Assembly (NCBI GenBank): GCA_964507995.1
Contig: CAZDTD010000001.1
Coordinates: 1,348-65,347, forward strand
DNA from: an uncultured Pirellulales bacterium
Lineage (GTDB): Bacteria > Planctomycetota > Phycisphaerae > Sedimentisphaerales > Anaerobacaceae
Direction of reading: 5' to 3'
DNA length: 64,000 bases
Shown here: in pieces, positions 1 through 64,000 of the stretch
How the letters are laid out: every line of letters begins with the position of its first letter
Numbering within the stretch: position 1 is the stretch's first letter
Translations under genes and position numbers: made by a program
The notes under the pieces: generated by a model
What the model saw: only the letters and a program-made list of their open reading frames with translations
What the model was told of the DNA's origin: nothing
Database searches by the model: none

Positions 1-2628
1 ATCGAGCTCGAATGGAGTTCTGTTGAGGACCCGATTGGCAGGGATCAACGGCTGCTCCAGGACGAACTATGGAAGCGGGTCAGGGAGGGCTACGAGTCGT
101 TCCTGCTGTTCCTGGGTTTCTCCGACCGGTCGGTGCCGCTGTCGCCCTCGCTGGACTACTGGAGGAAGGTGACGGGGCGGTTCGCCGAGGGGCTGGTCAG
201 GACGCCTGATCTGGAGGCTCTCCGGCACAAGGCAACCGTCGTTCTGGAAGATGCCGAAGCCGCCGAGATGCTCGACACGGCGCCCTTCATGCCGGGATTG
301 GAGTATCTGAAGCGGGACCTGCTGGACAACCTGTGGTCTCTGCTGAACGCCACGTACCAACGGCAGATCAAGTCCTACGAAGGATCGGTCGCCGACTTCA
401 TTCGTGGCCTGAGCCCGAAGGTGCACCTCGTTGGCCGGGTCTTCTTCCATCTCGTGGAGAGTAAGAATGATGAGTATCCGTTCGCCTTTCTCGCCACCTA
501 TTCCACCGGCCTGGACCAGAAGAGCGGCTGCAAGCACGTTCCGCTGAAGCATCCCTTGGCCGAATACGGCTCCGACAGCAGGAAGCTGCTCGACCTGCTT
601 GCCACCGTCCATCAGGCGGCTTCCGAGAGCCAGTTCCTCTCAGGAGCCCTGGATAGCGGCGAGATCTTCCATCCGCTGGCCCTCTCGGCCGGCGAAGCGT
701 ACACGATCCTGAAGGAGATCCCGATCTACGAGCGGGCCGGCATCCTGTGCCGCATCCCCAACTGGTGGAAGAACCGAGCGGCGGGTCTTCGCCTGAATAT
801 CCAGATTGGGGAGGCCCGGCCCAGCGCGCTGGGAATGGACGCGATTCTCGATTTCAACGCCGGATTGCTGCTGGGCGACGCGGCTATCTCCGAAGAGGAG
901 GCCCGAAGGCTGTTAGACGAATCCGAGGGCTTGGCTTTCATCAAAGGCAAATGGGTGGAGGTGGACCGGGAGAAGCTCGAACAGACCCTGCGTGCCTATG
1001 AGAAGGCGCAGGCCCTGATGGCCGAGGAGGACTTGACCCTGCGCGAGGCCATGCGTCTGCAACTGGACGCGGACAGGGCCTTGGGCTTGTCCGAAGAAGA
1101 CGTCGAGGTGGAGGTCTCGCAGGGGCAATGGCTCGAGTCTGTGGTCGCACGGCTCCGCGATCCACGACGAATGGATTCTGTCCGACTTCCCGGCCGGTTC
1201 AAGGCTACACTGAGGCCCTATCAACGCCAGGGTGTGGACTGGCTGTGTTTCCTGGATGCATTGCAGTTCGGGGCCCTGCTGGCCGACGACATGGGCTTGG
1301 GAAAAACGGTGGAACTGCTGGCCATGCTCAGCGTTCGGACAGCCGCCCAATCGAGGCAAGGGCCAAAGACAAGCCTGCTGATCCTGCCAGCCTCACTGAT
1401 CGGCAACTGGACCGGCGAGATCGAGCGGTTCCTGCCATCCCTGAGGTGCTTTGTGGCCCATCCATCCGGCGGGGCTGACAAGGATGTGCTGAAACGGGGC
1501 CCGGCACTGGATAACGTCGATTTGGTGATTACCACGTACGGCCTGTGCCAGAAATACACTTGGCTCCAGAACGTCCAGTGGGACCTTGTCGTGCTGGATG
1601 AGGCGCAGGCGATCAAGAATCCCGGCACCAAGCAGACGCGAGCGGTAAAGAAGCTGCACGCCAGGAATCGGATCGTCATGACGGGCACGCCGATCGAGAA
1701 TCGCCTGTCCGACCTGTGGTCGCTGTTCGATTTCCTCAATCCCGGACTGCTGGGCACTGTCGAGGAGTTCGGCGGCTTCAGCAGGAAGCTCAATCGGGAT
1801 TCGAGCGGCTACGCTCGGCTCAAAAAGGTCGTAGGTCCGTACATCCTGCGAAGGCTCAAAACGGATAAGACCGTGATCTCCGACCTGCCTGACAAGATCG
1901 AGATGAAGACCTACGCGGAGCTGAGTCGCAAGCAAGTCGTTCTGTATCAGGATCTGGTCGAGCAGCTTCGGCAGGTATTGGAGGAACAGCCGGACGGCAT
2001 TCGGAGAAAGGGCCTGATCCTCGCATCGCTCACGAAGTTCAAGCAACTGTGCAATCACCCGGACCAGTACCTGGGCCAAGATGGATTCGCGGAGCCCGAC
2101 AGCGGCAAGTTCCAGCGGCTCCGCCCAATCTGCGAGACGATCTTCGAGAAAAGAGAAAAGATGCTGGTCTTCACCCAGTTCAAGGAGATGACGGAACCTC
2201 TGAAGGGATTCCTCGATAGGATTTTCGGGCACGAGGGCCTGGTCTTGCATGGCGGCACACCAGTAGGCAAACGCCGGCAGATGATCGAGCGGTTCCAGAG
2301 CGATGAATACACGCCCTTCATGGTCCTGTCGCTCAAGGCGGGCGGCGTCGGACTGAATCTGACGGCCGCTAATCACGTGGTGCACTTCGACCGCTGGTGG
2401 AACCCCGCCGTGGAGGATCAGGCGACGGACCGGGCCTTTCGCATTGGGCAGCAGAAGAACGTGGTGGTCCACAAATTCGTCACCAAGGGCACGGTCGAGG
2501 AGAAGATCGATCAGATGCTGGCGGAGAAGGCCGAACTGTCGCGTCAGATCATCCCGGACTCCGGCGAGGCGTGGATTACCGAAATGGACGACAGAGAGCT
2601 GATCAGGCTGTTCACGCTATCCCTATAG
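1..2628 (+). CDS. SNF2/RAD54-family helicase, N-terminus cut by the window edge
   Basis: Frame 1 is open from nt 1, with no stop before the GTG at 133, so the gene is 5'-partial. Helicase motifs: 'LADDMGLGKT' (motif I), 'VLDEAQAIKN' (DEAQ box), 'MTGTPIENRL' (III), and 'LKAGGVGLNLTAANHVVHFDRWWNPAVEDQATDRAFRIGQ' (V-VI). Confidence 0.93.
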   Translation: MELEWSSVEDPIGRDQRLLQDELWKRVREGYESFLLFLGFSDRSVPLSPSLDYWRKVTGRFAEGLVRTPDLEALRHKATVVLEDAEAAEMLDTAPFMPGLEYLKRDLLDNLWSLLNATYQRQIKSYEGSVADFIRGLSPKVHLVGRVFFHLVESKNDEYPFAFLATYSTGLDQKSGCKHVPLKHPLAEYGSDSRKLLDLLATVHQAASESQFLSGALDSGEIFHPLALSAGEAYTILKEIPIYERAGILCRIPNWWKNRAAGLRLNIQIGEARPSALGMDAILDFNAGLLLGDAAISEEEARRLLDESEGLAFIKGKWVEVDREKLEQTLRAYEKAQALMAEEDLTLREAMRLQLDADRALGLSEEDVEVEVSQGQWLESVVARLRDPRRMDSVRLPGRFKATLRPYQRQGVDWLCFLDALQFGALLADDMGLGKTVELLAMLSVRTAAQSRQGPKTSLLILPASLIGNWTGEIERFLPSLRCFVAHPSGGADKDVLKRGPALDNVDLVITTYGLCQKYTWLQNVQWDLVVLDEAQAIKNPGTKQTRAVKKLHARNRIVMTGTPIENRLSDLWSLFDFLNPGLLGTVEEFGGFSRKLNRDSSGYARLKKVVGPYILRRLKTDKTVISDLPDKIEMKTYAELSRKQVVLYQDLVEQLRQVLEEQPDGIRRKGLILASLTKFKQLCNHPDQYLGQDGFAEPDSGKFQRLRPICETIFEKREKMLVFTQFKEMTEPLKGFLDRIFGHEGLVLHGGTPVGKRRQMIERFQSDEYTPFMVLSLKAGGVGLNLTAANHVVHFDRWWNPAVEDQATDRAFRIGQQKNVVVHKFVTKGTVEEKIDQMLAEKAELSRQIIPDSGEAWITEMDDRELIRLFTLSL

Positions 2629-2638
2629 AGGATGTCCC

Positions 2639-3547
2639 ATGGCATACTACAACTACTACGGTTACCCCCGCTATGTGTCCGTTGGTGAGAAGAGGGCCAA
2701 AGCACGGCGCAAGCTCGAACAATTGAAGAAGAAACACCCGGATATTCGCCCGGTTGTCATTGAAGGCAACACCCTGGTCCGCACGTGGTGGGGCAAGGCG
2801 TGGAACGGCAATCTCACCAAGTATGCCGATTATTCGAATCGGGTCGGACGAGGGCGCAGTTACGTGCGGCATGGGGCGGTCCTGGACCTGCAGATTAGCC
2901 CCGGTCAGGTCAATGCGCTGGTGCAAGGCAGCCGACAGAGCCCTTACATCGTGACCATGCAGATCAAGCCCATAAGCAAGGCCATCTGGACAGAGATCCG
3001 AGCCGCCTGCGAGGGTCAGCTCGCCTCCCTGCAGGAACTGCTGGAGGGCCGGTTCCCCAAGGGCTTGGCGGAGTTGTTCACGGCCAAGGGCAGCGGCCTG
3101 TTTCCCTCGCCGAAGGAGATTGAATTCAAGTGCAGTTGCCCCGACTGGGCCTACATGTGCAAGCACGTCGCCGCCGTCCTCTACGGCATAGGGACGCGGC
3201 TGGACGAGGACCCGAGCCTGTTCTTCGTCCTGCGCAAGATGAAGATGGACGACCTCATCACCCAAGCCGTCCGCGACAAGTCCGAAAGGTTGCTGAAACA
3301 GGCGAAGAAGAAGACCTCCCGCGTGATCGACGACGCCGATCTGGGGGACGTGTTCGGGATCGATCTGGAGTCCGCTGGAGTGGCAGAGAATGAGGGCTCC
3401 GGGGCCACGACCGTCGAGGCCGGCATCGCGGCGAAAGCCCGGCGCAGGGCTCCCGCCAAGAAGGCGATGAAGAAGCGGACAACGAAGAAGGCCAAAACGG
3501 TCGTCAAGAAGACAAAGCGTGGCAGCCGTGCCAAGATGAAGAAATAG
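2639..3547 (+). CDS. SWIM zinc-finger protein with Lys-rich C-terminal tail
   Basis: 'CSCPDWAYMCKHVAAVLY' fits the CxC...CxH SWIM signature. The start lies 10 nt after the SNF2 stop. The last ~60 aa are Lys/Ala/Thr-rich ('KKAMKKRTTKKAKTVVKKTKRGSRAKMKK'). Confidence 0.85.
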   Translation: MAYYNYYGYPRYVSVGEKRAKARRKLEQLKKKHPDIRPVVIEGNTLVRTWWGKAWNGNLTKYADYSNRVGRGRSYVRHGAVLDLQISPGQVNALVQGSRQSPYIVTMQIKPISKAIWTEIRAACEGQLASLQELLEGRFPKGLAELFTAKGSGLFPSPKEIEFKCSCPDWAYMCKHVAAVLYGIGTRLDEDPSLFFVLRKMKMDDLITQAVRDKSERLLKQAKKKTSRVIDDADLGDVFGIDLESAGVAENEGSGATTVEAGIAAKARRRAPAKKAMKKRTTKKAKTVVKKTKRGSRAKMKK

Positions 3548-4016
3548 GCTTCGCGTGAGTATGCAGCGTGATTCACTGAAGGTCGCAGCCCCCTCAGGGG
3601 CATCCTTGTTCCAATGGCCTTGCGCATGGACAACGGCAGGTATAACCTGCATGGGTTCTATGAGAATGCATCAGGCGGCTGGAGACACCATGAAATGGGT
3701 CTTTGGTGGCACTTGCGGGGCTGCTCGTCGATAACCACGGCGTAGCTCGGGCCGCGGAAAGGGCCCCTAATTGACAAGGGATTTGCCCTCCGAATCAGCT
3801 TCGTCGCACCACATAGGGAAACCCATCTACCAGGACAGTGTTGCCGCTCAATCTACCTTCTTGTGTGCAGGAAGTGCATGATGACCAGGTTCTTGGTGCC
3901 AACCGTAAAGCTTATAAGGGCTGCCTTCTTCTTTTAACAATGCCCCGACACCAAGGTCCCGTGTCGATGGTTGTTTTCCGTGCAACAAAACGAGGTAGAA
4001 ATAGGCAGTGCCAGAA

Positions 4017-4137
4017 TCAAACAAGATCGACTTTGACCACAGGCGAATCAGCGAGCTCTCTGACTTCACAGAGGTGGTTGAAATGTTCTTTCCAGGCAGT
4101 CGCAACCAACGGCATGCGGCAGCGTGCATTGTCTTCG
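4017..4137 (-). pseudogene. Possible C-terminal remnant of a DDE (Tc1/IS630-like?) transposase abutting the IS21 end
   Basis: The peptide outside the IS reads 'EDNARCRMPLVATAWKEHFNHLCEVRELADSPVVKVDLV*'. Its 'DNAxC..(n)W.EH' block resembles the region around the last catalytic acidic residue of Tc1/IS630 transposases. There is no start codon and no N-terminal part. The rest of ORF 4017..4274 is read-through into the IS21 inverted repeat. Confidence 0.2.
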
Positions 4138-4169
4138 TGGAAAAAAGCGTCTGAAAGGGGGCCAGGAGA
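4138..4169. repeat. IS21 terminal inverted repeat (istB-proximal end)
   Basis: 'TGGAAAAAAGCGTCTGAAAGGGGGCCAGGAGA' is the exact reverse complement of 6649..6680. Confidence 0.9.
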
Positions 4170-4274
4170 CGCGCCGAAAAGGGGGCCACCTAAGCCACAT
4201 ACCATAGCGTCCACGGTGACGCTGTCAACCAGATCCTCCAGGCTCGCCCGTGACGGCGAGCCGTCCGGCAACAC

Positions 4275-5039
4275 TCAGGCCGGCTTGTCCTTGCCCTTCT
4301 CCAGGCTGGACTTGAGCCGGTAACTGTCCCCCACGATCTCCAGGATATGCACGTGGTGCGTCAGCCGGTCCAGCAACGCCCCGGCCAATCGCTCATCGTT
4401 GGCGAACACCTGGGGCCAATCGGCAAACGGCAGGTTCGTCGTCACGATCAGGCTCGTCTGCTCATAGCACTGGCTGAAGAAGCCGAACAGGTGTTCGGCG
4501 CCCATTCGATCCAGCGGGAGGTAACCCAGCTCATCCACAATGACCAGATCGCACCGCCGGATCGTCTTTTCCAGTCTCAGGATCGTTCGTTCCTGGCGGG
4601 CCTCCACGTAGGTGTTGACCAGCCGTGCGGCGGTGAAGAACTTCACCGCATGGCCCCGCCGGCAGGCCTCCCGGCCGAACGCGATCACCAGATGCGTTTT
4701 CCCCACGCCGGGCGGGCCGGTAATCACCAGATTGGTCTTGCTGGCCAGGAATTGGCACAGGGCCAGATCCAGCACGTACTTCTTGTTCAGTTTCGGCACA
4801 TCGGCGAAGCGATAGTCCGAGAGTTCCTTGACCATCGGGAACTCGGCCTGCTTGAGCCGCCGCTCGATCGCCACGGCGGTGCGGCGCTGGATCTCCAACT
4901 CCGCCAGTTGCTGCAGGAAGTCCTCGTAAGAGGCGTTCGCCTGGCTGCACTTGCGGGCCAGGGCCTCGTATTCAACCCGCATGGTCGGCAGCTTGAGCGT
5001 CTTGAGGTAGCTGTCCAGGAGCAATCGTTCGCCGCTCAT
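4275..5039 (-). CDS. istB: IS21-family helper ATPase IstB
   Basis: Walker A 'GPPGVGKTHL' and Walker B 'LVIVDELGYLP'. A 4-nt overlap with the istA stop (5036-5039) is typical of IS21. Confidence 0.92.
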   Translation of the reverse strand: MSGERLLLDSYLKTLKLPTMRVEYEALARKCSQANASYEDFLQQLAELEIQRRTAVAIERRLKQAEFPMVKELSDYRFADVPKLNKKYVLDLALCQFLASKTNLVITGPPGVGKTHLVIAFGREACRRGHAVKFFTAARLVNTYVEARQERTILRLEKTIRRCDLVIVDELGYLPLDRMGAEHLFGFFSQCYEQTSLIVTTNLPFADWPQVFANDERLAGALLDRLTHHVHILEIVGDSYRLKSSLEKGKDKPA

Positions 5040-6568
5040 ACCAGCACCTCCTCTCGGCTCCGGAGTTGGTCGTAGATCGCCACATCCCGGATCCCGCTGT
5101 CTTGCGGGATCAGCTCCGGCCGGTCCGAGAGATCCAACCGACGCCGGGGCGTTAGCGGTTCGTTACGCAGAACGTTCAGAACCGCGTCCTCACTGAACGC
5201 ACGCCGTTGCACGCACAGGTCCACCGCCGCCTGAACCTGCTCGGATGGATACTTCGTCAACAGCAGCAGGACCTGGATGTACCGCAACGTGCCATCCTGT
5301 GGGTAGCGGTACTCCAATTCCTTCCGCATCCAGGCGAATGACTCGCCCCAGGGTTGGCCCTTGAAGGGACGGGCGTTGTCCAGGCTCCCGGGCTTACGCT
5401 CCAGGAGCTTGAGATAGTGATGCGGATCCAGGATGAACTGCCCGGTCCTGTAACAGCGTGGGTGAACCGCCACCTCCTGATGGCCGCACACGATGCGGAC
5501 GCGGTCTACGAAGATCTCGATCAGACAGGGGTGATACGCCCATTCCACCGGCACCGAGTATCGCACGTTGTCGGCACGGACCAGGGCATGACTATCCACG
5601 AAGGTACACCGGCGACAACAGGCCGCAAAGCGTTCCGATTGCAGGGCCAGCAGGCAGGGCTTCTCCTGGTCGAACAGCTCGCCCACGGTCTTGCCCCCAT
5701 GGACTTGCGGACCAGGGCGACGGAGGTCATCCTGGCAGTCGTCGAAGAGCTTGCCGGCCAACTGGGCCAGGCTGTCCACCTGCGGCACGGGCGACAGGTA
5801 CGTCCGCTCACTGCGTTTACAGGCGTTCTCCACGTCGCCCTTCTCGTTGCCTTTGGCGACGTTGCAGAACCGCGTCTCGAACAGATACCACGCCCGCAAT
5901 TCCAGAAACCGCTTCGTGAGCCGGCGGTTCTGGCCCTTGCCCACGTAGATCACCGCACACTTGAGGTTGTCGTAGGCAATCCGGCGGGGCACCCCGCCAA
6001 AGTACTCGAACGCCCGCACGTGACCATCCAGGAACGACGCGAGATCCGCCTTCTCATACGGATACACAAATGTGGCCTTCGAGTAGCACAGCCGCATGAC
6101 GAAGAACTGGCACTTCCGCTCGACGCCGTTCTCGAAGATCCACCCCTCATGCCAGTCCACCTGGGCCTCTTCCCCCGGCTCGAACTCCAGGGGCATGAAC
6201 ACCTCCTTCTGCCGGTGGGCCGCCTCTCGGACATAACGTTGCACGGTCCCGTAATGTCCTGTGAAACCATACTCGTCCCGCAGCCGTTCATAGATCCGCT
6301 GCGCCGTCTGCCGTTGCCTGGGACGCGTCTTGGCGTTCTGCTCCAGCCACGCGTCGATGATCCCCTGGACCGGATCGAGCACCGGATGTGCCCGAGGCTC
6401 GCTCAGCCGATACCCTGGCGGAAGCCGATACGCCAAGGCCTTCGCGATCGTCTTACGCGAATGCCCCAACTCATCCGCCGTCTTCCGCTGGCTGAGCCCT
6501 TCGATCAATACCTTCCGCCGAATCAACTCATAGTGTTCCACCGCCAACATCCCTTCTGACCCCGGCAT
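5036..6568 (-). CDS. istA: IS21-family transposase IstA
   Basis: N-terminal HTH ('LSQRKTADELGHSRKTIAKAL') followed by a DDE-type core ('AQVDWHEGW', 'IAYDNLK'). 510 aa. An alternative ATG lies 6 codons downstream (6550). Confidence 0.9.
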   Translation of the reverse strand: MPGSEGMLAVEHYELIRRKVLIEGLSQRKTADELGHSRKTIAKALAYRLPPGYRLSEPRAHPVLDPVQGIIDAWLEQNAKTRPRQRQTAQRIYERLRDEYGFTGHYGTVQRYVREAAHRQKEVFMPLEFEPGEEAQVDWHEGWIFENGVERKCQFFVMRLCYSKATFVYPYEKADLASFLDGHVRAFEYFGGVPRRIAYDNLKCAVIYVGKGQNRRLTKRFLELRAWYLFETRFCNVAKGNEKGDVENACKRSERTYLSPVPQVDSLAQLAGKLFDDCQDDLRRPGPQVHGGKTVGELFDQEKPCLLALQSERFAACCRRCTFVDSHALVRADNVRYSVPVEWAYHPCLIEIFVDRVRIVCGHQEVAVHPRCYRTGQFILDPHHYLKLLERKPGSLDNARPFKGQPWGESFAWMRKELEYRYPQDGTLRYIQVLLLLTKYPSEQVQAAVDLCVQRRAFSEDAVLNVLRNEPLTPRRRLDLSDRPELIPQDSGIRDVAIYDQLRSREEVLV

Positions 6569-6648
6569 CTGGAACCATCTCCAGATACCACACGTCGGTC
6601 AATTGCGGTGGTCCCTCTTCCGGCGCTTTTCCCCCTCTAAAACTCCCC

Positions 6649-6680
6649 TCTCCTGGCCCCCTTTCAGACGCTTTTTTCCA
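6649..6680. repeat. IS21 terminal inverted repeat (istA-proximal end)
   Basis: 'TCTCCTGGCCCCCTTTCAGACGCTTTTTTCCA' is the exact reverse complement of 4138..4169. Confidence 0.9.
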
Positions 6681-7089
6681 AGCCTGCTAGGAGCAAGTTG
6701 GCGGACTCTTGAAACGCAGCCAGAGGGCCGTCCGATGGGTTGGATGAGAAAGTTGACGCTTCTGGACGATGCCGTGCGGGGTTTCGGGGGTGCTGCCGCA
6801 ACGGGGTGGGTCGGCGCAACTGGCCAAAGGCAGCACTCTGTTGGGATGCATCATCCGGGCGGCGAACGCCGCCACCTGTTTGGCGTAGGCGAAGGTCTCG
6901 CCGAAGCCGTAGCCGAAGCCAAACAGGATGCTTGGAATGGATCAACCCAAGCTGGGGCGCGCAACAAAATGCGCAACAACGACCTTCGGTTTGCCTTCGG
7001 TCACGCTTCGGTCGCGCTACGGTCAGCGTCATAAGTCCTTATTTGACAAGCATAAACCATTTATTGACAAATACTTACAAAAGGCGAGT

Positions 7090-7136
7090 TCGGACTGAAA
7101 ATCCGTGTGTCGCGGGTTCAACTCCCGCCCTGCCCA
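7090..7136 (+). tRNA. Partial tRNA: 3' portion of a tRNA-Phe(GAA)-like gene. Not a functional tRNA; probable att-site remnant.
   Basis: - Anticodon arm 'TCGGA-CTGAAAA-TCCGT', anticodon GAA with U33 and A37.
- Variable loop 'GTGTC'.
- T arm 'GCGGG-TTCAACT-CCCGC'.
- Acceptor 3' strand 'CCTGCCC' plus discriminator A.
- No complementary 'GGGCAGG' 5' acceptor strand or D arm in the 150 nt upstream. Confidence 0.55.
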
Positions 7137-7224
7137 TTGCTGTAAGTTGAGGGCTGACAATCGTTTACGGTTGCCAGCCTTTTTTGTTGGTCGCGAGAAA
7201 ATGCCCTTTTGCGTCACTTTTGCG

Positions 7225-8022
7225 TCACTCATTTTTTCGCACCTCCAGGATTTCGTTCAGGACCCGGCTGGCAGAGGCCATGTCTTCCGGCCGAACGGTC
7301 AGGTAGTATTTCCTGGTAGTGGAGATATTCGAGTGCCCGGCGAGCTGCTGGACGACCTGGATCGGAAGGCGTTGCGCCCAGTTCGTGATCGCCGATCTCC
7401 GCAGGTCGTGAAGCGTGCATGGGGCAATACCTGAGCGACGGCGGATTACGTCGAAGTCCCGACCCAGGTTGTTTACCGTGTCCGACCTCGCGTTCCATCG
7501 ACCCGCGTTTTCCCGCCGTTTGATCTGTCTGAAGCGTTCAGGACTGATGAAGACATATGGGAAGCCTTCCTTAGACTCTGCCTGAATGTCAGCCAGCAAC
7601 TGTGTTGCCTCGGCTGACATAGGGACCACTCGGTTCTCATGATCCTTTGGCTCCCATTCGACCAAATGGTGCGAGGACGGTTTTGTCTGGACGTGGATTC
7701 GCTGATTCTCGAAGTCAATGTCCGCCCACGTCAGGTTCAGTACTTCACCCCTTCGCAGGCCGCTGCCATATGCCACGGACAGGAGCGCACGCCACCACGC
7801 GCCCGGCGTGGCGGCTAAAAGCACCCGGTACTCTCCAGCCGAGACGTAGCGAAGGCTCTTGCTGGCCTTCTTCCGTTGCCTGATCCTTCCGAAGGGATTC
7901 GTGCCCCGTGGGGTACAAATAACCATCTCGGCATAACGCGAGCGATTCCAAGGAGTTGACGCAGGAATCAAGGGCGAAAATGACATGGGAGAGTGGAGGC
8001 ATCGCGCGTCATCCGCCTGCAA
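7225..8022 (-). CDS. Tyrosine recombinase / phage-type integrase, probably N-terminally truncated (265 aa)
   Basis: Catalytic-domain motifs are present: 'GLRRGEVLNLTW' (Arg I), 'HDLRRSAITNW' (HxxR) and 'LAGHSNISTTRKYY' (His + catalytic Tyr). Only ~70 aa precede the catalytic domain, so most of the core-binding and arm-binding region is missing. Confidence 0.88.
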   Translation of the reverse strand: MQADDARCLHSPMSFSPLIPASTPWNRSRYAEMVICTPRGTNPFGRIRQRKKASKSLRYVSAGEYRVLLAATPGAWWRALLSVAYGSGLRRGEVLNLTWADIDFENQRIHVQTKPSSHHLVEWEPKDHENRVVPMSAEATQLLADIQAESKEGFPYVFISPERFRQIKRRENAGRWNARSDTVNNLGRDFDVIRRRSGIAPCTLHDLRRSAITNWAQRLPIQVVQQLAGHSNISTTRKYYLTVRPEDMASASRVLNEILEVRKNE

Positions 8023-8107
8023 AAGCTGCCTGGAAAGGCATTTCTGATGTACAAGTCGCCCCTTGAGCGCGCACTGTCTCCGCGAGAACGGTAAGGCCGG
8101 AGAAGTG

Positions 8108-9175
8108 TCACGCGGCCTTGCGATGGTATGACTTCAGCAGTCCGCCCAGACATTCGATACAGATGATCTCGCCCTGGTTCCCTTCGTGCTGTGGCTCGAT
8201 GATCTTGTTGATGCCCTGGTGAATCCTCTCATGATGATAGTACTTGAGATACTCGGTCAGGACGTACCGCAGTTGCTCTTCGGAGAAGAGGATCAGGTGA
8301 TCGAGACACTCCTCTTTGACGGATCGCACGAAGCGTTCCGCGTGGGCGTTCAAATTCGGACTACGCGGTGGCAGTCTAACTGGCTCCACACCGGCAGCTT
8401 TGAGAATACTCTCGAACTTGGCCGTATACAGCGGGTCGCGATCGTGGATCAGACACCTCTTGCCAGCCAGAAAGCCACCCTCACCGCTGACATTGCGAGC
8501 AATCTGCTCCATCCAGGGACCGTTGGGTTGGGCATGGAGGCCGAGGATCTCTACTTTGCGAGTAGCCACGTCCATGGCGAAGAGCACCATGCAACGGACG
8601 AGCTTGCCTCTGACCAGCAGTTCGACTGAGAAGAAATCACACGCCGCCAGAACGTTCCAGTGGCTCTTGATGAACTCCTTCCAGGTGGTCTTGCGGGTCA
8701 GGTCCGGTTCCGGATCATAGCCGTTCTCGACGAGGATGTTCTTAACCGTAGTCTCACCAATCTTGTATCCGACGTAGACGATGTAATCCCGAATTCGGGT
8801 GTAGCCCCAGTGCGGATTCTCCTTCTTGAATCGGATCACGAGATCGATGATCTCCTGTGAGATTCTCGGCCGGCCTGGGTTCTGGCAGTTCTCGCTACCG
8901 TCATACTTCCGGGCGATGAGCTTGCGATACCAACCGAGCACTGTCTCCGGCGTGAACAAGATCGTAGTGGCCTCCAGGAGTCCCCGCGTCAGGCGTTTGG
9001 CCTTCACAGCCAACCTGGTCCTCTGGTGGTTGTCCAGCAGGATGCGTTTGTCCTTCTCCTGTTGTTCTCTCAGGACCCTCACCTGCTCCTTGAGATAGTC
9101 GATCGCTCTCCAGAGTTCCTGGTCAAGGCAGTACGCCAAGCAGGTCAGCATCGTGAGCCATAGATGTCGTTTCAT
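8108..9175 (-). CDS. DDE transposase with integrase-core (rve) domain. IS ends not determined.
   Basis: rve-type blocks: 'ACDFFSVEL' (D), '[13 protein letters not shown]' (D), and '[22 protein letters not shown]' (E). I could not find terminal inverted repeats by eye. Confidence 0.85.
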
Positions 9176-9403
9176 AGCCCGCAGAAGCTAACGGACTGTG
9201 GGTTGGCAGGCAAGCGCTTTCGTTCGGTCATGACGCAACTCAAGGTGATGACGATACTTACGCTCGGATAATATTTGCACCCTACGACATTTTTCGGGAT
9301 AGGCATTTACGCCTGTCCTTCTTCATTTGGTCGGACGCGTCTTTTCAGCCTGCACCTGTCGGCTCTGTCTTGCGGCGGATCGTCCATCGCATCGCGGGAA
9401 TCC

Positions 9404-11257
9404 TCATTCCAGAACGGAATGGGGCAGCCACACGGACGTGAGAGGAGGTGGATAACGGCATGCCAGGATCTTCTCCAGTCGGTCGAGGTCGATCCCGATC
9501 CGCTGGCAGACTTGCTGGAATCTGCCGCTGCCGCGCCTCTGGGACAGCAGTGCCCAAAGCAGGTGATGTTCCTCGACAGACGCCGCGCCGGCCATCGACG
9601 CAATCTGCCGGGCGCTCTGCTGGCAATCGCTGTACCCTTGTGTAACGGACGGCTTGCCGGAGAAAGACCTGGCTTGGACCATGCCGGCGATTCTGTCACG
9701 AAGATCATCCCGACTCCAGCCCGCCTGCTCGAACGACCAGGACAAGACCTCTCCCCCGGCGACAATGCAGCCATAGAAGAGGAACAGGGTCTCAATCAGT
9801 TCGCATCTCTTGTTCCTGGCTAGTTGCTCCGCGGCCAGAAAGGCCTGTTTGACCACGGGCGTCAACGGACTACTCATGGGTGTGATCGGACCGTACGGGG
9901 GACGCGCCGCGCCGACATCGATCGCACAGACTTGCGGCTCGCCCAGCAACTGCGCCTCAGCGGACCACATCGCCTGGGCGAAACTGAGTCGGGTTTGGCG
10001 CTGCCCCGGTCCCTCGACGAAAGCGGTGCATTCGACGAGAAGGAGGCTGCCTGTCTGTATCTGACGGCGTAGAAACTCCCGATCGCGGATCACCATGCGA
10101 CCTGTGGGCAGAGCTCCTGTCCAACAGCCTGCGAACGCGTGGCGAGGAGATTCATCCACCCCGCCGGTCAAGACGATCAGCGGCAACAAGCCGGCGTTTT
10201 CGAGACAACCGGCCATGAGCAGAGCCAGGTCGACGCAGGTCGCCTCGCCCTCTGGCTTGACGGCGGCCATCGACAGGATGCGGTGTACAGGCTTGATGTT
10301 CTGGAAGATCTGTTTGCCTTCGGGGGGACACCAGCGCAGCGCGCAATCGTCCTTCAGGTACTCGTAGATCGCGCGAAAAGCCAGTTCGGTCGCATCCTTG
10401 CCTCCGGAACGAACCAGGGCCTTCAACGAGGGGAAGCTGGTTTGCGCCCCGATGCGTTCGTGTGCCCTGCGTGCAATGTCCTCGACGGTCGCGTGGTCGG
10501 GCGACACGAATGCGGCCAGCGTCTTGAGGGCGGAATCTTCATACGACCAGGACCAGCCCGGAAGGATAGCGATCTCCCGCGAGACACTCACGCTTGGCTT
10601 CTCATGGACCCGAATGCTCAGTTCCCCACGACCGGGCGAGGAGCAGGCCTCCAGTCGATCTGCGTCCAGACGCATCCAGACGGTCCTCAGCAACACAGTC
10701 GCTCTCGCATCCATCTCGGGAACGTCAAGGAGGACCGGGTCGCCGTAAGCCTTGATGAGTAACTCCAGTCGCCAGGAGGGGGACCGCCGTGCCGTGAGAT
10801 TGTATGCCCGCAGAGGACCAACGACAGGCAGGCCGCAGTGATAGGCAGCATAGTTGATGGCCTTCGCATGCGGCCCGGAAACGAGAACGCCATCCGACTG
10901 GATCAGCAGCCAAGTCTTTGGCACAATCGTCCAGATGGTGTCGCCCGACTGGACAGGGGTGCCTGGCACAAACTCCCTGGGGCTTCCTTTCTGGATGAGC
11001 CCGCCAGCGAGGTGGGTGCCGTGTTTGCTCGACAGATCTTCGATGTGCCACGTTCCGTTCGCCCGCCAGAGACGGCAGTGCCGACGACTGACCCGCAGAT
11101 CGGGATTGAGGTCAAGAGCCGGCGCCTGGCTCGGGTCCTCCACGTCGCAACGGCCTACGACGATCTCGTCGTCAGGGAGTGTGCAGACATGGCCCTCCCG
11201 CCCATGGGGACTGGCCAGGATGATGCCCTGAGTTCCACTGTTGTCTCTGTTGCGCAT
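9404..11257 (-). CDS. FHA domain / transglutaminase-like (putative Cys-His fold) / double Clp_N-repeat fusion protein
   Basis: - FHA: 'VVGRCDV...RVSRRHCRLWRANGTWHIEDLSSKHGTHLAG'.
- Transglutaminase-like: 'GEATCVDLALLMAGCLENAGLLPLIV' (Cys block), 'RHAFAGCW' (His block), 'LLLVECTAF'.
- Clp_N-like repeats at the C-terminus: 'VKQAFLAAEQLARNKRCELIETLFLFYG' and 'ARQIASMAGAASVEEHHLLWALLSQ'.
- ATG preceded by AGGTG. Confidence 0.8.
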   Translation of the reverse strand: MRNRDNSGTQGIILASPHGREGHVCTLPDDEIVVGRCDVEDPSQAPALDLNPDLRVSRRHCRLWRANGTWHIEDLSSKHGTHLAGGLIQKGSPREFVPGTPVQSGDTIWTIVPKTWLLIQSDGVLVSGPHAKAINYAAYHCGLPVVGPLRAYNLTARRSPSWRLELLIKAYGDPVLLDVPEMDARATVLLRTVWMRLDADRLEACSSPGRGELSIRVHEKPSVSVSREIAILPGWSWSYEDSALKTLAAFVSPDHATVEDIARRAHERIGAQTSFPSLKALVRSGGKDATELAFRAIYEYLKDDCALRWCPPEGKQIFQNIKPVHRILSMAAVKPEGEATCVDLALLMAGCLENAGLLPLIVLTGGVDESPRHAFAGCWTGALPTGRMVIRDREFLRRQIQTGSLLLVECTAFVEGPGQRQTRLSFAQAMWSAEAQLLGEPQVCAIDVGAARPPYGPITPMSSPLTPVVKQAFLAAEQLARNKRCELIETLFLFYGCIVAGGEVLSWSFEQAGWSRDDLRDRIAGMVQARSFSGKPSVTQGYSDCQQSARQIASMAGAASVEEHHLLWALLSQRRGSGRFQQVCQRIGIDLDRLEKILACRYPPPLTSVWLPHSVLE

Positions 11258-11314
11258 AGCGATTGCACCTGCGCGCCGAAGCCGTTGTCGTCGGCGACCG
11301 GTTCCAGCAACGCG

Positions 11315-13711
11315 TCAAAACGTTCCACCTCGGTAGCACAGAAAGGCCAGCTTGTCATCCTGGATCGTCACTTCAATAGCAGGCCAGGTAGCCGCAGTGG
11401 ACGAGAGCATCAGGTTCAGGAGCGGAACCTCGATCAATCGTTCCACCGTTCGATAGACTTCCCGCGCGCCGTACTCCTCACTGTATGCCTGACTGGCGAC
11501 GACGTCCGCCACCGATCCCGTGAAGTGGACGGGTTTGTGATACTTGTTCGCGGACATCTGTGAGATTTCATCGAGCCTTCGTCTCAGGATTGTCCGGACG
11601 TCGCGCAAATCGAGGGGACGGAAGGCAATCTGCTCGTCGATACGGTTGAGGAACTCCTTGCGAAACCGTTTCTCCACTGCATCGAACACCAGGCGTCTGG
11701 ACTCCGGAGTGTCTTTATGGCAAAAGCCGAAGTCCCGATCCGCAGGAAGGTTGGAGGTCATAATGAAGATAGCGTGCCGTGCATCCGCTAGGCACCCCTT
11801 GGCGTCTGTGAGCCGGCCTTCGTCAAAGACCTGGAGGAACACGTCCATGATGCGAGGATGCGCCTTCTCGACCTCGTCCAACAGCACGACCGAATAGGGT
11901 CTGCTGCGCAGCCGTCCCGTGAGCTGCCCCTCCGCTTCATGGCCAATATACCCAGGCGGAGACCCGACCAGGCGGGCCACGCTGTGTTCCTCCATGTACT
12001 CCGACATGTCGAGTCGAATCATATCCTGCTCGGACCCAAACAGGAAGGTGGCCAGCAAACGAGCCAACTCGGTCTTGCCCACGCCGGTAGGCCCGAGAAA
12101 CAGGAAGACACCCAGCGGACCTCGCCTTTCATTGAACCCGGTCTGTGCCAGCAACAGACGTTGACAGACACGATCGATGGCGCTGTCCTGTCCGATGATT
12201 CGGCTCTTGAGGAACTGGGCCATTTCCAGGAATCGGGAACGGCTCATCCCCTGCGTGTGTCGGAGCAGTACCTCAGCAGGGACCCCGAGCTTCTCGGCCA
12301 GCACCTGCGCGATGGACTCCACGGTGACTTCTCCCACCGGCGGCCCCAGTTCGGCGAGCACCGGTTCCTCATGGGAATCGTCGGGATTCCAGCGAACACT
12401 GAGGGTCGGAATCTGCATCTGCGCCCCGGCAGCGTCGAGTAGATCGATGGCCTTGTCGGGCAAGCGGTGATCGCAGTCGAATCGCACAGACAGATCGACC
12501 GCGGCCTCCAGGACAGCGTCGCTGAACGTGACTCCGTGGTGCTCCTGGAGCATGTCGCGCAGGCCGTGGAGGATCGCCAGCGTCTCATCGCGGCTGGGCT
12601 CCGTCACCAGAACCTTGGCGAACCGTCGCTCCAGAGCGGAATCTGCTTCTATATGCCGTCGGTACTCGTGGGTGGTCGTGGCACCGATGCACCGCACATC
12701 GCCGCGCGCCAGCGCGGGCTTGAGAATATTCGCAGCGTCCAGGCCTCCTTCTGCGTTGCCGGCGCCCACCACGGTGTGCAACTCGTCGAGGAACAACAGC
12801 ACCTCCGGGTGTGCACGGCACTCATCGAGCAGGCCGCAGAGTCGCTGTTCGAAGTCGCCTCGGTACTTGGCTCCGGCTACCAGGGAGCCCATGTTCAGCG
12901 CAACGATGCGCTTGCCGCCCAACACCTCCGGATTCTTGCCCTGCACGGCCCGCAGCGCCAGCGCTTCGACGATGGCGGTCTTGCCCACCCCTGCCTCTCC
13001 CACGAGCACCGGGTTGTTCTTCGACTGCCGAGCCAGGGTGCGCAACACCTGAAGAATCTCGTTCCGCCGGCCGATGACCGGCCTGAGGCGCCCTGCCTGC
13101 GCTTGGGCGGTCAAATCGATCCCAAGAGCGTCCAGGAACGGGGTCTGCGACTTGGTTTTGGCTTGGTCGGCTGCAGCGGCGTTGCGATCGTGCTGGCGCG
13201 ATCTTCGACTCTCCAGATACTCCCTGGTCATGCGAGCCAGCGTAGGGAGATCCACTCTCCTTTCCGCCAGGAGCTGGCACCCAATCGAGTCCTCCTCCTG
13301 AAGAATCGCCAGGAACAGATGGCCGCAGTGGAGCTCGTTTGCTCCCATCTGTGCCGCGATGGCCTCCATCCGACTGAAGAGCTGGCGCGATCGTGGGGAA
13401 CGATGGATATCGTCCCCTTCTCGGTGTTCGTAGGTGCCCAGCCCCAGGCGGTCGCGCAGGTCCCGGCGGAAGCGGTCCGGATCGAGGTGAACGGCTTCGA
13501 GAATGTCCGGAACGAGCGATAGCTCGGACCGCACGTCGGCCGGGTCGGTCCCCTGCAGGGTCATGTTCTTGGCCAATCCGGCCAGCGAGACCTGCTTCAG
13601 TTTCGTCAGCGCCGCGAGAAAATGCTCCGGCTCCACCTTCTCTCTCTTCGCGTAGGGAGCTTCCAAGCAAGCCAATTGCCAGGTGAGGTTGAGGGCCAGC
13701 GATAACTGCAC
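11315..13711 (-). CDS. ClpA-like Hsp100 double-AAA+ unfoldase without a ClpB M-domain
   Basis: - Clp_N at the N-terminus.
- D1 Walker A 'GEAGVGKTAIVEAL', Walker B 'LLFLDELH'.
- D2 Walker A 'GPTGVGKTELARLL', Walker B 'VVLLDEVEKAH'.
- Only ~25 aa lie where ClpB has its coiled coil.
- 'DFGFCHKD' sits where, as I recall, E. coli ClpA has its 'SIGLIHQD' ClpP-docking loop.
- GTG start preceded by AAGGAG. Confidence 0.92.
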   Translation of the reverse strand: MQLSLALNLTWQLACLEAPYAKREKVEPEHFLAALTKLKQVSLAGLAKNMTLQGTDPADVRSELSLVPDILEAVHLDPDRFRRDLRDRLGLGTYEHREGDDIHRSPRSRQLFSRMEAIAAQMGANELHCGHLFLAILQEEDSIGCQLLAERRVDLPTLARMTREYLESRRSRQHDRNAAAADQAKTKSQTPFLDALGIDLTAQAQAGRLRPVIGRRNEILQVLRTLARQSKNNPVLVGEAGVGKTAIVEALALRAVQGKNPEVLGGKRIVALNMGSLVAGAKYRGDFEQRLCGLLDECRAHPEVLLFLDELHTVVGAGNAEGGLDAANILKPALARGDVRCIGATTTHEYRRHIEADSALERRFAKVLVTEPSRDETLAILHGLRDMLQEHHGVTFSDAVLEAAVDLSVRFDCDHRLPDKAIDLLDAAGAQMQIPTLSVRWNPDDSHEEPVLAELGPPVGEVTVESIAQVLAEKLGVPAEVLLRHTQGMSRSRFLEMAQFLKSRIIGQDSAIDRVCQRLLLAQTGFNERRGPLGVFLFLGPTGVGKTELARLLATFLFGSEQDMIRLDMSEYMEEHSVARLVGSPPGYIGHEAEGQLTGRLRSRPYSVVLLDEVEKAHPRIMDVFLQVFDEGRLTDAKGCLADARHAIFIMTSNLPADRDFGFCHKDTPESRRLVFDAVEKRFRKEFLNRIDEQIAFRPLDLRDVRTILRRRLDEISQMSANKYHKPVHFTGSVADVVASQAYSEEYGAREVYRTVERLIEVPLLNLMLSSTAATWPAIEVTIQDDKLAFLCYRGGTF

Positions 13712-13811
13712 CGCGATTTCTCCTTGTCAAGGCGCCGCTGCGGGACGAGAGGCACGAGGATTGTCGCGGAGTCTGCCATCGGGCTCCAGGCACCAGCTCC
13801 GCGTGCATCGG

Positions 13812-14618
13812 TCAGCCATGCCGATGAATCGGTCCAAGCCGCAACGCATAAAGCCCCGCCGGGACGTCCTGAAACTCAGCCACTACGTATTCGTCTTCCC
13901 CCACAGACTCGAACTCCGCCGCCAGAACCTTCCCGTCGGGACGGTGTGGCAGCAACAAAGCCAGCGCCGGCGGCTCCTGTCCCTCTTCGGGCCAAAACTT
14001 GACCCACATCCGACCTCGGCCGTCCACCGCAGTCTGTAGCATTTGACGGCCCCCGTGCCATACATCCGAGCTGGCCGACTGAGGCCGCCGTGCGTCAATT
14101 TCGACCGCGGCCACGAGCTCAGCGACCGCTTCAGCATCACGGTCTTCTGATAAGAACAGGCTGCTCTTCTCCAGATGCTCCTGCAACGCTTTCTGCTCCT
14201 CCGGCGTACCCACGCCGACATAGGCGGGATGAAGCTTGAACTGCCAATCGGCAGGCAGAACCCCGTGCGCGAGGGACGCAACGTCGTGACTTTGATCGAT
14301 CAGCACTTTGAGACTGACCTCGATTTCCTCCTGCAACGCTTGTAGCCACTGGCCAACCCTGGCTGCGAGAGAGGGTTTTGCCTCGGCCACCTCGTGCAGA
14401 CTCCTGACCAATTGCGACTGCCGGCATAGGCGTCCGTGTTCTGCCGCAGTCCAGGAGTTCCACACCGTGGTGAAACCCTTTCGCAGATAGCGCAGCGCCT
14501 GGACGCGCTGCGCGCACGCGGGACAATCCGCCAGATGCAGGTCGGTCGTCAGTTGCTCCTGATCGGAGACGCGGTCAGCAACGTATCGCAGCAATATGCT
14601 TTCGTCAGGGTGTTGCAT
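13812..14618 (-). CDS. Putative anti-sigma factor (zf-HC2), soluble, with no TM segment seen
   Basis: 'LHLADCPACAQ' matches the Hx3Cx2C anti-sigma zinc motif. It lies immediately downstream of the sigma-like gene. I prefer the ATG at 14618 ('MQHPDESILLRYV', preceded by GGGGAA), because the longer ORF to 14759 would overlap the sigma gene by 110 nt. Confidence 0.7.
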   Translation of the reverse strand: MQHPDESILLRYVADRVSDQEQLTTDLHLADCPACAQRVQALRYLRKGFTTVWNSWTAAEHGRLCRQSQLVRSLHEVAEAKPSLAARVGQWLQALQEEIEVSLKVLIDQSHDVASLAHGVLPADWQFKLHPAYVGVGTPEEQKALQEHLEKSSLFLSEDRDAEAVAELVAAVEIDARRPQSASSDVWHGGRQMLQTAVDGRGRMWVKFWPEEGQEPPALALLLPHRPDGKVLAAEFESVGEDEYVVAEFQDVPAGLYALRLGPIHRHG

Positions 14619-14649
14619 AACTTGTTTCCCCAGCAGCGACCAAGACCGG

Positions 14650-15717
14650 TCACCGAACACCGCAGGCAACGGATTGCTTCTTGCGATCCGCGCACGGCGA
14701 CACAGAATGCAGCTTGCATCGACCGCAGGTTCGCGCATCGATGGGCCAGCCGCCGCCATCGTGAGTCAGCGATCCCATGGCTTCGTCCATTTCACCTTCA
14801 TTCATATTGACATCGACAGGAAGGCCCAGGACATGGCGGACCTTCTGTTCCACCCGCACGCACCAATAGCTGATCGGATGCGTTGACTTCCCCTGGTTCT
14901 CCGCTTGCTTCTTGGGGTAGTAATCCCGAAGACACGTAGAGTCTGTGGTATTGTCTTTCAGGTCAAACATCTGATCCGGCAGAGGGCGAATGAGAACGCC
15001 GACGGTGAGCGCGAGTCGGATTCGGGCTGGCTCCATGTGTCGACGGAGATCCTCGGTCTCAGAGAGCCGAGCCAGGCCCGATATGGCCCCGTAACGGGTC
15101 CAGCATTCCTCAATCAGGACGCCCAGCCGCTCGGCGCCATATTGTTTGTCGACACGTTGGGGAGATCCTTCCGCCCCCCGCGTGCTTTCTCCTCCGTGGA
15201 CCAACTTGGCTAATGTGAACGCGATCTGTTCATGGGGATACCCTCCACACTGCCAGAACAGCCGGAACAGCTCGCTGAAAGCGGCTGCTCGCAGGCGGAT
15301 ATCGTCTCCAGACAATGGTTCGGCTTCGGATACCACCTCCACGTCGGAGTCGCCTTCCTCGCCCTCGAGCACTCCGAAGGTCGGGTGTAATCTGCCCTGC
15401 CTTCCCCACCAATCCTTGACCTTGTACTGCGCGACGAAGTTGAGCATCCATGTGTAGAAAGTGCCTTTCTTCGGGTCGTATCCACCCGCTTCGCGAGGTT
15501 TCAGAATGGCCTGCCAGACCCCCAACCACACCTCCTGGGCAACGTCATCGCAGTCGGGTCCTCTTCTGATGCCACAACCTCGCAGGTACCCCTGGAGGCT
15601 CGTCTGGTAGCGTTCGCGGAGCTGGGGAAAAGCATCTGGATCGCCTCGGCGGACCGCTTCTACAAGCTCATGATCGCTAATTCCATCCACGGGAATCCTC
15701 GCTCTATCGATGTTCAT
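14650..15717 (-). CDS. Sigma-70 family (ECF-like) sigma factor with a long atypical Cys-rich C-terminal region
   Basis: The region-2-like block is 'DCDDVAQEVWLGVWQAI...FYTWMLNFVAQYKVKDWW'. A canonical region 4 is not obvious. The C-terminus carries 'CGRCKLHSVSPCADRKKQSVAC'. 355 aa is long for an ECF sigma. Confidence 0.6.
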   Translation of the reverse strand: MNIDRARIPVDGISDHELVEAVRRGDPDAFPQLRERYQTSLQGYLRGCGIRRGPDCDDVAQEVWLGVWQAILKPREAGGYDPKKGTFYTWMLNFVAQYKVKDWWGRQGRLHPTFGVLEGEEGDSDVEVVSEAEPLSGDDIRLRAAAFSELFRLFWQCGGYPHEQIAFTLAKLVHGGESTRGAEGSPQRVDKQYGAERLGVLIEECWTRYGAISGLARLSETEDLRRHMEPARIRLALTVGVLIRPLPDQMFDLKDNTTDSTCLRDYYPKKQAENQGKSTHPISYWCVRVEQKVRHVLGLPVDVNMNEGEMDEAMGSLTHDGGGWPIDARTCGRCKLHSVSPCADRKKQSVACGVR

Positions 15718-16121
15718 CTTCCCACACGGCTACACGGAATCTCACGGTCTTATGCAATACGGCGTCCATTATAGTACCCGCTATGTCGCCGGAGAAGCGA
15801 ATTCCCCCGCCGGCTCAGGAAGTTGCCCTCGCCCGGTCCACATGGGTAGCCTATCGTGTTTGTCTGCGCCCCGCCCTTTGGGGGAGCGCTGTTTGTCCAG
15901 ATCCTCATCGGCCGGGTCCGTCTGAGTTTCATACGACGGTTCGCAGGAGTTCTCACTGGCAGAGGAAATCCCGTGGAGCATTTTGCTGTAGATCGGGCCG
16001 CGACAGGCCTGGGGGTATCCACCGCGTTGGCCATGCCCGTGATCGCAAGGTCCTCGAAAACGCAAGAAAACAGTGTGTTTGCCACGATAAGGTCGTTTTG
16101 AGCCTGTACGTAGGATGACAC

Positions 16122-16139
16122 CGCCAGCACGTGCTGGCG
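16122..16139. promoter_or_regulatory. 18-bp perfect palindrome CGCCAGCACGTGCTGGCG, 39 nt upstream of the first gene of block B
   Basis: Verified base by base (16122 pairs with 16139, and so on to 16130 with 16131). It lies in the 460-bp divergent intergenic region between the sigma gene and the plus-strand operon. Confidence 0.4.
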
Positions 16140-16177
16140 CCGCTTGGAGCCGCCGGATCATTTGAAAGGTAGCGACC

Positions 16178-17209
16178 ATGAGAACGAAAATCGCAGTATT
16201 CGAGGCCGTCGTACTCGGTTTGTTTGCCTCGACTGTCTTGGCCGGGGAGCAAGAACCGATCGATTTGCGTCTGAAATGGCAGCCCGGCCAGACCCTGCGG
16301 TACAAGCTGGACCTCGATGCCAGCACGTACATCGAGGGGCAGAGCATGCGAATGGCTTTGCAGACCCAGGTGGATGTGCGTGTCGTGGCAACCGCCAAGG
16401 CTTCGGACGCCAAGGCCTGGAAGGACCGCAACGATCCGGATGGCAACGATCTGAGCAAGGCGATCTCCTCGGGCGAAGAGGTCATGACGCTGGAACTGAC
16501 CCAGCAGCCGGTCGTAACCACGATCTCCATGCAAGGGCAGCGGCTCGTCATGACGGTGAGCGGGGATGATGTGACCGCATCCATAAATGGCAAGACGCTG
16601 GGCTGGAGCGAATTGGCTCAGCTCCGTAACGACGTTGCCCCGCTGCAGAAGGCTCTCAAGGCGCCGGTGCAACTGACGATGACCAGAACCGGCAAAGTCG
16701 TGCGGGTCTCCGGGCTCGAGGGACTCGACCCTGAGACGAAGAAGCAGCTGGCGATGAGTTACTTCGACTCGTTTCAGCTTCCGGAGACTCCCATGAAGGT
16801 CGGCGAGCAGTTCCTCAACACACGACAGCTCGATTCGCTGCTGCCGACTCAGCCGAACGCGTCTTCCGCTTCCACGCCCGGCACGTTGGATATCGTCAGC
16901 ACGCTGAAGGTGGTGACCAAGGACGCGCAGGGCCGCCGTGTTGCGGAAATCCACACGCCGCTGAAGCACCGGTTCGAGCGCGTGCCTCTCGACGAGGATG
17001 GGACGATGGGATCGATGGAGCTTGACGTGACGTCCACGACCTCGTTCGAGGTGGATCGAGGCACCATCACGGCGGAAAACACCCGAGGCACCGTCGTCAT
17101 GCATCCGGACCGACGCGCCGGTTTGCCCGACTCGCTCAAGACGAACATCGGCGCGTCCTTCGTGCTCGTGGAAATGACGGAGTCTCGGGAAGTGGCCCGC
17201 GGAATGTAG
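16178..17209 (+). CDS. Secreted protein of unknown function (signal peptide, beta-rich)
   Basis: The N-terminus 'MRTKIAVFEAVVLGLFASTVLAGE' looks like a signal peptide. RBS 'GAAAGG'. No recognisable catalytic motif. Confidence 0.8.
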   Translation: MRTKIAVFEAVVLGLFASTVLAGEQEPIDLRLKWQPGQTLRYKLDLDASTYIEGQSMRMALQTQVDVRVVATAKASDAKAWKDRNDPDGNDLSKAISSGEEVMTLELTQQPVVTTISMQGQRLVMTVSGDDVTASINGKTLGWSELAQLRNDVAPLQKALKAPVQLTMTRTGKVVRVSGLEGLDPETKKQLAMSYFDSFQLPETPMKVGEQFLNTRQLDSLLPTQPNASSASTPGTLDIVSTLKVVTKDAQGRRVAEIHTPLKHRFERVPLDEDGTMGSMELDVTSTTSFEVDRGTITAENTRGTVVMHPDRRAGLPDSLKTNIGASFVLVEMTESREVARGM

Positions 17210-17220
17210 GAGAGACGTCA

Positions 17221-18318
17221 ATGTATCAACATAGAAGAGTTATTGTGATTGGAATTGCGATCCTCCTTTTTGCGATGCTCTGCGCCGCCATTCGTCTGAC
17301 GACGGCGCCGGGAAGCCAGGTCTATGAGATGGTGTTCCATCGCAGTTTCGTGCAGTACCTGTCGCTTTTCACGTTCGTGCTGATTCTCACGCTGCTGGGT
17401 GATCGCGCACGAACCCGCTGGCTGGCAGCCAGACGCCTGCGTCAGATCGCGCGAGCCGAGCAACCGTGGGCGAGTGACCTTGCATTCGGCGAGGATGCCG
17501 ATGCGTTCGGCCAGGAACTCGCCAGAAACGGTCGCAGCGGCGTGCCCGACACCGTCCAGTATCTGGCGGATCTCTGGCGCAACCGAATGCGAGGTGCCTA
17601 CGAGTTCGTCGGATCCCTGGTCTGCCTGCTGCCGGCATTGGGTCTGTTCGGGACCATGCTGGGAATCCACGATGCGCTGTTCGCCTCGTTCGGCCAGGGC
17701 AGCCACGGACCGGAGGCCGTGAACAAGTTCATCGGCTCGTTGGCGGTTGCCCTGGACACCACGGTTCTGGCGCTCGGAGCGGCTCTCATCGCGGGAGCAA
17801 TGTCCTGGATCATGCAGCGGCTGGAAAAGACGCAGATCGAGGAGCGGTCACAATTCGTGCGCCAGGCGTTGGCCGAGCGATTCGCGCTTTCCCTCGTGGA
17901 AGGCGATGCAGGCGCCGCGGACGACAACACGCGTGCGATCCGACCTGCGACGGTTCTGCAATCCGAACTGCGTGTTCTCCTGACTGCTGTATTCGAACAG
18001 GCACTGTCCCGGTTCGACCAGCGGCTGCGCGAGGTGATCGCCTCGAATCGCACGGAACTGGCAACCGTCGTCGCCGACGTCTTCGAACGACAGCATGGAC
18101 ACGAGCAGGCGGTTGTCCAGCGTCTTGCCGACGAGATCCGCAAATCGATGAGTGACATCGAATCGGTCCTGAAGCAGCACAATACCCTTGCGATGAAGCG
18201 ATTCGCGTCCAGCCTCGGGCGTCTGTCCCAGACGATCAGTCGACGTATTCCCGGCGAGCTGGTCATTCGCTACGATGGCAATGGTCATCATGAAGCGGAG
18301 AATGACGATGACATCTAA
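17221..18318 (+). CDS. MotA/TolQ/ExbB-family proton-channel-like protein with ~165-aa helical C-terminal tail (stator A-subunit-like, copy 1)
   Basis: Four hydrophobic helices. 'LPALGLFGTMLGI' and 'LAVALDTTVLALGAALIAG' match the two conserved MotA/ExbB blocks. RBS AGGAG. Confidence 0.8.
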   Translation: MYQHRRVIVIGIAILLFAMLCAAIRLTTAPGSQVYEMVFHRSFVQYLSLFTFVLILTLLGDRARTRWLAARRLRQIARAEQPWASDLAFGEDADAFGQELARNGRSGVPDTVQYLADLWRNRMRGAYEFVGSLVCLLPALGLFGTMLGIHDALFASFGQGSHGPEAVNKFIGSLAVALDTTVLALGAALIAGAMSWIMQRLEKTQIEERSQFVRQALAERFALSLVEGDAGAADDNTRAIRPATVLQSELRVLLTAVFEQALSRFDQRLREVIASNRTELATVVADVFERQHGHEQAVVQRLADEIRKSMSDIESVLKQHNTLAMKRFASSLGRLSQTISRRIPGELVIRYDGNGHHEAENDDDI

Positions 18319-19075
18319 GCAGTCTGTGGTGATCGCCATCGGTTTCATTGTCCCGCCGCTGTTGTGCCTGATTGCGATTGCGGCGTTGGCGAATCTCGCT
18401 CGCGCAGATGAGTTGGAGGAAAAGAGGATGGGAGGCAACCCTGCGGCGGCTCCGGCAGTATCCCCGCCGGGCGAAAGCCGCCGCAGGGCCCAGGATGCTC
18501 TGGACGCCTCCATCGAGGAGGCGCGAGCACGCGAGGCTGCCCTCGATCAAAGCATTCGCGAGAAGAACTCCTCCGTGGCCCGACTGAAGGACGACCTGAC
18601 CGTGCAGTCCGAAACTGCGACGTCGCTGGAGGAGCTTCGAGCACGAGTAGCCGCCGCGGAGAAGCAGCGCACCGAGTCGAGCACACAACTCGACGCGCTG
18701 AAGCAATCGCAGGCACAACAGGAGAAGATCCTGTCGGTGATGGCCTTGAGCGGCAAGCACAAGACAAACACGAGACCCGCGACATTTGTCGAATGCGTGG
18801 CCGACGGTGTGCTCCTGCAACCTCGGCAGGAGAGATTCTCGATTCGGCCCGCCGCGGCCGAACGCGGGGCCTTCACCACCTCCATCAAAGAGACGGACTA
18901 TGTCGTATTTCTGATCCGGCCGGACGGCTTTGAGAGCTTCTGGCAGTATTACCGCTTGGCACGATCGGCAAACGTCGGTGCGGAAACCTCCATCGACGTG
19001 GGCTATGAACCGGTGAATGCCGACTGGCATCTGCTCTATCTGCAGCAGAAAGGACAAGCACATGCAAGGTCTTGA
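18302..19075 (+). CDS. Membrane-anchored coiled-coil protein with ExbD/TolR-like(?) C-terminal domain
   Basis: The ATG at 18302 overlaps the upstream stop (18316-18318). It has a single TM helix ('VVIAIGFIVPPLLCLIAIAALANLA') and a ~100-aa coiled coil. The C-terminal block 'FVECVADGVLL...DYVVFLIRPDGFESF' is paralogous to the next protein. Confidence 0.75.
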   Translation: MTMTSKQSVVIAIGFIVPPLLCLIAIAALANLARADELEEKRMGGNPAAAPAVSPPGESRRRAQDALDASIEEARAREAALDQSIREKNSSVARLKDDLTVQSETATSLEELRARVAAAEKQRTESSTQLDALKQSQAQQEKILSVMALSGKHKTNTRPATFVECVADGVLLQPRQERFSIRPAAAERGAFTTSIKETDYVVFLIRPDGFESFWQYYRLARSANVGAETSIDVGYEPVNADWHLLYLQQKGQAHARS

Positions 19076-19910
19076 GTTTGACGGAGTCTTCCAGAAAATC
19101 ACGCCGGTACTCGACTTCGGCACATTGCTCGTCATGATCCTGCTGACCGTCACCCAATTCAGCGACCAAGCCCCAGGCAACGCGCAGAGGCCCGCCGTGC
19201 CGCAACACAGTGGGGGTCCGTGTGCGCCAGCAGCAACCCGCCCTTTGGAGGGACAGGAGACTCTCGATGCACTGCAACTTGCTGTCCAACACAAGCAAGC
19301 GCTGTTCCAGGAGCTTGTGAACCGAGAAACGCAGTTGGAGCAGACGCTGGCGCCCCTGGCCAAAGCACAGGGAGAACAGGCGGAGTTGAAGGAACGACTG
19401 GCACGTGCGCTCGCAGAGAATGCCAGGCTGCAGGACGAGATAGCTGGGACGACAAGAAAACCACGGGAGATGGGCACGGTCACCGTCGAGAACACCTCCC
19501 TGGTGGATCACGATACGCAACGGAAACCTCTGTACGTAGCGTTGATCCGGGCGAGCGTTGTGCCTGTGGCCGAACCCTACTATCGATTCACACCTCATGT
19601 CGAGGAAAACGAGCAAGGCGTCTTTGAGATGGTGACGGATGTGTGCAGAGACAACCGGCAGGCCGGCGAGTCCGCTGAACAAGCGGTGGCGAAAGGATCG
19701 CAACTGGACCGTTTCCTGCGGGAGATCGACGTGCAGAGGACGTTTGTCGCACTGCTGGTGGATGCTTCTTCTTTCGAGACCTTTCGGACCGTCAGGCAAA
19801 TGCTGCAGGAACGCAGCATCCCGTTCGGATGGCTGCCGTGTTCATCGCCGTCGAAGTTCGTGCTCCGCAGGGGCCAGGGCACAACGATCGGCGAAGAGGT
19901 CGCAAGGTAA
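19062..19910 (+). CDS. ExbD/TolR/MotB-like B-subunit candidate with coiled-coil spacer
   Basis: The ATG at 19062 overlaps the upstream stop (19073-19075). 'ITPVLDFGTLLVMILLTV' resembles the ExbD/TolR TM helix, including the conserved Asp. A coiled coil follows, then the C-terminal block 'LYVALIRASVV...TFVALLVDASSFETF'. Confidence 0.7.
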   Translation: MQGLEFDGVFQKITPVLDFGTLLVMILLTVTQFSDQAPGNAQRPAVPQHSGGPCAPAATRPLEGQETLDALQLAVQHKQALFQELVNRETQLEQTLAPLAKAQGEQAELKERLARALAENARLQDEIAGTTRKPREMGTVTVENTSLVDHDTQRKPLYVALIRASVVPVAEPYYRFTPHVEENEQGVFEMVTDVCRDNRQAGESAEQAVAKGSQLDRFLREIDVQRTFVALLVDASSFETFRTVRQMLQERSIPFGWLPCSSPSKFVLRRGQGTTIGEEVAR

Positions 19911-19947
19911 ACAACAGACTCGAGTTTGGGTAGGAAGGGATACAACG

Positions 19948-21489
19948 ATGATCACAATGAACAGCCGAGACAACGAGAGTAGAGAAGATCGGAGATATGG
20001 TCCAGTCGTCGCCGTCCTGGTGCTGCTTGCGATCGGCGCGCGCGCTATGTCCAAGGACTGTCCGCCGCCGTCGCAGGTGACTCCGGCGGCCGAACGTGCG
20101 ATTCTGTCGGGAGACTGGGAGCAAGTGCTGAAGACATTGGGGCCTGTGGATGGACCGAACCTCCCGCCGGTGATCCGTATGATTGCGGGACACGCCTACC
20201 TGGCGACCAACCGCAACAACGATGCTCTCAGGCTCTTCGCTTCCGCTTTGAACGATGCCGACCGCCAGGCATGGAATGAATGGACCGCGTCTTTTGTGGC
20301 CGGACACGGTCGGTCGGCAGTTGCGCAATATCTTCGAGGTGACGCGCTGGCCCGACAACAAGATTGGCAGGCGGCCAGCGCATGTTTTGATGAGGCCCTT
20401 CGGCTCGACCCGCAGTGCTATCTGGCGGCCAACGCCCGCGGCGTGGTCGCTCACGCGGTCGGAAACACCATCGAGGCTCGCATGTACTTCCTCAAGACCG
20501 CCAGGATCAAGAAGGACTTCGCTGACGCTTACGCCAGTCGCGGGACCTTGAACGTGTATTTGCATTCCGTCGCGCGGGACAGACGCGGCGGGCAAGAACA
20601 GCCGTTTGAAACCGCTCAACACTACTCGCGCGATGAGAACGCCGTTGTGGCCCTCATCGGACGTGGGTGCGTACTGTATGGCCAACAAAACTACGAAGGG
20701 GCTCTGGCTTGTTTCCAAGCTGTGCCCGATGCCTCCGACTTGGCGCCGCTGGCGCGCCGCAATGGGATGGGCGCCGCGACTGCCAGGTTGGAGCGCAGTC
20801 TCAAAGAGGCCCAGAGACTGGGCACCTTTGTGCAGACCATGGAATTGGACCTGGCGGACAACCAGAAGGTCACGGTTCAGACAGAGCCGTCGTCCCCCGG
20901 CGTGGTCTTCTCCGCCAGTTGGGGCGTTACAGAAATTGAGATCAACCTCGGAATCATCAATATCCATGTGGGACCGAAGCCCGGCTCAGACACCGGGAAT
21001 GGAGGCAAGGGTGGTGATAACGGTGGTGATAACGGTGGCGACAAAGGCGGTGACAAGGGTGGCAACGAAGGGGGTGACAAAGACGCGGGCAAAGACAGCA
21101 ACCCGAGCGTCGCTCCGAATGTGGCCATGCTCCCTCTGGAGATTCTGCCCAGGAACCCTTACGTCATAGACCTGCCGGACCTGACAGGGGGACTGACAGA
21201 CGGGAGGATCGAGACGCCCCAGTTGCCTGGACGAACTGGCGACTTGTACTCCAACCTGGCTACTGCACTGACGGAACTGACCTCGACGGTCGACCGGCAG
21301 ACCGCAAGCGTAGCTTCCGGACCGAGTATCTCCCCATCAAACACCATGTCGCAGACGCCCACTGCACAACAAGGTCCTCTCGGCGGCGTCAACGGCAACG
21401 TCGCGGGAATCACCTCCAATCGCGGCGACTGGAGCGTATGCAGCGTCTATGGTCTGCTCTACCGCATCCCGACCGAGGGCGACAAGTAG
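19948..21489 (+). CDS. TPR-repeat protein with signal-anchor and Gly/Asp-rich low-complexity linker
   Basis: ATG at 19948 preceded by GGAAGGGA. N-terminal hydrophobic segment 'VVAVLVLLAIGARA'. TPR-like helices ('AVAQYLRGDALARQQDWQAASACFDEALRLDPQ'). Linker 'GNGGKGGDNGGDNGGDKGGDKGGNEGGDKDAGKD'. Confidence 0.8.
   Translation: MITMNSRDNESREDRRYGPVVAVLVLLAIGARAMSKDCPPPSQVTPAAERAILSGDWEQVLKTLGPVDGPNLPPVIRMIAGHAYLATNRNNDALRLFASALNDADRQAWNEWTASFVAGHGRSAVAQYLRGDALARQQDWQAASACFDEALRLDPQCYLAANARGVVAHAVGNTIEARMYFLKTARIKKDFADAYASRGTLNVYLHSVARDRRGGQEQPFETAQHYSRDENAVVALIGRGCVLYGQQNYEGALACFQAVPDASDLAPLARRNGMGAATARLERSLKEAQRLGTFVQTMELDLADNQKVTVQTEPSSPGVVFSASWGVTEIEINLGIINIHVGPKPGSDTGNGGKGGDNGGDNGGDKGGDKGGNEGGDKDAGKDSNPSVAPNVAMLPLEILPRNPYVIDLPDLTGGLTDGRIETPQLPGRTGDLYSNLATALTELTSTVDRQTASVASGPSISPSNTMSQTPTAQQGPLGGVNGNVAGITSNRGDWSVCSVYGLLYRIPTEGDK
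20995..21085 (+). repeat. Imperfect 15-nt tandem repeat encoding (GGD[NK])n
   Basis: 'ggtggtgataac ggtggtgataac ggtggcgacaaa ggcggtgacaag ggtggcaacgaa gggggtgacaaa'. Confidence 0.8.
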
Positions 21490-21511
21490 CCGTGGTGGAA
21501 ACACGCCTCGC

Positions 21512-21521
21512 GGGGGGGGGG
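21512..21521. repeat. G10 homopolymer tract fused to the Shine-Dalgarno of the 1246-aa gene
   Basis: 'cGGGGGGGGGGAAGGAGacgaaatcATG'. The tract lies between the TPR gene stop (21489) and the ATG at 21536. Confidence 0.9.
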
Positions 21522-21535
21522 AAGGAGACGAAATC

Positions 21536-24500
21536 ATGAGAGCACAACACACGGCACATCGTGGAGTTCTCCTGGCGATGGGTCTGATCCTGAACGTCTC
21601 GGCAGTCGGCTGGGCCGGCCCGATCCAGGCCTTCTCGCTGCGCGAGGCCATTCGGCGTCTGGAGCAGAACCAAGGCAACACCGTTGAACTGCGATCGCTC
21701 GGTGGAATCACTCGCTTCTGCGGCATGGTGGTGGACCGGGAACACGACGACTTGATCTTGGTCGGACGGGTCCGGCCGGACTTGCCCGAAGCGTCGTTGG
21801 ATGACCTCGTCGTTGCCTTGCGATGCCGACTGTTGGGCGATGGATACCCGAGCGTCAGCATCGACATGGTGAAAGACACTGCAACCACCGGCCTGCAAGA
21901 AGTGCGCTTTGGCGGAGGGATCGAACAGACTGCGTTCGGCAAGTGTTTCCTGGAGAGCGATGTTCTGCTCAAACGATACAGCCTGGATCTCTTGGAGTCC
22001 CACGACGAGATCGATTCGTACCTGAAGCTATATGAGGAGGAGGTCAGGGAGAAACTCCGCACGCGAGGATTCGAGGTGCAGGACGTCCGATGGCTTTCCG
22101 ATGATGAATCGCGCCAGCTCGTAGAAAGCTACAAGGGGCGCACGGCTGCCGCCAGCGAGGTCGTGCAAAGCCGATTCTGGTTTCACGTCAGAGACGAGGA
22201 CTCCTTCGTCGCGGAGCAGGACGACGTGTACATGATCGACGAGCTGCAACTGGGAGTGAAGATGGAGACGGTGTCGCGACGAGAGACCGACGCCAACAGT
22301 CCGCGAAGCTCACCGGTCCCGGATCGCGCGGGAGAGAGGTTCGCGGCTCAGTTCACCGAACGCTATCGAGCCGCGTGCGACGAGCACCCCGGTCTGCGCC
22401 AGCTCAAGACCCTCTTCGACCTCGTCTGTATTGCCGAGGGCATTGCCCATCTCGGCGAGGACCGCCCAAACATCGACTATCTGCTGCACACGTACCGCTT
22501 CCCGACCATCGAGACGCAGGAGCATTATCCACTGATGCAGAGAGTGGGGGAGTTCCAAGGCTCCAACGGTGACAGCGTCCTCCTGCAGCTCAGCGGCGGA
22601 CTCGAGCTGGAGCCGGTGTTGCTGGCGTTGGAAGACGGTGACGTCTCGGTTCTCAAACAGGTGGTTCTCGCCGCTCGACCGAGCCCGAACGCGCTATCCT
22701 GGACCCTGCCGCTCGACGACTGGGCCATGCCCAACGATGATTCGCGAGGGAGAAGTCCGAGCCAAGAGGTGTCGGCGCCCGGCCGCGAGCCCGACGAGCT
22801 TGGGTGTTCACTGGATATCCAGGCCTTCACCTTCAGTCACACGCAGTCCGGGACCGCGGGTCCGTTCTTTAGAGGCTTCTCGTCCCCGCGGGAGTTGGAG
22901 CCCCTTCGCACGCCCAAGGCAGCTCCGAACGTAGGGCCCCGTCTTCGTAAGAGGGCGCACGGCTTGTCCGACGTGGCGGGAGTCCTCCTCGATGGTAGCG
23001 CCGGAGTCGTAGGGGACACGGATGTGCCAGTGAGTCTGCTTGCAGGGGATTTCTCGCTGATTCTCGATGGGCCGAACGACAAGGTCGATCCCGACGTGTA
23101 CCGCAAGTTCGTCACAGCTCTATGGGCCGTCTACTACAGCGATGCGAACGTCGGCATCTCCATCGATCCGGTCATCGACCCCAACGGTCGCTGGCTCGAC
23201 CGGCACATGGTCCGCTACATCGGCCATGTCGTCAACACGGACCTCAGTCGCGTTATGCGCGAGGCAGACTACCTCATGAAGCAGTGGTCCGTCGGGACCA
23301 CCAGACCCGCGATTGAAGGGTTCCACAATCCCGACGACATTTCCGCCAAGCGCGGCTACACATACCTCACCGCAGATCGCTTCTGGTTCGTCCCCGACAA
23401 TCTGGTGTTCCGAAAATCCGGGAACATGCTGCTCTTCGACCAGGGACGCATGACGCTGAGAACAGAGAGTCTCCGTGCAGGTCCGCGTCAGGCGGGAACC
23501 CACGAGGCCCAAGAGTGGTTCGCGCAGTTCTTCACGGAGCACTACGACCAGATCGCTCGCAGATACCCGGTCTACCAGGAGTTGTTTGAGTACGCCAAGC
23601 TGGTGGGTCTGGCCAAATACCTGAAGGAGAGCGGCGTGCCACTCGGGGGATTCCTGATGACCCATCAAGATCTTGTCCTGACGGAGGGCTCTCCGGGAAC
23701 GGTTCTCGGGTTAACCAAACCGTCGGAGCACTTCCAGGGCGTGACCATCCAGGGTGGCGTGGATCTCGGGGCCGATGCGAGATACGTCTATGATGCTCAG
23801 GCGGTGGAAGCAATCAACAAGATCCACACCGGATTGCCTGAGACCCCGACGAAGCAAGGGACACCAGGCCGCCAAGACCGTCGTCTGCCGCCCGAGCGGT
23901 CTGCGTCCTTTGACATCAACGGGCGGACCTTCACGCTCTTGCCCCACAGGAGTGTGACGTCGCATGAAAATCGCGGTCACGCCTGTTACGAGACAGACTT
24001 GGCCATTCGCGCGCAGGGCCTGCAGTTGACAGAGGATGCATGGCAGGCAGTGCGGGATGACTTGTTGTGCCAAGTCTTCGCTGAGCAGTGGAATCGGCTG
24101 ATGGAGACGGAGAGCGGGCCGCGGGACGACTCCGAAATGGACGTCCTCTACCAGCGTGCGTCTGCAGGCGCCCAGAGAGCGACGGATCCGATCGCCCGCG
24201 ACCTGCGCACGCTGGTTGGCCAACGGTATCCCAGCCGGGAAGCATTTCTCAAAGCAGTCGATGACGCTGTGGGCGAGCGACGAGCCGCTACGCTGGAGTC
24301 GATCGTGCTGCGTCATGGGCAGTATCGGTGCAATCTGGAACTCGTGAGAGTCTGCGACGCGAGCTGGCCGGCACATGGACAGTTCGGCCAGGGTAATGCG
24401 TTGCTGATTCCCTATCGGATCCAACCTGCCGGCACGGCCAAGACCGAGTTCCTCAATGCGGTCATCCCGCAGCAGATGATTCTGGAGAACCTGATCAGCG

Positions 24501-25276
24501 GACGTGACGAGACTCTGACGTTCAGCGCCGACAAGTACGAAGCAGCTACGTATCTTCCACCCGAACCGCAGTCCAGCCGGACGGTTGCGATCTTGCTTCT
24601 GTCCGATGCATCGTATCTCATGATCGACAAGCTGGGCAACCAATTCACGTTTGACCCGGCCGGTCGTCTGACGGACATGTGCTTCGCGCCTGCCCATCGC
24701 AGTCACATCGAGTACCTGGATGAAGCCACCTCAGCCTTCGAGACACCACCGTATCACGTCGAGCCTGTCGGAAGCGAACAGACGAGGTTCGCTCAGTGGG
24801 CACTGCCCAAGACCATGCAGGTGCAGGACCTCGTCCACAACAGCAGCGAGATTCTGACGTTCGACCCCAACTGCGTAGTCGCGGGTTACGTGCCGAACGA
24901 AGGACAACCCAGCAGGTTCAGAATCCTCGCGCCGATGTCAGACGCATCATTCCGGTTGCTGGACAAGCACGATAATGAGATCGTGTTCAGCCCGGCCGGT
25001 GATTTTACAACGTGGATCAACGCCTTTGAATACCCGATGGCGGCCTCGCTATCGGCTGGGCCATACAGGATCGACTTCTCTTACAGCATCGATGGAGAAG
25101 GAAAGCTCGTGACTGCTGCCGCTCGCCTCTCGCAACAGGGCAATGCCCGGCCTCTCTGCAGCGTGTACTACACCTATGATGATGCCGGCAGGCTCCGCAC
25201 CGTCACTCGTCGGGAACAGGACAACGACAAGCTCCTGCGGGCACAAGCGACAGATGACCCATTGCCTGCCTTTTGA
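21536..25276 (+). CDS. Large secreted protein (1246 aa), unknown function, internal duplications, YD-like motifs at the C-terminus
   Basis: - ATG at 21536 with RBS GAAGGAG.
- Signal peptide 'GVLLAMGLILNVSAVGWAG'.
- Duplicated block 'VSIDMVKD...VRFGGG...FLESDVLLKRYSL' / 'ISIDPVID...VRYIGH...MREADYLMKQWSV'.
- C-terminal ~113-aa duplication ('ETLTFSADKY...SDASYLMIDKLGNQFTFDPAGRLT' / 'EILTFDPNCV...SDASFRLLDKHDNEIVFSPAGDFT').
- One canonical YD motif, 'YYTYDDAGRLRTV'. Confidence 0.85.
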   Translation: MRAQHTAHRGVLLAMGLILNVSAVGWAGPIQAFSLREAIRRLEQNQGNTVELRSLGGITRFCGMVVDREHDDLILVGRVRPDLPEASLDDLVVALRCRLLGDGYPSVSIDMVKDTATTGLQEVRFGGGIEQTAFGKCFLESDVLLKRYSLDLLESHDEIDSYLKLYEEEVREKLRTRGFEVQDVRWLSDDESRQLVESYKGRTAAASEVVQSRFWFHVRDEDSFVAEQDDVYMIDELQLGVKMETVSRRETDANSPRSSPVPDRAGERFAAQFTERYRAACDEHPGLRQLKTLFDLVCIAEGIAHLGEDRPNIDYLLHTYRFPTIETQEHYPLMQRVGEFQGSNGDSVLLQLSGGLELEPVLLALEDGDVSVLKQVVLAARPSPNALSWTLPLDDWAMPNDDSRGRSPSQEVSAPGREPDELGCSLDIQAFTFSHTQSGTAGPFFRGFSSPRELEPLRTPKAAPNVGPRLRKRAHGLSDVAGVLLDGSAGVVGDTDVPVSLLAGDFSLILDGPNDKVDPDVYRKFVTALWAVYYSDANVGISIDPVIDPNGRWLDRHMVRYIGHVVNTDLSRVMREADYLMKQWSVGTTRPAIEGFHNPDDISAKRGYTYLTADRFWFVPDNLVFRKSGNMLLFDQGRMTLRTESLRAGPRQAGTHEAQEWFAQFFTEHYDQIARRYPVYQELFEYAKLVGLAKYLKESGVPLGGFLMTHQDLVLTEGSPGTVLGLTKPSEHFQGVTIQGGVDLGADARYVYDAQAVEAINKIHTGLPETPTKQGTPGRQDRRLPPERSASFDINGRTFTLLPHRSVTSHENRGHACYETDLAIRAQGLQLTEDAWQAVRDDLLCQVFAEQWNRLMETESGPRDDSEMDVLYQRASAGAQRATDPIARDLRTLVGQRYPSREAFLKAVDDAVGERRAATLESIVLRHGQYRCNLELVRVCDASWPAHGQFGQGNALLIPYRIQPAGTAKTEFLNAVIPQQMILENLISGRDETLTFSADKYEAATYLPPEPQSSRTVAILLLSDASYLMIDKLGNQFTFDPAGRLTDMCFAPAHRSHIEYLDEATSAFETPPYHVEPVGSEQTRFAQWALPKTMQVQDLVHNSSEILTFDPNCVVAGYVPNEGQPSRFRILAPMSDASFRLLDKHDNEIVFSPAGDFTTWINAFEYPMAASLSAGPYRIDFSYSIDGEGKLVTAAARLSQQGNARPLCSVYYTYDDAGRLRTVTRREQDNDKLLRAQATDDPLPAF

Positions 25277-25560
25277 GGGCCACGTTGACAACCGGTCCGT
25301 TCAGGTCTTCGCCCCCCAGGGACAGGCCTGTTCCTGCACATGCTGGGACTGGGTGATCGCGCGGCGGTTCGTCCTTTCTGTCCCCTGAGTCGGCGCAGTT
25401 CCCAAAGCGCTGTCGCAACAAGCTGGACAGCAGCTCCTGCGAATGTGAGGACCCGCTTTGGACAAGACCAAGCCTGCACAGTTGCACGCACGAATCGCAC
25501 GCCTGCGCAATCAGATTGCGCCACAATCCTTGGGACGACGGCACGCGCCCGAGAGACTCT

Positions 25561-25590
25561 TGAAGTATCCCTCCTGCGCGTGGTATGATG
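25561..25590 (+). promoter_or_regulatory. Candidate sigma-70-type promoter (TTGAAG - 18 nt - TGgTATGAT) upstream of the kinase gene
   Basis: -35 TTGAAG at 25561-25566. Extended -10 'TGG TATGAT', with TATGAT at 25585-25590. It lies ~140 nt upstream of the ATG at 25728. Confidence 0.4.
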
Positions 25591-25727
25591 CCTGGAACGG
25601 AACGTGTCGGTGGCACACAACTCGAGCAAATCGGTGGGTGACGCGCAAGGATTTGTACGTTTCGTCGGTCCTCACGGAGTCGGCGCTTCGCGGTTCTTGG
25701 CCGAACCACCTAAAGGTGGAGACTCGG

Positions 25728-28259
25728 ATGCGGTGGAAACCCATACAGGTCGACAGTGTCATCGGGGGACCCAATGACCCCGTTCGGTACCGGGTGCTGC
25801 AGAATCTGGGCGCGGGCAGTTATGGCGAGGTCTTCAAAGTGGCCGACGCCAAACTGAACACGATCTGCGCGCTGAAGACGGTTCACGAGAGGCACCAGAA
25901 CCTCCCCCAGTTCGAATTGGCCGCGTTGCTGGAGCACTTCGAACGAGAGGCGCAGCTGTGGATCTCTCTGCCCGCCCATGAGAACCTTGTGCGCGCGTCG
26001 GCTTTCTATGAATTCCGCGACCAGGGTGACCGCCCGTTCCTGCAAATGGAATTCGTCGGCGGCAACTCCCTGGGGCACGTCCTGGAAAGGCAAGGTGGAC
26101 ACCTTATCCCTGCCGAGGCGCTGCATTACGCGATCGGAATCTGTCGGGGGATGAAGAACGCATGCGACATCGAGAGGCCGGACCGTGTCATCATCCATCG
26201 GGACATCAGTCCGGACAACATCCTAGTGAGCGGCTTCCACGACACGCCGAAAGTGTGTGATTTCGGGCTGGCCCGCTGGGAGGAGGAGAAGACCGTTGGC
26301 AGCATCGCCGGCAAGTGGCTGTACATGGCGCCGGAGGTTCTCATCCGCGGCGGTTGGCTGGGTCCGACGGGCGCCACTCGGGTGGACCGTCGCGCGGACA
26401 TCTACTCCTTCGCCGTCACGTTCTACCAGATGTTGACCGGCTGCGTGCCGATCGACATCCGTCGCGCGGGGCGCAACGCCATCCTTGGTGAGCCGCCGCA
26501 GGACATTCATGCCGTGCTGCCGGAGGGCTTTCCACCGGTGCCGGATGAGCTGCTGGATATCGTGATGGGATGCCTCGAGAAGGACCCGAACGCTCGGATC
26601 GCTCAGACCTGGGACGCGTTGTCCGAGCAGTTGAACAAGTTGAGAGAGGACGTCGAAGCGGCGACGGAGTGCCGGGTGTGCTGTAACTGCGGGTTCCGGT
26701 CGCGACTGACGGCGCCGGTCTCAAAGTGCCCGGTATGCGGGGACACGCGACCAACCACAGTCGTCGGGCGGCGCCCCGGCGAATCGATGTTCACTTCAGC
26801 ATCGCGTGCAAAACAACGCGTCGTGCTTGAGCCCGTATTCCTCCGCGTCACGGCCGGGCAGTCTGTGGTTGGGGCAAACATAACGTTCCTGATGGCCATG
26901 AGAGAGAAGGCCTCCGTGGATGGGGTAGACCTCAGCGTCTTGTCTGACCCGAAAGCGCACCCAGTGGATCTGGCGGCCTTCGAGATCACTCAGACTCCGG
27001 TGACGCAGGAGCAGTTCGCCCGCTTCGAACGGGAGACCGGGTATCGGACCGGCCAATCCGCCTCCAGCGGCGCGAACGGCAATCTACCCGTGACGGGAAT
27101 CACCTTCAGGGAGGCGGAGGCCTTCTGCGATTGGCTGGGCGGTCGGTTGCCCTTGGCGGATGAATGGGAAAAGGCCGCGCGCGGGCTCGATGGTCGGGCG
27201 TACCCGTGGGGCAATGAGTTCAATCGGGACAAGTGCGCGTGCGAGGAGTCGGGTGCAGCCAGGCCGGTTCCGGTCGATGCACACCTGGATGCCCGCGGGC
27301 CTTTTGGACTACTGGCGTGTGTGGGGAATGTCGCCGAGCTGGTCGATGGCGGCGAACACGGCAGCAAATACGCGCTGGGCGGCAGTTTCAGCGATCCCTG
27401 TCGCTACCACGGGTTGCTGTGGGCCCGCGTCCGCATGGTGAAGCCGGACAGGCGGGATCCCAGGATTGGTTTCCGCGTGGCTCGGGATGTGGATCCGCCG
27501 GGAACTTTTGAGCCGAGATTCGTCGGAGTTGAAGGCGAAGCGGTCGTGGGATGCGATCCGTCGCTCGTCACCGAACTGGAGTGTCGCATGTGGCTCGGCG
27601 GACGAGTGGTGGAGGATCTGCGCAAGGATCCGCAGCGTATCGTCACGCTGGCCCCCTACGAGATCGGCGTCTTCACGGTAACGAATGAGGAGTACTGGCA
27701 GTTCGTGAGCCAGACGGGTCATGCACGTCCTTCGCACTGGCGCAGCGAGTCGTGGTCCTGGACCGGTCGTCCATTTCTCAACAAGTACAGATATCATCCC
27801 ATCGTACATGTTACTCAGGGGGATGCCCTGGAGTATTGCCGCTGGCTGACGGACAACGATAGACTCTACACGTACCGCCTGCCGACGCGCGACGAATGGC
27901 AAGCCGCGGCGCGGGGCCGTGAGCCGCGAGTGTACCCCTGGGGTAATGAATTCGACGTCCGACTCTGCAACGGCGGGGAGGCCTCGCGTCAGACGACGGT
28001 GGACGTCCGCGAGTACTCGGCGGGACGCAGTCCGTCCGGCTGCCAGCAGATGACCGGCAATGTCTTCGAGTGGCTATCGCACCAAAACGGCAACACTCGC
28101 TACATGCGAGGCGGCGGCTTCGACAGCGCGTGCGAGCTCTATGGCATGACCTTCTTCGAAGTCGAGACAACTCCCGGCGGCGAATTCGAGTCCACGGGAT
28201 TTCGCGTTGTCAGACAACGGCGCGTATCGTCAGGGATGAGGAATTCGACGCGATTGTGA
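25728..28259 (+). CDS. Ser/Thr protein kinase fused to a zinc ribbon and two FGE-sulfatase (SUMF1-like) domains
   Basis: - Kinase: 'LGAGSYGEVFKV', 'ICALK', 'HRDISPDNILV', 'DFGLAR', 'YMAPEV'.
- Zinc ribbon: 'CRVCCNCG...CPVCG'.
- FGE-like 1: 'PVTGITFREAEAFCDWLGGRLPLADEWEKAARG...YPWGNEF...GNVAELV'.
- FGE-like 2: 'PIVHVTQGDALEYCRWL...RLPTRDEWQAAARG...YPWGNEF...GNVFEWL...RGGGF'.
- I prefer the ATG at 25728 (RBS AAGGTGGAG) over the TTG at 25458. Confidence 0.88.
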   Translation: MRWKPIQVDSVIGGPNDPVRYRVLQNLGAGSYGEVFKVADAKLNTICALKTVHERHQNLPQFELAALLEHFEREAQLWISLPAHENLVRASAFYEFRDQGDRPFLQMEFVGGNSLGHVLERQGGHLIPAEALHYAIGICRGMKNACDIERPDRVIIHRDISPDNILVSGFHDTPKVCDFGLARWEEEKTVGSIAGKWLYMAPEVLIRGGWLGPTGATRVDRRADIYSFAVTFYQMLTGCVPIDIRRAGRNAILGEPPQDIHAVLPEGFPPVPDELLDIVMGCLEKDPNARIAQTWDALSEQLNKLREDVEAATECRVCCNCGFRSRLTAPVSKCPVCGDTRPTTVVGRRPGESMFTSASRAKQRVVLEPVFLRVTAGQSVVGANITFLMAMREKASVDGVDLSVLSDPKAHPVDLAAFEITQTPVTQEQFARFERETGYRTGQSASSGANGNLPVTGITFREAEAFCDWLGGRLPLADEWEKAARGLDGRAYPWGNEFNRDKCACEESGAARPVPVDAHLDARGPFGLLACVGNVAELVDGGEHGSKYALGGSFSDPCRYHGLLWARVRMVKPDRRDPRIGFRVARDVDPPGTFEPRFVGVEGEAVVGCDPSLVTELECRMWLGGRVVEDLRKDPQRIVTLAPYEIGVFTVTNEEYWQFVSQTGHARPSHWRSESWSWTGRPFLNKYRYHPIVHVTQGDALEYCRWLTDNDRLYTYRLPTRDEWQAAARGREPRVYPWGNEFDVRLCNGGEASRQTTVDVREYSAGRSPSGCQQMTGNVFEWLSHQNGNTRYMRGGGFDSACELYGMTFFEVETTPGGEFESTGFRVVRQRRVSSGMRNSTRL

Positions 28260-28319
28260 AGACTCGCCGTTGACGGAGAATGCGTCGGAATCCGTGTTTC
28301 CACAGATTGGGGATAAGAG

Positions 28320-29489
28320 ATGAAGACTACGAGCGTGAAGGCGTCGGGACAACAGGGCTTGCTACTGGCAGTGCTTTCAGGTGCAGTGGCTACCGTGCTC
28401 ACCTATGTCCTGGTGCGATTGGTCACCCCGGACCATCACTATGTCCGAGCCTTGTTCTTCAATCGCGGCCCGATCCAGTACATGACGACTTTCTGCTTTT
28501 GGGTCACCATGTCGATTCTTTTCATCAAGCACGTGCGGTCGCTTCACGAGGAGCAGGCCTACAAGGCGGCCCGTCTCATCCTGGAGGACCCCGATTTCGA
28601 GTTCACCCTGACGTGGACCGGGGCCGACCACGTGCAGCAACGCTTCACCGACGAGGAATTCAGCGACTACCATGACACGCGGACCTTCACGACGGTGATC
28701 AGCGGGCTCGATCGATTGCGCAAGACTCAGAGCACCACGGAGCTCGACGATTATTTCCGCATCCGCACCGAGGTGGCATCCGGGGAACTGGAGACCGGCT
28801 ACGCAAGCATACGGTACCTCATCTGGCTGATCCCCACCCTCGGTTTCATCGGCACCGTCCTGGGAATCGGTTACGGCCTGGCGGGTTTTGCCGAGATCAT
28901 CCAGACGGCCGAGAGTTTCGCCAAGGTCAAGGCGTACTTGCCGAACGTGACGCGACAATTGGGCATCGCCTTCGACACGACGCTGCTGGCCCTGGTGCTC
29001 AGCGTCTTCGCGATGTTGTACCACTCGTGGATGGTCAAACGAGAGGAGCACCTCCTCGAAAAGATCAACGTCCTGTGTCTGGACGGAATATGCCCGCTGT
29101 TCGAAGAGCACAACCGTGAGAAGGAGGAGATTGTCGAAGCGTTGCGCGACAGCACGGAGAAACTACGGACTACCATGAACGGCAATCGGGCCGACATCTC
29201 CGGCGTCATTCTGGAACGCCTCCCGAAACTCATCGCCAGTGAACTGGACGCGAAGCTCGACCAGGTGGGGTCTACGCTTGGCGCACGCGTGGAACAAGTG
29301 TGCGGACCGCTCCATGCTTCGGCAGTCAAGCAGGTTCAGGCGACGGAACAGCTCGGGCCGAAGCTCGACGGCGCGATGGCTCGCGTCGGCGCGTCCCGGG
29401 AGGAGTTGAACGCGCTGCTGGGCGTACTGGTGGAGATTCGCGACGCTCTGGGAGTCTTGAACGATCGGTTGGGACGCCGGCGCGAGTAG
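28320..29489 (+). CDS. MotA/TolQ/ExbB-family proton-channel-like protein with ~150-aa helical tail (stator A-subunit-like, copy 2)
   Basis: Four hydrophobic helices. 'IPTLGFIGTVLGI' and 'LGIAFDTTLLALVLSVFAML' match the MotA/ExbB conserved blocks. Helical C-terminal tail. Confidence 0.8.
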   Translation: MKTTSVKASGQQGLLLAVLSGAVATVLTYVLVRLVTPDHHYVRALFFNRGPIQYMTTFCFWVTMSILFIKHVRSLHEEQAYKAARLILEDPDFEFTLTWTGADHVQQRFTDEEFSDYHDTRTFTTVISGLDRLRKTQSTTELDDYFRIRTEVASGELETGYASIRYLIWLIPTLGFIGTVLGIGYGLAGFAEIIQTAESFAKVKAYLPNVTRQLGIAFDTTLLALVLSVFAMLYHSWMVKREEHLLEKINVLCLDGICPLFEEHNREKEEIVEALRDSTEKLRTTMNGNRADISGVILERLPKLIASELDAKLDQVGSTLGARVEQVCGPLHASAVKQVQATEQLGPKLDGAMARVGASREELNALLGVLVEIRDALGVLNDRLGRRRE

Positions 29490-29512
29490 GTCGCCGACGA
29501 TGGGACATCGAC

Positions 29513-31702
29513 ATGGCAAAAGAGCACATGAGGTCCGTCACACTGTTCGGCACGTCGTTTCTGGACGTGCTGGCGAACACGATCGGAGGGTTGGCCTTCC
29601 TCCTGATCCTCGCGCTGCTGCTGGCAGGCGAGTTGGTCGTCAATGCGCCTCAGATCATGACGGAAGAACTTCCCGCCGCATACCATAATCTCGAGTACCA
29701 AACCTGGCTGGGAGCCAGAGAGGGGATGGGCAGATTCCACTGGAGCTTCGGCGCGGGAACGCATCCTGAAGGACTCAATCTGGATTCCACTACCGGCCGG
29801 CTGTGGGGCAAGCCACAACTGGACCCGAAAAATCCCCAGACGGCCCAGTACAAGTTCTCCGTCATTTGCGAAGCCGTTGGGAGCGACCCAAACGACTATA
29901 AGAAAGACGAGAAGCAGTACCTCATCACGGTCTTTCACGACAAACCGGTCGATCTGTTCCCTCTGCGCATCATCACCGACGCCAATCTGCCCGACGCGTA
30001 CCGGGAGCATTCGTATCCGATGACATTGGCGGCAGAGGGAGGTCAACCGCCTTATTCCTGGTCGATCGTGGACGGCGCATTGCCGACCCCGCTGACGCTC
30101 GCACGTGACGGGCGGTTCGTCGGCGCCCCCGCTACGACAGGGGAATTCCACTTTCAGGCGATGGTTTCCACCAACCGCGGCGAGACGATCACCAGGAGAT
30201 TCTCCCTCAAGGTGTTGTATGCATACCAGCCCCCGCCGCCACTCAAAATCATCACGAAGGAGATGCCCGCCGCGGTCGCGGAGCGTTCCTACAGTTTCTA
30301 CCCGTCGGCGGAAGGGGGAATACCGCCGTACCGGTGGTCGCCGATTGTCGAAACCCCGGCTTGGCTGAAGGCGCTGGGCTCCGACGGCGGCTTCAAAGGC
30401 ACTCCGGCCCTGGAGGATGTTGCCAAGCGTCCGCTCCGCTGGCGCGTGACGGACTACCGCGGCGACTCTGCGGACAGCAACTCGATGGAGTTGGAGGTCG
30501 TGCCTCCGCCCGGTCCGGCGCTGCTGCCTCTGCGAATCAAGACCAAGCAGTTGCCGGAGGGACGTGTCGGGGAATCCTATTCGCTCGCGATCGCGGTCGA
30601 GGGCGGTATGCCGCCGTATCACTGGTCGCTCGGCGCCGTCGATCGCACGCTGGGATTGTCCATTCAGGAGGGGGAAGGCTTGGTGGAAGGAGTCCCGGAA
30701 TCCACGGGAACATATGCAGTTACCCTGGAGGTGTCCGATTCTCGCACAGGCCGAGCCAGCGCGACCTACCAATTGAAGATCCGTCCTGCGCTGACCCCTG
30801 TATCCATTCTGACGGACAAGAGACACTTGGGTCGGGTCGATACGGAATACAGGCTCGCGCTGTCGGCCACGGGAGGGTTCCCTGCCTATCAATGGGCGGT
30901 CTCCGAAGACCGGCTCCCGGAGGGGTTGACGCTGGATCCAACGACCGGGATCATCTCCGGCAGGCCGAAGGCCGCGGGCACCTCCAAATTCGCCGTATCC
31001 GTAGAAGACGCGGAGGGCACGGGACCGTCACAAACGTGTCCCATCGAGATCGAAATACTCACACAGGAAAACGTAAGCAAGCTCGTCGTGACGACTTTGA
31101 CTCTGCCCTTGTTGGTGGCCGGACGCGAGGTGGAGGTGGCGCTCGCCTGTGAAGGAGGCGTTGGACCATACACGTGGAAGGCGGAGGGCACCCTTCCGGA
31201 TGGACTGTCCGTCAGGGAGGGTCAGCTCACTGGTGCGACAAAGGACGCCGGAGATTTCGACGTGACGTTCATCGTCGCGGATTCCAGCGGGCAGCAGGCA
31301 CAGAGTCCTGTGCAACTGCATGTCCGGCGGATGGCGCCCCTGTGGCAGCTCGTTCTCATGAGTCTGATCGCTATCGCGTTCCTTGTCCTGGCCGCATGGT
31401 TCGCCCGGCTGGCTCGTCGGTATCGACCCTTGGAAACGGAGCCGCTCGTGGTCTTGTCGAAGTCGCTGCCGAATGCAAGAGCTTCCTGCGATTATTCGGT
31501 GCAACTGGCCTGTATGGGAGGGACCGCTCCGTATACGTGGCGTTTGGTGAAAGGTGAGTTGCCCGAGGGACTGACACTGGATCCCACCGGCTTGTTGCAC
31601 GGCTGCCCCTTCACCAAAACGCGCGTGAACGAGACCATTGACATGCCCTTCACGGTAGAGGTCCGCGACCAAAGGGGACAGACCGCTCAACAGGAACTGT
31701 GA
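29513..31702 (+). CDS. B-subunit-like membrane protein: Asp-containing N-terminal TM, six Ig-like (He_PIG/'putative Ig') repeats, a second TM, then a seventh Ig-like repeat
   Basis: - ATG at 29513, 23 nt after the MotA-like stop.
- N-terminus 'TSFLDVLANTIGGLAFLLILALLL' has a MotB/ExbD-like Asp at the TM edge.
- Repeats marked by 'GGQPPYSWS', 'GGIPPYRWS', 'GGMPPYHWS', 'GGFPAYQWA', 'GGVGPYTWK', 'GGTAPYTWR', plus a degenerate first copy ('GRFHWSF'). Each is followed by 'LP.GL.LD..TG...G.P'.
- Second TM 'LWQLVLMSLIAIAFLVLAAWFA' lies before the last repeat. Confidence 0.85.
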   Translation: MAKEHMRSVTLFGTSFLDVLANTIGGLAFLLILALLLAGELVVNAPQIMTEELPAAYHNLEYQTWLGAREGMGRFHWSFGAGTHPEGLNLDSTTGRLWGKPQLDPKNPQTAQYKFSVICEAVGSDPNDYKKDEKQYLITVFHDKPVDLFPLRIITDANLPDAYREHSYPMTLAAEGGQPPYSWSIVDGALPTPLTLARDGRFVGAPATTGEFHFQAMVSTNRGETITRRFSLKVLYAYQPPPPLKIITKEMPAAVAERSYSFYPSAEGGIPPYRWSPIVETPAWLKALGSDGGFKGTPALEDVAKRPLRWRVTDYRGDSADSNSMELEVVPPPGPALLPLRIKTKQLPEGRVGESYSLAIAVEGGMPPYHWSLGAVDRTLGLSIQEGEGLVEGVPESTGTYAVTLEVSDSRTGRASATYQLKIRPALTPVSILTDKRHLGRVDTEYRLALSATGGFPAYQWAVSEDRLPEGLTLDPTTGIISGRPKAAGTSKFAVSVEDAEGTGPSQTCPIEIEILTQENVSKLVVTTLTLPLLVAGREVEVALACEGGVGPYTWKAEGTLPDGLSVREGQLTGATKDAGDFDVTFIVADSSGQQAQSPVQLHVRRMAPLWQLVLMSLIAIAFLVLAAWFARLARRYRPLETEPLVVLSKSLPNARASCDYSVQLACMGGTAPYTWRLVKGELPEGLTLDPTGLLHGCPFTKTRVNETIDMPFTVEVRDQRGQTAQQEL

Positions 31703-31717
31703 GCCCAGGGAGGGCTC
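31701..31717. terminator. Small hairpin (GAGCCC-aggga-GGGCTC) exactly between the convergent stop codons of blocks B and C
   Basis: The 6-bp GC-rich stem sits between TGA 31700-31702 (plus) and TCA 31718-31720 (minus-strand stop). There is no U-tract, so it is weak as an intrinsic terminator. Confidence 0.25.
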
Positions 31718-33016
31718 TCAGGGTCGTTCCATGCGCGTGGTCAAAGCGTCGGCATCCTGCTGGAGTCTGTCGAGGCTTTGGAGAATGATGCGTCGGTCCT
31801 TTGCGTTGGGCCCCCAGAACTTCTTCTCCAGCTTCTGGAAGACCGCGATCAGATCTTCGATCTGGTTGGAAAGCGCAATGGCCTGGCTGAAGTCCGTGCG
31901 CATGGCCGCAAGGCAATCCCTGTGTTCTCTCGTCAATTCGTTGACGGCCAACGCAAAGGTCTCCGTGCGCTGACGATCGGCGTTCTCTCGCTCGCTCAGA
32001 TCGCCTGCCAGTTGTGCGACATTCTGGGCGAGTTGCTCGAGCTCCTTCTGAGCCTGGGCATCCGACTCCGCGCCGGAGCGGGCCAGGGTTCGAACGAGTT
32101 GTGTAACCTGCTCGTTGTCGCTCTGCACGCGGGCATCGAGTCTCGTGGTGAGATCCGCCAGAGCATCCACTCGCTGGGATAACGTCTGCGCATCCGCTTG
32201 GGCGCGACGATCCGATGTCTCCGCGGATACTTGCAGACGCGAGATCTCTGCAACGAGCAGTTGGTGCCGGTTCTCCTGGTCATTGGCAAGCGAGGGAACG
32301 ATCTGAGCGAGTCGGTCAAGCTCCGTTCGAGCCTGGGCGTCCGATTCCGCGTGGGAGCGGGCCAGGGTTTGAACGAGTTGCGTGAGCTGCTCGTTGTCGC
32401 TCTGGACACGGGCTTCAAGTCTCGTGGCGAGATCCGCCAGGGCATCGACCCGCTGGGATAACGTCTGCGCATCCGCCTGGGCGCGACGATCCGATGCCTC
32501 TGCGGATGCTTGCAGGCGTGAGATCTCCGCAACGAGCAGTCGGTACCGGTCCTCCTGGGCGTCGGAGGGGGAAGGAGCCGCCTGTGCGACTGAGTCGAGT
32601 CGTTCCTGCATGGCCTCCTGACGCATCAGCGACGACCGCCAGCCACGGGCGGCTGGAATCGCCCAGACGAGAGTGCCGATGACGAGAGACGCCGCGATCA
32701 CCAGAACCGCTGCAAGGTGCATCCTGCCGTCACAGAGCAAGCGCATCATGCGACTCCGTTTCATCCTTTCGGCAAGACGGAGCGCCTTCTGTGACTCGAC
32801 ATCCTGCGGATCCTCCTGCAGGATCTTGCGCCACAGATCGATGGCGAGGTCGAACTGTCTTTGTTGCGCAGCGATCTTCGCTCGCAGATGCTTGGCTTGT
32901 CGCGTCTCCTGCGCCGGCTCGAGCCGATCCAACATCGCCTTGGCGGCCTCGTAGTCCCTCCTGGACGCCAATCCCGCTGCTGCTTGCACGATCGCTTCCG
33001 GATCAGAAACTGCCAT
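31718..33016 (-). CDS. TPR / single-TM / long coiled-coil protein containing a 93-aa tandem duplication
   Basis: - ATG at 33016 with RBS GGAGAG (the ORF-track start at 33031 is TTG).
- TPR-like N-terminus ('DYEAAKAMLDRLEP...FDLAIDLWRKILQEDPQ').
- TM 'LAAVLVIAASLVIGTLVWAI'.
- Duplicated 'LLVAEISRLQ.SAE.SDRRAQADAQTLSQRVDALADL.TRL.ARVQSDNEQ.TQLV.TLARS'. Confidence 0.85.
   Translation of the reverse strand: MAVSDPEAIVQAAAGLASRRDYEAAKAMLDRLEPAQETRQAKHLRAKIAAQQRQFDLAIDLWRKILQEDPQDVESQKALRLAERMKRSRMMRLLCDGRMHLAAVLVIAASLVIGTLVWAIPAARGWRSSLMRQEAMQERLDSVAQAAPSPSDAQEDRYRLLVAEISRLQASAEASDRRAQADAQTLSQRVDALADLATRLEARVQSDNEQLTQLVQTLARSHAESDAQARTELDRLAQIVPSLANDQENRHQLLVAEISRLQVSAETSDRRAQADAQTLSQRVDALADLTTRLDARVQSDNEQVTQLVRTLARSGAESDAQAQKELEQLAQNVAQLAGDLSERENADRQRTETFALAVNELTREHRDCLAAMRTDFSQAIALSNQIEDLIAVFQKLEKKFWGPNAKDRRIILQSLDRLQQDADALTTRMERP
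32040..32560. repeat. Tandem direct repeat, 279-nt period, ~1.9 copies, inside the coiled-coil gene
   Basis: 'gagcctgggcatccgactccgc...' at 32051 recurs as 'gagcctgggcgtccgattccgc...' at 32330. 'ctcgttgtcgctctg' occurs at 32111 and 32390. Offset 279 nt = 93 codons, in frame. Confidence 0.9.
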
Positions 33017-33063
33017 GAGAAGACTCTCCAATAGATGCTACACGAAATTCAAGTCATCGCTCG

Positions 33064-35670
33064 CTAACGCTGGGAAAGCCAGATCCCTTCGGCGCCTGGC
33101 GCCGGCGCCGGCCACTGGCCCAGCTCTCGTACCCAGTGTCTCCACAACTCCTGACGGACCCGGTTCGCCTCCTGCAATTCCTCGTCGGTGATGATTTCGC
33201 CCCGGAGGTCCTCGTCGTTCATCCTGCTGGCGACTCTGTAGGCATCGTTGTAGGCATTCAGTTGCGGCGGGGTGCCTCGGAAGGACCGGGGGAACGTGTT
33301 GACGTCACGTATGAGATCGCAGAGCACTCGCAGGCGGACCGTGTAGTAGAGTCGCTTCAGCGAGTTCTCGATACTGTCGAGGGCCATTTTGTCGCCTCGG
33401 TCCAGGGCCTGTTCGAGTTCGGCGCCGATCGCTTTGAGCTCCTCGGCATCGCTTCCGGTCAGAGTACGTTGGAGCACGTGGAAGAACCGTCGGAGTCGGG
33501 GTCCCACCTGGAGATCCTCCAAGTGGTGGACCGCACCAGTCAGCCTCAGAATATCACGATAGCAGCGCGACTGGCATTCCCGATCGTCTTCTTTCGTTCG
33601 TTCGAGGTTCCTCTCGATTTGAGCGATGACCTCCTGCTCGCGGATCTGCTGGAGTCTCTCGGTTACGGTTGGCGTCGGAGACTCCGCGTCGATTCGCTCG
33701 ACGGCCTGCAGCAACAAACGCCTGCGTGCGAACTCCCGGGTCATCTCCTCGGCTGGGGGATCGTTCAACGCCCCCATGAATTCGGCCTCGTATTTGCCGC
33801 CCACGGATCGCACGCTGGCCTGAACCGTGATCTGTCGGTTCCGATCTCGCTGAAGCGTCACTTCCACGAGCGAACCGGCAGGCAAATCGTTAGAGAGTTC
33901 GGTTCCCAGAATTCTCAGCTCGCCCACCTTCAGGTTGGCATCGCCATGAGGATCGACGGCGCCGAAGAAATGCTCGAGACCTTCCAACACCGGGATCACA
34001 AGCACATCCTCGTCATGGCCGCGCCTGAGGCGACTGACCGTGACGTATTCCCCTGTCTTCTCGGCGGGCAACCGGACTCCCTGTTGCAGCAGAATCTCCG
34101 TCCCATTGTCGTGCAAGCCCACCATCAGGTGCGACGGCAGTACGTCATCGGCGCTGGCGTAGGGGTGCCATATCCGCGGCTCATCGCATGTCACGACTGC
34201 ATGACCGCCCGCGTCGAGGATCCGTGTCTCGAACTCAGACAGCGTGGGACCGGAGGCCTGAATCAGACTCACGTCCGCCTCGAAGAGCCCGGTCTCATCG
34301 ATCGGCACCAATCCGCTCGACCACAAACCGTCCTTCCTCTTGATCTCCACCATCCAGCCATTCCAGGGTTGGCCGTCGCCTTGGATTCGTCCCATCACGG
34401 GGCAGATCGGCACATTGGAGAACGACGCGTACTTGAGGTCGACGCCCAGCTCTGATGGAAGCGGGGGTTTCTTGGGGGTTGGCAACTTGTCGGAAGGGAT
34501 CTCCACCGTGGCAGCGAAGATGGCAGCTCCCTGCGCCACCGCCGTCATGGGGTCAATGCGCGATTCGAGCGGGATTCCGAGGCGGTCGCGCAGAACCTGC
34601 TGGACGTAGGGCGTCTTGCTCGGTCCCCCAATCAGGATGATCCGCTGCACATCCGAGGGCCTGAGCCGGTTCTTGTCCAGGAGGTTTCTGCAGGTGATGA
34701 CGGCCCGCTCCACATCGGACGCGATGAGACGCTCATACGCGCTCCGCTCGATCGGAAACTCAACCTTCACCAACTGCTTCGCGGAATCTTCGAAGGGCTG
34801 GGGACACCTGATCACGGTCCGCTCTTTCTCGGATAGTTCGATCTTGCCCCTCTCGACCGCAAGGCTCAGCATTCCCCAAGCGGATCGCCTCATTTCCTGC
34901 GGGAGGTCCTCCAGGCTGTACTGCTCGCGCAGCGGACGGTAGTCCGGGTCCAGTTTGCGGTGAGTCTCCATTTTGATGTTGTACTGCGGGTCCACCTTGC
35001 GCGGCCCGAGGACGAAGTCGAGCAACTCCCGGTCGAACTTCCGGCCGCCCAGAAGGACATCCCCCGCGTTGCCTTCCGGCAGGGGGGTGCAGCGACCGTT
35101 TCTGATGACCATCAGGGAGATGTCGAGCGTGCCGCCACCGAGATCGAAAACCATCCACTTGACATTCTTGTCTTCCGCCGTGAAACCATAGGCCAGCGCC
35201 GCTGCGACAGGCTCCATCAGAGTCTGCGCAAACGTCAACCCGGCGCATTCCGCGGCCTTGAGGGTTGCCGCACATGCGGGCTGCTCCCACTTGGCCGGGA
35301 CCGTGACTACAGCCGCACCATAGTCGGGATTGCCATCGTCCCGGTAGGCACGCATCAACTCATTGATGACGATCCCTCCCAGCTCCGGGACCGCAAGCAC
35401 CTTGCCTCCCGGGAACTCATATCGATCGTCATGACCCAGGCGGATCTTGTACCCGGTGTAGCCGATGCCGCCGTCGGGCTCCATTAGCATCGCCTGTATG
35501 GCAGCGTGACCAATGAGCAGTCGGCCGCGGTTGCTGTAGTAGACGGCCGACGGCAGTACAGGGTTGATGCCGTCGGGCTTGATCACGCGCGGGCCGTTCT
35601 TCTCCATGACCGCGATGGCGGAATTGCTGGTGCCGTGATCGATCCCGCAAGGAATGAAGGTTCTTCCCAT
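33064..35670 (-). CDS. Hsp70-family ATPase (868 aa) with inserted domain and long helical C-terminal extension
   Basis: 'GIDHGTSNSAIAV' (phosphate-1), 'DLGGGTLDISL' (phosphate-2), 'IILIGGPSKTPYVQQVL' (adenosine motif). SBD-beta-like region 'VLVIPVLEG...ANLKVGELRILG...VEVTLQRDRNRQITVQA'. RBS AAGGAG. Confidence 0.92.
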   Translation of the reverse strand: MGRTFIPCGIDHGTSNSAIAVMEKNGPRVIKPDGINPVLPSAVYYSNRGRLLIGHAAIQAMLMEPDGGIGYTGYKIRLGHDDRYEFPGGKVLAVPELGGIVINELMRAYRDDGNPDYGAAVVTVPAKWEQPACAATLKAAECAGLTFAQTLMEPVAAALAYGFTAEDKNVKWMVFDLGGGTLDISLMVIRNGRCTPLPEGNAGDVLLGGRKFDRELLDFVLGPRKVDPQYNIKMETHRKLDPDYRPLREQYSLEDLPQEMRRSAWGMLSLAVERGKIELSEKERTVIRCPQPFEDSAKQLVKVEFPIERSAYERLIASDVERAVITCRNLLDKNRLRPSDVQRIILIGGPSKTPYVQQVLRDRLGIPLESRIDPMTAVAQGAAIFAATVEIPSDKLPTPKKPPLPSELGVDLKYASFSNVPICPVMGRIQGDGQPWNGWMVEIKRKDGLWSSGLVPIDETGLFEADVSLIQASGPTLSEFETRILDAGGHAVVTCDEPRIWHPYASADDVLPSHLMVGLHDNGTEILLQQGVRLPAEKTGEYVTVSRLRRGHDEDVLVIPVLEGLEHFFGAVDPHGDANLKVGELRILGTELSNDLPAGSLVEVTLQRDRNRQITVQASVRSVGGKYEAEFMGALNDPPAEEMTREFARRRLLLQAVERIDAESPTPTVTERLQQIREQEVIAQIERNLERTKEDDRECQSRCYRDILRLTGAVHHLEDLQVGPRLRRFFHVLQRTLTGSDAEELKAIGAELEQALDRGDKMALDSIENSLKRLYYTVRLRVLCDLIRDVNTFPRSFRGTPPQLNAYNDAYRVASRMNDEDLRGEIITDEELQEANRVRQELWRHWVRELGQWPAPAPGAEGIWLSQR

Positions 35671-35713
35671 GATTGGCTCCTTAGGTTACTCGCTGTCCAT
35701 CCGGATGCGGCTT

Positions 35714-36226
35714 TCATTGAGGTTTCGCGATGGTTCCTCGCCCCTGCTGCAGCAGCCGCCGTCCCGACATGACTACTGGCGACTCGCACTGGATAATGGT
35801 TCTGTAGGCAAGACCCGGCCTGACTTCAGGCTCGCCGAAGGCCCGGAAATCGAGACGACCTTCATCATATGCCTGTCCCGTGACGTCAATGCAACGAATG
35901 TCGTTCTTCTCCAGGGTGGATTGCAGATCGTCAAGGTATCGCTTCACATTCCGTGTTTCTGCACTCTGGATTCCTTCACGTTCCATCTGTCGGATTTGAC
36001 ACCCGATCCAGAAATGATTGTTGCATAGCGCGATGGCCAACTTGTCCGGGATCGTCTTTGGCGGCTCGCCGGGCGCCGACGTCGGAGGCTTCTGGATGCA
36101 GGCGGACGCAAGCGAAAGACTGCGGACCAGAGCCTGCTTCCATTCGCTCGACTTCGGGGCACAGATGCGAAAAGGGACCGGGTAGGTCCGCTGACACACG
36201 CGGATCAGAATGTCAACCAAGCTCAT
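35714..36226 (-). CDS. GrpE-like nucleotide-exchange-factor candidate (170 aa)
   Basis: Located 43 nt upstream of the Hsp70 start on the same strand. The C-terminal 'VTGQAYDEG...YRTIIQCESPVVMSGRRLLQQGRGTI' resembles the GrpE beta-domain pattern 'G..FDP..H.A......V..V...GY....R.LR.A.V.V'. RBS GAGGGA. Confidence 0.5.
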   Translation of the reverse strand: MSLVDILIRVCQRTYPVPFRICAPKSSEWKQALVRSLSLASACIQKPPTSAPGEPPKTIPDKLAIALCNNHFWIGCQIRQMEREGIQSAETRNVKRYLDDLQSTLEKNDIRCIDVTGQAYDEGRLDFRAFGEPEVRPGLAYRTIIQCESPVVMSGRRLLQQGRGTIAKPQ

Positions 36227-36256
36227 CGATAGATTCCCTCAAGAAGGCCAAGACGC

Positions 36257-38932
36257 TTATGTCTTCATGAAACGCAGGAGGACTTCTATGTGATTCCCAG
36301 GCGAGGCGACCAGCATCTCCAGACACCGGTTGAACTCGTCTTGCGACAGGTTCTTCTGCAACAAGGCCAGCAGATTCTTCTCGGATGGCGTCAGGGAGTC
36401 AAGCAAGCGTTGGGTCTCCGGATTGACGCGTCCAGGGGGTGGTTGCAGGCCGTCGTTGTAACCGCTGGTCTTGCTGTTCCTGTAGACAGGGAACCGGTTT
36501 TTGTGCGATTCCGGCTTTACGACATTGTCGAGCTGGCGCCACAGTTGTGCGATCTCGTCGTCAAGTTTCACGATCTGGGACTGAGCCGTGTTTTTGAGTT
36601 GCTCGATGCCCGCCTCCAGGTCCGCTGTCATCTTGTCGATCTTCACTTTGTGGCTGCCCAGACGCCGGAGCGGCCCCGCCACAGCCTGCCTGTACGTGTT
36701 CTCGATCTTCTGTCGATTCTCATTCATCTGTGCCTCAGCAACGTGAACCTCCGCGTCCCGCTGCGCCTGGACCTCGCCCAACATTTCCCCGGCGACACCC
36801 AGGCGACGTCCCGCGACTCTCCTGCTTGCGAAGAAGCCGCCCCCCAATCCCAGCAGCGCTGCGAGCAAGACCACGAACACAGGTAAAGGCGTCAACACCG
36901 TCAGGACAGCTCCCACGAGCGCCAGAGACGCAGAGCCGATGCTCATGTACGGCAAGCAAACGAGGAAGAACCCCTTCCATCCGGTCACCCGAGAATGCAC
37001 CGATGTACATACCTGCCAGTATTCATCGAGCTGTGGCGCGAACTGCTGTTCGATTTGTCTGATCCTTGCGTCATACCGAGCCTTGAGATCAGCAAGCGAT
37101 GCGTCGTGCACGTCCTGCTGGTTCTTGATGAGTTTGCGGTCCTCCTCTGCCTGTTTCGCTACCGAAGCATCCAGCCTGCGGACTTGGCTCTCGCAAACGC
37201 TTCGCATTTGTTGCATCTTCTCGTCACGGTCCCGTCGTACCTGCTTCTGTTGTTCGCGTTTCCCGTCCACCGTTTGCTGTACCTGGCAGTGTTTGTCCGT
37301 GCCGCCGATGCGTTTGCCGGCGACGTCCGCATCCTGAATCTGTCCGTCGTGCCTAGCTTTGGCGACCCGGGAACGCGGCACCAGGACATAGCACGATTCA
37401 TATCGGACGACAAGAACCGTTTCGCAGACGATCTTATGGACCGGAATCAGGATGGACGATTCCGGGTCGGCGGGCTCTCCGTCGAGGAACCAGCATTGAC
37501 CGAGGTCAAGGTCCACCGGCACATTGATTGACCCGTACAGAGACCGCACGTCGCTCTGTACCGATTGCAGAACGGTGCGCCGCGTCGCAGGGGACAGAGG
37601 CAGTCGAGACATCCGCTTGCCAGTAAGTATGGAATAATAGAGCGCGGGTTCTCTCTCTTGGGCATAGTCAATCCGGCTGCGCGTCGCGTCCAGGATGGCC
37701 CCACAGAGGGCATCGAAGCCAGCTAGACGCAGAAGATCGTCGCGCACGTTCAATCGACCGCCCAAGAGACGGTACAACGATTCCGCTTCGCAGATCAGAG
37801 GATCATAGAAATCGGCGAAGTCTCTCCACGTGGTCTTCCCGGTGGTAGAGAACCGCTTGGGCTGTCGGACGGGTACTGTCGCGCCGCTCGCGGAGAATCC
37901 GCAGTACGCACAGGTCGTTGTGTCCCAGGCAAAGGAGTATCCGCATCTCGGACACGCGTAGTCCCCCGCCCCTTCCGGCGGGGACGCGCGGAGAGCAGGA
38001 TCCATTTCGAAGTACTCCTGTCCCTCAGGGTTCTTCGCTCGCTGCACAAGCGGCTCAAGCTGATACTGCGTCAAGCCCTGCACGATCACGGTGAGACGAT
38101 TGTCGATGATTGGCTGGGCCAGACCATAGCTCGTGATGAGCCCTTGATGCTCACGATAGATGTCCTGCCGGCCGGTCCTTGCATATGTCGTGGCAAACAG
38201 GGAATTGAATCCCAGAACCGCATTGGCCACGCCGTACGCAAGTTGGTCGTCCACATCCTCCGGCTTGACCAATGGTGCTCGATCCGCCACCCGGCTTCGG
38301 ATATAGTCCCAGAAATCGCGAGCGGCCAACGTGTTGGCCCAACATGTCAGGCACTGCGTCCAATGCTCCTGAGGCCACTGATTCCGCTGGCCCGTGAGGA
38401 AGTCGATTTCTTCAGTCAGCGCCAGGTTGTGGTAGACAATCGCCATAGCGTGCTCGGTCAACACCGAGCTGTACCCGATGGTCCGTTGATGGATGAGCTC
38501 CTCGACGACAGCCCGATTCGTCAGGCATCCTTCCTTCTTGGCAGCAACAAGCACGGTTCCATCAACGTGCGGCCAGAAGATCTCGCAGAAGGTGCGCCAC
38601 TGCGGACCGTTCAGACGCGAGACGCAGTCCGCGACGTTCTGAATGCACAGATGTGCGTCGTAGCCCAAGCGGATTGCGATGCGGTCCACGGCCGCCGGAT
38701 TCAGCTCCTGGAGCTGACATACGCGTTGGATGGCGCGCTCCAGCGAATCATCGTCGACGTTGGCGAATGTGCCCAGAAATCGGAAGCTGTTCTGTGCATA
38801 TAGACCGCCATCGACGGCAACGCCCATGATGCTCACGCCGAACGGCTTGCTCAACAGCCGAGGAGCCTGAAGCTTGCCATCGATGATCGTACTGCCGGTC
38901 GGTTCATTCCATGGACTGGGCACGCCGCTCAT
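36257..38932 (-). CDS. 891-aa protein: possible degenerate J-like N-terminus (NPA instead of HPD), zinc ribbon, coiled coils flanking a double-TM hairpin
   Basis: - 'NSFRFLGTFANVDDDSLERAIQRVCQLQELNPAA' aligns by eye to J-domain helix I-II plus the HPD loop ('DYYEILGV....EIKKAYRKLA.KYHPD').
- Zinc ribbon 'CPRCGYSFAWDTTTCAYCG'.
- TM region 'FFLVCLPYMSIGSASLALVGAVLTVLTPLPVFVVLLAALLGLGGGFFA'.
- RBS GAAAAGAGG.
- The CDS itself is solid; the J-like call is weak. Confidence 0.8.
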   Translation of the reverse strand: MSGVPSPWNEPTGSTIIDGKLQAPRLLSKPFGVSIMGVAVDGGLYAQNSFRFLGTFANVDDDSLERAIQRVCQLQELNPAAVDRIAIRLGYDAHLCIQNVADCVSRLNGPQWRTFCEIFWPHVDGTVLVAAKKEGCLTNRAVVEELIHQRTIGYSSVLTEHAMAIVYHNLALTEEIDFLTGQRNQWPQEHWTQCLTCWANTLAARDFWDYIRSRVADRAPLVKPEDVDDQLAYGVANAVLGFNSLFATTYARTGRQDIYREHQGLITSYGLAQPIIDNRLTVIVQGLTQYQLEPLVQRAKNPEGQEYFEMDPALRASPPEGAGDYACPRCGYSFAWDTTTCAYCGFSASGATVPVRQPKRFSTTGKTTWRDFADFYDPLICEAESLYRLLGGRLNVRDDLLRLAGFDALCGAILDATRSRIDYAQEREPALYYSILTGKRMSRLPLSPATRRTVLQSVQSDVRSLYGSINVPVDLDLGQCWFLDGEPADPESSILIPVHKIVCETVLVVRYESCYVLVPRSRVAKARHDGQIQDADVAGKRIGGTDKHCQVQQTVDGKREQQKQVRRDRDEKMQQMRSVCESQVRRLDASVAKQAEEDRKLIKNQQDVHDASLADLKARYDARIRQIEQQFAPQLDEYWQVCTSVHSRVTGWKGFFLVCLPYMSIGSASLALVGAVLTVLTPLPVFVVLLAALLGLGGGFFASRRVAGRRLGVAGEMLGEVQAQRDAEVHVAEAQMNENRQKIENTYRQAVAGPLRRLGSHKVKIDKMTADLEAGIEQLKNTAQSQIVKLDDEIAQLWRQLDNVVKPESHKNRFPVYRNSKTSGYNDGLQPPPGRVNPETQRLLDSLTPSEKNLLALLQKNLSQDEFNRCLEMLVASPGNHIEVLLRFMKT

Positions 38933-38969
38933 AACAGAAGACCTCTTTTCCCCCGAGGGGCCCCCCCGA

Positions 38970-39320
38970 TTACTTTGAGTGCGTACGCTTCTCCATCTGC
39001 CGCACTTTCTTGCAGTTCTCCCATGCCGCTAGTTGCTCGTCGTATGGAGCAACAGTTCCTTGCATGTGGATGCCGATCTTGCGGGCGACCTGCTGCGCCT
39101 TGTAGAACACTCCCTTGGCCTGGCTGTTCTCAATGTCCATGAAGGCCAGGATGAAACTCTTGTTGGGATCGAGCGTCTTGAGGAACTTGATGAAGGCTCC
39201 GGCCGGTGCGTCCAATCCGTTCTCCGGACTTGCCGACCCGTCGTAGAGCGCTACCTGATGGGCCTCACAGAGGACGGATTCCTGCCTTAGATCCACGGGA
39301 ACGTGCGGTTCCACTTTCAT
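38970..39320 (-). CDS. Hypothetical protein (116 aa)
   Basis: ATG preceded by GAGAAGG. Located 37 nt upstream of the 891-aa gene. No recognisable motif. Confidence 0.6.
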   Translation of the reverse strand: MKVEPHVPVDLRQESVLCEAHQVALYDGSASPENGLDAPAGAFIKFLKTLDPNKSFILAFMDIENSQAKGVFYKAQQVARKIGIHMQGTVAPYDEQLAAWENCKKVRQMEKRTHSK

Positions 39321-39785
39321 CGTGCAGCCTTCTCAAAGGATTCACCACCGTGTTCTTCCACAAGAGCGTCGCTTGACGCGAGCGTGCCGCTGGTATCGCT
39401 GCCTCGAACTCCCGAGTCCGGCCGTTCAGAGCTCTGACCCATTTACGGCCCCACGCACTCCCGTGGACTGATGCTATTATTGCGACCTCGGCACGCGAAG
39501 TCAAGGATCGAGCGAGACACGTAACTGTCCCAACGATTGTGAAGTTCTCCTTCGGGCACATTCCGTGGCAACTCTCGTACAGACCGAACCACAACCCCTT
39601 GTGTCGAAGACACTCGTCCACATTTCGTGGGACAGTCACGTGAGACATCCAGGACCGCCCGGTATAAGCTGGCGGCCGCCAAATCCGATTCAAGGTCACA
39701 GCACTCTCCATTCGACGAACCGACGGACGCCATGGTCTGTCTGCACCAGGGTTGGTGCTCTGCACAGGCCGTGGAGAACGGGCCA

Positions 39786-40085
39786 CTACGCCGCCGTACG
39801 CTTGCTGCTCGGGAGCGTGATCTCGGGCGTCTGCTCCTCGCCGTGGCTCGCAGGAATCGCATGGGGCGCCTTGGCGGACATGATGGCCAATGCCACAATG
39901 ACAGACAAATCGATGAGCAGTCCGATCCCGAAGGCTGCTTCTACATCACCGCCATTGGCCTCAATGGCCAACCCCAGCAGGAAGGCGCAGACGAAGCCAA
40001 TCACCATCGGCGTCAAAGCCCAGCCCTTCCAACCCCGTTTCCACGCCTTGCAGGTCAGGCCAATCTCAATCAATAGAGTGATCAT
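39786..40085 (-). CDS. Small membrane protein (99 aa, 2-3 TM helices)
   Basis: ATG preceded by GAAAGGAAGG. Hydrophobic segments 'WALTPMVIGFVCAFLLGLAI' and 'FGIGLLIDLSVIVALAIM'. Confidence 0.65.
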   Translation of the reverse strand: MITLLIEIGLTCKAWKRGWKGWALTPMVIGFVCAFLLGLAIEANGGDVEAAFGIGLLIDLSVIVALAIMSAKAPHAIPASHGEEQTPEITLPSSKRTAA

Positions 40086-40390
40086 AATCGTACCTTCCTT
40101 TCTTTCCTGTGCTGTTTGCCAACGACAATGTGCGTTGACGATTCTGAGACGCGATTCACGACTTCTTCGTATCGAACCACGTGTCCAACATCGGTCTCTC
40201 TATGGTCCTTACCGGACCAGCGCGCACTTATCGCGGCTGGAAACGACTCTCGGCGTGAAATTGTGTGCGCATCGCGCCAAACAGACCGGCACGGGCCTGA
40301 TGCCACGGCCGGAGAAGGCGACGATCGTGATGTGATTGGCGGCGTGCCGCACCGAGCGAGGGCGCGAACCCGCACCCTCGGGGGTATGGT

Positions 40391-43300
40391 TTACTGGAGG
40401 ACAATCTCATTCTTGCAGATGCGCAACAACCCTCCTTTCGGTTCCGGAACAGGCACGTAGATCCAGCGGTCGTCCGCGACCGCCTGGGAGACGTCACGGC
40501 ACTTGAAGCGAGAGGCAACAGCCCGCGTCCTGCCATCGCGCAAACGGATCGCCTCCACAGGTCGACCGCCTTCGGAGGCTACCAACTTCCACTGCTCGAT
40601 TCCATCGTCGACGACCATCTCGGGGCCGATCCGTTCACGAGGTTGCTCATAAGGCTGCCATGTCCACGTCGACGGCGCCCCCTGTCCGCGGATACCGGTG
40701 AACGCACCGATTCCCCACACGAGCACCGGCCCTTTGGGGAACTTGGTGATACGCTCCAGGTCGAACATCTCCTGCGAGGCGGTCCCGTGACTCGCGTAGC
40801 AGTAGAGTCCGCGGATCGGGACCTGCTGCTTGTTCCAGTCCACCGTCTGTTCCACGACACCGATGGGCGTAGCAGTCAGCAACACCGATCCATCCAACAC
40901 CGCATCGCGGACATCGTCGAAGCTGAAACGCCCATTCCGAAACAGATTCGATTTGGTTCCGCCACCTTTCGCGCCCAAGGTAACGAGCTGGCCCCCGGCG
41001 GTCGCCCGCACCTGGAGCCCGCGCTGGGGGTACTCGTACCACTTCATAACCGGGTCGATTTGACGGCAGTAGGCCTTCTCAAATGCTCCATCGTCGCGGC
41101 CGTGCTTCCACGAGTTGTCTTCCCACACATACACCTCGGCATCCGCTGTCTTGCACAGTATCCGCGAAGGCTTGTCGCGATCGCGGATCACCTCATGAAC
41201 CGCCGGCAGAGCGGGCCTCGGGGTTGGCCCCACGGCGAGAATCGTCTGCGCGAAGAACTTGATCGGGCGAAACTCCCGGTACGAGTATAGACAAACGCCG
41301 CCGTCGGTGGCCATCCAGAACCGATCCCCCTCGACGAGGAATTCATGCACGTCATCGAATACGAACCGTCCGTTCTGGAACAACGGATATGCCGACTGGT
41401 CGGTCAGATCCAAAGGTGCGACGTTCAACTGGGGCTCTCCCTTGTCCATCATGCGCCAATGGAACAGGTCGTTGTCCACGAGCACCATCGCTCGATCCAT
41501 GGGACTGTCTTTCTTGTCCCACAATGACCACGTGTCCTTGGCAGGATCGAAGACATAGCAGCACCCATTGCGCGCCTGTGCGTAGAGCCTGTCTTCACGG
41601 CGGTCGACGTACAGCGAAGTGACGTCCAGCAGGGGCATCAGTCCTGTCGTCGCGCCTGCAATGGCGTAGATGTCGACGTCCAGTCGCATGTCGTGCGCCG
41701 CGCCGCCGCCGGTCGCGTCCGCTAAGGAGAACCGGGTTATGCCGCCGGCCGTCCCAATGTACAACTGATCGTGGAAGAAGGCCATGGTGCGCCGTGGCTC
41801 TCGGATCGCCGCGTGATTCACCTCCAAGAACATCCATGTGCCATTCGTCAGATAGGGGTAATTGACCGGGACATGCACGCGCTCCCGGCGAGGCCGCAAC
41901 CTCACAGGCTTGAGCGAGTCCTTTTCCCACGACCATATCGGGTCTTCGGCAACCGCACACGCCGAGAGGAAGCCCCTGTTGTCCGCAGGAACCTGTCGCC
42001 ACTGGCCGCCGGCGCTCTTGACGTCACAACACAACACGGTGTTGTCACTCGCCCGGCGCGCGTAGATCAGGCGGTCACCGTCTCCCGCCCGAACGAAACC
42101 TATGCCTTGCGCAGGCGCAATGCCGGTCAGTTCGCCGGCGGGCAGCGTCTGTTCGCTTCGGATATCGAACTTCGTCGGATCGATGCGATTGGGGTCGTCC
42201 CAGGCGAACACGGCAACCCCCCCGCGCGTTCCCACCCACAGCGTGCCGTCCGCCAGCGAGGCGGACAGTGGCACATCGTGAGCGAATCGGCAGACGGATT
42301 GAACTGCATCCCGCGTGTTTTCCAGGTCGATCAGGCGGACGATCTGGCGGCGCCAGCGCATGTCGAACGGATTGGTGCCGGCTGTCGACCACCCGCGTGC
42401 GGTCACCTGCCAGGCATCGGGATCATCACTGATGACGTTCCGAGTGTACTCGAATGTGGACCGTCCGGTTTCATCCGTCAGCTCCCACTTGCCGAAGGAA
42501 CGCCCGCCGTCGAAGCCCTTGAGCTGGTATAACCGTTCCGGCCCGTTCACGGCAAAATTGACGCGATTCCTTCTGGCGTAGGCAACTGTCGAGACGCGGG
42601 CCGGTTCCAGCCCGTCGGACACGGCGTCGCAATACAAGTAGCGGAATGCCCCTGTTACGTTGTCGGTGCTCCCCTCGACGGAACGCACATCGTATGCGGC
42701 CACTCCTCCATCGGTGCCGATCAGCGTCAGGTCGTTCGCGTCGCCCGCATATGGGCACACGGACCTGAGGATATCGAAGGTGAATAGCCCTTTCTTACCG
42801 TCGAACTCCACGCGTTTGTAGCGGTCCGCAGGCTCGCCGATCCGGACGCGAACATCAAGCTGGCCGGAGGCTCGTCGCACCTCAAATAGAGGTCCTTTGG
42901 CCACCTGGGTCGCCAGGGTTCTCTCCACTTCGGGCCTCTGAGTCGATGGAATCGACCGCCAGGTCGTGTCGAAATAGTAGAGTTCGCTCGACGTCTTCAG
43001 CAGGAGCTTCGGGGTGTCGTCATAGGTCAGATGAGAGAGAGTCGCGCCGCTCCCGACCCCGGTGATCTTCTCAGGCTTTCCGATCTGTCGCAGATCGGGT
43101 CCGACGCGCGGCAGCAGGCCTTTCTCGGTGATCAGCCACGGCATGTCGGCATACCCGGCATCATAGACGGTGTCGAAGTCGAACCGGCCCCCTTTGACCT
43201 CCGCAGGCAGGATATGCGGGCCGGACCAAGGACTCCCCTGTCCCGGCCGCAACTGGACTTGCAGTTGTACGCCGTCGCCATCCAACTGCCAAGGGGACTG

Positions 43301-46300
43301 CTGGACGAGGCGCCGCTTGATCCGCGCAAACACATCGTCCTTTCCATCGTAGGGCCGCCATTGCCCGTCATGCGACAACACCGCGCCCGACTCGAGCCGG
43401 GCAAAAGCCTTGCCGTCAATCTGTCCGAGCATGATCGCAGGTGCGTTTTGTCGGGCCAGCGAAGAGAGGTCACATTTGTCCGGGTCGATCTGGTACAAGC
43501 CAAACTCGCTGGCGACGTGACAGGCGTTCTGCTGACCGAGAATGCTGTTGACCCGTTCGAAGTCGAACAAGCCGTCGTTGCGCAGTCTGACCTCGACGAA
43601 TGGCTGGTCCGCGACGAGGCGCGCCTGCATCGACATGGGGCGCACCAGCGCTTGGGCTTTCTCGATGCGCCAGGTGTTGCCATACACCAGATGTGCGTCG
43701 AGCCGCGTCACCGCTTCCTTCACGGCCGCTGGATCGGCAGGCGACCCCCACTGTCTTCCATCCCACTCCAACAGACCTGCGGGCCATTGCAGCACAAGCT
43801 TAGCGCCTCGGCCCAGGGGCACGACTCGCACACGCCAGTCTTCCGCAGGGACCAGGCCGCCGGGGGTGGCCGGCGTCACGTAATCCCATGCTCCCGTGGC
43901 GTTGAAACGGAGAACCCCGCCTTTTGTGACAGCCCACAGATTGTTCTCGAACACCGCCAGGTTGTAGGCAGTGTCCGTGTCAAAACGACCCCGGGCGGCG
44001 TCGAACGACACAGTGATCTCCGGCACATTCGGGGTTCTGCCTCCCAGGGTAACCAGTCCCTTCCGGTCCCATTTGATGTCCGCACCCTCATAGAAATACG
44101 GTCTGAGCCGCGCGATTGCCTGGGCGTAGTCGTCTGCAGACGCGGTGGACCATTGCTGCCTGTCAAAGGACCACGCATGATACGGCGGCGCGGTCGCGCG
44201 CAGCCATGTGTCCCGGCTGCCCTGGCTCTGGGGTGGTTCGAGAACATCGGCAAAACCAGCGAACGATGGCAGTTTCCATGCAGGGTCGAGGGAACCGAAC
44301 GATCCGTCGCCGCCGGTACGCGCCATCGTCGCCAAGCCGTCGAGCGTGTAGAAGCAGAGTCCCTTGTCACTTACACTGAACGCCCTCGGCCGATCGAAGC
44401 CGAACCCTCTCTGGGAGAGCGACACAGGCGAAGCGACCGTGCCCAGGACTGCGTCGAGCTCGGTCCCACCGGCGCCTTGGCGCACGCGCCAGTGGGTGAG
44501 CATTTCATTGTAGCGAGAGATCGCCGAGGATCGTGCCAGAACCTGTTCCATTTGGGCCCACTCGACCTGATCCCATTTCTGTCCGCCGTTCGATGACGCA
44601 TAGCACCTGCCGCCGTTGGACCTCGCGAGGAGATACCCCTGGTCGTTGACGATTCTGACGAGATTGGGATCGGTCAGACCACAGCCGCCTTCGTAGATGG
44701 TGTCCATTCTCAGCGAGGTCCCGTCAGCGGTCATCCCCACGGCGCCCCCTGCGGTGGCCAGCAGGAGTTTGTGTCCGTTGGTGGTGACGTCACGGATCAC
44801 ATCGTGGGCGAATCCAAGCCCTCTGCCTCCTCGCGCCGGCAGAATCTGCGGCGTGGCGCCCCCGACCTTCATGGCAATGGCCAGTCGACCATCCGCGGTC
44901 TGGAAAGCCCCTTCGGGCTGGCGGCGCACGGCAAAAACCTCTCCCTCGAATGTGACGGGGTCGGGTTTCGCATAGGTAAAACCAGTCCCGATCTCTTCTT
45001 CCTCGACCCATCGGCCCTGCTGCATCTTGAACGTTCGCACGCCGGCCATCGTGTTCATGTGCAGTACACCCGGCTGCATGGCCACGCGATCGGCGCGGTC
45101 GAACCCGAGACGTCCTTCGCGCATTTCCATTTCCAGCATGCGCTGCCCTACTCTTGCCCTGAGCTTGTACTCGGGTTTCTGGCCGGTCACTTCCCAGTCG
45201 CTGGGGATGCGCCCGGAGGAAGCCCCCGGCAACGGCACGACATCCCCTGGCTTGAGTTTCGTCCAGACGGCGGTCTTGAGATCGCACGACCAGATATCCA
45301 CACGGGATTGAACCAGGAGCATTGCCCTGCCGTCACCGATGTCGATGATCGTTCCGGATTCTCCGGACGAGCACGGCGGAACCTGACGACTCCATTTCCG
45401 GTCCTGCATCGTGTAGTGGTACACGCTGCCGTCATCCAGCAGCGCGACGCAGGCGTTGGCCACTCCCAGCAGCTCGCGAATCTGCCGCCCGTCCGGAAGG
45501 GAGGTTTCAGCTACGCCGAGACTGGTCAGCTTGCCATCCGCCTCCAGTTGACGAAGTCGGCCGTCCGCTGTGACCGCGACGATGGTCTGCCCATCGCTGG
45601 AGACGTCCAACAGCCCGTCCACGGACGCGCCGATCTGCAATTGTGGAGTGACAATACGACTCATCGTCACCGTCCCGCTCTTCTGTCGCGTCGCCACCCA
45701 CAATCCGCTCTTGGCGGGAAGGAACCGGTCTGCTGTGCCACTGAGCTCGCGGATGGCCCAGACATGGCGCTGGGGATCGTATGCCCAGAGTCTGGCGCCC
45801 CGGGTGTCACTGCGCGGCAATAGGAGCAACTGCCCATCGCGCTCGGTGGCGGCCGCGATGTCAAACCGCACGACGTCACGGTCTTCGATCATTCCCGGGC
45901 GGTGTTCCGCAGCCACCTGTCCCCTGGCGTCCAGGAGCAGGAGGTGGCCTTCATCGGTGATCACCGCGAGCCGATCGCCCTCGCTCACGGCCGCTCTGGC
46001 CGTTCGTCTCTCGGGCAGAGAGGCAACCCACTGCTGACTCGTCGCGTCGAATCGCAGCAACCCTCCTGTCTGCGTCACGGCGAAGATTGTTCCGCCGGTG
46101 CCGCCAACCTTCTCGAACCGCGCCACGCCAGTCACGCCGGGGAAGGATTGCCACTTGTGCGTCGAGCGATCGTACGCCACCAGAGGACCGTTCGCGGTCG
46201 TCAGAAAGAGCGTGTTGCCCTGCTCCGCGAGCGCCACGATATCTGCTGCGCTCTTGACAGGCAGATCTTCCGACAGAGCAGGGATGATCGTGCGGTCTCC

Positions 46301-49300
46301 TTGAGTCGTTCGCAAAACCACCTGTCCCTTCGCATCCGTCAGCAAGATGGACTTGCCGTCGCCTGCGACATGTACCCAATTTCCGTCGTCTTTCTGCCAC
46401 TGGTCGACGAGCCGTCGAGACAGTTGCATATTCGAGGGGCACCAGGCCCAGAGCTGATCCTCCAGGCGCAGGAACTGCCCGACCCCCTGGATCGGTTCCG
46501 TCGTCCAGGAATGGGTTTCGAACGAGTACCGCGCGACAACGCCGGACTCGTCCGCCCGGTAGAGCGTGCCTCTCTCATCCGTGCAGACAGCGGCAGTGCC
46601 CGGGGAGGGGCTGGCCGGGAACCGTTCGCCGATCAGCACCATCGGCACGGACGGTGGTTCCGTGGAGGGCTCGAAGGCAGCCGGCAAATCCGCTTTCAGG
46701 AGCCATCGGTCTGTGCCGTCCTTTTGCACCAATCCATAGAAATGAGAGCTGCTGATGTCCCCCCGGATCCGACCGCTCGCCTCCAGAATCGTCCTGGTGA
46801 CTTGCCAGCCTGCCTCGGGCGAGTTTCTCGACAAGAGCACTGCCTTGTCGTTGCCGACGGCGACCACCTTGTCCGACCGTCCCTGGCAGGCGAGCAACTG
46901 CTCGACCGACCCGCCCGGCTCCATGATGGAATTCCAGCTCCAAGGGCGTCCCGCTCGTCGGCCGTAAGCCGCAACGACTCCGTCGCCCGACGCAACGATC
47001 AGGTCCTGTCCTGCCTCCACCGCAGCAGTCAGACGCCCGCGGACCGGACAGCGACTGGCCTCCAGGATCGCCACCGGACGATCCTTGTCACCGTCGGAGA
47101 TGGCCTGCAGCCTGCCGTCTGCGTCCAGAACAACCACGACAGAACCCTGCGTCCCAGTGACCTGGCGTACTCGCATGCTCTCGCCGGACGCCGTGCGGAC
47201 GATCTCCCAGGCGTCCCCTTCATCCGTCCATCGCCACAATTGTCCGGTCCCGGATCGCCCGTAGAGATATGCGGCGCTTGCCGCGAATTCGACAATACTC
47301 GTGGCCACGTTGGGCTCGTAGGTGTGCCAGCTATGTTCCTGTGCGTCGTACCGTCCAGTACGCGCAGGTGTCGCGACAAACAATCGTCCTTTGAACACGG
47401 CGCCTGCCTTGACATTGGCCAGTGTATCGGCAAAACCGTCGCCCACCAGCGTTCTCATGGGGACCGCGCCACTGAAGGGATCGCTCATTAGGATATTGCC
47501 ATTGGCCTTCACCGCCACAACCGTGCCATGGCCGGCGTTGATGCGTGTGACGCCGTCGGTGGCCCGCACCCAGTCACTGCTGTCTTGCGGCCGGCAGAAC
47601 AGGACATTCCCGGTGTCGAGAAGCCACAATCCACCTCGAGTGACCGCGAGGTTCCCGACGGCGCCGGCGCCAGGCGGCAGAGGTATGCTGGTCCACTGGT
47701 GCGTCGCAAGATCGTAACGGCCCACCTCCGGGCCGTGCGCCGAGAGGCCGTACCGGTTCGTGTCCGGACCATGGGGCGCAACGTAGAGAACCGTTCCGTC
47801 CACCGCGGCCGCAGTCCACGCACGCTGGTCGCCCAGCAACGCGGTGGCCTCGACGATAGTCCTCTTCTCGGTGTCGCCGAGGGTCTTCACCCACAGACGG
47901 TAGGATGGCCCGTCCTCGGCAATCACCACGACGCGATGACTGTCTCCGTAGACGTCCACAACCGATAGCTCCTCCTGCGTCCAGATCCCTTTGCCGGGAG
48001 GACCGTCCGCCGGCGGCGGCGTGGCAACACCGGACGAACTGTCTGCACGACGGGTGTCCGTCACAGCCTGAGCCAGCGCACAGGAGTACAGGGCTTGTTT
48101 ATTGTCGATGGCCCACAGCCGGTCGATCGCTATGATCAGACGCTGCAATCCAGGAATGGGCTCGATGGCCGTCCACCGATGTGTCGTAGCGTCATAATGA
48201 CCGATGCTCTGCTCCGAGCCGACGACCAGATGAGAGCCTTGCGAGACCGCGGTTGTGATGCCCTTGGGGTCGATCTGAATGCCGCCGCCGGGGATGACCG
48301 TGGACCACACGCTTCCATTGTAGAAGTGCAGGCTTCGGTCCGATCCGACCTGTACGAGACGCGGACCGGACGCGTCGAGGTCCAACGACCCGTCCACAGG
48401 CGCCTCCTGGCCGGCGCCGGCATCGACGGCAAAAGCTCGGACCATCTCTCGACTGTTGCGCACGAAGGCTCCGATTCCTTTGTCGCGCGTTCCGACGAAG
48501 AGAGCGGGCTGGCCTTCAAAGGTCCCGTCGGTCGCCGCGGTGATGTCGCCCAATTCCAGGCCGGGGAAACGACGCGGTCCGATGCTGTACTTCCAAGGGT
48601 TGGTATGGCGACCGACGTTCTCCCGCTGGGCCATGTAGACGCAGGCGGGGGAATTCGCTGTCTTCGGTTTCGCCTTCACAAAGATCGCAGGCGCTGCGGG
48701 CACGATCTCCTGAACGGTGGAGTCGTGGAGACCGGCATCGATCACCTCCAGCGACTTGGCCGACGCCGCACGAATACGATGAAGACCGTTGCCGCCGACC
48801 CAGGCGGTGCACTCTTCGGTGTACGTATCCACGCCAAGGGTCAGATCATCAGACCGCGGCCAGGAGTCCGCCGCAGCCGAGCCGGTCATCTGGTGGCCAG
48901 CGGTCTGATAGAGCCCCGCGCGCAGCTTGCCTGTGTCCTGTGGGTCGCGATAGATCATCCACAGGGCATCGTGGGCATCGTCTTGGCCGAAGCGCAGAAG
49001 CGATTGGCGACTCAAGCCCGCAGCGCTGCCCTCGCCGATCAGGGCTCGCATCTGGTCAGCCCCGCCGTCGCCGAGGTTCACGCGCAGCCTGCCCAGGCCT
49101 CTATCGTTCGTAAGATAGGCAAGGTCCGCGGTGTTCGATGCGGCGTCGGATTCCGTCGTGTGGATCGTCCTGACGTTGTCGCCCACCAGGCCCGACTCCC
49201 CGTCCACGTGTTGGGTCTTCGCCCAGCCTCTGGAAGACCAGTGCCCCAGGTCGATCCCTCCCGTGCCGGCAACAGCCAGGATGCCTCCCCCTGCCATTTC

Positions 49301-50041
49301 GAGATCGTTCACTCGCTCGGAACCGATGTCCCCTTCGGATTGCGTGAGGACCTCGTCCCAACAACGATGGGAAGGGTCGTAGATCCCTACGCCGGGGCCT
49401 CCAACGAGCCGCCGTCCCGTGGAATCGTCCCACACCAGGGAGGAGGCGGTCTCGTCATCGACTCCGGGAAAGTAGGAAGTGTCCACCGCAGGACGGGACC
49501 AGAGAGCCATCCGGTCCAGGTCCTCCGGCAAGCTCGCCAGTTCGATGCCACGGCGCGAGTCGTCGCGCTGCTCGTAAACAATCGCCAGGCGACCCGCGTG
49601 GGCCGACAAACCGACAATGCTCGGGTCCGAGAGGCCGGGGTCCAACGTCTTCACAGCCTTACGCTGCCAGTAGTACAGATCCTTAACGCGCGTGCCACAG
49701 TGGAATGTCTGTGCATCGGCCGCAAGCAGGCGATTTGACTGCCCTTGCGGGCCTGTCTCCACAGTCACCGCCGCGACGGCCTTGTCGAGTCTGTTCCAGG
49801 GACAGACAGCCTGGTGGGGAACCTCCTCCCCCAGGTCGCGGTGCGTTCGCGCCCAATAGAGAGCCGCGAATGCTGTCACACCGCCCAGCACGCTGATAAC
49901 AAACAACACCAGGGCAACCCATATGGTAGGTCGCTGTCCCCTGTGCGTGGCGGGCTTGAGGTCGGTGTGGAAATTGGGTCCGTCCTCTTCCACAGCCCTT
50001 GCGAGTTGCTCCAAGGGATTGTCGTGATTCCCATCCATCAT
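40391..50041 (-). CDS. Giant (3216 aa) membrane-anchored multi-beta-propeller protein
   Basis: - Single TM near the N-terminus ('IWVALVLFVISVLGGVTAFAALYWA').
- The remainder consists of dozens of degenerate blades.
- Blade cores resemble two-component-regulator-propeller repeats: 'LWVGTRGGVAVFAWDD', 'LWVATRQKSG', 'FWMATDGGVCLYSY', 'LYIGTAGGITRFSL', 'LWAVTKGGVLRFNA', 'LLLATAGGAVGMTA', 'LFVATPARTGRYD'.
- RBS GGAG. Confidence 0.9.
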   Translation of the reverse strand: MMDGNHDNPLEQLARAVEEDGPNFHTDLKPATHRGQRPTIWVALVLFVISVLGGVTAFAALYWARTHRDLGEEVPHQAVCPWNRLDKAVAAVTVETGPQGQSNRLLAADAQTFHCGTRVKDLYYWQRKAVKTLDPGLSDPSIVGLSAHAGRLAIVYEQRDDSRRGIELASLPEDLDRMALWSRPAVDTSYFPGVDDETASSLVWDDSTGRRLVGGPGVGIYDPSHRCWDEVLTQSEGDIGSERVNDLEMAGGGILAVAGTGGIDLGHWSSRGWAKTQHVDGESGLVGDNVRTIHTTESDAASNTADLAYLTNDRGLGRLRVNLGDGGADQMRALIGEGSAAGLSRQSLLRFGQDDAHDALWMIYRDPQDTGKLRAGLYQTAGHQMTGSAAADSWPRSDDLTLGVDTYTEECTAWVGGNGLHRIRAASAKSLEVIDAGLHDSTVQEIVPAAPAIFVKAKPKTANSPACVYMAQRENVGRHTNPWKYSIGPRRFPGLELGDITAATDGTFEGQPALFVGTRDKGIGAFVRNSREMVRAFAVDAGAGQEAPVDGSLDLDASGPRLVQVGSDRSLHFYNGSVWSTVIPGGGIQIDPKGITTAVSQGSHLVVGSEQSIGHYDATTHRWTAIEPIPGLQRLIIAIDRLWAIDNKQALYSCALAQAVTDTRRADSSSGVATPPPADGPPGKGIWTQEELSVVDVYGDSHRVVVIAEDGPSYRLWVKTLGDTEKRTIVEATALLGDQRAWTAAAVDGTVLYVAPHGPDTNRYGLSAHGPEVGRYDLATHQWTSIPLPPGAGAVGNLAVTRGGLWLLDTGNVLFCRPQDSSDWVRATDGVTRINAGHGTVVAVKANGNILMSDPFSGAVPMRTLVGDGFADTLANVKAGAVFKGRLFVATPARTGRYDAQEHSWHTYEPNVATSIVEFAASAAYLYGRSGTGQLWRWTDEGDAWEIVRTASGESMRVRQVTGTQGSVVVVLDADGRLQAISDGDKDRPVAILEASRCPVRGRLTAAVEAGQDLIVASGDGVVAAYGRRAGRPWSWNSIMEPGGSVEQLLACQGRSDKVVAVGNDKAVLLSRNSPEAGWQVTRTILEASGRIRGDISSSHFYGLVQKDGTDRWLLKADLPAAFEPSTEPPSVPMVLIGERFPASPSPGTAAVCTDERGTLYRADESGVVARYSFETHSWTTEPIQGVGQFLRLEDQLWAWCPSNMQLSRRLVDQWQKDDGNWVHVAGDGKSILLTDAKGQVVLRTTQGDRTIIPALSEDLPVKSAADIVALAEQGNTLFLTTANGPLVAYDRSTHKWQSFPGVTGVARFEKVGGTGGTIFAVTQTGGLLRFDATSQQWVASLPERRTARAAVSEGDRLAVITDEGHLLLLDARGQVAAEHRPGMIEDRDVVRFDIAAATERDGQLLLLPRSDTRGARLWAYDPQRHVWAIRELSGTADRFLPAKSGLWVATRQKSGTVTMSRIVTPQLQIGASVDGLLDVSSDGQTIVAVTADGRLRQLEADGKLTSLGVAETSLPDGRQIRELLGVANACVALLDDGSVYHYTMQDRKWSRQVPPCSSGESGTIIDIGDGRAMLLVQSRVDIWSCDLKTAVWTKLKPGDVVPLPGASSGRIPSDWEVTGQKPEYKLRARVGQRMLEMEMREGRLGFDRADRVAMQPGVLHMNTMAGVRTFKMQQGRWVEEEEIGTGFTYAKPDPVTFEGEVFAVRRQPEGAFQTADGRLAIAMKVGGATPQILPARGGRGLGFAHDVIRDVTTNGHKLLLATAGGAVGMTADGTSLRMDTIYEGGCGLTDPNLVRIVNDQGYLLARSNGGRCYASSNGGQKWDQVEWAQMEQVLARSSAISRYNEMLTHWRVRQGAGGTELDAVLGTVASPVSLSQRGFGFDRPRAFSVSDKGLCFYTLDGLATMARTGGDGSFGSLDPAWKLPSFAGFADVLEPPQSQGSRDTWLRATAPPYHAWSFDRQQWSTASADDYAQAIARLRPYFYEGADIKWDRKGLVTLGGRTPNVPEITVSFDAARGRFDTDTAYNLAVFENNLWAVTKGGVLRFNATGAWDYVTPATPGGLVPAEDWRVRVVPLGRGAKLVLQWPAGLLEWDGRQWGSPADPAAVKEAVTRLDAHLVYGNTWRIEKAQALVRPMSMQARLVADQPFVEVRLRNDGLFDFERVNSILGQQNACHVASEFGLYQIDPDKCDLSSLARQNAPAIMLGQIDGKAFARLESGAVLSHDGQWRPYDGKDDVFARIKRRLVQQSPWQLDGDGVQLQVQLRPGQGSPWSGPHILPAEVKGGRFDFDTVYDAGYADMPWLITEKGLLPRVGPDLRQIGKPEKITGVGSGATLSHLTYDDTPKLLLKTSSELYYFDTTWRSIPSTQRPEVERTLATQVAKGPLFEVRRASGQLDVRVRIGEPADRYKRVEFDGKKGLFTFDILRSVCPYAGDANDLTLIGTDGGVAAYDVRSVEGSTDNVTGAFRYLYCDAVSDGLEPARVSTVAYARRNRVNFAVNGPERLYQLKGFDGGRSFGKWELTDETGRSTFEYTRNVISDDPDAWQVTARGWSTAGTNPFDMRWRRQIVRLIDLENTRDAVQSVCRFAHDVPLSASLADGTLWVGTRGGVAVFAWDDPNRIDPTKFDIRSEQTLPAGELTGIAPAQGIGFVRAGDGDRLIYARRASDNTVLCCDVKSAGGQWRQVPADNRGFLSACAVAEDPIWSWEKDSLKPVRLRPRRERVHVPVNYPYLTNGTWMFLEVNHAAIREPRRTMAFFHDQLYIGTAGGITRFSLADATGGGAAHDMRLDVDIYAIAGATTGLMPLLDVTSLYVDRREDRLYAQARNGCCYVFDPAKDTWSLWDKKDSPMDRAMVLVDNDLFHWRMMDKGEPQLNVAPLDLTDQSAYPLFQNGRFVFDDVHEFLVEGDRFWMATDGGVCLYSYREFRPIKFFAQTILAVGPTPRPALPAVHEVIRDRDKPSRILCKTADAEVYVWEDNSWKHGRDDGAFEKAYCRQIDPVMKWYEYPQRGLQVRATAGGQLVTLGAKGGGTKSNLFRNGRFSFDDVRDAVLDGSVLLTATPIGVVEQTVDWNKQQVPIRGLYCYASHGTASQEMFDLERITKFPKGPVLVWGIGAFTGIRGQGAPSTWTWQPYEQPRERIGPEMVVDDGIEQWKLVASEGGRPVEAIRLRDGRTRAVASRFKCRDVSQAVADDRWIYVPVPEPKGGLLRICKNEIVLQ

Positions 50042-50162
50042 ATGTACTCCGACATTCAGGTTGTCTTCGCCCTGCCACGAGGGCGCGTCGTTTATGACGT
50101 GCCTTCGCGAATCTCACACCCAACCGCAATGACCTCCACGTCTCACGGACGCTTCCACCTGA

Positions 50163-52334
50163 CTACTCCAGTTCAGGGATGTCATCGGGCCGGCTGGTGT
50201 CCTCGTCAGGCGGTGCGTCCGGGCGCCGCCGATCCACCGTTCGGGCCATCGCCCATATCCGGCGGATTCGGCTGTCGCCACAGGAGGCATAGAGGCACGC
50301 TGCCAACCAGCACAGCTCCCACCACATCGCGGTACCCTCACTTAGATGCTCGATTTCCTGCTCGACCGCCATGCCCGCCAGTTGACGAATGCGCCGATCT
50401 GCGTTCTTCACGCGATACTCCGGCTCGCCGCATGCCTGGGCCAGGCTCAGAGCCTTGCCCCTGTGCTCGTCAAGTGCGGTCAGTGGCGGAACACGACGCT
50501 CCTGGCGATCCGACAACCACGGGAAGCGAGCCTGGTTGCCTTTGTGTCTTTGGATACATAACGAAGTGAACGCGCCAACATAGGCCAGTCTCACCATCGC
50601 GGTTTCGAACGCCGGTCCTACGTCTTGGGGTCCATCACTCGGCTCGGGTCCCGCGTTCTTGTTCTCCTCACTCAGGATGCTGCTGGCTTCCACATCCTCC
50701 GGCGACAGCAGCAATCTAAGATGTGCTATCAAGCGGTATCGCATCAGCAAGACGCACCGCAGGACGTGCTCCAGCAGATCACCTGCGAAACTCCTGCCGT
50801 CCAGGACTGGACCGCAGAAACGCTCGTAGCGATCGTACAGAACGAGACTTCCCGCGTGGGTCTGCTCCCGGTGCGACAGCCATTCCTCCAAACACCGTGC
50901 CGACAGGTCCAGCAGATGCAACGCGAGTTTTGCCTCTTCTCTGAGAGCATCGCTGGGGTCCTGGTCCCCCTCAGAGAGAGCCAGATCGCGGATCAACTGG
51001 TGTTGCGTCTCGCCCGTCTGACCCAACAACTCCGCGGCCTTGAGGAGATTCAGATGCGTCTGCTCCTCGCTGTCCTTGGAGCCGGCCCCGAAGACGTGAC
51101 ATTCGGCCTGTGCTTCTGTCAACGCTATCCAGGTGACGCGCAACTGACGCAATTGTCCGTTGTTGAACTCTGGCGGCGGCTCCCGCGACGGCCTCCACCC
51201 AGACTCGCCTGCCGGATCGTCGGCGGGCTTAGCTGGATCGGACTGCTTGGCCCACTCCTCGATTCTCCGGAGATAGGCGTCCAGGGGATCACTGGCGGGC
51301 TCGTCCTCGAACCGGCCGAACCTGGCGGATGCGTAACGGCACCATATCTCCTGTCGCATACGCTCAACGCGCTGCATGACGAACGCGGAGTCGATCGTCG
51401 GCATCCACTCGCGACAAGCCAGGAATCTCAAGACCCACGGAACCGGCCAAATCCGGCTGGCTCGAAAGAGCGTCGTCCACAGGTTGACGCCGGGGACCCG
51501 CAGATCGCGATCTGTCAGTCGGTCCGAGCACAGAAGCGTGTCGGGCACGCCTTTGGCCCGGATACATCGCAGGGCATCCAGATACAACGTCATCCGCGGG
51601 TCGCTTCCGATGTATTTGTCGAATTCTCGTTCGCAATTACCGATCTTGGCAATCGCGAAACCCGATGTGCCGATGCATACCATCACAACGAGCAACAACA
51701 CCAACAGGTCCGAGGGAACACCCAGGAAGAACCACAACATCCAGACCCCGACGAGGATCGCCGCGACTTTGAGCCAGGCCAATCCTGCCCTCGACCGCAA
51801 CTGCCGTGCGCCGGCGAGAAGGTCCGCGACAGCAATCCAAGGCTTTCTGACATACGAGGGGATCTTGCGGCACGCAGGACCAAGTACATGAAACACGAAT
51901 GAGACCGCCCGATGCATATGATTCCGCAGGAACAGCAGGGAACCCGCAGGGTGCAGCAGACTGTCCGTGATGCGGCACCACTTCGCCCGTGACAGAACGA
52001 AACAGATGGCCAGCACCATGACGGGGTAAGCGATCCACGAGTACCAGTGCATCCGGTACAACAACAGGTAGACAAGGACCGAGAAGAGCAGAACAAAGAA
52101 GGCGATCTTCCGGATATCACCCACCAGGCGGGATACAGCAGACAACAGACTCTTTCTTCTTCCATCGCCGGACGATCGTTTGGTCTTGCCCCTCAGATAG
52201 AACACCACGAGCAGGCACGCCGCGAGGGGCAGGCAGAACAACTCCCACGCATAGACGACATTCACGCAGAACCACTGCCCGTAGACGTCGACCCACTCGA
52301 ACAAGGCTTTTGCAGCGTCAGACACTCCCATCAA
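50163..52334 (-). CDS. Polytopic membrane protein (~8 TM helices) with helical cytoplasmic C-terminal half, unknown function
   Basis: The N-terminal 330 aa are rich in hydrophobic helices ('FCLPLAACLLVVFYL', 'IAFFVLLFSVLVYLLLY', 'VAAILVGVWMLWFFLGV', 'LLVLLLVVMVCIGTSGFAI'). A 4-nt overlap with the upstream gene (52331-52334). Confidence 0.8.
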   Translation of the reverse strand: MMGVSDAAKALFEWVDVYGQWFCVNVVYAWELFCLPLAACLLVVFYLRGKTKRSSGDGRRKSLLSAVSRLVGDIRKIAFFVLLFSVLVYLLLYRMHWYSWIAYPVMVLAICFVLSRAKWCRITDSLLHPAGSLLFLRNHMHRAVSFVFHVLGPACRKIPSYVRKPWIAVADLLAGARQLRSRAGLAWLKVAAILVGVWMLWFFLGVPSDLLVLLLVVMVCIGTSGFAIAKIGNCEREFDKYIGSDPRMTLYLDALRCIRAKGVPDTLLCSDRLTDRDLRVPGVNLWTTLFRASRIWPVPWVLRFLACREWMPTIDSAFVMQRVERMRQEIWCRYASARFGRFEDEPASDPLDAYLRRIEEWAKQSDPAKPADDPAGESGWRPSREPPPEFNNGQLRQLRVTWIALTEAQAECHVFGAGSKDSEEQTHLNLLKAAELLGQTGETQHQLIRDLALSEGDQDPSDALREEAKLALHLLDLSARCLEEWLSHREQTHAGSLVLYDRYERFCGPVLDGRSFAGDLLEHVLRCVLLMRYRLIAHLRLLLSPEDVEASSILSEENKNAGPEPSDGPQDVGPAFETAMVRLAYVGAFTSLCIQRHKGNQARFPWLSDRQERRVPPLTALDEHRGKALSLAQACGEPEYRVKNADRRIRQLAGMAVEQEIEHLSEGTAMWWELCWLAACLYASCGDSRIRRIWAMARTVDRRRPDAPPDEDTSRPDDIPELE

Positions 52335-53155
52335 TATGCTTCCCGTAACGTTTCCCTCTCGGCGATATCAATGTGCTCCAACATGGTTCGACACCGGTTC
52401 GCCAGATCGCCAAGCCTGCTCCCGACTTCTTCCTCGCGGATCGGCTCGACAACGTTCTCGTTCACGAGACCGTCTACAGTCACGACGCGAGACACAGACG
52501 TAGTCAACGGTCGGGCTTCCGGTGCGGCCCGCTTGGATCCAAACCAGACCTCCAGGCACCACCTGCGCAGAAATGCGATCATTCGGCCCAGCGCGGATCG
52601 CTGTGCGGATGTATCCGTGTACTGCGCGAAGCGCGGTGCTCTCATTTCCAAGCGCCGCGCTTTCTCAAGCCGCTCCGCCAATCCGTCCGACTTGCCTTGG
52701 TACTGTTTTGCCGTGTCGTTTCTCTTCTTCCCTTCTGCGTTCAGAGTCTCGACATCCGCCATGACCTCGCCGAATCGTTGCTTCCACGCGCGTCGGAGGA
52801 TGGGGAGCCGAGGCATCAGGACCGGCCAGGACGGCGGCCAGCCCTTCGGCACGGGTTCCGACGCCAACCTGTTCCCAACACGACCGAGCACCGCATGCCA
52901 GAAGCGCGCAGCCGGCGCGACCATCCACGAACCTGCACGTATGACCTGCGGTGCGTCAGGGAATATCGAACACATGCGATCGCGAACGCGCCGCATCCGG
53001 GCACACACCCCGCGGGGGCTGCCGGCATCCGCTTCACGGCCCAGACGCGCGTCGCCTTCCTTCTGGGCCGCTTTCAGTTCCTGAAGCTTCTGCATTTGCA
53101 GGGACATCTGATTTTCGATCTTGTCTGCCGTCATCGCTCGTTCCTGTTGTTGCAC
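52331..53155 (-). CDS. Hypothetical protein (274 aa)
   Basis: GTG start at 53155, or ATG at 53134 (RBS AGGAA). Its stop overlaps the start of the downstream membrane protein. No motif recognised. Confidence 0.65.
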   Translation of the reverse strand: MQQQERAMTADKIENQMSLQMQKLQELKAAQKEGDARLGREADAGSPRGVCARMRRVRDRMCSIFPDAPQVIRAGSWMVAPAARFWHAVLGRVGNRLASEPVPKGWPPSWPVLMPRLPILRRAWKQRFGEVMADVETLNAEGKKRNDTAKQYQGKSDGLAERLEKARRLEMRAPRFAQYTDTSAQRSALGRMIAFLRRWCLEVWFGSKRAAPEARPLTTSVSRVVTVDGLVNENVVEPIREEEVGSRLGDLANRCRTMLEHIDIAERETLREAY

Positions 53156-53208
53156 CCCAGTTCCATCCCGCGTTCATCCACTGCTTTCGGCTCCATAGCC
53201 TGCGGCCC

Positions 53209-56193
53209 TCAGATCCGAAACAACTTCTTGTACCACGGCTCGGGAGCCGGGCCCATCTCCGGCAGGTCTTTGGGTCCCAGCAACGCGAGAAGCTCCTTGT
53301 GAATCTTCTTGAGCTTTCGGAGCTTCCGATCCTGCAATCGTCTCTTCTCCATGATTATCCCGAAGTCGCGGAGAATCTCGCTCTTCTCCTTGTCTATTTC
53401 CTCGGCCATCGTGTTAGACGGCAGTTCCTTGGGCCCCACCAACGTACGAAGCTCCTCATGGATCTTCTTGAACTTTCGGAGCTTCCGACCTCGCAACCGT
53501 CCTCTTTCCATGAGGATCCTGAACTCGCGGAGAACCTCAGTCTTCTCCTTGTCCATTTCCTCGGCCATCGTGCCAAGCTGCTTGGCTTCGGCCTCGTTCT
53601 TCTTCTTGAGGGCGTCGAGCTTCGCCTTCTCGTCCTCCAATCTCTTCTCCTTTGCCTGGAGATTGGTCTGGTCGGCCTCCAGCTTCCTGCGCACCGGCTC
53701 GATCTGTTTGATTTCCGAATCGAGTTTGTCCGTCTGCTCATCGACCTCGTGCCGTTGCTTGCGAATTTGCAGGAGCTCGTCTTGGTGATCTTTGAATCGC
53801 TGGCTCAACTCTCGCCTCTTCTCGTCCAACTCGTGACGTTCCCTCGCGATGTCCTGTTTCACCACATCGATTTCCTGGGATTTCTTCTCGTTCTCCCGAG
53901 CCAGATCCTCGTTTTCTTCCGCCAGCGTTTCATTCTCCTGTGCCATCCTCTGGAGCGTTGCTTTTCGCGACTCCAGCTCAGCCTTTCTTTCTTGCAGCAG
54001 GAATTGCGCTTCGCGGAGCGCCTGGATCTTGCCGTCCAGCTCATCCACCTCTTGGCTGACGGTCTCGATCTGCTCGTTTGTCTCGAGCAGCGCTCTGTTG
54101 ACTTTCGCGTCCACCTCGGCCACTCTCCGCATGACGGCGGACTGCAGATCGGAGACGTCTTTCAAAGACGCCTTCAACTGCTTCTCGGACGCGCCGCACT
54201 TGCCGTCGACATCGACCAGACTCTTGCGTCTGTCCTCGAGCGCCTGATTGTCCTGGGTCAGCTTGTCGTTCACGTTCTGCAGACCCTGTTCGTATTCCGT
54301 CATCTTCTGGAGCGCTTCTGTGTGGGCCGACTCGTATGCCTTGAAGGCCGCCACGCCGCCCTGCATGAGCGTCTGGTTGGACTTCAGGACGCTCAGAAAG
54401 AACTTGTCCCAGGTCGCCAGCGTGCTCTCGATGGTGCGCTCCATCTCGCCGACCGCGTCGGCCAGGGTTCGGGTCTGTCCTTCGATCGCCCGAATGTTCT
54501 CGTCGACGACTTGCCAGTGCGTTTCCGCCGTAGAAATCCCCTCTTCCGCCGCGTTGAGGACCTGCTCCTGCAACTCCATGGCGTGCCGGGTGGCCTGGGC
54601 TACGCTCTGCGTCAGCTCCTCTTCCACATCTTGCGGGATTTGTCTTCGGAATTCGAGCAAATGCGCGCTGAACCGGTCGTTGAGAAATCGGAAGCATTCG
54701 AGATCGGTGAGCGGTTTCATGCCGGTGACATACAGGATCTCCCACGGCTGCCGTCCGTCGTCTCCATCGCGCTGCGGCAGCGTCCGCAGCAGCACAGGTT
54801 CGGTTGGATCCGCGTGACCTTCCCAGAGCAACGTGCGGATGAGGGACACAAGCGATTCATCTTCCAGTCGGGGACGTATCTCGTCTCCGTACCGCACGAA
54901 TAGCGGCAAGTGCCACTCGTGCCAGTCCGCGCGTTGGATGAAGACTTCGTCGGCAAGCTGCGTGAGCAACTGGCTGTGCGTCGCGGGACGGGTATCAATC
55001 ACTACGTGCAGGCCGTAGCGTTCCCCCTCGGTGGGATGCGGATCCTCGTAGAATCCATACTTCATGTGCTGCAAGTAGCCGTAGGGCTGTTCGAGCAGAC
55101 GACGAAAACTCGGATTCAACGCAGGCGCCGGCCCCGTGTCTTCACCGCCGGCCGCCAGCATCTGTCGGAATACGAAGGCCAGGTAGATGTTCTCGCGTCG
55201 AATCAGATGCGCAGTCCGGTGATCGCGGACGAGATCCTCGATCGCGCGCTGATGCCATGCAATGTCGTTCTCGATCGACTCTGCGGTAGCGGTCACGCTG
55301 CGACTGTCCCGCTTGACGTGCAGGTCCAGGACCGCATCCCCGGACGGGGAGCGGGACGTCAGGTACACGCTGGGCGCCGCCTCGTCCTGCGGCAGGTACA
55401 GGGGTGTCTTCTGGAACTGGAAGATGTGCCCGAACTCGCGCTCCTCCAGACACAACCAGCGAGGTTCCATCTTCGCGGGTTTGTTCTGGCCGCGGCCGGC
55501 GCGGTTGTTCCGCGGGGAGTCCGCACAGATCAGCACCATGCGGGATTGGGTATCCGTCAAATCGTACAGATGGTCCAGGTCCGTGAGCGGATGCTCGTAA
55601 TCCCACTCGACGTAGTAAGGGCAATCGGTTGCGTTATGCAGACGATAGAACGCCACCGCGCGGACAGCCTCGCGGTCACGTCCGAGTGTCCAGTCGCCCG
55701 GCGGGCAGAACCCTTTCGGGACCTGGCCGACCAACAGCAGATGTGTCAATCCGTCGCTCTCCCGACGGGGCTCGATGAATCCAACGCGGATGTCCCCGCA
55801 TCCCATGTCCAACAGTTGCGTGTGCCAGTCGCGGTACTGGCGGTCCTTCGCGTCGAACAGCGCGACTGCGACGCCATTGGCGCCCGGCGACTCCATGCGA
55901 GGAATCAACCGGATGCGCTGGAGCAACTTGTTGATCGTGTGAGACTTCCCTCCGGGAGGGTTCTTCGCATTTTCGAGACCGGGCACTCTCGCCAGCCGCC
56001 GCAACAGCGCGAAGCTGTCCGGATGAATCCCTCGAATCAGGACCGTGAAGTATTCCCTGCCGCTGGAGCCGGAGACGATGATCTCGTCGACATCGTTGCG
56101 ATTGAGGTGGAGCGCCTGGCGGTTTCGCAACGTCAGCGACAGGAACTCGACACAGGCGCCGAGGTCCTTGAATTCAACGCCGTAATCACTCAT
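53209..56193 (-). CDS. 994-aa protein: ~500-aa globular N-terminal region of unknown fold plus ~450-aa SMC-like coiled coil with tandem 53-aa C-terminal repeats
   Basis: RBS GGTGGAGTGAAGAGG. The coiled-coil region is Glu/Lys/Gln-rich ('LQERKAELESRKATLQRMAQENETLAEENEDLARENEKK'). C-terminal repeats 'MAEE.DKEK.E.LR.F.I.ME..RL..RKLRK.KKIH.EL..L.GPK.LP'. Confidence 0.85.
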   Translation of the reverse strand: MSDYGVEFKDLGACVEFLSLTLRNRQALHLNRNDVDEIIVSGSSGREYFTVLIRGIHPDSFALLRRLARVPGLENAKNPPGGKSHTINKLLQRIRLIPRMESPGANGVAVALFDAKDRQYRDWHTQLLDMGCGDIRVGFIEPRRESDGLTHLLLVGQVPKGFCPPGDWTLGRDREAVRAVAFYRLHNATDCPYYVEWDYEHPLTDLDHLYDLTDTQSRMVLICADSPRNNRAGRGQNKPAKMEPRWLCLEEREFGHIFQFQKTPLYLPQDEAAPSVYLTSRSPSGDAVLDLHVKRDSRSVTATAESIENDIAWHQRAIEDLVRDHRTAHLIRRENIYLAFVFRQMLAAGGEDTGPAPALNPSFRRLLEQPYGYLQHMKYGFYEDPHPTEGERYGLHVVIDTRPATHSQLLTQLADEVFIQRADWHEWHLPLFVRYGDEIRPRLEDESLVSLIRTLLWEGHADPTEPVLLRTLPQRDGDDGRQPWEILYVTGMKPLTDLECFRFLNDRFSAHLLEFRRQIPQDVEEELTQSVAQATRHAMELQEQVLNAAEEGISTAETHWQVVDENIRAIEGQTRTLADAVGEMERTIESTLATWDKFFLSVLKSNQTLMQGGVAAFKAYESAHTEALQKMTEYEQGLQNVNDKLTQDNQALEDRRKSLVDVDGKCGASEKQLKASLKDVSDLQSAVMRRVAEVDAKVNRALLETNEQIETVSQEVDELDGKIQALREAQFLLQERKAELESRKATLQRMAQENETLAEENEDLARENEKKSQEIDVVKQDIARERHELDEKRRELSQRFKDHQDELLQIRKQRHEVDEQTDKLDSEIKQIEPVRRKLEADQTNLQAKEKRLEDEKAKLDALKKKNEAEAKQLGTMAEEMDKEKTEVLREFRILMERGRLRGRKLRKFKKIHEELRTLVGPKELPSNTMAEEIDKEKSEILRDFGIIMEKRRLQDRKLRKLKKIHKELLALLGPKDLPEMGPAPEPWYKKLFRI
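53255..53572. repeat. Tandem direct repeat, 159-nt period, 2 copies (53 aa each), at the 3' end of the coiled-coil gene
   Basis: 'ctcggccatcgtg' occurs at 53401 and 53560. 'cttcttga.ctttcggagcttccga' recurs at the same 159-nt offset. Confidence 0.85.
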
Positions 56194-56299
56194 ACGAACC
56201 TCTTCACTCCACCATTGTCATTCATCCAACACTTGCCTGCCCTCGCGTCATCCGAGACGGTCGAAGGCTCTCATGCGTGCGCAAAGCACGACAGCACCG

Positions 56300-58177
56300 C
56301 TACGCCAGGCGGACTTGGTGTCGAACGCTGCTGCCTCGCTGTCTGACCCGGCCCATCACCGATTCCACGAATTCGCTTCGAAGCACCCGAAGAGCGACCT
56401 TGGGCAGTTCGCCCCGATTCAGCGCGGTGCTGGCTTCGCTTGTCGTCTTCGGGCACAGATAGAACCAGGAGGTTTCGCCTCTCTTGGCCAACTGCTCGTC
56501 AGCATCGGGCGCCGTCATATCCACGCCTATCAACGTCAGACTTTGTCGCGAGCGCATTTCGAAGCCGGAATGGCGCCCGACGACACTGAGAAACGTCGGC
56601 AGGTCGAGCATAGAACCAACCAGCACGAGATGCACGGCGTGGTACGGCCTGGTGCTCTGGGCCTCGTGACGCAGGAACGTACCGACGAGCGGATCGACCA
56701 TCTGCCCCGGCAGGAGATACCCGCGCCGGTGTCGGCGGGACTGGCTTACCTCCGGCAACAGGTCAAAGAACCCGGGAACGAGATTGTCGAAGGCCATCGC
56801 CTGTTCGATCCGGTTCTCCAGGACCTCCCGGGAGCGTCTCAAGGGCATCTTCCGAAGGTCGAATTTGCTGTGCACAACGGTGTCGCCCCCTTTCTGACGC
56901 ACGCCAAAAACGGCCACATCCACATCGACAGAAGCATACCGGCGCACGTGCTCCAGAGCCTCGTCGACGAAGACATGCCGACAGGCGTGCTCGAGGGCCT
57001 CTCGCAGGTCGCGGATCAGGTCGAAGGTCTGTCGTTTGGCCCACACGTACGCATGGCTGTACCTGTGCACGGCGGGACCGGAAAACTCCGGCGGGCCTTC
57101 AGCGCCCGCGCCGGTCACGAAACAGACCAGAGCCCTGTGCCGAGGCACGAGATCTCGCGGATTCTCGCGCTTGTAGACCAGAGGCTTTCGATTGAGAAGG
57201 ATGTCCGCCAGGGCCAACATACCACGAGATCTGCGATATTCCGGCATGAGGCACGACGGATTCTCAGACGGGTTGTCAAGAGTCTGCGCGCGGTCCCAGG
57301 CCTTGACCACCGACAACTCCGACGGCAGGATGCTGATCAAGGGGTCCTCGGGTAGCTTCACCTCCGCACGAGTCACTCCGGCGTTCGTCCCAGGCAGAAC
57401 GGATCGCGTATGCTTGATCGTCTCGGTTCGGTGCAGGGGAGGAGGATCGTAGTCGAGCGTCGGCTTGTTCGGCGCCTGCAGGCACGCCGCGACAACTTGA
57501 AAGTCGAGATACTTCTGTGGATTGGGTGTTTGGGCTGCCACGTATGCCACGAACAGCGGCGCGAGACCCGGGACCTGGGTCGTCTCGTCAGCCGGTCTCG
57601 GATAAGACACGGCGCCCTCCTTCCCCGTCTCGACCACCAGCGGCAGACGACCCAGCAACTCACCGCCACGGTAGTTGAAGACATCCACCGCCTGATCGCC
57701 CTCGGCCGTCTCCAGCCACGACAGACTCCCCAACGGACTCGCCTGCAGTTCACTCCAGACCCCGGCGAGTGCATGTACCATGGACTCCACGAGGATCCGT
57801 TCCACCTCCGGCTGAGCATCCTCAGGGGACTTGTCTCGGATGCTGCGCGCGACGGTCAGCAAAGGCGACCTCTCAATCCGCTCGACGAATTCCGTGTACA
57901 CCTGGCGTGGATCCCCCTGCGGCAAACCGGTTCCATGTATCGTAGCCGTCCGCTCACAGAGGATCATCCCCAGGTCGAACACAGGAGCCATCGCGCCGCG
58001 GTAGCCTGTCTGCACGGCCGGGCAATACCAGTGGTTGAACGCGCGCACGAACCAGCGGCGCAGCAGGAAGTCGTTTGTCCTCACCGCGCACGCGGCCAGA
58101 GATTGCATTGCGGCCTTCACGAAGGCAAGCTTCGCGAGGGCAGGCTCAGCACCGCTGTCGTGTTCCCATTGACCCAT
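56300..58177 (-). CDS. MoxR-partner protein with a possible degenerate vWA-like (MIDAS-less) Rossmann domain
   Basis: - Immediately downstream of the MoxR-like gene (30-nt gap).
- The strand/helix pattern 'ALVCFVTGAGAE...VDVAVFGV...HLVLVGSMLD...LTLIGVDM' resembles vWA beta1/beta2/beta4/beta5.
- There is no DxSxS motif.
- ATG at 58177 (RBS AAGGA) is preferred over GTG at 58183. Confidence 0.7.
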   Translation of the reverse strand: MGQWEHDSGAEPALAKLAFVKAAMQSLAACAVRTNDFLLRRWFVRAFNHWYCPAVQTGYRGAMAPVFDLGMILCERTATIHGTGLPQGDPRQVYTEFVERIERSPLLTVARSIRDKSPEDAQPEVERILVESMVHALAGVWSELQASPLGSLSWLETAEGDQAVDVFNYRGGELLGRLPLVVETGKEGAVSYPRPADETTQVPGLAPLFVAYVAAQTPNPQKYLDFQVVAACLQAPNKPTLDYDPPPLHRTETIKHTRSVLPGTNAGVTRAEVKLPEDPLISILPSELSVVKAWDRAQTLDNPSENPSCLMPEYRRSRGMLALADILLNRKPLVYKRENPRDLVPRHRALVCFVTGAGAEGPPEFSGPAVHRYSHAYVWAKRQTFDLIRDLREALEHACRHVFVDEALEHVRRYASVDVDVAVFGVRQKGGDTVVHSKFDLRKMPLRRSREVLENRIEQAMAFDNLVPGFFDLLPEVSQSRRHRRGYLLPGQMVDPLVGTFLRHEAQSTRPYHAVHLVLVGSMLDLPTFLSVVGRHSGFEMRSRQSLTLIGVDMTAPDADEQLAKRGETSWFYLCPKTTSEASTALNRGELPKVALRVLRSEFVESVMGRVRQRGSSVRHQVRLA

Positions 58178-58213
58178 TGCCACATCCTTTTCGCGCAGGT
58201 TCGCGCAATTGCC

Positions 58214-59464
58214 TTATGACTGTCCGAAGCGCCGCTTTCGTTCGTCCACGGCCTCTCGCAGCGGCGGGGCCGCTTCGAGATCTCGGAAACAGTACTTGAA
58301 CACGTCCAACTCATCGATCTCGAGCGCATCGTGACCTCTGAGCAGGGCCAACCCTCGAGCCAGGCTATACAGCTTGGAGTAAGAGCGGTCGGATATCTCG
58401 AATTCACGTCTCAAAGACTTGAAGGTCTTGAAGAACGCCTCCAGGAATCGCTCCTGACGATTGTCCATACGGTCCTTCAGACGACCGCCGTACTTCACAT
58501 GGAGCACCCGGTGCAGGAGGCGGAAATGGTTGACGCTCGCAACCTGCTCGATCCGGCCGGCCCGCTCTTGTTCCTGGGGGCTGCCGGGAAAGAGACTCTC
58601 ACAGGCCTGCGACAACGATTTCTTCAGCAGGTCTTGCGCATTCTCGAACGTGTCGTCGATAGGCAGACAGGGCACGCGCACCGGGAATCGGTCATACAGC
58701 GCCGACAGTTCCTTCTCTTCCGGCGGCTCATTACTGGCCCCGAAGACCATACACAACGGCACGCGCGTGGGTCGCCCGGCATTGTAGAAGAGCCGTTCGT
58801 TCATGATGCTCAGAAGCGCGTTGAGAATGGCGCTGTTGGCCTTGAAGATCTCATCCAGGAAGGCTACTTCCGCTTCGGGCAACAGGCCCAGGGTCTGGCG
58901 ATAGAAGATGGCATGGTCGATCATCAAGGACAGATGTGCCGGGCCCAGCAACTCTTCAGGAGTCGTGAATCGCGTCACGAGATACTCGAAGTACCCTCTT
59001 GACTCTTGTTGGCCGGTCCCTGCGAGAGTGGATCGTGCGCGCTCGGACCCCTCCGGCGCTGTGGCAACCTGCCCTGCTGTGTCCCCGACGGGCTGCACCA
59101 GCTTCTCCATCTCTTCCGCCAGCTCTGTAATGGTCATCGGCTGGTGCTGCAGACCCAGACCGTAGCTGAGCACGCGGAACACGTTGGACTTGGCGGTTCC
59201 GGGCGGACCCAAGGCCACCATCGGCACGTGTGCGATGAAGCAGGCCAGTCCCATCTCGATCAGCTCGCTGCGCCCGACGAAGCGATTGTTCAATTCCTCC
59301 TGAAGGCCCGTGACGGCCCGCAACAAGGCATCCATCAAGCCTTTGTTCTGGGACAGCTTGTGCGTTTGCGCCTCGGTGAGCTGTTCGATGGAGTCCCTCA
59401 CCTCCGTTGAACCGAACTTCTCACAGCCCTGCTGCAGCCAGTGGCCGAACTGGTCATGGGACAT
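58214..59464 (-). CDS. MoxR/RavA-like AAA+ ATPase
   Basis: Walker A 'ALGPPGTAKSNVFRVL', Walker B 'FLDEIFKANSAILNALLSIMNERLF' and sensor-1 'VFGASNE' give the RavA/MoxR-type pattern. Strong RBS GAGGAG. Confidence 0.88.
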   Translation of the reverse strand: MSHDQFGHWLQQGCEKFGSTEVRDSIEQLTEAQTHKLSQNKGLMDALLRAVTGLQEELNNRFVGRSELIEMGLACFIAHVPMVALGPPGTAKSNVFRVLSYGLGLQHQPMTITELAEEMEKLVQPVGDTAGQVATAPEGSERARSTLAGTGQQESRGYFEYLVTRFTTPEELLGPAHLSLMIDHAIFYRQTLGLLPEAEVAFLDEIFKANSAILNALLSIMNERLFYNAGRPTRVPLCMVFGASNEPPEEKELSALYDRFPVRVPCLPIDDTFENAQDLLKKSLSQACESLFPGSPQEQERAGRIEQVASVNHFRLLHRVLHVKYGGRLKDRMDNRQERFLEAFFKTFKSLRREFEISDRSYSKLYSLARGLALLRGHDALEIDELDVFKYCFRDLEAAPPLREAVDERKRRFGQS

Positions 59465-59504
59465 ATCCGAGTCTCCTCATGCGTTGACCTGTGTAAACCA
59501 CGAA

Positions 59505-61175
59505 TCATTCATGCGTGTAACGATAGGACCGGGCCGCGGGTACATTGCCCTCATCCCTGTCCTTGTCTTCTTCCTCCGGGACGCTTTGCGGAGCAATCTC
59601 CGCTGCCGGTTTCTTCCGAGTCTCTTCGGCAGCCAGTTCGGCGATCACGGGAACCTGACTGAGACGCTGGACCAACTCGCTCACCCTGTCCGCAAAAGCC
59701 TGTTGATCCCTCGGGTCGTCGTATTGAGGGTGCAGATGGCTGGTGGCAACCCGGGAGACGCCGAGCCAGTGTGTAATGATGTCTTCCAAAGAACGTTGAC
59801 AAGCCCGACGGCCCAGGTTCAGCGGCAGGGTCGCCTTGCCGGTTTCCGTGTACCCTACCAACCACAGGCCCAGACACGAGATGGCCGCACCTCGTCCGAC
59901 GAGCCAGCGTTCAAGGATCGCCTTGGCCAGGTCGTACCACATCCAGGCCCAGTCAGGCAGACGGTGGTCGGCTGTGCTCTGAGCCACTTGTTCTGCGCGA
60001 TGCGCCAGACGGCCGCACCAGCGGGCCAGCGGCACTCGCTCGTCACCTTCTTCAGCCCAGCGTTCCCACAGCAGCGACAGGTTCTCCGACTGCAAATTGT
60101 CCAATGTTGACCACAAGACCTGCGCCAGAAACGCATTCCAGCCATCTTCCACGCCGGGTGCCCTCGGCATCGCCTCCGCCAGTCGTTCGAGAACGTGTAG
60201 AATGCGATCGACATGCTCTGAAGAAGCCTGCGGATGGGACAGCCATTTGCCCATCTCGGAGTACAGATACTGGCGCAGCGGCCCCGCGGCCGGATCGCCG
60301 AACAGGGTATCGAGCCAATGCCAGGCCAGGTGGGTCTCGATTACCGTGTCTTGTTGCTGCGGCAGGATATCCGTCAGGAGCCGCGTGATGGGACTAATCA
60401 TCCGGATTCTGCCCCAGCGCGCGACCAATTCGTCAGGCATTGCCTGGGCAGTCGGCACGGGCGGCTCTACGTTGGAGCCACCTTGTTGGCCCAGGGATAT
60501 GGCAACACGCGCCGTTGTGCGCGGCATCATCCGTCGCTGCAACTGAATCGTCATCAGATGCATGACCGCCAGATCGCCGACACTGCAGTGAGACTCCTCG
60601 AACTGAACCAGAAACTGGTCCACATCGTCGCGCAGCGCGGCCTCCAACTGCGCATCGGCGGCACTATCCTTCTGCGGCGCCGCGTGAACCTCCGGCTTGC
60701 CTGTGAGGAAGGCCCGCCACCAGAGCCAGTTGTGGAGGGCGATGAGGTACCACACCAGCGCAAGGCTGGCACCGGGCCGTCGTATGGAGTCCGTAAGCAC
60801 CTGCTGTCTGAGCCACTTCTCCACTGCGTTGTAGGCCGCCACCGGCACGGGATGACACAGCGACTGTATGCGTGTCAACCATAGTTGGTCATAGGCTTCG
60901 CTGATCGCGGACTGGCACTGGTCGCTGGCCGTCACATACAACGACCATCGCAAGTCGAAAGACTCGCGCGGGCGGATTGGATTCTTGCACAGCGTGGGAG
61001 GGAAGCGGCCGGCGCCATCGTCGCGCAGCAGGTCCTCCATCATGTCGATGAGAACGCGGAATGTGGATTCCATGTTCCGTCGCTCTGCGGAGAGAATCTC
61101 CTTCGCCTTTTGAAGACCCTGCCTCTGTTCGGGCGTCTTCTGGGGATTGACAGCACTATCCGAACCAATAGACAT
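59505..61175 (-). CDS. All-alpha hypothetical protein (556 aa from ATG 61175; ORF open to 61262)
   Basis: The ATG at 61175 is preceded by AGGAAG. The upstream in-frame ATG at 61262 lies inside a 15-bp hairpin and lacks an RBS. Trp/Leu-rich helical sequence with no recognisable motif. Confidence 0.75.
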   Translation of the reverse strand: MSIGSDSAVNPQKTPEQRQGLQKAKEILSAERRNMESTFRVLIDMMEDLLRDDGAGRFPPTLCKNPIRPRESFDLRWSLYVTASDQCQSAISEAYDQLWLTRIQSLCHPVPVAAYNAVEKWLRQQVLTDSIRRPGASLALVWYLIALHNWLWWRAFLTGKPEVHAAPQKDSAADAQLEAALRDDVDQFLVQFEESHCSVGDLAVMHLMTIQLQRRMMPRTTARVAISLGQQGGSNVEPPVPTAQAMPDELVARWGRIRMISPITRLLTDILPQQQDTVIETHLAWHWLDTLFGDPAAGPLRQYLYSEMGKWLSHPQASSEHVDRILHVLERLAEAMPRAPGVEDGWNAFLAQVLWSTLDNLQSENLSLLWERWAEEGDERVPLARWCGRLAHRAEQVAQSTADHRLPDWAWMWYDLAKAILERWLVGRGAAISCLGLWLVGYTETGKATLPLNLGRRACQRSLEDIITHWLGVSRVATSHLHPQYDDPRDQQAFADRVSELVQRLSQVPVIAELAAEETRKKPAAEIAPQSVPEEEDKDRDEGNVPAARSYRYTHE

Positions 61176-61250
61176 TCTGATCTTCCTGCGCTGAATTCTG
61201 GAACTGCAACTGCCGATCGGCCCGTCAAACACGGAGCCGGTCAGGCGGGA

Positions 61251-61285
61251 AGGCTTCCGCATGCACGCGCTGCATCCGGAAGCCT
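61251..61285. other. Strong inverted repeat / hairpin (15-bp stem with 1 mismatch, 5-nt loop)
   Basis: 'AGGCTTCCGCATGCA-cgcgc-TGCATCCGGAAGCCT'. 14 of 15 positions pair; checked base by base. Confidence 0.7.
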
Positions 61286-61295
61286 GCCGTGCGTA

Positions 61296-61613
61296 TCATG
61301 TGCTGCTGTATTCAACAGACCGGGCGTCTCGCTCCGGCCAATCCACCATCACCTGAGAACATACCTTGGAGGATGGAAATGTCAGCACAGCGGTTCCGTT
61401 CTCATTTGTGGGCTGCTTCGCCAGACACCGTCCGTCTTCATCTACCGCGCTGACGGTTACCTGCCGGACATTGAGATGCATGCTGTGGATAGTGACACGT
61501 ACCGAGCCCCGAAAAGGCACCACTTCAACGGCGTACCCGTCAAAGGCTACGATCTTCGGTGTGGTCCCCATCAGTCGCCGATACGTATTCGCGATGTTCC
61601 GTCTGAATTCCAT
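61296..61613 (-). CDS. Possible small beta-sandwich protein (106 aa)
   Basis: From the internal ATG at 61613 ('MEFRRNIANTYRR...'). 'VTVSAVDEDGRCLAKQPTNENGTAVLTF' resembles carboxypeptidase-regulatory-like or Ig-like strands. The RBS is weak (AAAGGG). Confidence 0.35.
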   Translation of the reverse strand: MEFRRNIANTYRRLMGTTPKIVAFDGYAVEVVPFRGSVRVTIHSMHLNVRQVTVSAVDEDGRCLAKQPTNENGTAVLTFPSSKVCSQVMVDWPERDARSVEYSST

Positions 61614-62351
61614 CAATCTGCCCTTTACACTTCTGTCGGTTCGGGATGTGTTTACAGTACATTCCCCAGAAGCAGCAGACTTCTCATGGGTTGATTTCCT
61701 CTCGGGGCCACAAAACTGCGCCTGCTCCGAACGCCGCCCAGACGATCTTGACCGCCTCGCCAATCCAGCAACCGCTCGCATCGGAATATCCTATCTCCAT
61801 CCATCGTCCATATAGACTCTCCGGTCCGTCTCTCCCCGGGCTTACGTCCGAGAATACTGGCCCCGGGTAGTCTCCACCGGTTCCAAGACTCAGACCGCAA
61901 GTCATTATACGAAGACAGTCATGCTTTGCAACATCTGTTTCGGTCGCCAATTGCGTCGAGAATCTCCGTCCGCGCGCCGTGGCCCAATCCCCTTCCGTGA
62001 GTGGAGACGAGAACTTCTCCACGCCGTAAGTCCATGAGCTCACTTGCCTTACCAACCCCAGCACATAGATCGCGTGACTTGGCCACGAGAAGTTGTTCCG
62101 ATGGCCGTATCTTCAGTAGAAGCCCGGCCGCTTCGGCCCTGCGAGTCTCGTCCGGAGCCGACAGAACGATTGATGTGGAGATTCTGGAATTATGGCTGCA
62201 ACATGAACATGATTCCGTGTTCGATGGGCAGCGGCTCGGAAAGAAGGTGATTCCGGTCGCGAGAACCAACATCACCACGGGTACACAATCGTCGGGTGTG
62301 ATGGGTAACACAATGGTGCTGCTCGAAATATGCAGAAGACGACAGCCATCG

Positions 62352-62380
62352 TTGAATGATCGTGCGCCACTGGATATAAT
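62352..62380 (+). promoter_or_regulatory. Near-consensus sigma-70 promoter TTGAAT - 17 nt - TATAAT upstream of the vWA gene
   Basis: -35 TTGAAT at 62352-62357. -10 TATAAT at 62375-62380. Spacer exactly 17 nt. Located 105 nt upstream of the ATG at 62485. Confidence 0.5.
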
Positions 62381-62484
62381 GCCGTTCAGGTTGGCGCGTG
62401 CGTGGCTCACAGAGGACACCACACTGCATGACGGAGTCTCTGGAGTCCTCGCAAGACACATGGGCATTTCTGAAAGGTGGAGTT

Positions 62485-63159
62485 ATGGCGCGACAAGCGA
62501 GGCAATCCCGGCCGCAGGTCGTCTGCATTCTGGCGGACAACAGCGGTTCCATGCAGGGCGAGAAGGCGCGAGCCGCAACGGACGGAATCCGCGAGATGAT
62601 CATGGAATGTCAGACCAAGGGGCCTCAGGGGATCGAACGGTCCTATTTCAAACTCCTGTTGATCCGATTCGACAGTGACGCTCGGATCGATCCGAATTGC
62701 GATATGGCGCCAGTTCGCCATCTCGATCCTCAAACGATTGAGATCCGCGCCGATGGCGGGCAAACGAACATCACCGCAGCGCTTCGACTCGCTGTGGACC
62801 GTCTCAAACCGTACATGCAGGGACTGCAGAATCATCCGGAACACGCCGAGCACCCCTTGCCATTGGTGCTGCTGTTCTCGGATGGCGAGCACAACGTGGG
62901 CCCTGCCCCGCAGCCTGTCGCGTCGGAACTCAAGAGCCTGACGCTCGACGGAGAACCGGTCGTCGTGGTGTCCGCAGGAGTGGCCGTCGGGGAAGGTCGG
63001 CCCGATGACAATATGCTCAGGGAGATTGCGTCGCCTGAGTGTTACCTTCCGGTAACGGCAGCCGATATGCTCACCGCTTTCATCAGTGAGGTGGGAAGTT
63101 CCGGCTTGTCCTCGGCAGCGGAGATCGCTGAGAAGATCAGAGAAGAAATCAGTGAGTGA
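62485..63159 (+). CDS. von Willebrand factor A (vWA) domain protein, TerY-like
   Basis: ATG at 62485 with RBS AAAGGTGGAG. MIDAS 'VVCILADNSGSMQGEK' (DxSxS), 'GGQTNITAAL' (Thr), 'LVLLFSDGEHN' (Asp). Confidence 0.88.
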   Translation: MARQARQSRPQVVCILADNSGSMQGEKARAATDGIREMIMECQTKGPQGIERSYFKLLLIRFDSDARIDPNCDMAPVRHLDPQTIEIRADGGQTNITAALRLAVDRLKPYMQGLQNHPEHAEHPLPLVLLFSDGEHNVGPAPQPVASELKSLTLDGEPVVVVSAGVAVGEGRPDDNMLREIASPECYLPVTAADMLTAFISEVGSSGLSSAAEIAEKIREEISE

Positions 63160-63161
63160 CT

Positions 63162-64000
63162 ATGTCGGACGAACCGTTCCAGGAGCACCGCACGGCACCC
63201 GAACCGGCCACCTTGACCGGCTGTCGACGGGAAGGACACGAAGAATTGGACGCTGTCGGGCAATTGTTGGTGGACGACGCCTCGTTCGTCGATGACCGTG
63301 TCGCAGTCTCGGTCTATACGGATCGTGGGCCCGTCCATGCGGACAAAGACCTGAACCAGGACTTCGTTCTTGCCTGGCGGCCCTCGCAAGCCCACGGCCC
63401 GCGCGCCCTGCAGTTCGTTTTGGCGATCGCGGACGGCGTCAGTTCCTCTCTCTATGCGGAATGGGCGTCGGAACTGGCCTGTTGGGCCGGGGTCCGGGCA
63501 CTTGTGGCCAATAGTGAGAAGACTGGGGCCCTGGACCTGGCTCACACAGCGTTCAACTCCGCGGGCGGTGCTGTCGGCCGACTTGCGGATGAGATCACCG
63601 CGAATTCCGACGTCTTCCGACCAAAGGGCGAATTCGATTCCACCTGGGGGTACCGGCTCCGCAAGGGACGACTCGTTCAGACGACCTTGTTCCTGGCCTG
63701 GATCGATGCCGACGGTCTGCACGCGGCTTCCGTGGGAGATGCAGGCGCCGTGTGCCGCGTAATGCCGAGCGGTGTTTCACGCGCCGGAGCCGTAGACCAA
63801 GTCGTCGCCCGGTGTAATCTCGAAACCAGTCTCGTCAATGCCATCGGGCCGCAACAACGGACGATTCGGCAATTCGATAGCTGGTTCGAAACCTCGACCG
63901 GGACGCAGACGCTTTTCGCCGCCTATACAGACGGCATAGCACGAGGTCTGGGTCTCGAGCCCCTCGTGCTGCTGGATCGTTTGGAGCAGTTGCGCGAGCA
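63162..64000 (+). CDS. PP2C-family Ser/Thr phosphatase, 3' end beyond the window
   Basis: This ORF is absent from the supplied track because no stop is reached. My own translation from the ATG at 63162 (2 nt after the vWA stop) gives 'MSDEPFQEHR...FVLAIADGVSSSLYAEW...AASVGDAGAVCRV...FAAYTDGIARGL'. These are the acidic metal-binding motifs of PP2C/SpoIIE-type phosphatases. Confidence 0.75.
   Translation, partial: MSDEPFQEHRTAPEPATLTGCRREGHEELDAVGQLLVDDASFVDDRVAVSVYTDRGPVHADKDLNQDFVLAWRPSQAHGPRALQFVLAIADGVSSSLYAEWASELACWAGVRALVANSEKTGALDLAHTAFNSAGGAVGRLADEITANSDVFRPKGEFDSTWGYRLRKGRLVQTTLFLAWIDADGLHAASVGDAGAVCRVMPSGVSRAGAVDQVVARCNLETSLVNAIGPQQRTIRQFDSWFETSTGTQTLFAAYTDGIARGLGLEPLVLLDRLEQLRE

Follow-up and report, generated by a model that had tools for sequence, protein, structure and literature searches.

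A rare conserved operon in an uncultured Pirellulales bacterium encodes what looks like a Ton/Tol/Mot-type motor with unusual coiled-coil partners

Genes and gene order at the locus

The window analyzed here is a 64,000-nucleotide stretch of DNA from an uncultured Pirellulales bacterium. Part of it carries the genes for the inner-membrane core of an operon, g1 to g6, that is rare and conserved (Table 1). The sequence-only reading had confined a stator-like module to positions 16178 to 19910. This extent is too small, as the functional unit runs to 25276 and probably takes in the kinase gene g7 as well. The interval also holds the gene for the 343-aa exported protein g1, which that reading did not mention. 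Another stator-like module, 8 kb further downstream, is paired with an Ig-repeat (He_PIG) protein.

Table 1. Coordinates of genes, domains, and helices at the locus (window positions)
Feature	Position	Strand	Description
g1	16178..17209	+	343-aa exported protein; N-terminal signal-like helix (hydropathy, residues 5-23)
g2	17221..18318	+	365-aa MotA/ExbB/TolQ-family A subunit; PF01618, invariant Thr, hydropathy
g2 MotA_ExbB match (Pfam)	17569..17847	+	residues 117-209; contains 'PALGLFGT' and 'ALDTT' blocks
g2 C-terminal extension	17818..18315	+	residues ~200-365, beyond MotA_ExbB domain (alignment)
g3, anchor 1 (T1)	18302..19075	+	TM helix, Pro-rich linker, long helix, domain A; alternative start 18308
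g3 TM helix 'VVIAIGFIVPPLLCLIAIAAL'	18326..18394	+	no Asp; conserved P-x-L-x-C-L-I motif
g3 predicted long helix	18467..18724	+	P0019 residues 54-139 (AF2)
Domain A (g3)	18782..19036	+	P0019 residues 159-243 (AF2, alignment)
g4, anchor 2 (T2)	19062..19910	+	B-like subunit; ExbD/TolR-type Asp helix, Pro-rich disordered linker, long helix, domain B
g4 trans-pore-type helix 'ITPVLDFGTLLVMILLTVT'	19098..19154	+	Asp18 codon GAC at 19113-19115
g4 predicted long helix	19254..19457	+	residues 65-132 (AF2)
Domain B (g4)	19524..19868	+	residues 155-269; paralogue of domain A with inserted beta-hairpin
g5	19948..21489	+	513-aa exported or anchored TPR protein; Gly/Asp-rich linker; TPR matches (Pfam)
g6	21533..25276	+	exported protein, ~1,250 aa; ORF opens at 21449
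g7	25458..28259	+	cytoplasmic Ser/Thr kinase with two FGE-sulfatase (FGS) domains; no TM segment

g1 ends 11 nt upstream of g2, and the second and third genes of the core start inside the preceding stop regions, as had been read from the sequence: g3 starts at ATG 18302 or 18308 (the latter chosen by the gene caller, giving the 255-aa protein P0019) and the g2 stop codon occupies 18316-18318, while g4 starts at ATG 19062 and the g3 stop codon occupies 19073-19075. The MotA-to-anchor gene overlap is seen again in loci L001, L005, L015, and L017, and translational coupling of g2 to a single-pass partner with an ExbD/TolR-like helix is supported.

Hydropathy analysis gave signal-like N termini for g1, g5, and g6 and no TM segment for g7. 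The Pfam match of g1, to DUF6263, is subthreshold. g5 ends in a conserved C-terminal motif, 'GDWxVCSVYGLLY'. The best-conserved component is g6 (35 to 54% identity over roughly 1,100 to 1,250 aa), which has DUF1598-like segments, C-terminal YD/RHS-like repeats, and DUF6531-like segments. The true start of g7 probably lies downstream of the annotated one, because the L001 orthologue aligns from residue 91.

The A subunit, its two anchors, and their C-terminal domains

Four hydrophobic segments were found in g2 by hydropathy (residues 6-24, 42-60, 125-147, and 174-198). Using Pfam profiles, we obtained a MotA_ExbB (PF01618) match with an E value of 4.7e-9 and 36.5 bits, above the cutoff of 22.9 bits, and the two MotA/TolQ/ExbB signature blocks noticed earlier ('LLPALGLFGT' and 'SLAxALDTT') are both present and invariant in an alignment of 11 homologues. 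The channel threonines T145 and T180/T181 are likewise invariant among homologues and correspond to the Thr/Ser residues touching the Asp of the B subunit in 5:2 motors, ZorAB among them (PMC11946911, PMC12204202). The closest solved relatives of the g2 profile were ExbB 6ye4 (E 0.003) and TolQ (E 0.05), and the GLFGT and ALxxT blocks line up in these alignments; neither MotA nor ZorA was among the solved structures matched. On these sequence grounds, g2 is firmly placed as a true member of the MotA/ExbB/TolQ family.

The putatively helical tail of ~165 aa described by the sequence-only reading corresponds to a C-terminal extension of ~166 aa (165 to 270 aa among g2 homologues) that is probably cytoplasmic and ends in a conserved 'RIPGELVIRYDxNGH' motif and an acidic tip. 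It gave only weak, coiled-coil-type matches, to LeoBC and ZorA tail profiles. The analogy drawn with ZorA proved weak: the best ZorA profile match to g2 reached 16 bits and covered only the channel core, the tail of ZorA is ~500 aa long, and neither a ZorB-type domain nor a conserved effector accompanies g2.

The partner proteins each have a single N-terminal hydrophobic helix, as predicted, but differ in its character. The Asp-bearing helix of g4 ('TPVLDFGTLLVMILL', residues 14-28) aligns with the N termini of E. coli ExbD and TolR, with the Asp in register (hhalign E 2.1e-6; reference sequences verified against the PDB), and the conserved Asp reported for this protein is borne out. All 7 database homologues keep Asp18, and an Asp is present in the equivalent helix of L001, L003, L005, L007, L008, L009, L015, and L017 (15 of 15 relatives examined). 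The anchor of g3 ('VPPLLCLI') is distinct and Asp-less and showed no similarity to ExbD/TolR helices (hhalign E 0.22); thus, the description of two ExbD-like proteins was wrong, and g4 alone is B-like. TonB and TolA dock on their motors via an SHLS/His motif, which is absent from g3. A coiled coil of ~100 aa had been proposed for both partners. AF2 does predict one long helix in each, of 86 residues in g3 (pLDDT >90 over most of it; ~13 nm if straight) and of 68 residues in g4 (~10 nm if straight), so that the helices stand and the length does not. Similarly, the Pro-rich linkers and long helices of both proteins agree with the suggested coiled-coil stalks, whereas only one of the two proteins is a B-like subunit that could be lifted by them.

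Beyond the long helices, AF2 gives compact C-terminal alpha/beta domains (pLDDT 80 to 95). Domain A has the order beta-beta-beta-alpha-beta-alpha-beta-beta and the motifs FVEC, YVVFLIRPDGF, and GYEPVNADW; domain B has YVALI, PYY, FVALLVDxSSFETFR, and PFGWLP. The C-terminal block said to be common to both proteins was recovered by profile-profile comparison of g3 with g4 (hhalign E 1.9e-7 at full length and 3.9e-6 for the domain only, pairing YVVFLIRPDGFESF with FVALLVDASSFETF), though pairwise BLASTP was not significant (E 0.25), and the profiles firmly indicate that domains A and B are paralogous. An ExbD-like C-terminal part was not found in either protein: g3 and g4 had no ExbD (PF02472) match at E<=1, hhalign of the domains against ExbD gave E values of 0.03 to 0.1 at a probability of <2%, and neither ExbD nor TolR was among the Foldseek top 50 for the domain structures. 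Nor did these profile, hhalign, and Foldseek comparisons detect a relation to TonB, TolA, or OmpA domains. The domain A family, with about 755 clusters at E<=1e-3, has no Pfam or PDB sequence match; A/B-type domains define an unannotated family that is often encoded beside tailed MotA/ExbB genes. For one family member of ExbD size, P0139, there is no neighboring MotA gene.

These data bear on whether the locus is an ordinary but divergent Tol-Pal or ExbBD-TonB system of Planctomycetota. We consider this very improbable, even with ExbB and TolQ as the closest solved relatives of g2, a TolA-like layout of g3 in three parts (TM helix, long helix, and small globular domain), and a faint YbgF/CpoB-type match in the TPR protein of the operon (E 0.004, far below threshold). 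ExbD profile matches and the SHLS motif are missing, and a profile search of the window from 9.4 to 33 kb found no OmpA/PG-binding, TonB_C, TolA, TolB, or Pal domain, in agreement with the sequence-only reading. Moreover, the A subunit, found in 11 clusters among 5.8 billion proteins and in 3 of 185,579 species genomes, is too rare for a housekeeping role to be likely, and the loci adjoin integrases.

Conservation of the operon across loci

We compared the window with six loci (L001, L003, L005, L007, L008, and L009). All six contain a MotA-like protein, both anchors, and an exported protein of ~1,200 aa; g5 occurs in five, and an FGS-type kinase adjoins the operon in every locus. Orthologues of g1 occupy the same position in L001 and L007, with a similar 330-aa gene in L017, and are absent from L003, L005, L008, and L009. 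Some loci also carry an FHA protein, a Clp-type ATPase, and an ECF sigma/anti-sigma pair. Each locus contains exactly one copy of each of four elements (Asp-less anchor, Asp anchor, domain A, and domain B), joined in different ways. T1-A and T2-B are joined in this way in the window, L001, L007, and L009; L003 has T1-A, T2 alone, and domain B on an extra anchor; and L005 and L008 have T1 alone, T2-A, and domain B on an extra anchor. This shuffling, with each of the four elements kept once per locus, fits polypeptides that assemble into one shared stalk. In the two further domain-A loci with a readable gene layout, L015 and L017, the order is tailed MotA_ExbB gene, Asp-less anchor gene, Asp-anchor gene. 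In L014, an Asp-helix domain-A protein is preceded by a gene whose product finishes with a MotA-like core and tail.

The three species genomes belong to Planctomycetota and Syntrophobacteraceae (one MAG), and four metagenome loci add to them. Integrases flank L003 and L005, and the window itself has mobile-element genes at 4.3 to 9.2 kb (IS21, tyrosine recombinase, and rve transposase). A search of viral contigs gave no homologues, which is neutral for a defense reading. Such a reading would make the operon a Zorya-like envelope-surveillance or conflict system, in which g2/g4 would sense envelope perturbation, e.g., phage attack, via the stalks, g5, and g6 and would pass the signal through the g2 tail into the cytoplasm, where the FGS-domain kinase, FHA protein, and Clp-type ATPase would receive it. 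The rare, phyletically patchy, mobile-element-associated loci, the variable tail length, and the weak ZorA and LeoBC matches would suit this, as would a kinase that is similar to defense kinases in PADLOC and carries FGS domains, proposed to be invader-binding modules in conflict systems (PMC7159879). We nevertheless regard it as unlikely. The operon has no conserved effector such as a nuclease, NADase, or pore; the PADLOC matches are generic (kinase, AAA, and SNF2 similarities); a ZorB-type PG-binding domain is absent; and a ZorD-like SNF2 gene (133-2628) lies beyond the IS elements and is missing from orthologous loci. The partners conserved best are exported structural proteins, and ECF sigma/anti-sigma pairs belong more typically to envelope regulons.

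A further alternative is a surface movement or secretion motor like GldLM-SprB or AglRQS-Glt whose stalks would drive or export g6 as adhesin-like surface cargo. Here the strongest conservation falls on a giant exported protein with YD/RHS-like and DUF6531-like segments, translationally coupled to the TPR protein in L003 and L005; the two different B-type anchors recall AglQ/AglS, the long periplasmic stalks recall GldM, and the second stator-like module has its Ig-repeat partner. Against this, the profile search of the window region recognized no outer-membrane channel and no T9SS, Glt, or adhesin-sorting components, GldL and GldM are unrelated in sequence, and rarity speaks against a lineage-wide motility apparatus. 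We therefore hold it to be a little less likely still than surveillance.

Proposed mechanism and comparison with known systems

The earlier interpretation of the locus as a non-canonical PMF-driven motor is partly supported: the family membership of g2 and the Asp-bearing helix of g4 stand, and two B-like subunits, a close ZorA analogy, and the extent of the unit do not. Judging from sequence and predicted structure, we somewhat favor an ion-driven stator of a non-canonical, Ton/Tol-like kind, extending into the periplasm. From homology, g2 would be expected to form a pentameric ion-conducting ring, with the Asp18 helix of g4 in its pore like the helices of ExbD, TolR, and MotB; we infer the 5:2 (or 5:1:1) stoichiometry, the PMF or ion dependence, the binding partners, and the biological role. 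g3 might pair with g4 inside the pore as a heterodimeric axle or dock on the ring exterior, like TonB and TolA. In both anchors a flexible Pro-rich linker would lead into a 10- to 13-nm helix, probably in a common coiled-coil stalk, holding domains A and B (~90 to 115 residues) deep in the periplasm, where they would be expected to engage exported g5, g6, and sometimes g1. Ion flow via g2/g4 could then place movement or tension on envelope partners, a Ton/Tol-like logic with different parts. On the cytoplasmic side, the g2 tail and adjacent kinase suggest regulation or signaling. There is precedent in PVC bacteria for TolQ-like motors whose Asp-helix partners are not ExbD, occur as heterologous pairs, and come with a TPR gene (PMC12204202).

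Several observations count against the stator reading. The Asp is on one anchor alone, versus two Asp residues in canonical motors; g3 lacks the docking motif; and P0139 occurs without a neighboring MotA gene. The targets of the anchor domains are guesswork, because domains A and B are not detectably related to those of known systems. Signaling could also run in the reverse direction, because the tail of g2 suggests an output in the cytoplasm, like that of Zorya. The rarity of the loci and their flanking integrases are also better matched by an accessory or conflict system than by a machine for envelope maintenance.

Zorya, Tol-Pal, Ton, and the flagellar stator were all rejected as identities for the putative g2-g4 motor. 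The Myxococcus gliding motor AglRQS has one A subunit and two different B-type subunits, and GldM of Bacteroidota T9SS/gliding has long periplasm-spanning stalks; both AglRQS and GldLM are associated with large exported proteins. AglQ and AglS, however, are ExbD/TolR-like throughout and both bear the Asp, which only g4 has here; Glt and T9SS components are absent, and neither GldL nor GldM is related in sequence to the present proteins.

With ExbB-ExbD-TonB and TolQ-TolR-TolA, the operon shares the Pfam family of the A subunit, conserved Thr on two pore-lining helices, a single-pass protein whose helix aligns with ExbD/TolR including the essential Asp, a third single-pass protein of TolA layout (TM helix, extended region, and small C-terminal domain), and, as in tol-pal with CpoB, a TPR gene. 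It differs in the four hydrophobic segments and tail of g2, the Pro-rich linker and 68-residue helix of g4 in place of a short linker, a g4 C-terminal domain that is not detectably ExbD-like, a g3 protein without TonB/TolA C-terminal homology, the lack of TolB, Pal, and a TonB-dependent receptor, and its rare, island-borne occurrence.

ZorAB (PMC11946911) likewise combines a MotA-family A subunit with a C-terminal extension, cytoplasmic as is probable for g2, and a B-type partner with an essential-type Asp, in an accessory, island-associated locus. Its A-subunit tail is about three times as long, its ZorB has a PG-binding domain that is lacking here, the present system has two different anchors, and ZorC, ZorD, and ZorE are not conserved in the present loci.

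Also close are the TolQ-like motors with vWA partners (PMC12204202, Origin and Evolution of Bacterial Periplasmic Force Transducers), which are also non-canonical, fuse an Asp trans-pore helix to a non-ExbD periplasmic domain, and have heterologous partner pairs and a linked TPR gene. In contrast to these, the present A subunit is tailed, g3 has lost, or never had, the Asp, and the unit includes a ~1,200-aa exported protein and an FGS-domain kinase. The periplasmic modules are not vWA domains but members of a new, previously undescribed family, carried on long helical stalks.

A tailed MotA/ExbB-type subunit in a tight gene row

The genes g1 to g7 form a tight plus-strand row from 16178 to 28259 in the window, which derives from a bioreactor metagenome; no RNA-seq runs holding the locus were found, and a scan for promoters and terminators gave no informative signal. 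Residues 117 to 209 of the g2 product matched the Pfam profile PF01618 (MotA_ExbB) with 36.5 bits (cut-off 22.9), as the sequence-only reading had anticipated, and the profile was present in 11 of 11 g2 homologues. The two signature blocks reported in that reading are there as well ('LLPALGLFGT' and 'SLAxALDTT') and are invariant among the 11 homologues. When a profile of these homologues was compared with solved proteins, the nearest were ExbB (6ye4, E = 0.003) and TolQ (E = 0.05), with MotA, PomA, ZorA and GldL all absent at E ≤ 1. The g2 segments 'PALGLFGT145' and 'ALDT180T181' align to 'PFVGLFGT' and 'ALLAT' on the two pore-lining helices of ExbB, and T145, T180 and T181 are invariant in the alignment of homologues; T145 and T180/T181 thus match in position the residues that touch the partner's Asp in 5:2 motors of known structure. 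In one such motor, Thr147 and Ser184 of ZorA contact Asp26 of ZorB (PMC11946911), and a "ring of threonines" has been described for 5:2 motors (PMC12204202). Having the family profile, conserved Thr/Ser residues on the pore-lining helices and an adjacent Asp-bearing single-pass partner (g4), g2 belongs to the MotA/TolQ/ExbB family.

Hydropathy gave four hydrophobic segments in g2 (residues 6 to 24, 42 to 60, 125 to 147 and 174 to 198), so that its topology is MotA-like rather than that of the three-helix ExbB and TolQ proteins. The short loop between the first two segments ('EMxFHRSFVQY') is strongly conserved. The extension that follows (residues ~200 to 365; ~165 to ~270 aa among homologues) is closed by a conserved 'RIPGELVIRYDxNGH' motif and weakly matched coiled-coil-type profiles, including those of the ZorA tail and LeoBC. 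The end of g2 is overlapped by g3 over 11 to 17 nt, and that of g3 by g4 over 14 nt, bearing out the earlier observation that both anchor genes start within the preceding stop regions.

Coordinates of the gene row and of neighboring features in the window
Feature	Coordinates	Strand	Length	Remarks
SNF2 helicase with DUF3670	133-2628	+		
IS21 IstB + transposase	4275-6568	-		part of left boundary cluster
Tyrosine recombinase	7225-8022	-		mobile-element cluster
rve-type transposase	8108-9175	-		mobile-element cluster
Divergent set	9404-15717	-		FHA + Clp_N protein (617 aa), ClpA/B-type double AAA+ ATPase (798 aa), zf-HC2 anti-sigma-like protein, ECF-type sigma factor
g1	16178-17209	+	343 aa	
g2	17221-18318	+	365 aa	MotA/ExbB-like A subunit
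g3	18302 or 18308 to 19075	+	257 or 255 aa	anchor 1, carrying domain A
g4	19062-19910	+	282 aa	anchor 2, carrying domain B
g5	19948-21489	+	513 aa	TPR protein
g6	about 21533-25276	+	about 1,250 aa	giant exported protein
g7	25458-28259	+	up to 933 aa	Ser/Thr kinase
Second stator-like module	28320-31702	+		directly after the kinase
Large-gene row	31718-50041	-		TPR protein (437 aa), Hsp70-like ATPase (868 aa), 891-aa protein, 3,216-aa ORF

The second stator-like module opens with a tailed MotA_ExbB protein of 389 aa (32.8 bits), a paralogue of g2 with 26% identity (E = 3e-10). The product of its next gene, which starts near 29513, is ~730 aa long; it contains six He_PIG Ig-like repeats in addition to an Asp helix ('TSFLDVLANTIGGLAF'), and its second transmembrane helix lies near residue 620. 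In the large-gene row that follows, residues ~545 to 805 of the 891-aa protein weakly match the LeoBC and ZorA3 profiles of PADLOC. The mobile-element cluster (4275 to 9175) bounds the locus on the left, and integrase genes also flank comparison loci L003 and L005. Beyond this cluster, 14 kb from the stator genes, lies the SNF2 helicase gene, whose product matches PADLOC ZorD (E = 2e-123) and also DpdE and DrmD; it is absent beside the orthologous loci and is probably unrelated to the stator module.

Two dissimilar anchors with paralogous C-terminal domains

Each of the two anchors has a single N-terminal hydrophobic helix by hydropathy, in agreement with the transmembrane helices proposed earlier. 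In AF2 models this helix is followed by a Pro-rich, low-confidence linker, a long helix (residues 54 to 139 of the g3 protein P0019, with pLDDT mostly above 90, and residues 65 to 132 of g4) and a compact alpha/beta domain. The N-terminal helix of g4 is 'ITPVLDFGTLLVMILL'. Its Asp18, singled out in the sequence-only reading, is invariant in seven of seven database homologues, and an Asp is found in the equivalent helix in eight further loci (L001, L003, L005, L007, L008, L009, L015 and L017), giving 15 relatives altogether. A profile of 17 g4-type N termini aligned by hhalign with E. coli ExbD/TolR, Asp on Asp, at an E value of 2.1e-6 and a probability of 89% (the E. coli references match the PDB chains identically for TolR and at 140 of 141 residues for ExbD). 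The g3 helix, 'VVIAIGFIVPPLLCLIAIAAL', lacks the Asp and has a conserved P-x-L-x-C-L-I pattern; g3-type helices showed no similarity in hhalign to ExbD/TolR (E = 0.22) or to g4 helices (E = 0.05 over one column). The ExbD/TolR-type T-P-x-x-D helix is thus found in g4 only, and the earlier description of "two ExbD-like proteins" is inaccurate. Moreover, the ExbD profile PF02472, which was expected to recognize these proteins, matched neither g3 nor g4 at E ≤ 1. On sequence grounds, the pair consists of one B-type subunit (g4) and one different anchor (g3).

The layout of g3 in the AF2 model, with a transmembrane helix, a periplasm-spanning region and, at the C terminus, a globular domain, is that of TonB and TolA. 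Its helix has neither a His nor the Ser-His-Leu-Ser pattern of the TonB/TolA SHLS motif, and many orthologues have a His just beyond the opposite end of the helix ('GAFLHL'). No C-terminal domain of the TonB_C/TolA_C type was found in g3 with Pfam, PDB sequence or Foldseek searches. That the module is an ordinary Tol or Ton system is very improbable, since the canonical domains are missing and the module is rare.

The two anchors do share a C-terminal block, as had been said, but the similarity is remote. A BLASTP comparison of g3 with g4 fell short of significance (E = 0.25), and a profile-profile comparison was therefore needed. With hhalign, the two family alignments matched at an E value of 1.9e-7 and, with the coiled coils removed, at 3.9e-6 over an alpha-beta-alpha-beta core shared by domain A of g3 and domain B of g4; domain B carries an additional beta-hairpin. 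Neither domain is demonstrably ExbD-like by sequence or model comparison. Against ExbD/TolR periplasmic domains, hhalign gave E values of 0.03 and 0.099 (probability <2%) in the expected register, neither being significant, with alignments of 12 to 18 sequences and of 148 sequences. Foldseek searches of the PDB with full-length AF2 models of g3 and g4 returned no ExbD or TolR among the top 50 matches and nothing at E ≤ 0.001, and PDB sequence searches with the two family profiles returned coiled-coil noise alone. The predicted order of elements (beta-beta-beta-alpha-beta-alpha-beta) recalls that of ExbD, which is a resemblance only. Two other labels, an RNase H/integrase-like reading of g4 from weak Foldseek matches and the name "RuvC/YqgF nuclease" that homologues bear in their source, were dropped as unsupported.

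A rare operon and a large domain family

In a word-indexed search of 5.8 billion proteins, the g2 homologues found made up no more than 11 clusters. Of 185,579 species genomes, three encode the A subunit (two metagenome-assembled genomes [MAGs] of Pirellulales and one of Syntrophobacteraceae), and so do four JGI metagenome loci; the metagenome scan brought one new locus, and no homologues were found in viral contigs. Genes g2, g3, g4 and g6 and a Ser/Thr kinase recur in all of six independent loci, and g5 recurs in five, with a 4-nt overlap of g5 and g6 in L003 and L005. The divergently encoded ATPase and FHA/Clp_N protein recur with g1 in L001 (Planctomycetota-like) and L007 (the Syntrophobacteraceae MAG). 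The sigma factor recurs in L001 only, and the anti-sigma-like protein is represented by a weak C-terminal match alone, in L007.

The products of g1, g5 and g6 have signal-like N termini. The kinase encoded by g7 has no transmembrane segment, so that its pair of FGE-sulfatase (FGS) domains lies in the cytoplasm. The best-conserved component is g6, with 35 to 54% identity over roughly 1,100 to 1,250 aa; it shows sub-threshold or borderline matches to DUF1598, DUF6531 and RHS-repeat profiles together with internal repeats, and no solved relatives of g6 or g1 were found by sequence. A motor for surface movement or secretion of g6 would fit the core model, but no supporting components accompany it, and we regard this reading as improbable. 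Within the C-terminal third of g6, modules ~150 aa in length that bear YD-like motifs ('FTFDPAGRL', 'YYTYDDAGRLRTV') are repeated, and g6 orthologues have weak DUF6531 and RHS_repeat matches and, in L003, one above-threshold DUF1598 match. In g5 and its orthologues (L001, L003, L005, L008 and L009), a conserved C-terminal 'GDWxVxxVYGLLY' motif follows a low-complexity spacer rich in Gly, Asp and Lys.

Each locus encodes a single anchor with the Asp and a single one without it, as well as a single domain A and a single domain B, but the way in which these are joined differs. In the window, L001, L007 and L009, the Asp-less anchor carries domain A and the Asp anchor carries domain B. In L003 the Asp-less anchor carries domain A, the Asp anchor has a short helix only, and a third anchor bears domain B; in L005 and L008 the Asp-less anchor has a helix only, the Asp anchor carries domain A, and a third anchor again bears domain B. 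We infer that the helices of the anchor polypeptides assemble into one stalk, in which case the distribution of the head domains over the chains would make little difference.

In a search of 1.84 billion representative proteins, the domain-A profile found 755 clusters at E ≤ 1e-3, of which 136 reached E ≤ 1e-10; it had no match among PDB sequences. No informative Pfam domain was found in 20 distant members scanned, the source names of members are uninformative, and ExbD-sized members had no PF02472 match at E ≤ 10. Members of three types were seen: proteins of ~230 to 330 aa built like g3; proteins of 500 to 980 aa in which an ExbD-like helix with Asp replaced by Ala ('VSTFPFLAVLLCAMG') precedes a coiled coil, then domain A, a spacer rich in Gly and another copy of the domain; and ExbD-sized proteins of ~150 aa in which an Asp helix is joined straight to the domain (P0139 and P0152). 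Among loci whose gene context was readable, L015 and L017 repeat the trio of the window: a tailed MotA_ExbB gene overlaps the gene for an Asp-less anchor, and after the latter comes an Asp-anchor gene whose end resembles domain B. In L014, a MotA-like core plus tail forms the end of the gene lying upstream of an Asp-helix domain-A protein; no MotA gene was found near P0139. In related metagenomic operons (L015, 2762 to 7657; proteins P0110, P0123 and P0125), the anchors of 500 to 980 aa with the Ala helix ('VSTFPFLAVLLCAMG') have the new domain in two or three copies, with very long Gly-rich spacers between them.

A proposed trans-envelope machine and its relation to known systems

We hypothesize that a Mot/Exb-type ring of g2 encloses the Asp helix of g4 and that ion flow through the Thr/Asp site would drive conformational work. 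The g3 protein may be a second axle helix or a peripheral anchor. Stalks of 10 to 13 nm would bring domains A and B to the exported partners g5, g6 and sometimes g1, and the g2 tail, kinase, FHA protein, Clp ATPase and sigma factor may regulate the machine or relay its state. Taken as a whole, this mechanism is the reading we favor, with moderate confidence. Synteny, the paralogy of the two domains, the architecture, the coupling of the genes, the conserved residues and the family assignment are shown by the analysis, and the role, partners, energization and stoichiometry are proposed by the model.

To our knowledge, the Mot/Exb/Tol/Zor/Gld 5:2 motors are the sole bacterial route by which an inner-membrane ion gradient is made to do mechanical work in the envelope. 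With every newly recognized set of partners a new function has come to light: motility, import, division, secretion or immunity. What is unusual in the present module is an Asp helix fused both to a coiled-coil stalk and to a domain family that lacks annotation, the Asp-less second anchor in every case and the tailed A subunit. Because the domain family comprises hundreds of clusters and is often encoded beside tailed MotA/ExbB genes, a whole class of motors may sit annotated as hypothetical proteins. Only tentatively do we suggest a widespread, undescribed class of Mot/Exb-type ion-driven machines with an obligate Asp/Asp-less heterodimer axle, a coiled-coil stalk common to both helices that ends in a new family of periplasmic domains (about 755 clusters), cytoplasmic tails on the ring, and a giant exported protein and TPR partner coupled to Ser/Thr-kinase signaling. 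If true, it would represent a new trans-envelope machine that serves envelope surveillance or immunity, or else moves a surface protein. Current rotation models rely on two alternating Asp residues, and a single-Asp heterodimeric axle, if real, would test them.

The tail, the rarity and patchy phylogeny, the genes for IS21, integrase and transposase that lie left of the locus, and the integrases beside L003 and L005 would suit a Zorya-like surveillance or conflict system that signals inward. The best of the ZorA models matched at 16.4 bits (E = 8e-4) over residues 120 to 200 only, the g2 tail being ~166 aa, and neither g3 nor g4 matched ZorB or an OmpA-type peptidoglycan-binding domain. No linked ZorC, ZorD or ZorE effector was found, the ZorD-like SNF2 gene being cut off by the IS21, integrase and transposase genes. 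An effector is not conserved, PADLOC matches are generic only, and it is exported proteins that are conserved as partners; a Zorya-like system is therefore unlikely, if less so than a motor dedicated to g6. Flagellar MotAB/PomAB stators are not indicated either, there being no OmpA match and no flagellar genes within the window. PADLOC and NCBIfam gave no system-level match, and our literature search found no paper describing the domain-A/B family or the operon. A survey covering the phylogeny and structure of MotAB stators and of their nonflagellar relatives notes that Exb/Tol-type scaffolds bear diverse appendages (PMC12505986). The nearest analogue in the literature is the set of TolQ-like motors whose Asp-helix vWA partners form heterologous pairs and which, in PVC bacteria, are linked with a TPR gene (PMC12204202).

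Follow-up and report, generated by a model that had tools for sequence, protein, structure and literature searches.

An uncharacterised multi-gene system built around a conserved pair: a MotA/ExbB-type subunit and an Ig-repeat partner predicted to cross the membrane twice

Introduction

Which system uses a MotA/ExbB-type channel subunit whose gene is followed by that of a protein with seven Ig-like domains split by a second membrane helix? The question is raised by two adjacent genes, here called A and B, in the window, i.e., the 64,000-nucleotide stretch of DNA analyzed in this work. Several characterized systems offer points of comparison. Zorya ZorAB is an anti-phage 5:2 motor (PMC11946911). 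The motor of type 9 secretion and gliding includes a periplasm-spanning, beta-rich B subunit, GldM/PorM (PMC5790014, PMC8986121), and an FGE-fold protein, PorK/GldK (PMC12421860). Conflict systems have been described whose syntax consists of variable effectors N-terminal to an FGE domain (PMC7159879). Here, the A-B pair is recognized as a conserved unit, with B as a previously undescribed partner predicted to cross the membrane twice. The two genes make up the conserved core of a multi-gene system, hitherto uncharacterised, that occurs sporadically in several bacterial phyla.

Results

Gene A and the predicted segments of its product, the latter following a MotA-like four-helix topology, are as follows.

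28320..29489, plus strand: gene A, 389 aa, MotA/ExbB/TolQ/ZorA-type channel subunit
28359-28415, plus strand: predicted TM1, about residues 14-32
28479-28535, plus strand: predicted TM2, about residues 54-72
residues 73-165, plus strand: predicted cytoplasmic domain
28815-28889, plus strand: predicted TM3, residues 166-190
28959-29036, plus strand: predicted TM4, residues 214-239
29037-29486, plus strand: predicted helical cytoplasmic tail, residues 240-389

A matched the Pfam family MotA_ExbB (PF01618; 32.8 bits for a cut-off of 22.9; residues 128-249). Its AF2 model (pLDDT 81) contains only helices, including those of a C-terminal tail that spans residues ~240 to 389. Foldseek comparison of this model with the PDB returned ZorA first (8qyk_A; E 9.6e-4), then TolQ and ExbB, with MotA lower; target-normalized TM-scores to ExbB/TolQ reached 0.72. 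An HMMER profile of A reached none of the solved MotA/ExbB/TolQ chains, and hence its tie to these proteins comes only from the Pfam model and the fold search. Residues invariant among 47 homologues are found in TM3 (P172, G175, G178, T179, V180, and G182) and in TM4 (A217, F218, D219, and T221). Family match and modeled fold both point to A as a motor A subunit, a relative of the ion-driven flagellar-stator/ExbB/Zorya channel; its MotA/ExbB-like character had been noted in an earlier reading of the DNA made without database searches (the sequence-only reading).

Gene B starts at ATG 29513, 23 nt past the stop codon of A. A longer ORF starting at GTG 29300 was rejected, as the N-termini of 39 orthologues align to ATG 29513.

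29513..31702, plus strand: gene B, 729 aa (two helices and seven He_PIG Ig-like domains, six of them between the helices and one after helix 2)
29558..29638, plus strand: helix 1, FLDVLANTIGGLAFLLILALLLAGELV, residues 16-42; Asp18 codon at 29564-29566
29639..31333, plus strand: the six predicted periplasmic He_PIG Ig-like domains together (own-repeat HMM, Pfam, AF2 beta-sandwiches)
29639-29896, plus strand: Ig domain 1, residues 43-128, degenerate, outside the HMM seed (i-E 4.6e-15)
29945-30220, plus strand: Ig domain 2, residues 145-236 (own-repeat HMM, He_PIG, as for domains 3 to 6)
30224-30505, plus strand: Ig domain 3, residues 238-331
30512-30787, plus strand: Ig domain 4, residues 334-425
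30782-31057, plus strand: Ig domain 5, residues 424-515
31064-31333, plus strand: Ig domain 6, residues 518-607
31340..31405, plus strand: helix 2, LWQLVLMSLIAIAFLVLAAWFA, residues 610-631, predicted membrane anchor returning the chain to the cytoplasm
31427..31699, plus strand: seventh He_PIG domain, residues 639-729, predicted cytoplasmic

The search for He_PIG domains proposed in the sequence-only reading gave a score of 185.9 bits over six stretches of B (PF05345), and an HMM built from six of B's own repeats found seven domains. Both helix sequences quoted in that reading are present exactly as given. The AF2 model of B (pLDDT 85) consists of seven beta-sandwiches and two helices (residues 16-37 and 610-636), and its Ig string matched titin, DSCAM, and cadherin strings in Foldseek. 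The succession of helix 1, a number of Ig domains, helix 2, and one single Ig domain was found in 44 of 44 clusters of the long B family, with six domains before helix 2 in 39 clusters, five in 3, four in 1, and three in 1. Since it recurs in 44 database clusters, this layout is not a product of chance.

A is located immediately 5' of B at 14 independent loci in at least five phyla (loci with this arrangement: the window, L004-L008, L010, L011, L014, L051, L087-L089, L092, and L093). Synteny of the pair elsewhere, which had been named beforehand as the point on which its assignment might fall, thus held at every locus examined. In addition, the pairwise identities of A, B, and an Hsp70-like protein described below correlate across loci (r about 0.8). 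Strict adjacency and correlated identities indicate that A and B are an obligate pair.

Helix 1 is the most conserved part of B, with 73% identity versus about 40% in the Ig domains. Invariant or at least 90% conserved among the 39 orthologues are F16, L17, D18, V19, A21, N22, T23, I24, G25, G26, L27, F29, L30, and L31. The Asp is kept in 37 of the 39; the two orthologues lacking it appear to be N-terminally truncated gene calls. This conservation, with its invariant Asp, Asn-Thr, and Gly-Gly, argues that helix 1 is a functional segment. The possibility that it is instead a cleaved signal peptide, B being exported, anchored by helix 2 alone, and functionally unrelated to A, appears very remote. 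Its N-terminal flank is indeed positively charged (net charge, +2.5) and precedes a hydrophobic stretch, but that stretch spans about 28 residues and its polar and Gly positions are invariant. The consensus after it, V-F-x-P-P, places Pro where a signal peptidase site would tolerate it poorly, and the synteny of A and B everywhere examined also argues against an exported bystander.

No match at E<=10 was found between helix 1 and ExbD, TolR, MotB, or any PDB chain, and reference ExbD/TolR/MotB sequences ranked only 84th to 524th of 4,355 with the helix 1 profile. For want of detectable similarity to these proteins, B can be called B-subunit-like by position and layout only. The likeness to B subunits noted in the sequence-only reading therefore stands for the gene position and the Asp near the cytoplasmic edge but not for sequence. 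We propose, by analogy, that helix 1 sits within the A ring, where it would serve as the axle and bind the ion. Long periplasmic proteins may also attach to the outer face of such rings, as TolA and TonB do. With this precedent and the missing sequence-level similarity, B might be a TolA/TonB-like or unrelated accessory outside the ring, or be merely co-transcribed, with A using another partner or acting alone. We consider this improbable: TM helices bearing an acidic residue are absent from the other proteins of the conserved set, the A-B adjacency is strict at 14 independent loci, and the most conserved segment is helix 1, with its Asp at a position typical of B subunits, rather than the ectodomain. 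Furthermore, the same type of helix heads other proteins encoded directly after MotA_ExbB genes. The helix 1 profile found 151 representative proteins among 1.84 billion, with varied ectodomains. In the one context checked of a protein with another ectodomain, its gene lies directly 3' of a MotA_ExbB gene, and genes for a kinase and an FGE protein are close by.

In contrast to helix 1, helix 2 is the least conserved part of B (24% identity among orthologues). The 15 residues that follow it carry a net charge of +3.1, and the distribution of charges agrees with an N-in/C-in topology, which would place six Ig domains outside the membrane and one inside, as had been suggested in the sequence-only reading. 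The seventh domain is the best conserved Ig domain (55% identity versus 39 to 44% in the remaining repeats), and many of its positions are invariant. It is missing from the short B forms of L087, L089, and L093, which are loci without the Hsp70 module. It occurs together with this module, or with the genes preceding it, in the window, L004-L007, L010, L051, L088, and L092 (loci with available flanks; the B ORF of L011 has full-length coverage, its architecture standing outside the count). On this co-occurrence and the three negative loci, the predicted cytoplasmic Ig domain appears linked to the Hsp70 module. PKD domains are present in the partner kinases of L004 and L006, which lack TM segments, and thus an Ig-like domain in the cytoplasm is unsurprising in this system.

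The genes conserved around the pair are the following.

25728..28259, plus strand: effector-FGE protein, soluble, comprising a Ser/Thr kinase, a zinc ribbon, and two FGE-sulfatase (C-type-lectin-like) domains (Pfam)
31718..33031, minus strand: TPR-TM protein with cytoplasmic TPR, TM helix (residues 107-125), and coiled coil; last gene of the conserved set
33064..35670, minus strand: Hsp70-like ATPase, 868 aa; N-terminal half with the actin/Hsp70 fold, C-terminal half uncharacterised
35714..36226, minus strand: soluble protein, about 170-210 aa in its family (blastp orthologues in operon loci)
36257..38932, minus strand: 891-aa membrane protein with a large N-terminal domain, TM hairpin (about 655-694), and C-terminal coiled coil
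38970..39320, minus strand: small soluble protein, 116 aa (ORF position and sequence)

The set conserved with the long form of B comprises the small protein, the membrane protein, the ~180-aa protein, the Hsp70-like ATPase, and the TPR-TM protein. The Hsp70-like ATPase matched PF00012 (5.9e-53) and scored far under the DnaK/HscA NCBIfam cut-offs. Orthologues of 866 to 873 aa with 36 to 41% identity were present in 7 of 7 operon loci compared, and L088 encodes an 888-aa Hsp70 protein. The 891-aa protein has orthologues in seven operon loci (family size, roughly 620 to 960 aa); its matches in Pfam, PADLOC, and the PDB were at the level of coiled coils only. No Pfam or PDB relative was found for the 35714..36226 protein, and no Pfam match for the small protein. 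Judged by position and size only, a similar protein (116 to 144 aa) directly follows B in co-directional operons (L004-L007, L051, and L092). Counterparts of the TPR-TM protein, whose coiled coil includes a 279-nt tandem duplication, were found in L004, L005, and L051. An OmpA-like domain was detected on that of L051 (38.4 bits; cut-off, 27.2), with 26.4 bits for that of L005.

The ORF of the effector-FGE protein is open from 25458, and the gene call in an identical contig gives 843 aa. Pfam identified a kinase (Pkinase; 3.5e-36) and FGE-sulfatase (1.4e-57, two stretches), and no TM segment or signal peptide was found in this protein. A gene for such a protein usually adjoins A-B: homologues are encoded within 10 kb of the pair in L004, L005, L006, L010, L011, L051, and L088, either immediately adjacent to it or at the distal end of the Hsp70 set. 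The sequence-only reading had missed these partners, i.e., the Hsp70-like ATPase module, the TPR-TM-(OmpA) protein, and the effector-FGE protein, and had suggested a link of the pair to a giant "propeller" protein, which is absent beside A-B at every other locus. MoxR genes are likewise absent there.

Carriers of A-B belong to the Phycisphaerae, Hydrogenedentota, Sumerlaeota, Acidobacteriota, and Bacteroidota. The distribution is sporadic, with helix 1 patterns matched in only 5 of 185,579 species genomes. The loci follow the published conflict-system syntax (PMC7159879), in that the effector N-terminal to the FGE domain varies: a kinase in the window, kinase plus TIR in L089, and HD-CE plus TPR in L093. 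Other neighbors include TIR and CHAT (L089), CHAT-TPR (L005), an nSTAND kinase (L007), a ParE toxin and a YhcG-family protein (L093), and IS elements with an integrase (L004 and the window). The defense models of PADLOC and NCBIfam gave no convincing match to the system proteins, no A-B copies were found on viral contigs, and the conserved set contains no known nuclease-type effector. A defense role is probable on the basis of the neighborhood only.

Discussion

We favor, with a probability of about 0.6, the view that A-B adds a previously undescribed type to the 5:2 ion-driven motors and transmits signals from the envelope to the cytoplasm, probably as part of a conflict or defense system. 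By analogy with every solved relative, A would form a pentameric ring. A dimer of helix 1 would sit inside it, like the helices of MotB, ExbD, TolR, and ZorB, with Asp18 near the cytoplasmic face. Ion flow across the A-B interface would then move the ring relative to the axle. We infer such a 5:2 assembly, ion use, and rotation from these relatives. The B chain would continue into three to six periplasmic Ig-like domains (six in the window) and re-enter the membrane through helix 2 outside the ring, with the long family presenting one strongly conserved Ig domain to the cytoplasm. B would thus embrace the ring from axle to outside, and it could therefore report the state of the periplasm or envelope to the cytoplasm, or keep the axle fixed during movement of the ring and its 150-residue tail. 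The peptidoglycan anchor, where present, would be the separate TPR-TM-OmpA protein of the same operon. On the cytoplasmic side, the effector-FGE protein and, in the long-B family, the Hsp70-like ATPase module would act, making the whole an ion-motive-force-dependent envelope sensor or transducer with the logic of ZorAB and different parts.

A-B resembles Zorya in several respects: the A model matches ZorA best and has a helical cytoplasmic tail after its last TM helix, and the pair lies in a variable multi-gene set with cytoplasmic partners, a sporadic distribution, and a defense-island-looking neighborhood. The proposed logic, in which an envelope event leads to ion-driven movement and a cytoplasmic response, would also be shared. 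However, the tail of A has about 150 residues versus about 500 in ZorA, and A scores weakly with ZorA models (NCBIfam, 16 bits versus a cut-off of 250; PADLOC, partial, E about 1e-6). B lacks a peptidoglycan-binding domain and instead combines Ig repeats with a second helix and a domain predicted to be cytoplasmic. Homologues of ZorC-ZorG are absent, the partners being Hsp70-like, kinase-FGE, and TPR-TM proteins.

With ExbB-ExbD and TolQ-TolR, the pair shares the fold of A, the A-then-B order, and an Asp two residues into the B helix. The F-L-D-V-L of B resembles the P-F/L-I/L-D-V-M/L of ExbD/TolR (E. coli sequences verified), although the helix 1 profile similarity is not significant. A is predicted to have four TM helices, as MotA, and not three; B lacks the ExbD-type periplasmic domain, and the conserved set lacks a TonB or TolA gene. 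Pfam family, four-helix topology, large TM2-TM3 cytoplasmic loop, and Asp layout of B are those of MotAB/PomAB, and the separate OmpA-like protein of some operons recalls the C-terminal domain of MotB. B itself has neither plug region nor OmpA domain, flagellar genes are absent nearby, and MotA ranked below ZorA, TolQ, and ExbB in the fold search.

The sequence-only reading had regarded the arrangement of B as undescribed. This holds for a chain predicted to come back across the membrane by a second helix and to end in a cytoplasmic Ig domain, but a beta-rich B subunit spanning the periplasm has a precedent in GldM/PorM. The likeness to GldLM/PorLM extends to a single N-terminal helix in an A-type pentamer (as predicted for B), a long, mostly beta periplasmic part, and an FGE-fold partner. 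It supports a different and clearly less probable explanation, namely, that A-B has a housekeeping function and transmits force across the envelope in the manner of Tol-Pal, Ton, or GldLM rather than sensing attack. The Ig stalk would push or pull the wall or outer membrane, in envelope maintenance, surface-layer handling, gliding, or secretion. In keeping with this, the periplasmic Ig string varies like a ruler (three to six domains), some operons encode the OmpA-like partner, the parallel with the type 9 motor combines a beta-rich GldM/PorM (PMC5790014) with an FGE-fold PorK/GldK (PMC12421860), and the FGE protein of the related locus L090 has a signal peptide. On the other hand, GldM has a free periplasmic end and touches an outer-membrane ring, whereas B is predicted to return to the inner membrane and thus has no free distal end. 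The conserved set includes no outer-membrane barrel, secretin, or lipoprotein, and the partners with the highest conservation are cytoplasmic. In the window, the FGE domains are fused to a soluble kinase and lack both signal peptide and TM segment. A belongs to PF01618 and not to GldL, which is absent from the best 50 fold matches, and no GldM domain was found in B by Pfam or Foldseek. The system is not confined to Bacteroidota, and its patchy distribution with TIR, CHAT, STAND, and mobile-element neighbors fits a conflict-related transducer better than a housekeeping one.

Uncharacterised proteins, such as those of L090 and of another module of the window (module 1), share the helix 1 type of B; they consist of a TM segment, a coiled coil, and a C-terminal domain. 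No publications on these coiled-coil proteins or on B were found. As with B, their genes follow MotA_ExbB genes and have genes for a kinase and an FGE protein in the vicinity. Their ectodomain is a coiled coil with an unassigned, alpha/beta-looking domain, in contrast to the Ig repeats of B, and most have no second helix. Their C-terminal domain also occurs in two small ORFs of module 1.

Gene A encodes a motor A-subunit-type protein

The sequence-only reading had placed a MotA/ExbB-like protein 23 nt before a 729-aa protein, and both the Pfam search and the ORF positions bore this out:

28320..29489, forward strand: gene A, 389 aa, Pfam MotA_ExbB (PF01618)
29513..31702, forward strand: gene B, 729 aa from its ATG, starting 23 nt past gene A

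PF01618 matched A with 32.8 bits against a gathering score of 22.9 (E 6.4e-8), and it was present in all close homologues of A. Hydropathy, together with an all-helical AF2 model (pLDDT 81) in which the last TM segment runs on as a long helix into the tail, suggests that A has four TM helices arranged as in MotA, that a cytoplasmic domain separates TM2 from TM3, and that the tail is 150 residues long. Comparison of the model with the PDB using Foldseek ranked ZorA first (8qyk_A, E 9.6e-4), followed by many TolQ and ExbB chains, with MotA lower. The probabilities were 0.93-1.00 to ZorA, TolQ, ExbB and MotA, with a MotA chain at rank 50 scoring 0.84, and target-normalised TM-scores against solved A subunits ran from about 0.4 to 0.72. 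A profile of 47 A sequences searched against PDB sequences with HMMER found none of the solved A subunits, returning only coiled-coil noise from the tail. Invariant in the 47 homologues were P172, G175, G178, T179, V180 and G182 of TM3 and A217, F218, D219 and T221 of TM4, which may correspond to the Pro/Gly/Thr pattern that lines the ion path in MotA, ExbB and TolQ. Judged by its modelled fold, A is a motor A subunit, in shape nearest to ZorA, TolQ and ExbB.

Gene B combines two transmembrane helices with seven Ig-like domains

The B ORF is open upstream to a GTG at 29300, but all 39 orthologues begin at the ATG position, and the 729-aa form is therefore the real one. An antisense ORF (29336..30892, 518 aa) and other overlapping ORFs were treated as artefacts of high GC, given that it is the sense-strand proteins for which conserved homologues exist. 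The He_PIG search proposed by the sequence-only reading gave 185.9 bits for PF05345 in six stretches (gathering score 24), and an HMM built from six of the B repeats found seven domains in B:

Layout of the B protein (domains from the own-repeat HMM, gene on the forward strand)
residues 16-37: helix 1, with Asp18
residues 43-128: degenerate first He_PIG domain, outside the HMM seed (i-E 4.6e-15)
residues 145-236, 238-331, 334-425, 424-515 and 518-607: second to sixth He_PIG domains
residues 610-631: hydrophobic helix 2, between the sixth and seventh domains
residues 639-729: seventh He_PIG domain

The AF2 model (pLDDT 85) contains helices at 16-37 and 610-636 and seven beta-sandwiches, which resemble titin, DSCAM and cadherin strings in Foldseek. 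The earlier description of the protein, with six Ig repeats, a second TM helix and a seventh repeat, was thus accurate.

A protein search delimited a family of 711-753-aa proteins, annotated by NCBI as "hypothetical", with 39-87% identity over 98-100% of B. A census of the matches showed 44 clusters that share one layout, i.e., helix 1, n He_PIG domains, helix 2 and exactly one further He_PIG domain, with n = 6 in 39 clusters, n = 5 in three, and n = 4 and n = 3 in one each. Generic He_PIG proteins have neither helix 1 nor this layout. Among these generic matches, P0194 and P0198 join a Pkinase domain through a TM segment to some seven He_PIG domains, and so appear to be receptor-kinase-like, with the same type of Ig repeat outside. 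The B family is rare and patchy; five of 185,579 species representatives match the helix-1 patterns.

Identity among B orthologues, by region
helix 1: 73%
periplasmic Ig domains: 39-44%
helix 2: 24%
C-terminal (seventh) Ig domain: 55%

The helix-1 motif S-F-L-D-V-L-A-N-T-I-G-G-L-A-F-L-L is nearly invariant among orthologues, and Asp18 is found in 37 of the 39, the two exceptions looking like truncated gene calls. Net charge goes from +2.5 ahead of helix 1 to -1.0 behind it and reaches +3.1 beyond helix 2. This distribution fits the predicted N-in/C-in topology and hence the earlier proposal that six repeats would face outside with the seventh in the cytoplasm.

Helix 1 has the layout of a B subunit and marks a wider protein set

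Helix 1 is an N-terminal TM helix with an Asp near its predicted cytoplasmic end, as in B subunits. It could instead be read as a cleaved signal peptide, but this is very unlikely given that it spans about 28 hydrophobic residues, is the best conserved part of B and is followed by a Pro. Neither whole B nor its N-terminal fragments gave a signal for ExbD (PF02472) or MotB in Pfam, and a helix-1 profile had no match in the PDB at E<=10. Against 4,351 background ORFs, that profile scored verified E. coli ExbD and TolR, Serratia reference sequences and MotB at background level, and the fetched loci held no canonical ExbD/TolR genes for a comparison profile. The likeness of F-L-D-V-L in B to P-F/L-I/L-D-V-M/L in ExbD and TolR may serve as a motif-level lead only. 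Pfam and our own HMM showed an ectodomain of six He_PIG domains, with no OmpA-like or ExbD-type periplasmic domain. B is thus a B subunit by position and layout, and homology in sequence is unsupported: of the earlier proposal of a B-subunit-like helix, the Asp layout and gene position stood.

Searched against 1.84 billion proteins, the helix-1 profile returned 151 significant proteins, about 35 of which are B-family members. The others have a like N-terminal helix (e.g., REIEIFSFSFLDILACTVGAL) joined to different ectodomains: some have a coiled coil with an unassigned C-terminal domain, in some the coiled coil comes with a second helix, others pair that helix with one to three He_PIG domains, and others again have different repeats. 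For the 250-290-aa proteins of this set, Pfam gave no match of the C-terminal domain to an ExbD domain. The one match lacking He_PIG whose context was fetched, L090 (621-7517, NCBI GCA_964409935.1), lies directly after a MotA_ExbB gene. This locus encodes a receptor Ser/Thr kinase with a TM helix, a MotA_ExbB protein of 306 aa, two proteins with an FLD helix in the B position (B1 and B2, 264 and 284 aa) and a secreted FGE-sulfatase of 281 aa. The profile result and the context of L090 indicate that helix 1 characterises a larger group of proteins in the B position, one that has not been described. In L090, kinase, motor and FGE fold also occur together beyond the He_PIG family, an echo of FGE-fold GldK/PorK of type 9 secretion.

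The other MotA_ExbB gene set of the window, module 1, comprises the following genes:

17221-19910, forward strand: module 1, MotA_ExbB protein of 365 aa (PF01618, 4.7e-9), then two overlapping ORFs
18275..19075 and 19017..19910, forward strand: the two ORFs, both coding for a TM helix plus a coiled coil

The C-terminal domains of these ORFs match those of 250-500-aa proteins with a B-type N-terminal helix (blastp, 1e-15 to 1e-8), and the helix of the second, KITPVLDFGTLLVMILL, has an ExbD-like look. Because of these two likenesses, module 1 and the A-B pair (module 2) may belong to one extended superfamily.

A and B head a conserved operon

Co-occurrence of the two genes, suggested earlier as a check, was established: A lies directly upstream of B in 14 independent loci and in every locus examined, and in the homology searches with A and with B many more matches come from contigs of equal length. 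The loci examined were the window and identical metagenomic contigs, L004 (a 7.4-Mb assembly), L005, L006 (Hydrogenedentota), L007, L008 (Phycisphaerales), L010 (Sumerlaeota), L011, L014 (Phaeodactylibacter) and L051 (Pyrinomonadaceae), and the more distant L087, L088, L089, L092 and L093. Loci with a long B share one gene order, with a kinase-FGE gene at one end:

Gene order of the long-B operon
1 and 2: A, then B
3: small protein of 116-144 aa
4: large protein of about 620-960 aa, TM hairpin plus coiled coil
5: protein of about 170-210 aa
6: Hsp70-like ATPase, 866-888 aa
7: TPR-TM protein

In the window the second half of the operon is inverted (31718..39320, reverse strand). When loci are compared in pairs, the identities for A, for B and for the Hsp70-like protein are correlated (r about 0.8, and 0.81 in the test of B as a B subunit), and so the set travels together. 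An OmpA-like domain is part of the TPR-TM protein in two loci, scoring above threshold in L051 and slightly under it in L005; thus wall binding can come in trans. The window's TPR-TM gene (31718..33031, reverse strand) contains a 279-nt tandem duplication at 32023-32580, whose two copies are 84% identical and which doubles a 93-residue segment in the coiled-coil part of the protein. Readings from sequence of the protein of about 170 aa as a GrpE-like exchange factor, and of the 891-aa protein as a J-domain protein, were rejected, as neither found support in Pfam or PDB profile searches.

Three of the loci have shorter forms of B:

Loci with short B proteins (FGE partner; A; B; neighbours)
L087: no FGE partner; A 344 aa; B 382 aa with three Ig domains; nothing notable nearby
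L089: kinase+TIR+FGE (Pkinase+TIR, 1095 aa, 3801-7955 of NCBI GCA_040755795.1, adjoining the CHAT protein); A 476 aa; B 408 aa; CHAT, two ParA-like genes
L093: HD-CE+TPR+FGE (HD-CE+TPR, 842 aa, 841-3369); A 491 aa; B 400 aa; ParE toxin, YhcG-family gene

The B protein of L089 has a canonical helix 1, three Ig domains and helix 2, without the cytoplasmic Ig domain, and that of L093 adds a C-terminal zinc ribbon to this layout. The Hsp70 module is missing from all three loci. In the few loci compared, presence of the cytoplasmic Ig domain follows that of the Hsp70 module. As a unit, the A-B pair itself is the most general, usually with an effector-FGE protein alongside. The effector N-terminal to FGE in A-B loci is a kinase, a kinase with TIR, or HD-CE with TPR. 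Further neighbours of the kind found in conflict systems are a CHAT-TPR gene in L005, an nSTAND kinase in L007 and PP2C in L088. FHA proteins belong here too, next to the operon in L004, L005 and L088 and also present in the window, and IS elements and an integrase occur in L004 and the window.

Comparison with known motors and conflict systems

The 5:2 ion-driven motors that are understood are a handful, i.e., flagellar stators, Ton, Tol, the gliding/T9SS motor and Zorya, and each has revealed another use of membrane energy beyond the membrane. Zorya, in which envelope perturbation activates ZorAB and the tail recruits effectors, is the nearest working analogy to A-B (PMC11946911). The NCBIfam model ZorA_3, however, gave A 16 bits against a cut-off of 250, PADLOC ZorA matches to A were partial (E 4e-6 to 4e-3), B had no ZorB match, and PADLOC and NCBIfam found no ZorC-ZorG partner among the neighbours. 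The tail of A is about 150 aa, whereas that of ZorA is long. In PADLOC, matches to known defence systems were limited to generic kinase hits and to weak ones for ZorA or coiled coils.

In anatomy, the B ectodomain comes closest to GldM/PorM, whose periplasmic stalk is a dimer, 18 nm long and largely beta, on a single helix inside the GldL pentamer (PMC5790014, PMC8986121); the stalk works with an FGE-fold PorK/GldK ring (PMC12421860). Pfam found no GldM family match in B and assigned A to PF01618, and GldL, GldM and PorM were absent from the top 50 fold matches of A and B. As the models that define Zorya and GldLM do not recognise the pair, membership in either system fails.

The effector-FGE syntax of A-B loci is that of the conflict systems of Kaur et al. 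(2020), in which variable effectors stand N-terminal to an FGS domain and the core is a MoxR-vWA, GTPase or peptidase cascade (PMC7159879). The A-B/Hsp70 set itself lacks a MoxR-vWA or GTPase core. Full-text search of PMC7159879 found no ExbB, TolQ or MotA, a survey of MotAB homologues (PMC12505986) contained neither Ig-like B subunits nor Hsp70 partners, and our literature search found no paper pairing He_PIG with MotA, ExbB or TolQ. The earlier impression that an Ig-stalk stator is an undescribed arrangement accords with these searches; we rate the B architecture and the partner set of the pair as new among 5:2 motors.

Proposed mechanism

Solved relatives of the A family are 5:2 ion-driven motors (PMC9389320, PMC11946911), and A and B probably form a MotAB-like complex. 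For the system as a whole, the odds are about even that it is a conflict/defence transducer rather than a housekeeping envelope machine. To the combined statement, a MotAB-like A-B complex within a conflict/defence transducer system, we assign a probability of roughly 0.6.

In such a complex, two copies of helix 1 would sit inside an A pentamer, with Asp18 binding the ion. The B chain would arch over the A ring through three to six Ig domains and pass back into the bilayer outside the ring, via helix 2. B proteins of the long family would then show their conserved Ig domain to cytoplasmic partners. This clamp may hold the axle still as ring and tail turn, which MotB and ZorB do through the wall, or alternatively it may gate ion flow in response to conditions in the periplasm or at the wall. 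The output would be the cytoplasmic Ig domain and the A tail, acting with the Hsp70-like module and the effector-FGE protein.

We suggest, more tentatively, a new class of ion-driven 5:2 machine, with its axle clamped on both membrane faces, that would couple envelope state mechanically to an Hsp70-like ATPase and kinase/TIR/HD effectors and would be a branch of a much larger, undescribed F-L-D-V/I-L B-subunit family. If true, immunity or stress signalling would be served by a trans-membrane "mechanical relay" to which no described system corresponds: its B subunit would neither bind the wall nor end in the periplasm but turn back across the membrane, so that a conserved domain lies on the cytoplasmic side, where the pair would connect with the Hsp70-like ATPase and the kinase, TIR or HD effectors. 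A defence or stress relay of this kind would be the second independent motor used as a sensor, after Zorya, and the first coupled to a chaperone-type ATPase. The system is compact, with eight genes and clear targets for point mutation, and the helix-1 profile offers a handle on about 150 clusters of uncharacterised B-type proteins.

Other genes of the window

133..2628: SNF2 helicase
4275..5039, reverse strand: IstB, of an IS21 pair in a mobile-element cluster (4275-9175)
5036..6568, reverse strand: rve/Mu-type transposase of the IS21 pair
7225..8022, reverse strand: phage-type integrase of the cluster
8108..9175, reverse strand: second rve transposase of the cluster
9404-13711, reverse strand: FHA protein (617 aa) and ClpB-like double AAA+ protein (798 aa), upstream of A-B
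within 40391-61262, reverse strand: giant protein of 3216 aa, with a single TM helix at its N-terminus
within 40391-61262, reverse strand: three large proteins without Pfam match (723, 994 and 627 aa)
58214..59464, reverse strand: bpMoxR AAA+ protein (PF20030, 7.5e-47)

An FHA and ClpB-like pair of the same kind adjoins A-B in L008, from Phycisphaerales, where the ClpB-like protein is 59% identical, and the pair is possibly an extended phospho-signalling part of the A-B system. Viral contigs yielded no relative of A-B, leaving a phage origin unsupported. The stretch 40391-61262 looks like a MoxR-vWA-beta-propeller-type ternary conflict system. Neither this stretch, including bpMoxR, nor module 1 is kept with A-B elsewhere: the 3216-aa protein, the MoxR gene, a 1275-aa protein and module 1 had no homologue near A-B in the other loci. 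The link that had been drawn to the "giant propeller" protein was removed for this reason. Between the 116-aa gene and the giant gene lies a small ORF (39786-40085, reverse strand) for which no family was found; it encodes 99 aa with two TM helices and is called as a gene in L001, a contig identical to the window.

Follow-up and report, generated by a model that had tools for sequence, protein, structure and literature searches.

The window (the whole 64-kb stretch of DNA that was analysed) encodes what is probably a dedicated Hsp70 machine that is tethered to the membrane and distinct from housekeeping DnaK and its partners. Its genes form one tight minus-strand operon coding for proteins of 116, 891, 170, 868, and 437 aa, all ORFs being real, and the gaps between the 891-aa, 170-aa, and 868-aa genes are 30–43 bp. 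A promoter-like site was located upstream of the 116-aa gene (39504–39476, minus strand). The operon is previously undescribed and recurs in at least seven bacterial phyla. An earlier note on this DNA had proposed a private Hsp70 cycle rather than the housekeeping dnaK-dnaJ-grpE set, and this reading was upheld by equivalog scores below the cut-offs, by the gene order, and by co-chaperone controls. A hitherto uncharacterised bacterial Hsp70 paralogue now has a testable set of partners.

The 868-aa protein (33064–35670, minus strand) is predicted by its sequence to be a divergent active Hsp70-family ATPase other than the housekeeping DnaK. Its nucleotide-binding domain (NBD, residues 1–392; 34495–35670, minus strand) matched PF00012 at residues ~8–390 (E 6e-53, 180 bits versus a cut-off of 20.6) and DnaK NBD structures (E 1e-38; a search with the family profile gave 1e-101). 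The ATPase motifs are intact, as had been stated: residues D11, K75, E153, D176, T181, and D183, mapped by alignment to D8, K70, E171, D194, T199, and D201 of DnaK, are invariant in 49 of the 49 family members. The score against the DnaK equivalog model TIGR02350 was 184 bits versus a cut-off of 822, that against NF001413 was 175 bits versus 648, and scores against the HscA, HscC-type, and YegD models were far under their cut-offs.

The canonical DVLLLD linker is absent from the long Hsp70. In its place, between the NBD and the substrate-binding beta domain (SBD-beta), stands a family-specific insert of ~115 residues (~393–510; 34141–34494, minus strand), defined by a gap in the profile alignment against canonical DnaK; it is conserved family-wide and has no match in PDB or Pfam. 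The motif L-[AP]-[NS]-S-L-x-V-[AG], resembling TPLSLGIE of DnaK, precedes the SBD-beta-like domain (residues ~511–625; 33796–34140, minus strand). The SBD-beta had been called recognisable, and positions 494–600 of the family profile are indeed collinear with DnaK, but the match is weak (12.7 bits; five sequences searched, conditional E 7e-6). The C-terminal region (residues ~626–868; 33064–33795, minus strand) aligns weakly into the DnaK lid and is a probable lid with an extension. The extra length of the protein had been placed entirely at the C terminus, which is longer, but the insert before the SBD-beta had been missed. Family members cover 97–99% of the query and are conserved over the full length, with unconserved C-terminal tails. 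The J-interface positions R167, N170, and T173 of DnaK, the residues that read the HPD motif, are lost, being occupied by P (36/49), Q/M (46/49), and V/I (45/49), respectively.

Directly upstream of the Hsp70 gene lies the gene for the 170-aa GrpE-like protein (35714–36226, minus strand), the predicted dedicated nucleotide-exchange factor of the long Hsp70. The AF2 model of this protein (pLDDT 82 overall and >90 at residues 61–169) comprises helices 61–83 and 89–107 followed by a beta domain with strands at 110–169. The N terminus is modelled as low-confidence short helices (3–12 and 26–42) and a disordered segment (43–54), and the long N-terminal dimerisation/thermosensing helix of GrpE is absent from the model. 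In a Foldseek search against PDB, GrpE took every place from rank 1 to rank 12 (E 1e-3 to 6e-2, prob 0.87–1.0), the next match having E > 1. The top PDB match of the family profile was likewise GrpE (4ANI_A, E 0.076), and hhalign aligned the family with GrpE at P 6e-5 over the last helix and the beta domain to the C terminus; the maximum of the shuffle control was 17.7 versus the real score of 36.4, and the specificity controls were also clean. PF01025 did not match the window protein, and its best E in the family was 0.07, seen in 2 of 17 members and short of the threshold. One member of the family is already named GrpE by NCBI. Foldseek on the AF2 model and profile comparison thus agree with the earlier suggestion that the C-terminal half is GrpE-like. 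In six phyla, at every locus examined, this gene stands immediately 5' of the long Hsp70 gene.

The 891-aa protein (36257–38932, minus strand), identified as a candidate membrane-tethered scaffold or co-chaperone by family search, AF2 modelling, and synteny, belongs to a family with 221 representatives found in an exhaustive search. The AF2 model has a pLDDT of 89 and a pTM of 0.72. At the level of profiles, its N terminus is J-like without the HPD motif (residues ~45–122; 38567–38800, minus strand): comparison of 37 family N-termini with 7 Pfam-validated J domains by hhalign gave Prob 84% and P 7e-6 over 68 columns, cross-controls gave 0.1–0.2%, and the best of 40 column shuffles scored 14.4 versus the real 33.5. 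In the hhalign register, AF2 helices 49–53, 61–77, 100–108, and 110–118 coincide with J helices I–IV, helix III being short and an additional helix being modelled at 79–85. None of the 37 N-terminal fragments matched PF00226 (DnaJ) even at E 10, no J-domain chain appeared in a PDB profile search, and Foldseek with the whole model, dominated by helical repeats, returned no J domain. Of the Pfam models for the three partners, PF00012 was matched, but PF01025 and PF00226 were not at threshold; the likeness to GrpE came from Foldseek and profile comparison, and that to J domains from hhalign. The resemblance to a J domain and the absence of HPD had both been anticipated, but with NPA in the place of HPD, a register that is off by two residues: the HPD position corresponds to E76-L77-N78, two residues before NPA, and is unconserved in 65 sequences.

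The zinc ribbon, membrane hairpin, and long helices described earlier for the 891-aa protein were confirmed by the CxxC pairs, a hydropathy scan, and AF2. The zinc ribbon CPRC...CAYC (residues ~324–348; 37889–37963, minus strand), whose CxxC pairs stand at 327 and 341 (CPRC327/CAYC341), matched Pfam Zn_ribbon_3 weakly (E 0.04) and is an insert in some members, present in the window protein and at locus L002 and missing at loci L004 and L006. The second homology block of the exhaustive search is a conserved middle domain (residues ~362–540; 37313–37849, minus strand) with an invariant Cys480, a C-[WFY]-F motif, and a P-R-S motif in which P519 and S521 are invariant and R520 occurs in 63 of 65 sequences; AF2 models it as helices and a beta hairpin at 494–518. 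An antiparallel helical stalk follows (36536–37297, minus strand), formed by helices 546–649 and 686–799 of ~100 residues each and bearing a transmembrane (TM) hairpin (654–704) at the tip. The nearest Foldseek matches of the stalk were AhlB/SmhB alpha-pore-forming toxins and chemoreceptor hairpins (prob 0.7–0.84, E-values non-significant). The protein ends in a small C-terminal helical domain (residues ~800–891; 36260–36535, minus strand; AF2 helices 808–890), which is preceded by KPES.K..FP.Y..A..GY.DG..PS, conserved in the consensus of 65 sequences. In one paralogue of the J-like protein, a TIR domain is found at the N terminus (PF13676, E 1.5e-27); the locus of this paralogue contains three tandem J-like paralogues together with the 116-aa protein.

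The operon begins with the gene for the 116-aa small conserved cytoplasmic protein (38970–39320, minus strand), which has no Pfam or PDB match and no TM segment. Its orthologues lie immediately 5' of the J-like gene at loci L002, L004, L011, and L030, with 38–65% identity and 25 invariant columns. The last gene encodes the 437-aa protein (31718–33031, minus strand) with a TPR-like N-terminus, one TM helix (102–129), and a variable outer tail. This TPR-TM gene was found downstream of the Hsp70 gene at L002, L004, L006, L007, L008, L024, and L027, and 11 invariant columns fall within the first 67 residues of the product. Neighbouring coiled-coil proteins had been suggested to be loaded or remodelled by the Hsp70, and this one is a conserved partner; what is conserved in it are the TPR-like N-terminus and the TM helix, and the coiled coil is a variable tail, replaced by an OmpA-like one elsewhere. 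The L004 protein has the PF00691 OmpA tail, with which the L008 protein also aligns, and the TPR region should be cytoplasmic because of this tail in L004.

The order J-like, GrpE-like, Hsp70 was found at all sufficiently long loci examined, the sole exception being one gammaproteobacterial locus, and is present in Planctomycetota, Acidobacteriota, Verrucomicrobiota, Actinomycetota, and Bacteroidota. It is extended by the TPR-TM gene at eight independent loci, L001, L002, L004, L006, L008, L013, L024, and L027; at L007, the J-like gene is not adjacent to the GrpE-like and Hsp70 genes. The same triad occurs on a Haliscomenobacter plasmid beside the BREX genes brxL and pglZ. Members of the long-Hsp70 family are present in Frankia, and others are encoded beside further Hsp70 genes. 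The expected synteny of the three genes in other genomes was therefore found, and its recurrence in unrelated phyla indicates more than chance. The Hsp70s share 27–47% identity across a patchy distribution of phyla.

Next to the module in the window, plus-strand genes encode a Ser/Thr kinase fused to two FGE-sulfatase (FGS) domains (25458–28259; Pkinase E 4e-36, FGE-sulfatase E 1e-57; the true start is probably internal to the ORF), a MotA/ExbB-family channel protein in a convergent operon (28320–29489; PF01618, E 6e-8), and a membrane protein with He_PIG Ig repeats (29510–31702; PF05345, E 2e-55). The N-terminal TM helix of the latter resembles that of ExbD/TolR by eye, and its motif SFLDV.ANTIGGL.FLL, with the Asp, does not vary between the window, L002, and L004. 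The kinase-FGE and MotA/ExbB-family genes also adjoin the module at L002 and L004, the latter being a 10-gene same-strand operon that includes all three neighbours. These neighbours were found at the three loci only; L006, L007, L008, and L029 retain the triad but have no MotA or He_PIG genes in their flanks. The AAA+ partners differ between loci: Clp_N and ClpB/FtsH-type genes follow the module at L002 and L006, and an AAA ATPase and TerB do so at L029. A ClpB-like gene is located within the window as well (11315–13711), and the module is flanked there by IS elements, an integrase, and a MoxR-vWA-beta-propeller ternary system. The giant neighbour of 3216 aa, once proposed as a client of the Hsp70, is absent from every other module locus; this proposal was not sustained, and the protein appears to belong to the adjacent ternary system.

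The module could operate as follows. The 868-aa Hsp70 would combine its ATPase and substrate-binding beta domain with the new ~115-aa insert serving for the interdomain linker, and the shortened 170-aa GrpE would reset its nucleotide state. The 891-aa protein is likely held in the inner membrane by the TM hairpin at the tip of its ~100-residue antiparallel stalk and would expose an all-alpha head to the cytoplasm; the initial ~80 residues of this head have the predicted J-like fold without HPD and may dock the Hsp70 at the membrane. The TPR-TM protein would be a second anchor, reaching the periplasm or cell wall. The earlier view that a J-like domain lacking HPD would tether but not stimulate the Hsp70 was borne out in spirit, as far as sequences can tell: the HPD position is unconserved and R167, N170, and T173 are lost. 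Since the HPD/R167 contact is lost on both sides, we propose that ATPase coupling is non-canonical, or driven by the substrate or the insert. The membrane-hairpin protein itself and its envelope partners are the most likely targets of the unit, which would remodel them or control their conformation or oligomeric state. These partners may include the MotA/ExbB and ExbD-like Ig proteins, the sensor with kinase and FGS domains, and an AAA+ unfoldase in some genomes; the trigger would be an envelope or invader signal. More doubtful is the idea that the module is a counterpart, built around an Hsp70, to the ternary conflict systems of the MoxR-vWA type. In it, the private Hsp70/GrpE cycle, docked through the HPD-less J-like adaptor, would keep a membrane-inserting hairpin effector, or a TIR effector in paralogues, latent until the kinase-FGS sensor or the MotA/ExbB-type motor reports invasion or envelope damage and the effector is triggered. 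If true, no earlier immune-type system would be gated by a full Hsp70 chaperone cycle dedicated to it.

A chaperone-gated conflict system (immune or abortive infection) is a possible, though not a likely, explanation; it overlaps with the dedicated machine preferred here and differs by committing to a defence role. The Hsp70/GrpE pair would be a threshold device that holds the hairpin or TIR effector inactive, to be freed on a kinase-FGS signal. The TIR-domain paralogue, in its setting of three tandem paralogues and the 116-aa protein, is in line with such a role, as are the BREX genes next to the plasmid triad, the bpMoxR-vWA-propeller system and mobile elements (IS elements, integrase) beside the window module, the weak likeness of the stalk to pore formers, and the patchy distribution of the divergent Hsp70s. 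Kaur et al. (2020, PMC7159879) interpret FGS domains and pairs of chaperones as hallmarks of systems of this sort. However, there is just one TIR example, defence genes adjoin the module at two loci only, and the core module has no enzymatic effector. PADLOC-DB v2 gave no match beyond a 23-bit partial one to the NBD (PDC-M61B) and coiled-coil-type matches to ZorA and LeoBC; phage records contained no match to the module, and plasmid records only one. An explanation with no conflict role, in which the MotA/ExbB and ExbD-like Ig proteins form a proton-driven Tol/Ton/stator-like device and the Hsp70 set is its assembly or quality-control chaperone, is unlikely. It would account for the MotA/ExbB gene and its partner with the invariant TM Asp sharing the operon in L004 and lying beside the module in the window and L002, for the OmpA-like peptidoglycan-binding tail of the TPR-TM protein in L004, over which L008 aligns, and for nearby ECF sigma and anti-sigma genes. 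Against it, the MotA and He_PIG genes are absent beside four of the triads, and the TIR-fused paralogue fits poorly.

The dedicated machine also has to be weighed against two readings that tie the Hsp70 to the housekeeping system. Bacterial DnaK derivatives, which are reported always to co-exist with bona fide DnaK, have been proposed to be Hsp110-like co-chaperones (FEBS J 2026, PMC13580251). The long Hsp70 could accordingly serve the housekeeping DnaK as a nucleotide-exchange factor (NEF) or by enhancing disaggregation, with the flanking proteins as scaffolds, and the canonical linker and J-interface residues are lost as in Hsp110. Nevertheless, the catalytic residues are kept, as is the SBD-beta by its weak collinear match, and the constant presence of a GrpE-like gene directly 5' argues against an Hsp70 that is purely an NEF and needs none; we consider this reading improbable. 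That a divergent organism simply has its housekeeping dnaK-dnaJ-grpE genes in this operon is improbable in the extreme. No further Hsp70, DnaJ, or GrpE, hence no canonical dnaK, was found in the 64-kb window, as would be expected of such a set, but the TIGR02350 score is far too low, and the gene order, protein sizes, membrane anchoring, and absent HPD and linker all differ. Moreover, family members occur on a plasmid, beside other Hsp70 genes, and in Frankia; family-member genomes such as those of Frankia presumably also carry a canonical dnaK.

Compared with DnaK-DnaJ-GrpE, the module shares an Hsp70 ATPase with the catalytic residues kept and a putative SBD-beta, a partner with the helix-pair and beta-domain fold of GrpE, a partner whose four-helix region is putatively J-like, and linkage of the genes. 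It differs in the length of the Hsp70 (868 aa), with the ~115-aa insert for DVLLLD, the longer C-terminus, and the loss of R167/N170/T173. Moreover, the J-like domain is part of an 891-aa membrane protein without HPD and without the Zn-finger/CTD domains that bind clients, the long helix at the N terminus is missing from the GrpE-like protein, a TPR-TM partner is added, and none of the three proteins reaches the DnaK, DnaJ, or GrpE HMM cut-offs. In the Pam18/Pam16 (Tim14/Tim16)-mtHsp70-Mge1 motor, and also with ARC6/ZipN, membrane-tethered J or J-like proteins likewise recruit Hsp70, and HPD is degenerate in Pam16 and ARC6 (PMC10939069). In the motor, too, a GrpE-type NEF serves the same Hsp70. 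Unlike in these systems, no HPD-bearing Pam18-like partner and no translocon are encoded in the operon, the setting is the inner membrane of a bacterium and includes a long helical stalk, and there is no sequence relation to Pam18/Pam16 or ARC6 past the J-like fold.

HscC of E. coli is an atypical Hsp70 with the membrane-anchored dedicated J partners DjlB and DjlC encoded nearby. The module resembles it in pairing a specialised Hsp70 paralogue with a membrane-anchored J-type partner encoded close by. In contrast, DjlB and DjlC keep HPD, and HscC, of ~560 aa, is reported not to use GrpE, whereas the long Hsp70 has its own GrpE-like factor and a partner without HPD. A discussion of HscC is given in PMC13580251. 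In GAP1-N2 GTPase-centric conflict systems, HSP70 and GrpE are linked to a DnaJ/TPR protein and kinases (Kaur et al. 2020, eLife, PMC7159879); these systems are membrane-proximal, as is the module, and are likewise found in actinobacteria, planctomycetes, and verrucomicrobia. However, their defining components are GAP1-N2 GTPases and FNIII-repeat proteins, and no Pfam match to GAP1-N2/TRAFAC GTPases or FNIII was found in the scanned window ORFs or the annotated flanks of L002, L004, L006, L007, and L008; the partners here are also unrecognised by the Pfam GrpE and DnaJ models. Finally, the long Hsp70 is like Hsp110/Grp170 (PMC13580251) in being an elongated Hsp70 derivative whose linker has diverged, which carries inserted sequence close to the SBD, and which has probably lost its responsiveness to J domains, but Hsp110 is eukaryotic, acts as a NEF for Hsp70, and has no GrpE partner. 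Its insertion lies within the SBD-beta, whereas the insert of the long Hsp70 precedes that domain.

Five genes form a tight minus-strand array with intergenic spacings of 30-43 bp: the first gene of the operon, encoding a 116-aa protein (38970-39320), followed by genes for an 891-aa J-like protein (36257-38932), a 170-aa GrpE-like protein (35714-36226), an 868-aa Hsp70 (33064-35670) and a 437-aa TPR-TM protein (31718-33031). The three open reading frames described in an earlier note made from the sequence (33064-38932) were real and lie, on the minus strand, within the span it had given. Since a promoter-like site (10/12 matches) is located ~155 bp 5' of the 116-aa gene and a weak terminator-like hairpin 3' of the preceding giant gene, the five genes plausibly constitute a single transcription unit. 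A hydropathy scan found no hydrophobic segments in the Hsp70, the 170-aa or the 116-aa protein. The G+C content of the window is ~60%, which, like its gene content, is in keeping with Planctomycetota. Among named relatives, the operon is nearest to that of a Phycisphaerales MAG, with 44% identity in the J-like and 65% in the 116-aa protein.

PF00012 covered only the nucleotide-binding domain (NBD) of the 868-aa protein (residues ~8-390, E 6e-53). Judged by sequence models, this Hsp70 is not DnaK, HscA or YegD, since its scores were far under the equivalog cut-offs (184 and 175 bits vs 822 and 648 for the DnaK models, and likewise far under those of HscA and YegD). A word-indexed protein search found ~65 full-length relatives of 850-885 aa with 35-61% identity, and also farther ones 810-850 aa long; their hosts were Anaerohalosphaeraceae, Pyrinomonadaceae, Verrucomicrobiota, Bryobacteraceae, Gammaproteobacteria, Frankia, Omnitrophota and Kiritimatiellae. 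In the alignment of 49 family members, D11, K75, E153, D176, T181 and D183, aligned with D8, K70, E171, D194, T199 and D201 of DnaK, were invariant. The ATPase motifs, read earlier as intact, are thus preserved at all six catalytic positions in these 49 sequences, and the Hsp70 core is predicted to be active. Two collinear parts of the family profile matched canonical DnaK, first the NBD and then the substrate-binding beta domain (SBD-beta), and the alignment ran on faintly into the DnaK lid. The SBD-beta piece (profile positions 494-600) was weak, at 12.7 bits, but right in place and order.

The extra length of this protein had been assigned to its C-terminus, which overlooked ~115 residues between the NBD and SBD-beta (residues ~393-510; 34141-34494) that are conserved in the family and matched nothing in PDB or Pfam. 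Inspected by eye, the pattern G.V.G....G..VEI.R.DG.WSSG..P.D..G.F of this insert is reminiscent of beta sandwiches of the transthyretin or carboxypeptidase-regulatory-like kind. The family has no canonical DVLLLD linker; a new domain appears to occupy its place, and SBD-beta is preceded by a short L-[AP]-[NS]-S-L-x-V motif. In DnaK, R167, N170 and T173 read the His-Pro-Asp (HPD) motif of J domains. The corresponding positions in the 49 family sequences are P in 36, Q or M in 46, and V or I in 45, respectively, and the canonical J interface is lost from the long Hsp70.

Single-sequence searches of Pfam, NCBIfam, PADLOC and PDB yielded no usable match for the 170-aa or the 891-aa protein, and a word-indexed search found only three close relatives of the former. 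Five further loci from other phyla carried a gene of 165-196 aa directly upstream of the long Hsp70, the products of which align with the 170-aa protein. A search with this alignment returned 18 proteins, one of them named "Nucleotide exchange factor GrpE" by NCBI. The top PDB match of a profile of 17 GrpE-like members was GrpE of Geobacillus (4ANI_A), with an E-value of only 0.076, and the Pfam GrpE model matched 2 of the 17 members (E 0.07). The AlphaFold2 (AF2) model of the 170-aa protein (pLDDT 82, and >90 for residues 61-169) consists of a pair of helices and, after them, a small beta domain. Foldseek matches of this model to the PDB at ranks 1-12 were all GrpE, from E. coli, M. tuberculosis, Geobacillus, Thermus and human GrpEL1 (E 1e-3 to 6e-2, probability 0.87-1.0), and the next match had E >1. 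Using hhalign, the family was aligned with two GrpE sequences confirmed against PF01025; the alignment spans 73 columns, starting at the last helix and reaching the C-terminus (P 6.4e-5). The score of 36.4 compares with a maximum of 17.7 in 40 column shuffles, and cross-controls gave 0.1-0.2% probability. With such agreement between fold and profile comparisons and clean controls, the suggestion that the C-terminus resembles the GrpE beta domain is confirmed, and the modelled 170-aa protein represents a GrpE-fold partner. The family is without the long N-terminal GrpE helix and has a conserved N-terminal motif RQ..FP..FRI instead.

An exhaustive search identified 221 representatives of the 891-aa family, with homology blocks at residues ~22-300 and ~362-880. 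The AF2 model (pLDDT 89, pTM 0.72) comprises an all-alpha head up to ~residue 300, a middle domain (362-540) and a small C-terminal helical domain; the zinc ribbon (CPRC327, CAYC341) is an insert present in some members only. A TM hairpin at residues 654-704 is approached by a 104-residue helix and left by a ~95-residue helix leading back, and because of this layout both ends of the protein are predicted to lie on the side of the cytoplasmic Hsp70. ATP synthase b and apolipoproteins, matched by the full-length family profile in the PDB, are TM-plus-coiled-coil look-alikes, and these matches were taken as compositional.

The N-terminal consensus of the family is D.YARNGFR.LG.PA......LE...QR.R...KL.P..A....I..GYD....(11)V..L..PR.RL..ELFWPH. 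Pfam DnaJ matched none of 37 N-termini, and a J domain was absent from the PDB profile search with the family N-terminus. Aligned by hhalign with seven J domains confirmed against PF00226, the family gave a probability of 84% (P 7.2e-6), the 68 aligned columns spanning helices I-IV. The score was 33.5 vs 13.1 for the reversed alignment and at most 14.4 in 40 shuffles, and four cross-controls gave 0.1-0.2%. In this register, AF2 helices 49-53, 61-77, 100-108 and 110-118 correspond to J helices I, II, III (shortened) and IV of DnaJ. HPD aligns to E76-L77-N78, a position unconserved in the family. Helical repeats and hairpins dominated the Foldseek matches of the whole model (best E 0.02, on helical repeats). 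As the earlier note proposed, the N-terminus likely has a J-like fold without HPD. One paralogue of the J-like protein, P0196 (positions 2399-4621 of locus L030), has an N-terminal TIR domain and is without the TM-hairpin stalk; it is flanked by two further J-like paralogues, making three in tandem, and by a homologue of the 116-aa protein.

The 437-aa protein has a single TM helix (residues 102-129). Its orthologues keep this single helix and a TPR-like N-terminus in which 11 columns are invariant within 67 residues, while the outer tail is variable: a coiled coil in the window and OmpA-like in L004, over whose tail L008 aligns. The OmpA-like outer tail places the TPR part in the cytoplasm. 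The 116-aa family has 25 invariant columns in five sequences, including C18 and H85, and no relatives of the protein were detected in PDB or Pfam.

Other loci were found by a degenerate DNA scan of GTDB species genomes for the ELFWPH motif, in which 11 of 20 loci were true. These 11 J-like loci belong to Phycisphaerales, Planctomycetota, Terracidiphilus, Thermoanaerobaculia, Bryobacterales, Thiotrichales, other Gammaproteobacteria, a MAG labelled Rickettsiales, Verrucomicrobiota and an unclassified bacterial MAG. The synteny comparison suggested earlier for the three genes showed their order to recur across phyla: J-like, GrpE-like, Hsp70 and TPR-TM genes follow one another in every locus long enough (the window, L001, and loci L002, L004, L006, L008, L013, L024 and L027), and the linkage is strict across phyla. 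The same triad, under misleading RefSeq names, is present on plasmid pHALHY02 of Haliscomenobacter hydrossis (Bacteroidota; L029, NC_015512.1 8539-16064). There, a 571-aa "CFI-box-CTERM" protein matches the J-like profile with its N-terminus (E 7e-6), a 299-aa "septum formation initiator" matches the GrpE-like profile with its C-terminus (E 2e-9), and an 841-aa "Hsp70 family protein" is the Hsp70 of the triad (E 1e-154). The triad is followed by genes for an AAA ATPase and a TerB protein, with BREX brxL and pglZ flanking. Searches of phages and plasmids revealed no mobile-element association beyond this one plasmid. In the verrucomicrobial locus L006, two more Hsp70-family genes lie just upstream of the module (1-2588), making three paralogues within 12 kb; they encode 799 aa with a zinc ribbon and 611 aa with a SEC-C motif.

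Three loci (the window, L002 and L004) also contain a Ser/Thr kinase-FGE-sulfatase fusion, MotA/ExbB and a He_PIG Ig-repeat protein, and in L004 these and the Hsp70 set form a single 10-gene same-strand operon. The N-terminal TM helix of the He_PIG protein (window 29510-29650), SFLDV.ANTIGGL.FLL, contains an Asp that is invariant in all three, and by eye the helix resembles the proton-relay signature of ExbD/TolR/MotB. MotA/ExbB (28320-29489) and the He_PIG protein may therefore represent a proton-driven stator-type unit, with a chain of Ig domains as its arm. Membership of the operon in Zorya was rejected, the ZorA matches being to the MotA domain or coiled coils only. An AAA ATPase gene follows the module in L007 and L029, and Clp_N and ClpB/FtsH-like fusion genes directly follow it in L002 and L006. 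For the latter reason, four minus-strand window genes at 9404-15717 may belong to its functional set, namely those for an FHA plus Clp_N protein (9404-11257), a ClpB/ClpA-like double AAA+ protein (11315-13711), a zf-HC2 anti-sigma-like protein (13812-14759) and an ECF-type sigma factor (14650-15717). The plus-strand region 16178-25276 may be a paralogous envelope module; it includes a second MotA/ExbB gene (17221-18318), whose neighbours are unannotated, and genes for a TPR protein (19639-21489) and for a 1275-aa protein that matches DUF1598 weakly (21449-25276).

Directly upstream of the operon, a giant 3216-aa protein is encoded on the minus strand (40391-50041); it contains Kelch-like repeats and, at its N-terminus, one TM helix. 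Further genes encode a bpMoxR AAA+ ATPase (58214-59464, minus; PF20030, E 7e-47) and a vWA protein (62398-63159, plus), and the large ORFs 50163-52334, 53209-56193, 56300-58183 and 59505-61262 had no Pfam match. With bpMoxR, the vWA protein and the Kelch-repeat giant, the region 40391-63159 looks like one of the beta-propeller-containing MoxR-vWA ternary conflict systems described by Kaur et al. 2020 (PMC7159879). The giant protein is absent from all other module loci and fits this adjoining system; the earlier proposal that it is the client of the Hsp70 is therefore not supported. At the other end of the window, 133-9175 is a recombination-prone flank, as around defence islands: a gene for an SNF2 helicase with DUF3670 (133-2628) is followed by mobile-element genes, namely those for IS21-type IstB (4275-5039) and its transposase partner (5036-6568), for a phage-type integrase (7225-8022) and for a DDE transposase (8108-9175).

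The operon can be interpreted as an Hsp70 cycle that is self-contained and tethered to the membrane, and in which the co-chaperone contacts are rewired. An HPD-less membrane partner, whose J-like fold is likely, and a TPR-TM partner are present. The J-like head would provide a membrane dock for the Hsp70, whose nucleotide would be exchanged by the 170-aa protein, and the TPR region of the 437-aa protein could bind the Hsp70 or its partner; the machine might thereby remodel or gate the membrane-hairpin protein and associated envelope components. The housekeeping dnaK-dnaJ-grpE set is excluded by family scores and architecture, and canonical dnaK, dnaJ and grpE were not found within the 64-kb window. 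Since a dedicated GrpE-like factor invariably accompanies the long Hsp70, a role as an Hsp110-like helper of DnaK is unlikely.

As to the role of such a tethered cycle, the links to MotA/ExbB-type motors, kinase-FGS sensors, AAA+ unfoldases and a TIR-fused paralogue suggest that it acts in stress or immunity in association with the envelope. A role in conflict or immunity, for which the TIR-domain paralogue, BREX adjacency on the Haliscomenobacter plasmid, the FGS sensor kinase, conflict systems in the neighbourhood and the patchy phyletic spread argue, is a tentative possibility. A role as an envelope machine only seems rather improbable, and the remaining probability falls to an undefined envelope stress function.

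Full-text literature searches found no published description of this operon. Current family models do not recognise the partner proteins of the long Hsp70, whose annotations read "hypothetical" or give wrong names. DnaK has many paralogues in bacteria. In a 2026 review (PMC13580251) they are described as "dark matter", for the most part unexplored, and are proposed to act mainly as helpers of DnaK. The long-Hsp70 family argues against this view for at least one large clade, since it has a full catalytic core, its own GrpE-type factor, a J-like docking protein and a TPR partner. The loss of HPD and of R167/N170/T173, together with a new domain in the position of the linker, offers a natural experiment in the rewiring of Hsp70 allostery, and the conserved five-gene operon a defined protein set for reconstitution. 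DnaK-like domains fused to immune protease-effector modules (PMC12642450) are a precedent for Hsp70 parts in defence, in a system different from the present operon. Among the closest kinds of known systems, none has the combination found in this operon: neither the canonical KJE system, Hsp110, nor HscC with DjlB/DjlC, nor Pam18/Pam16 and ARC6, which provide membrane-tethered J or J-like partners, nor the GAP1-N2 GTPase systems (Kaur et al., PMC7159879), inside which an HSP70-GrpE theme occurs.
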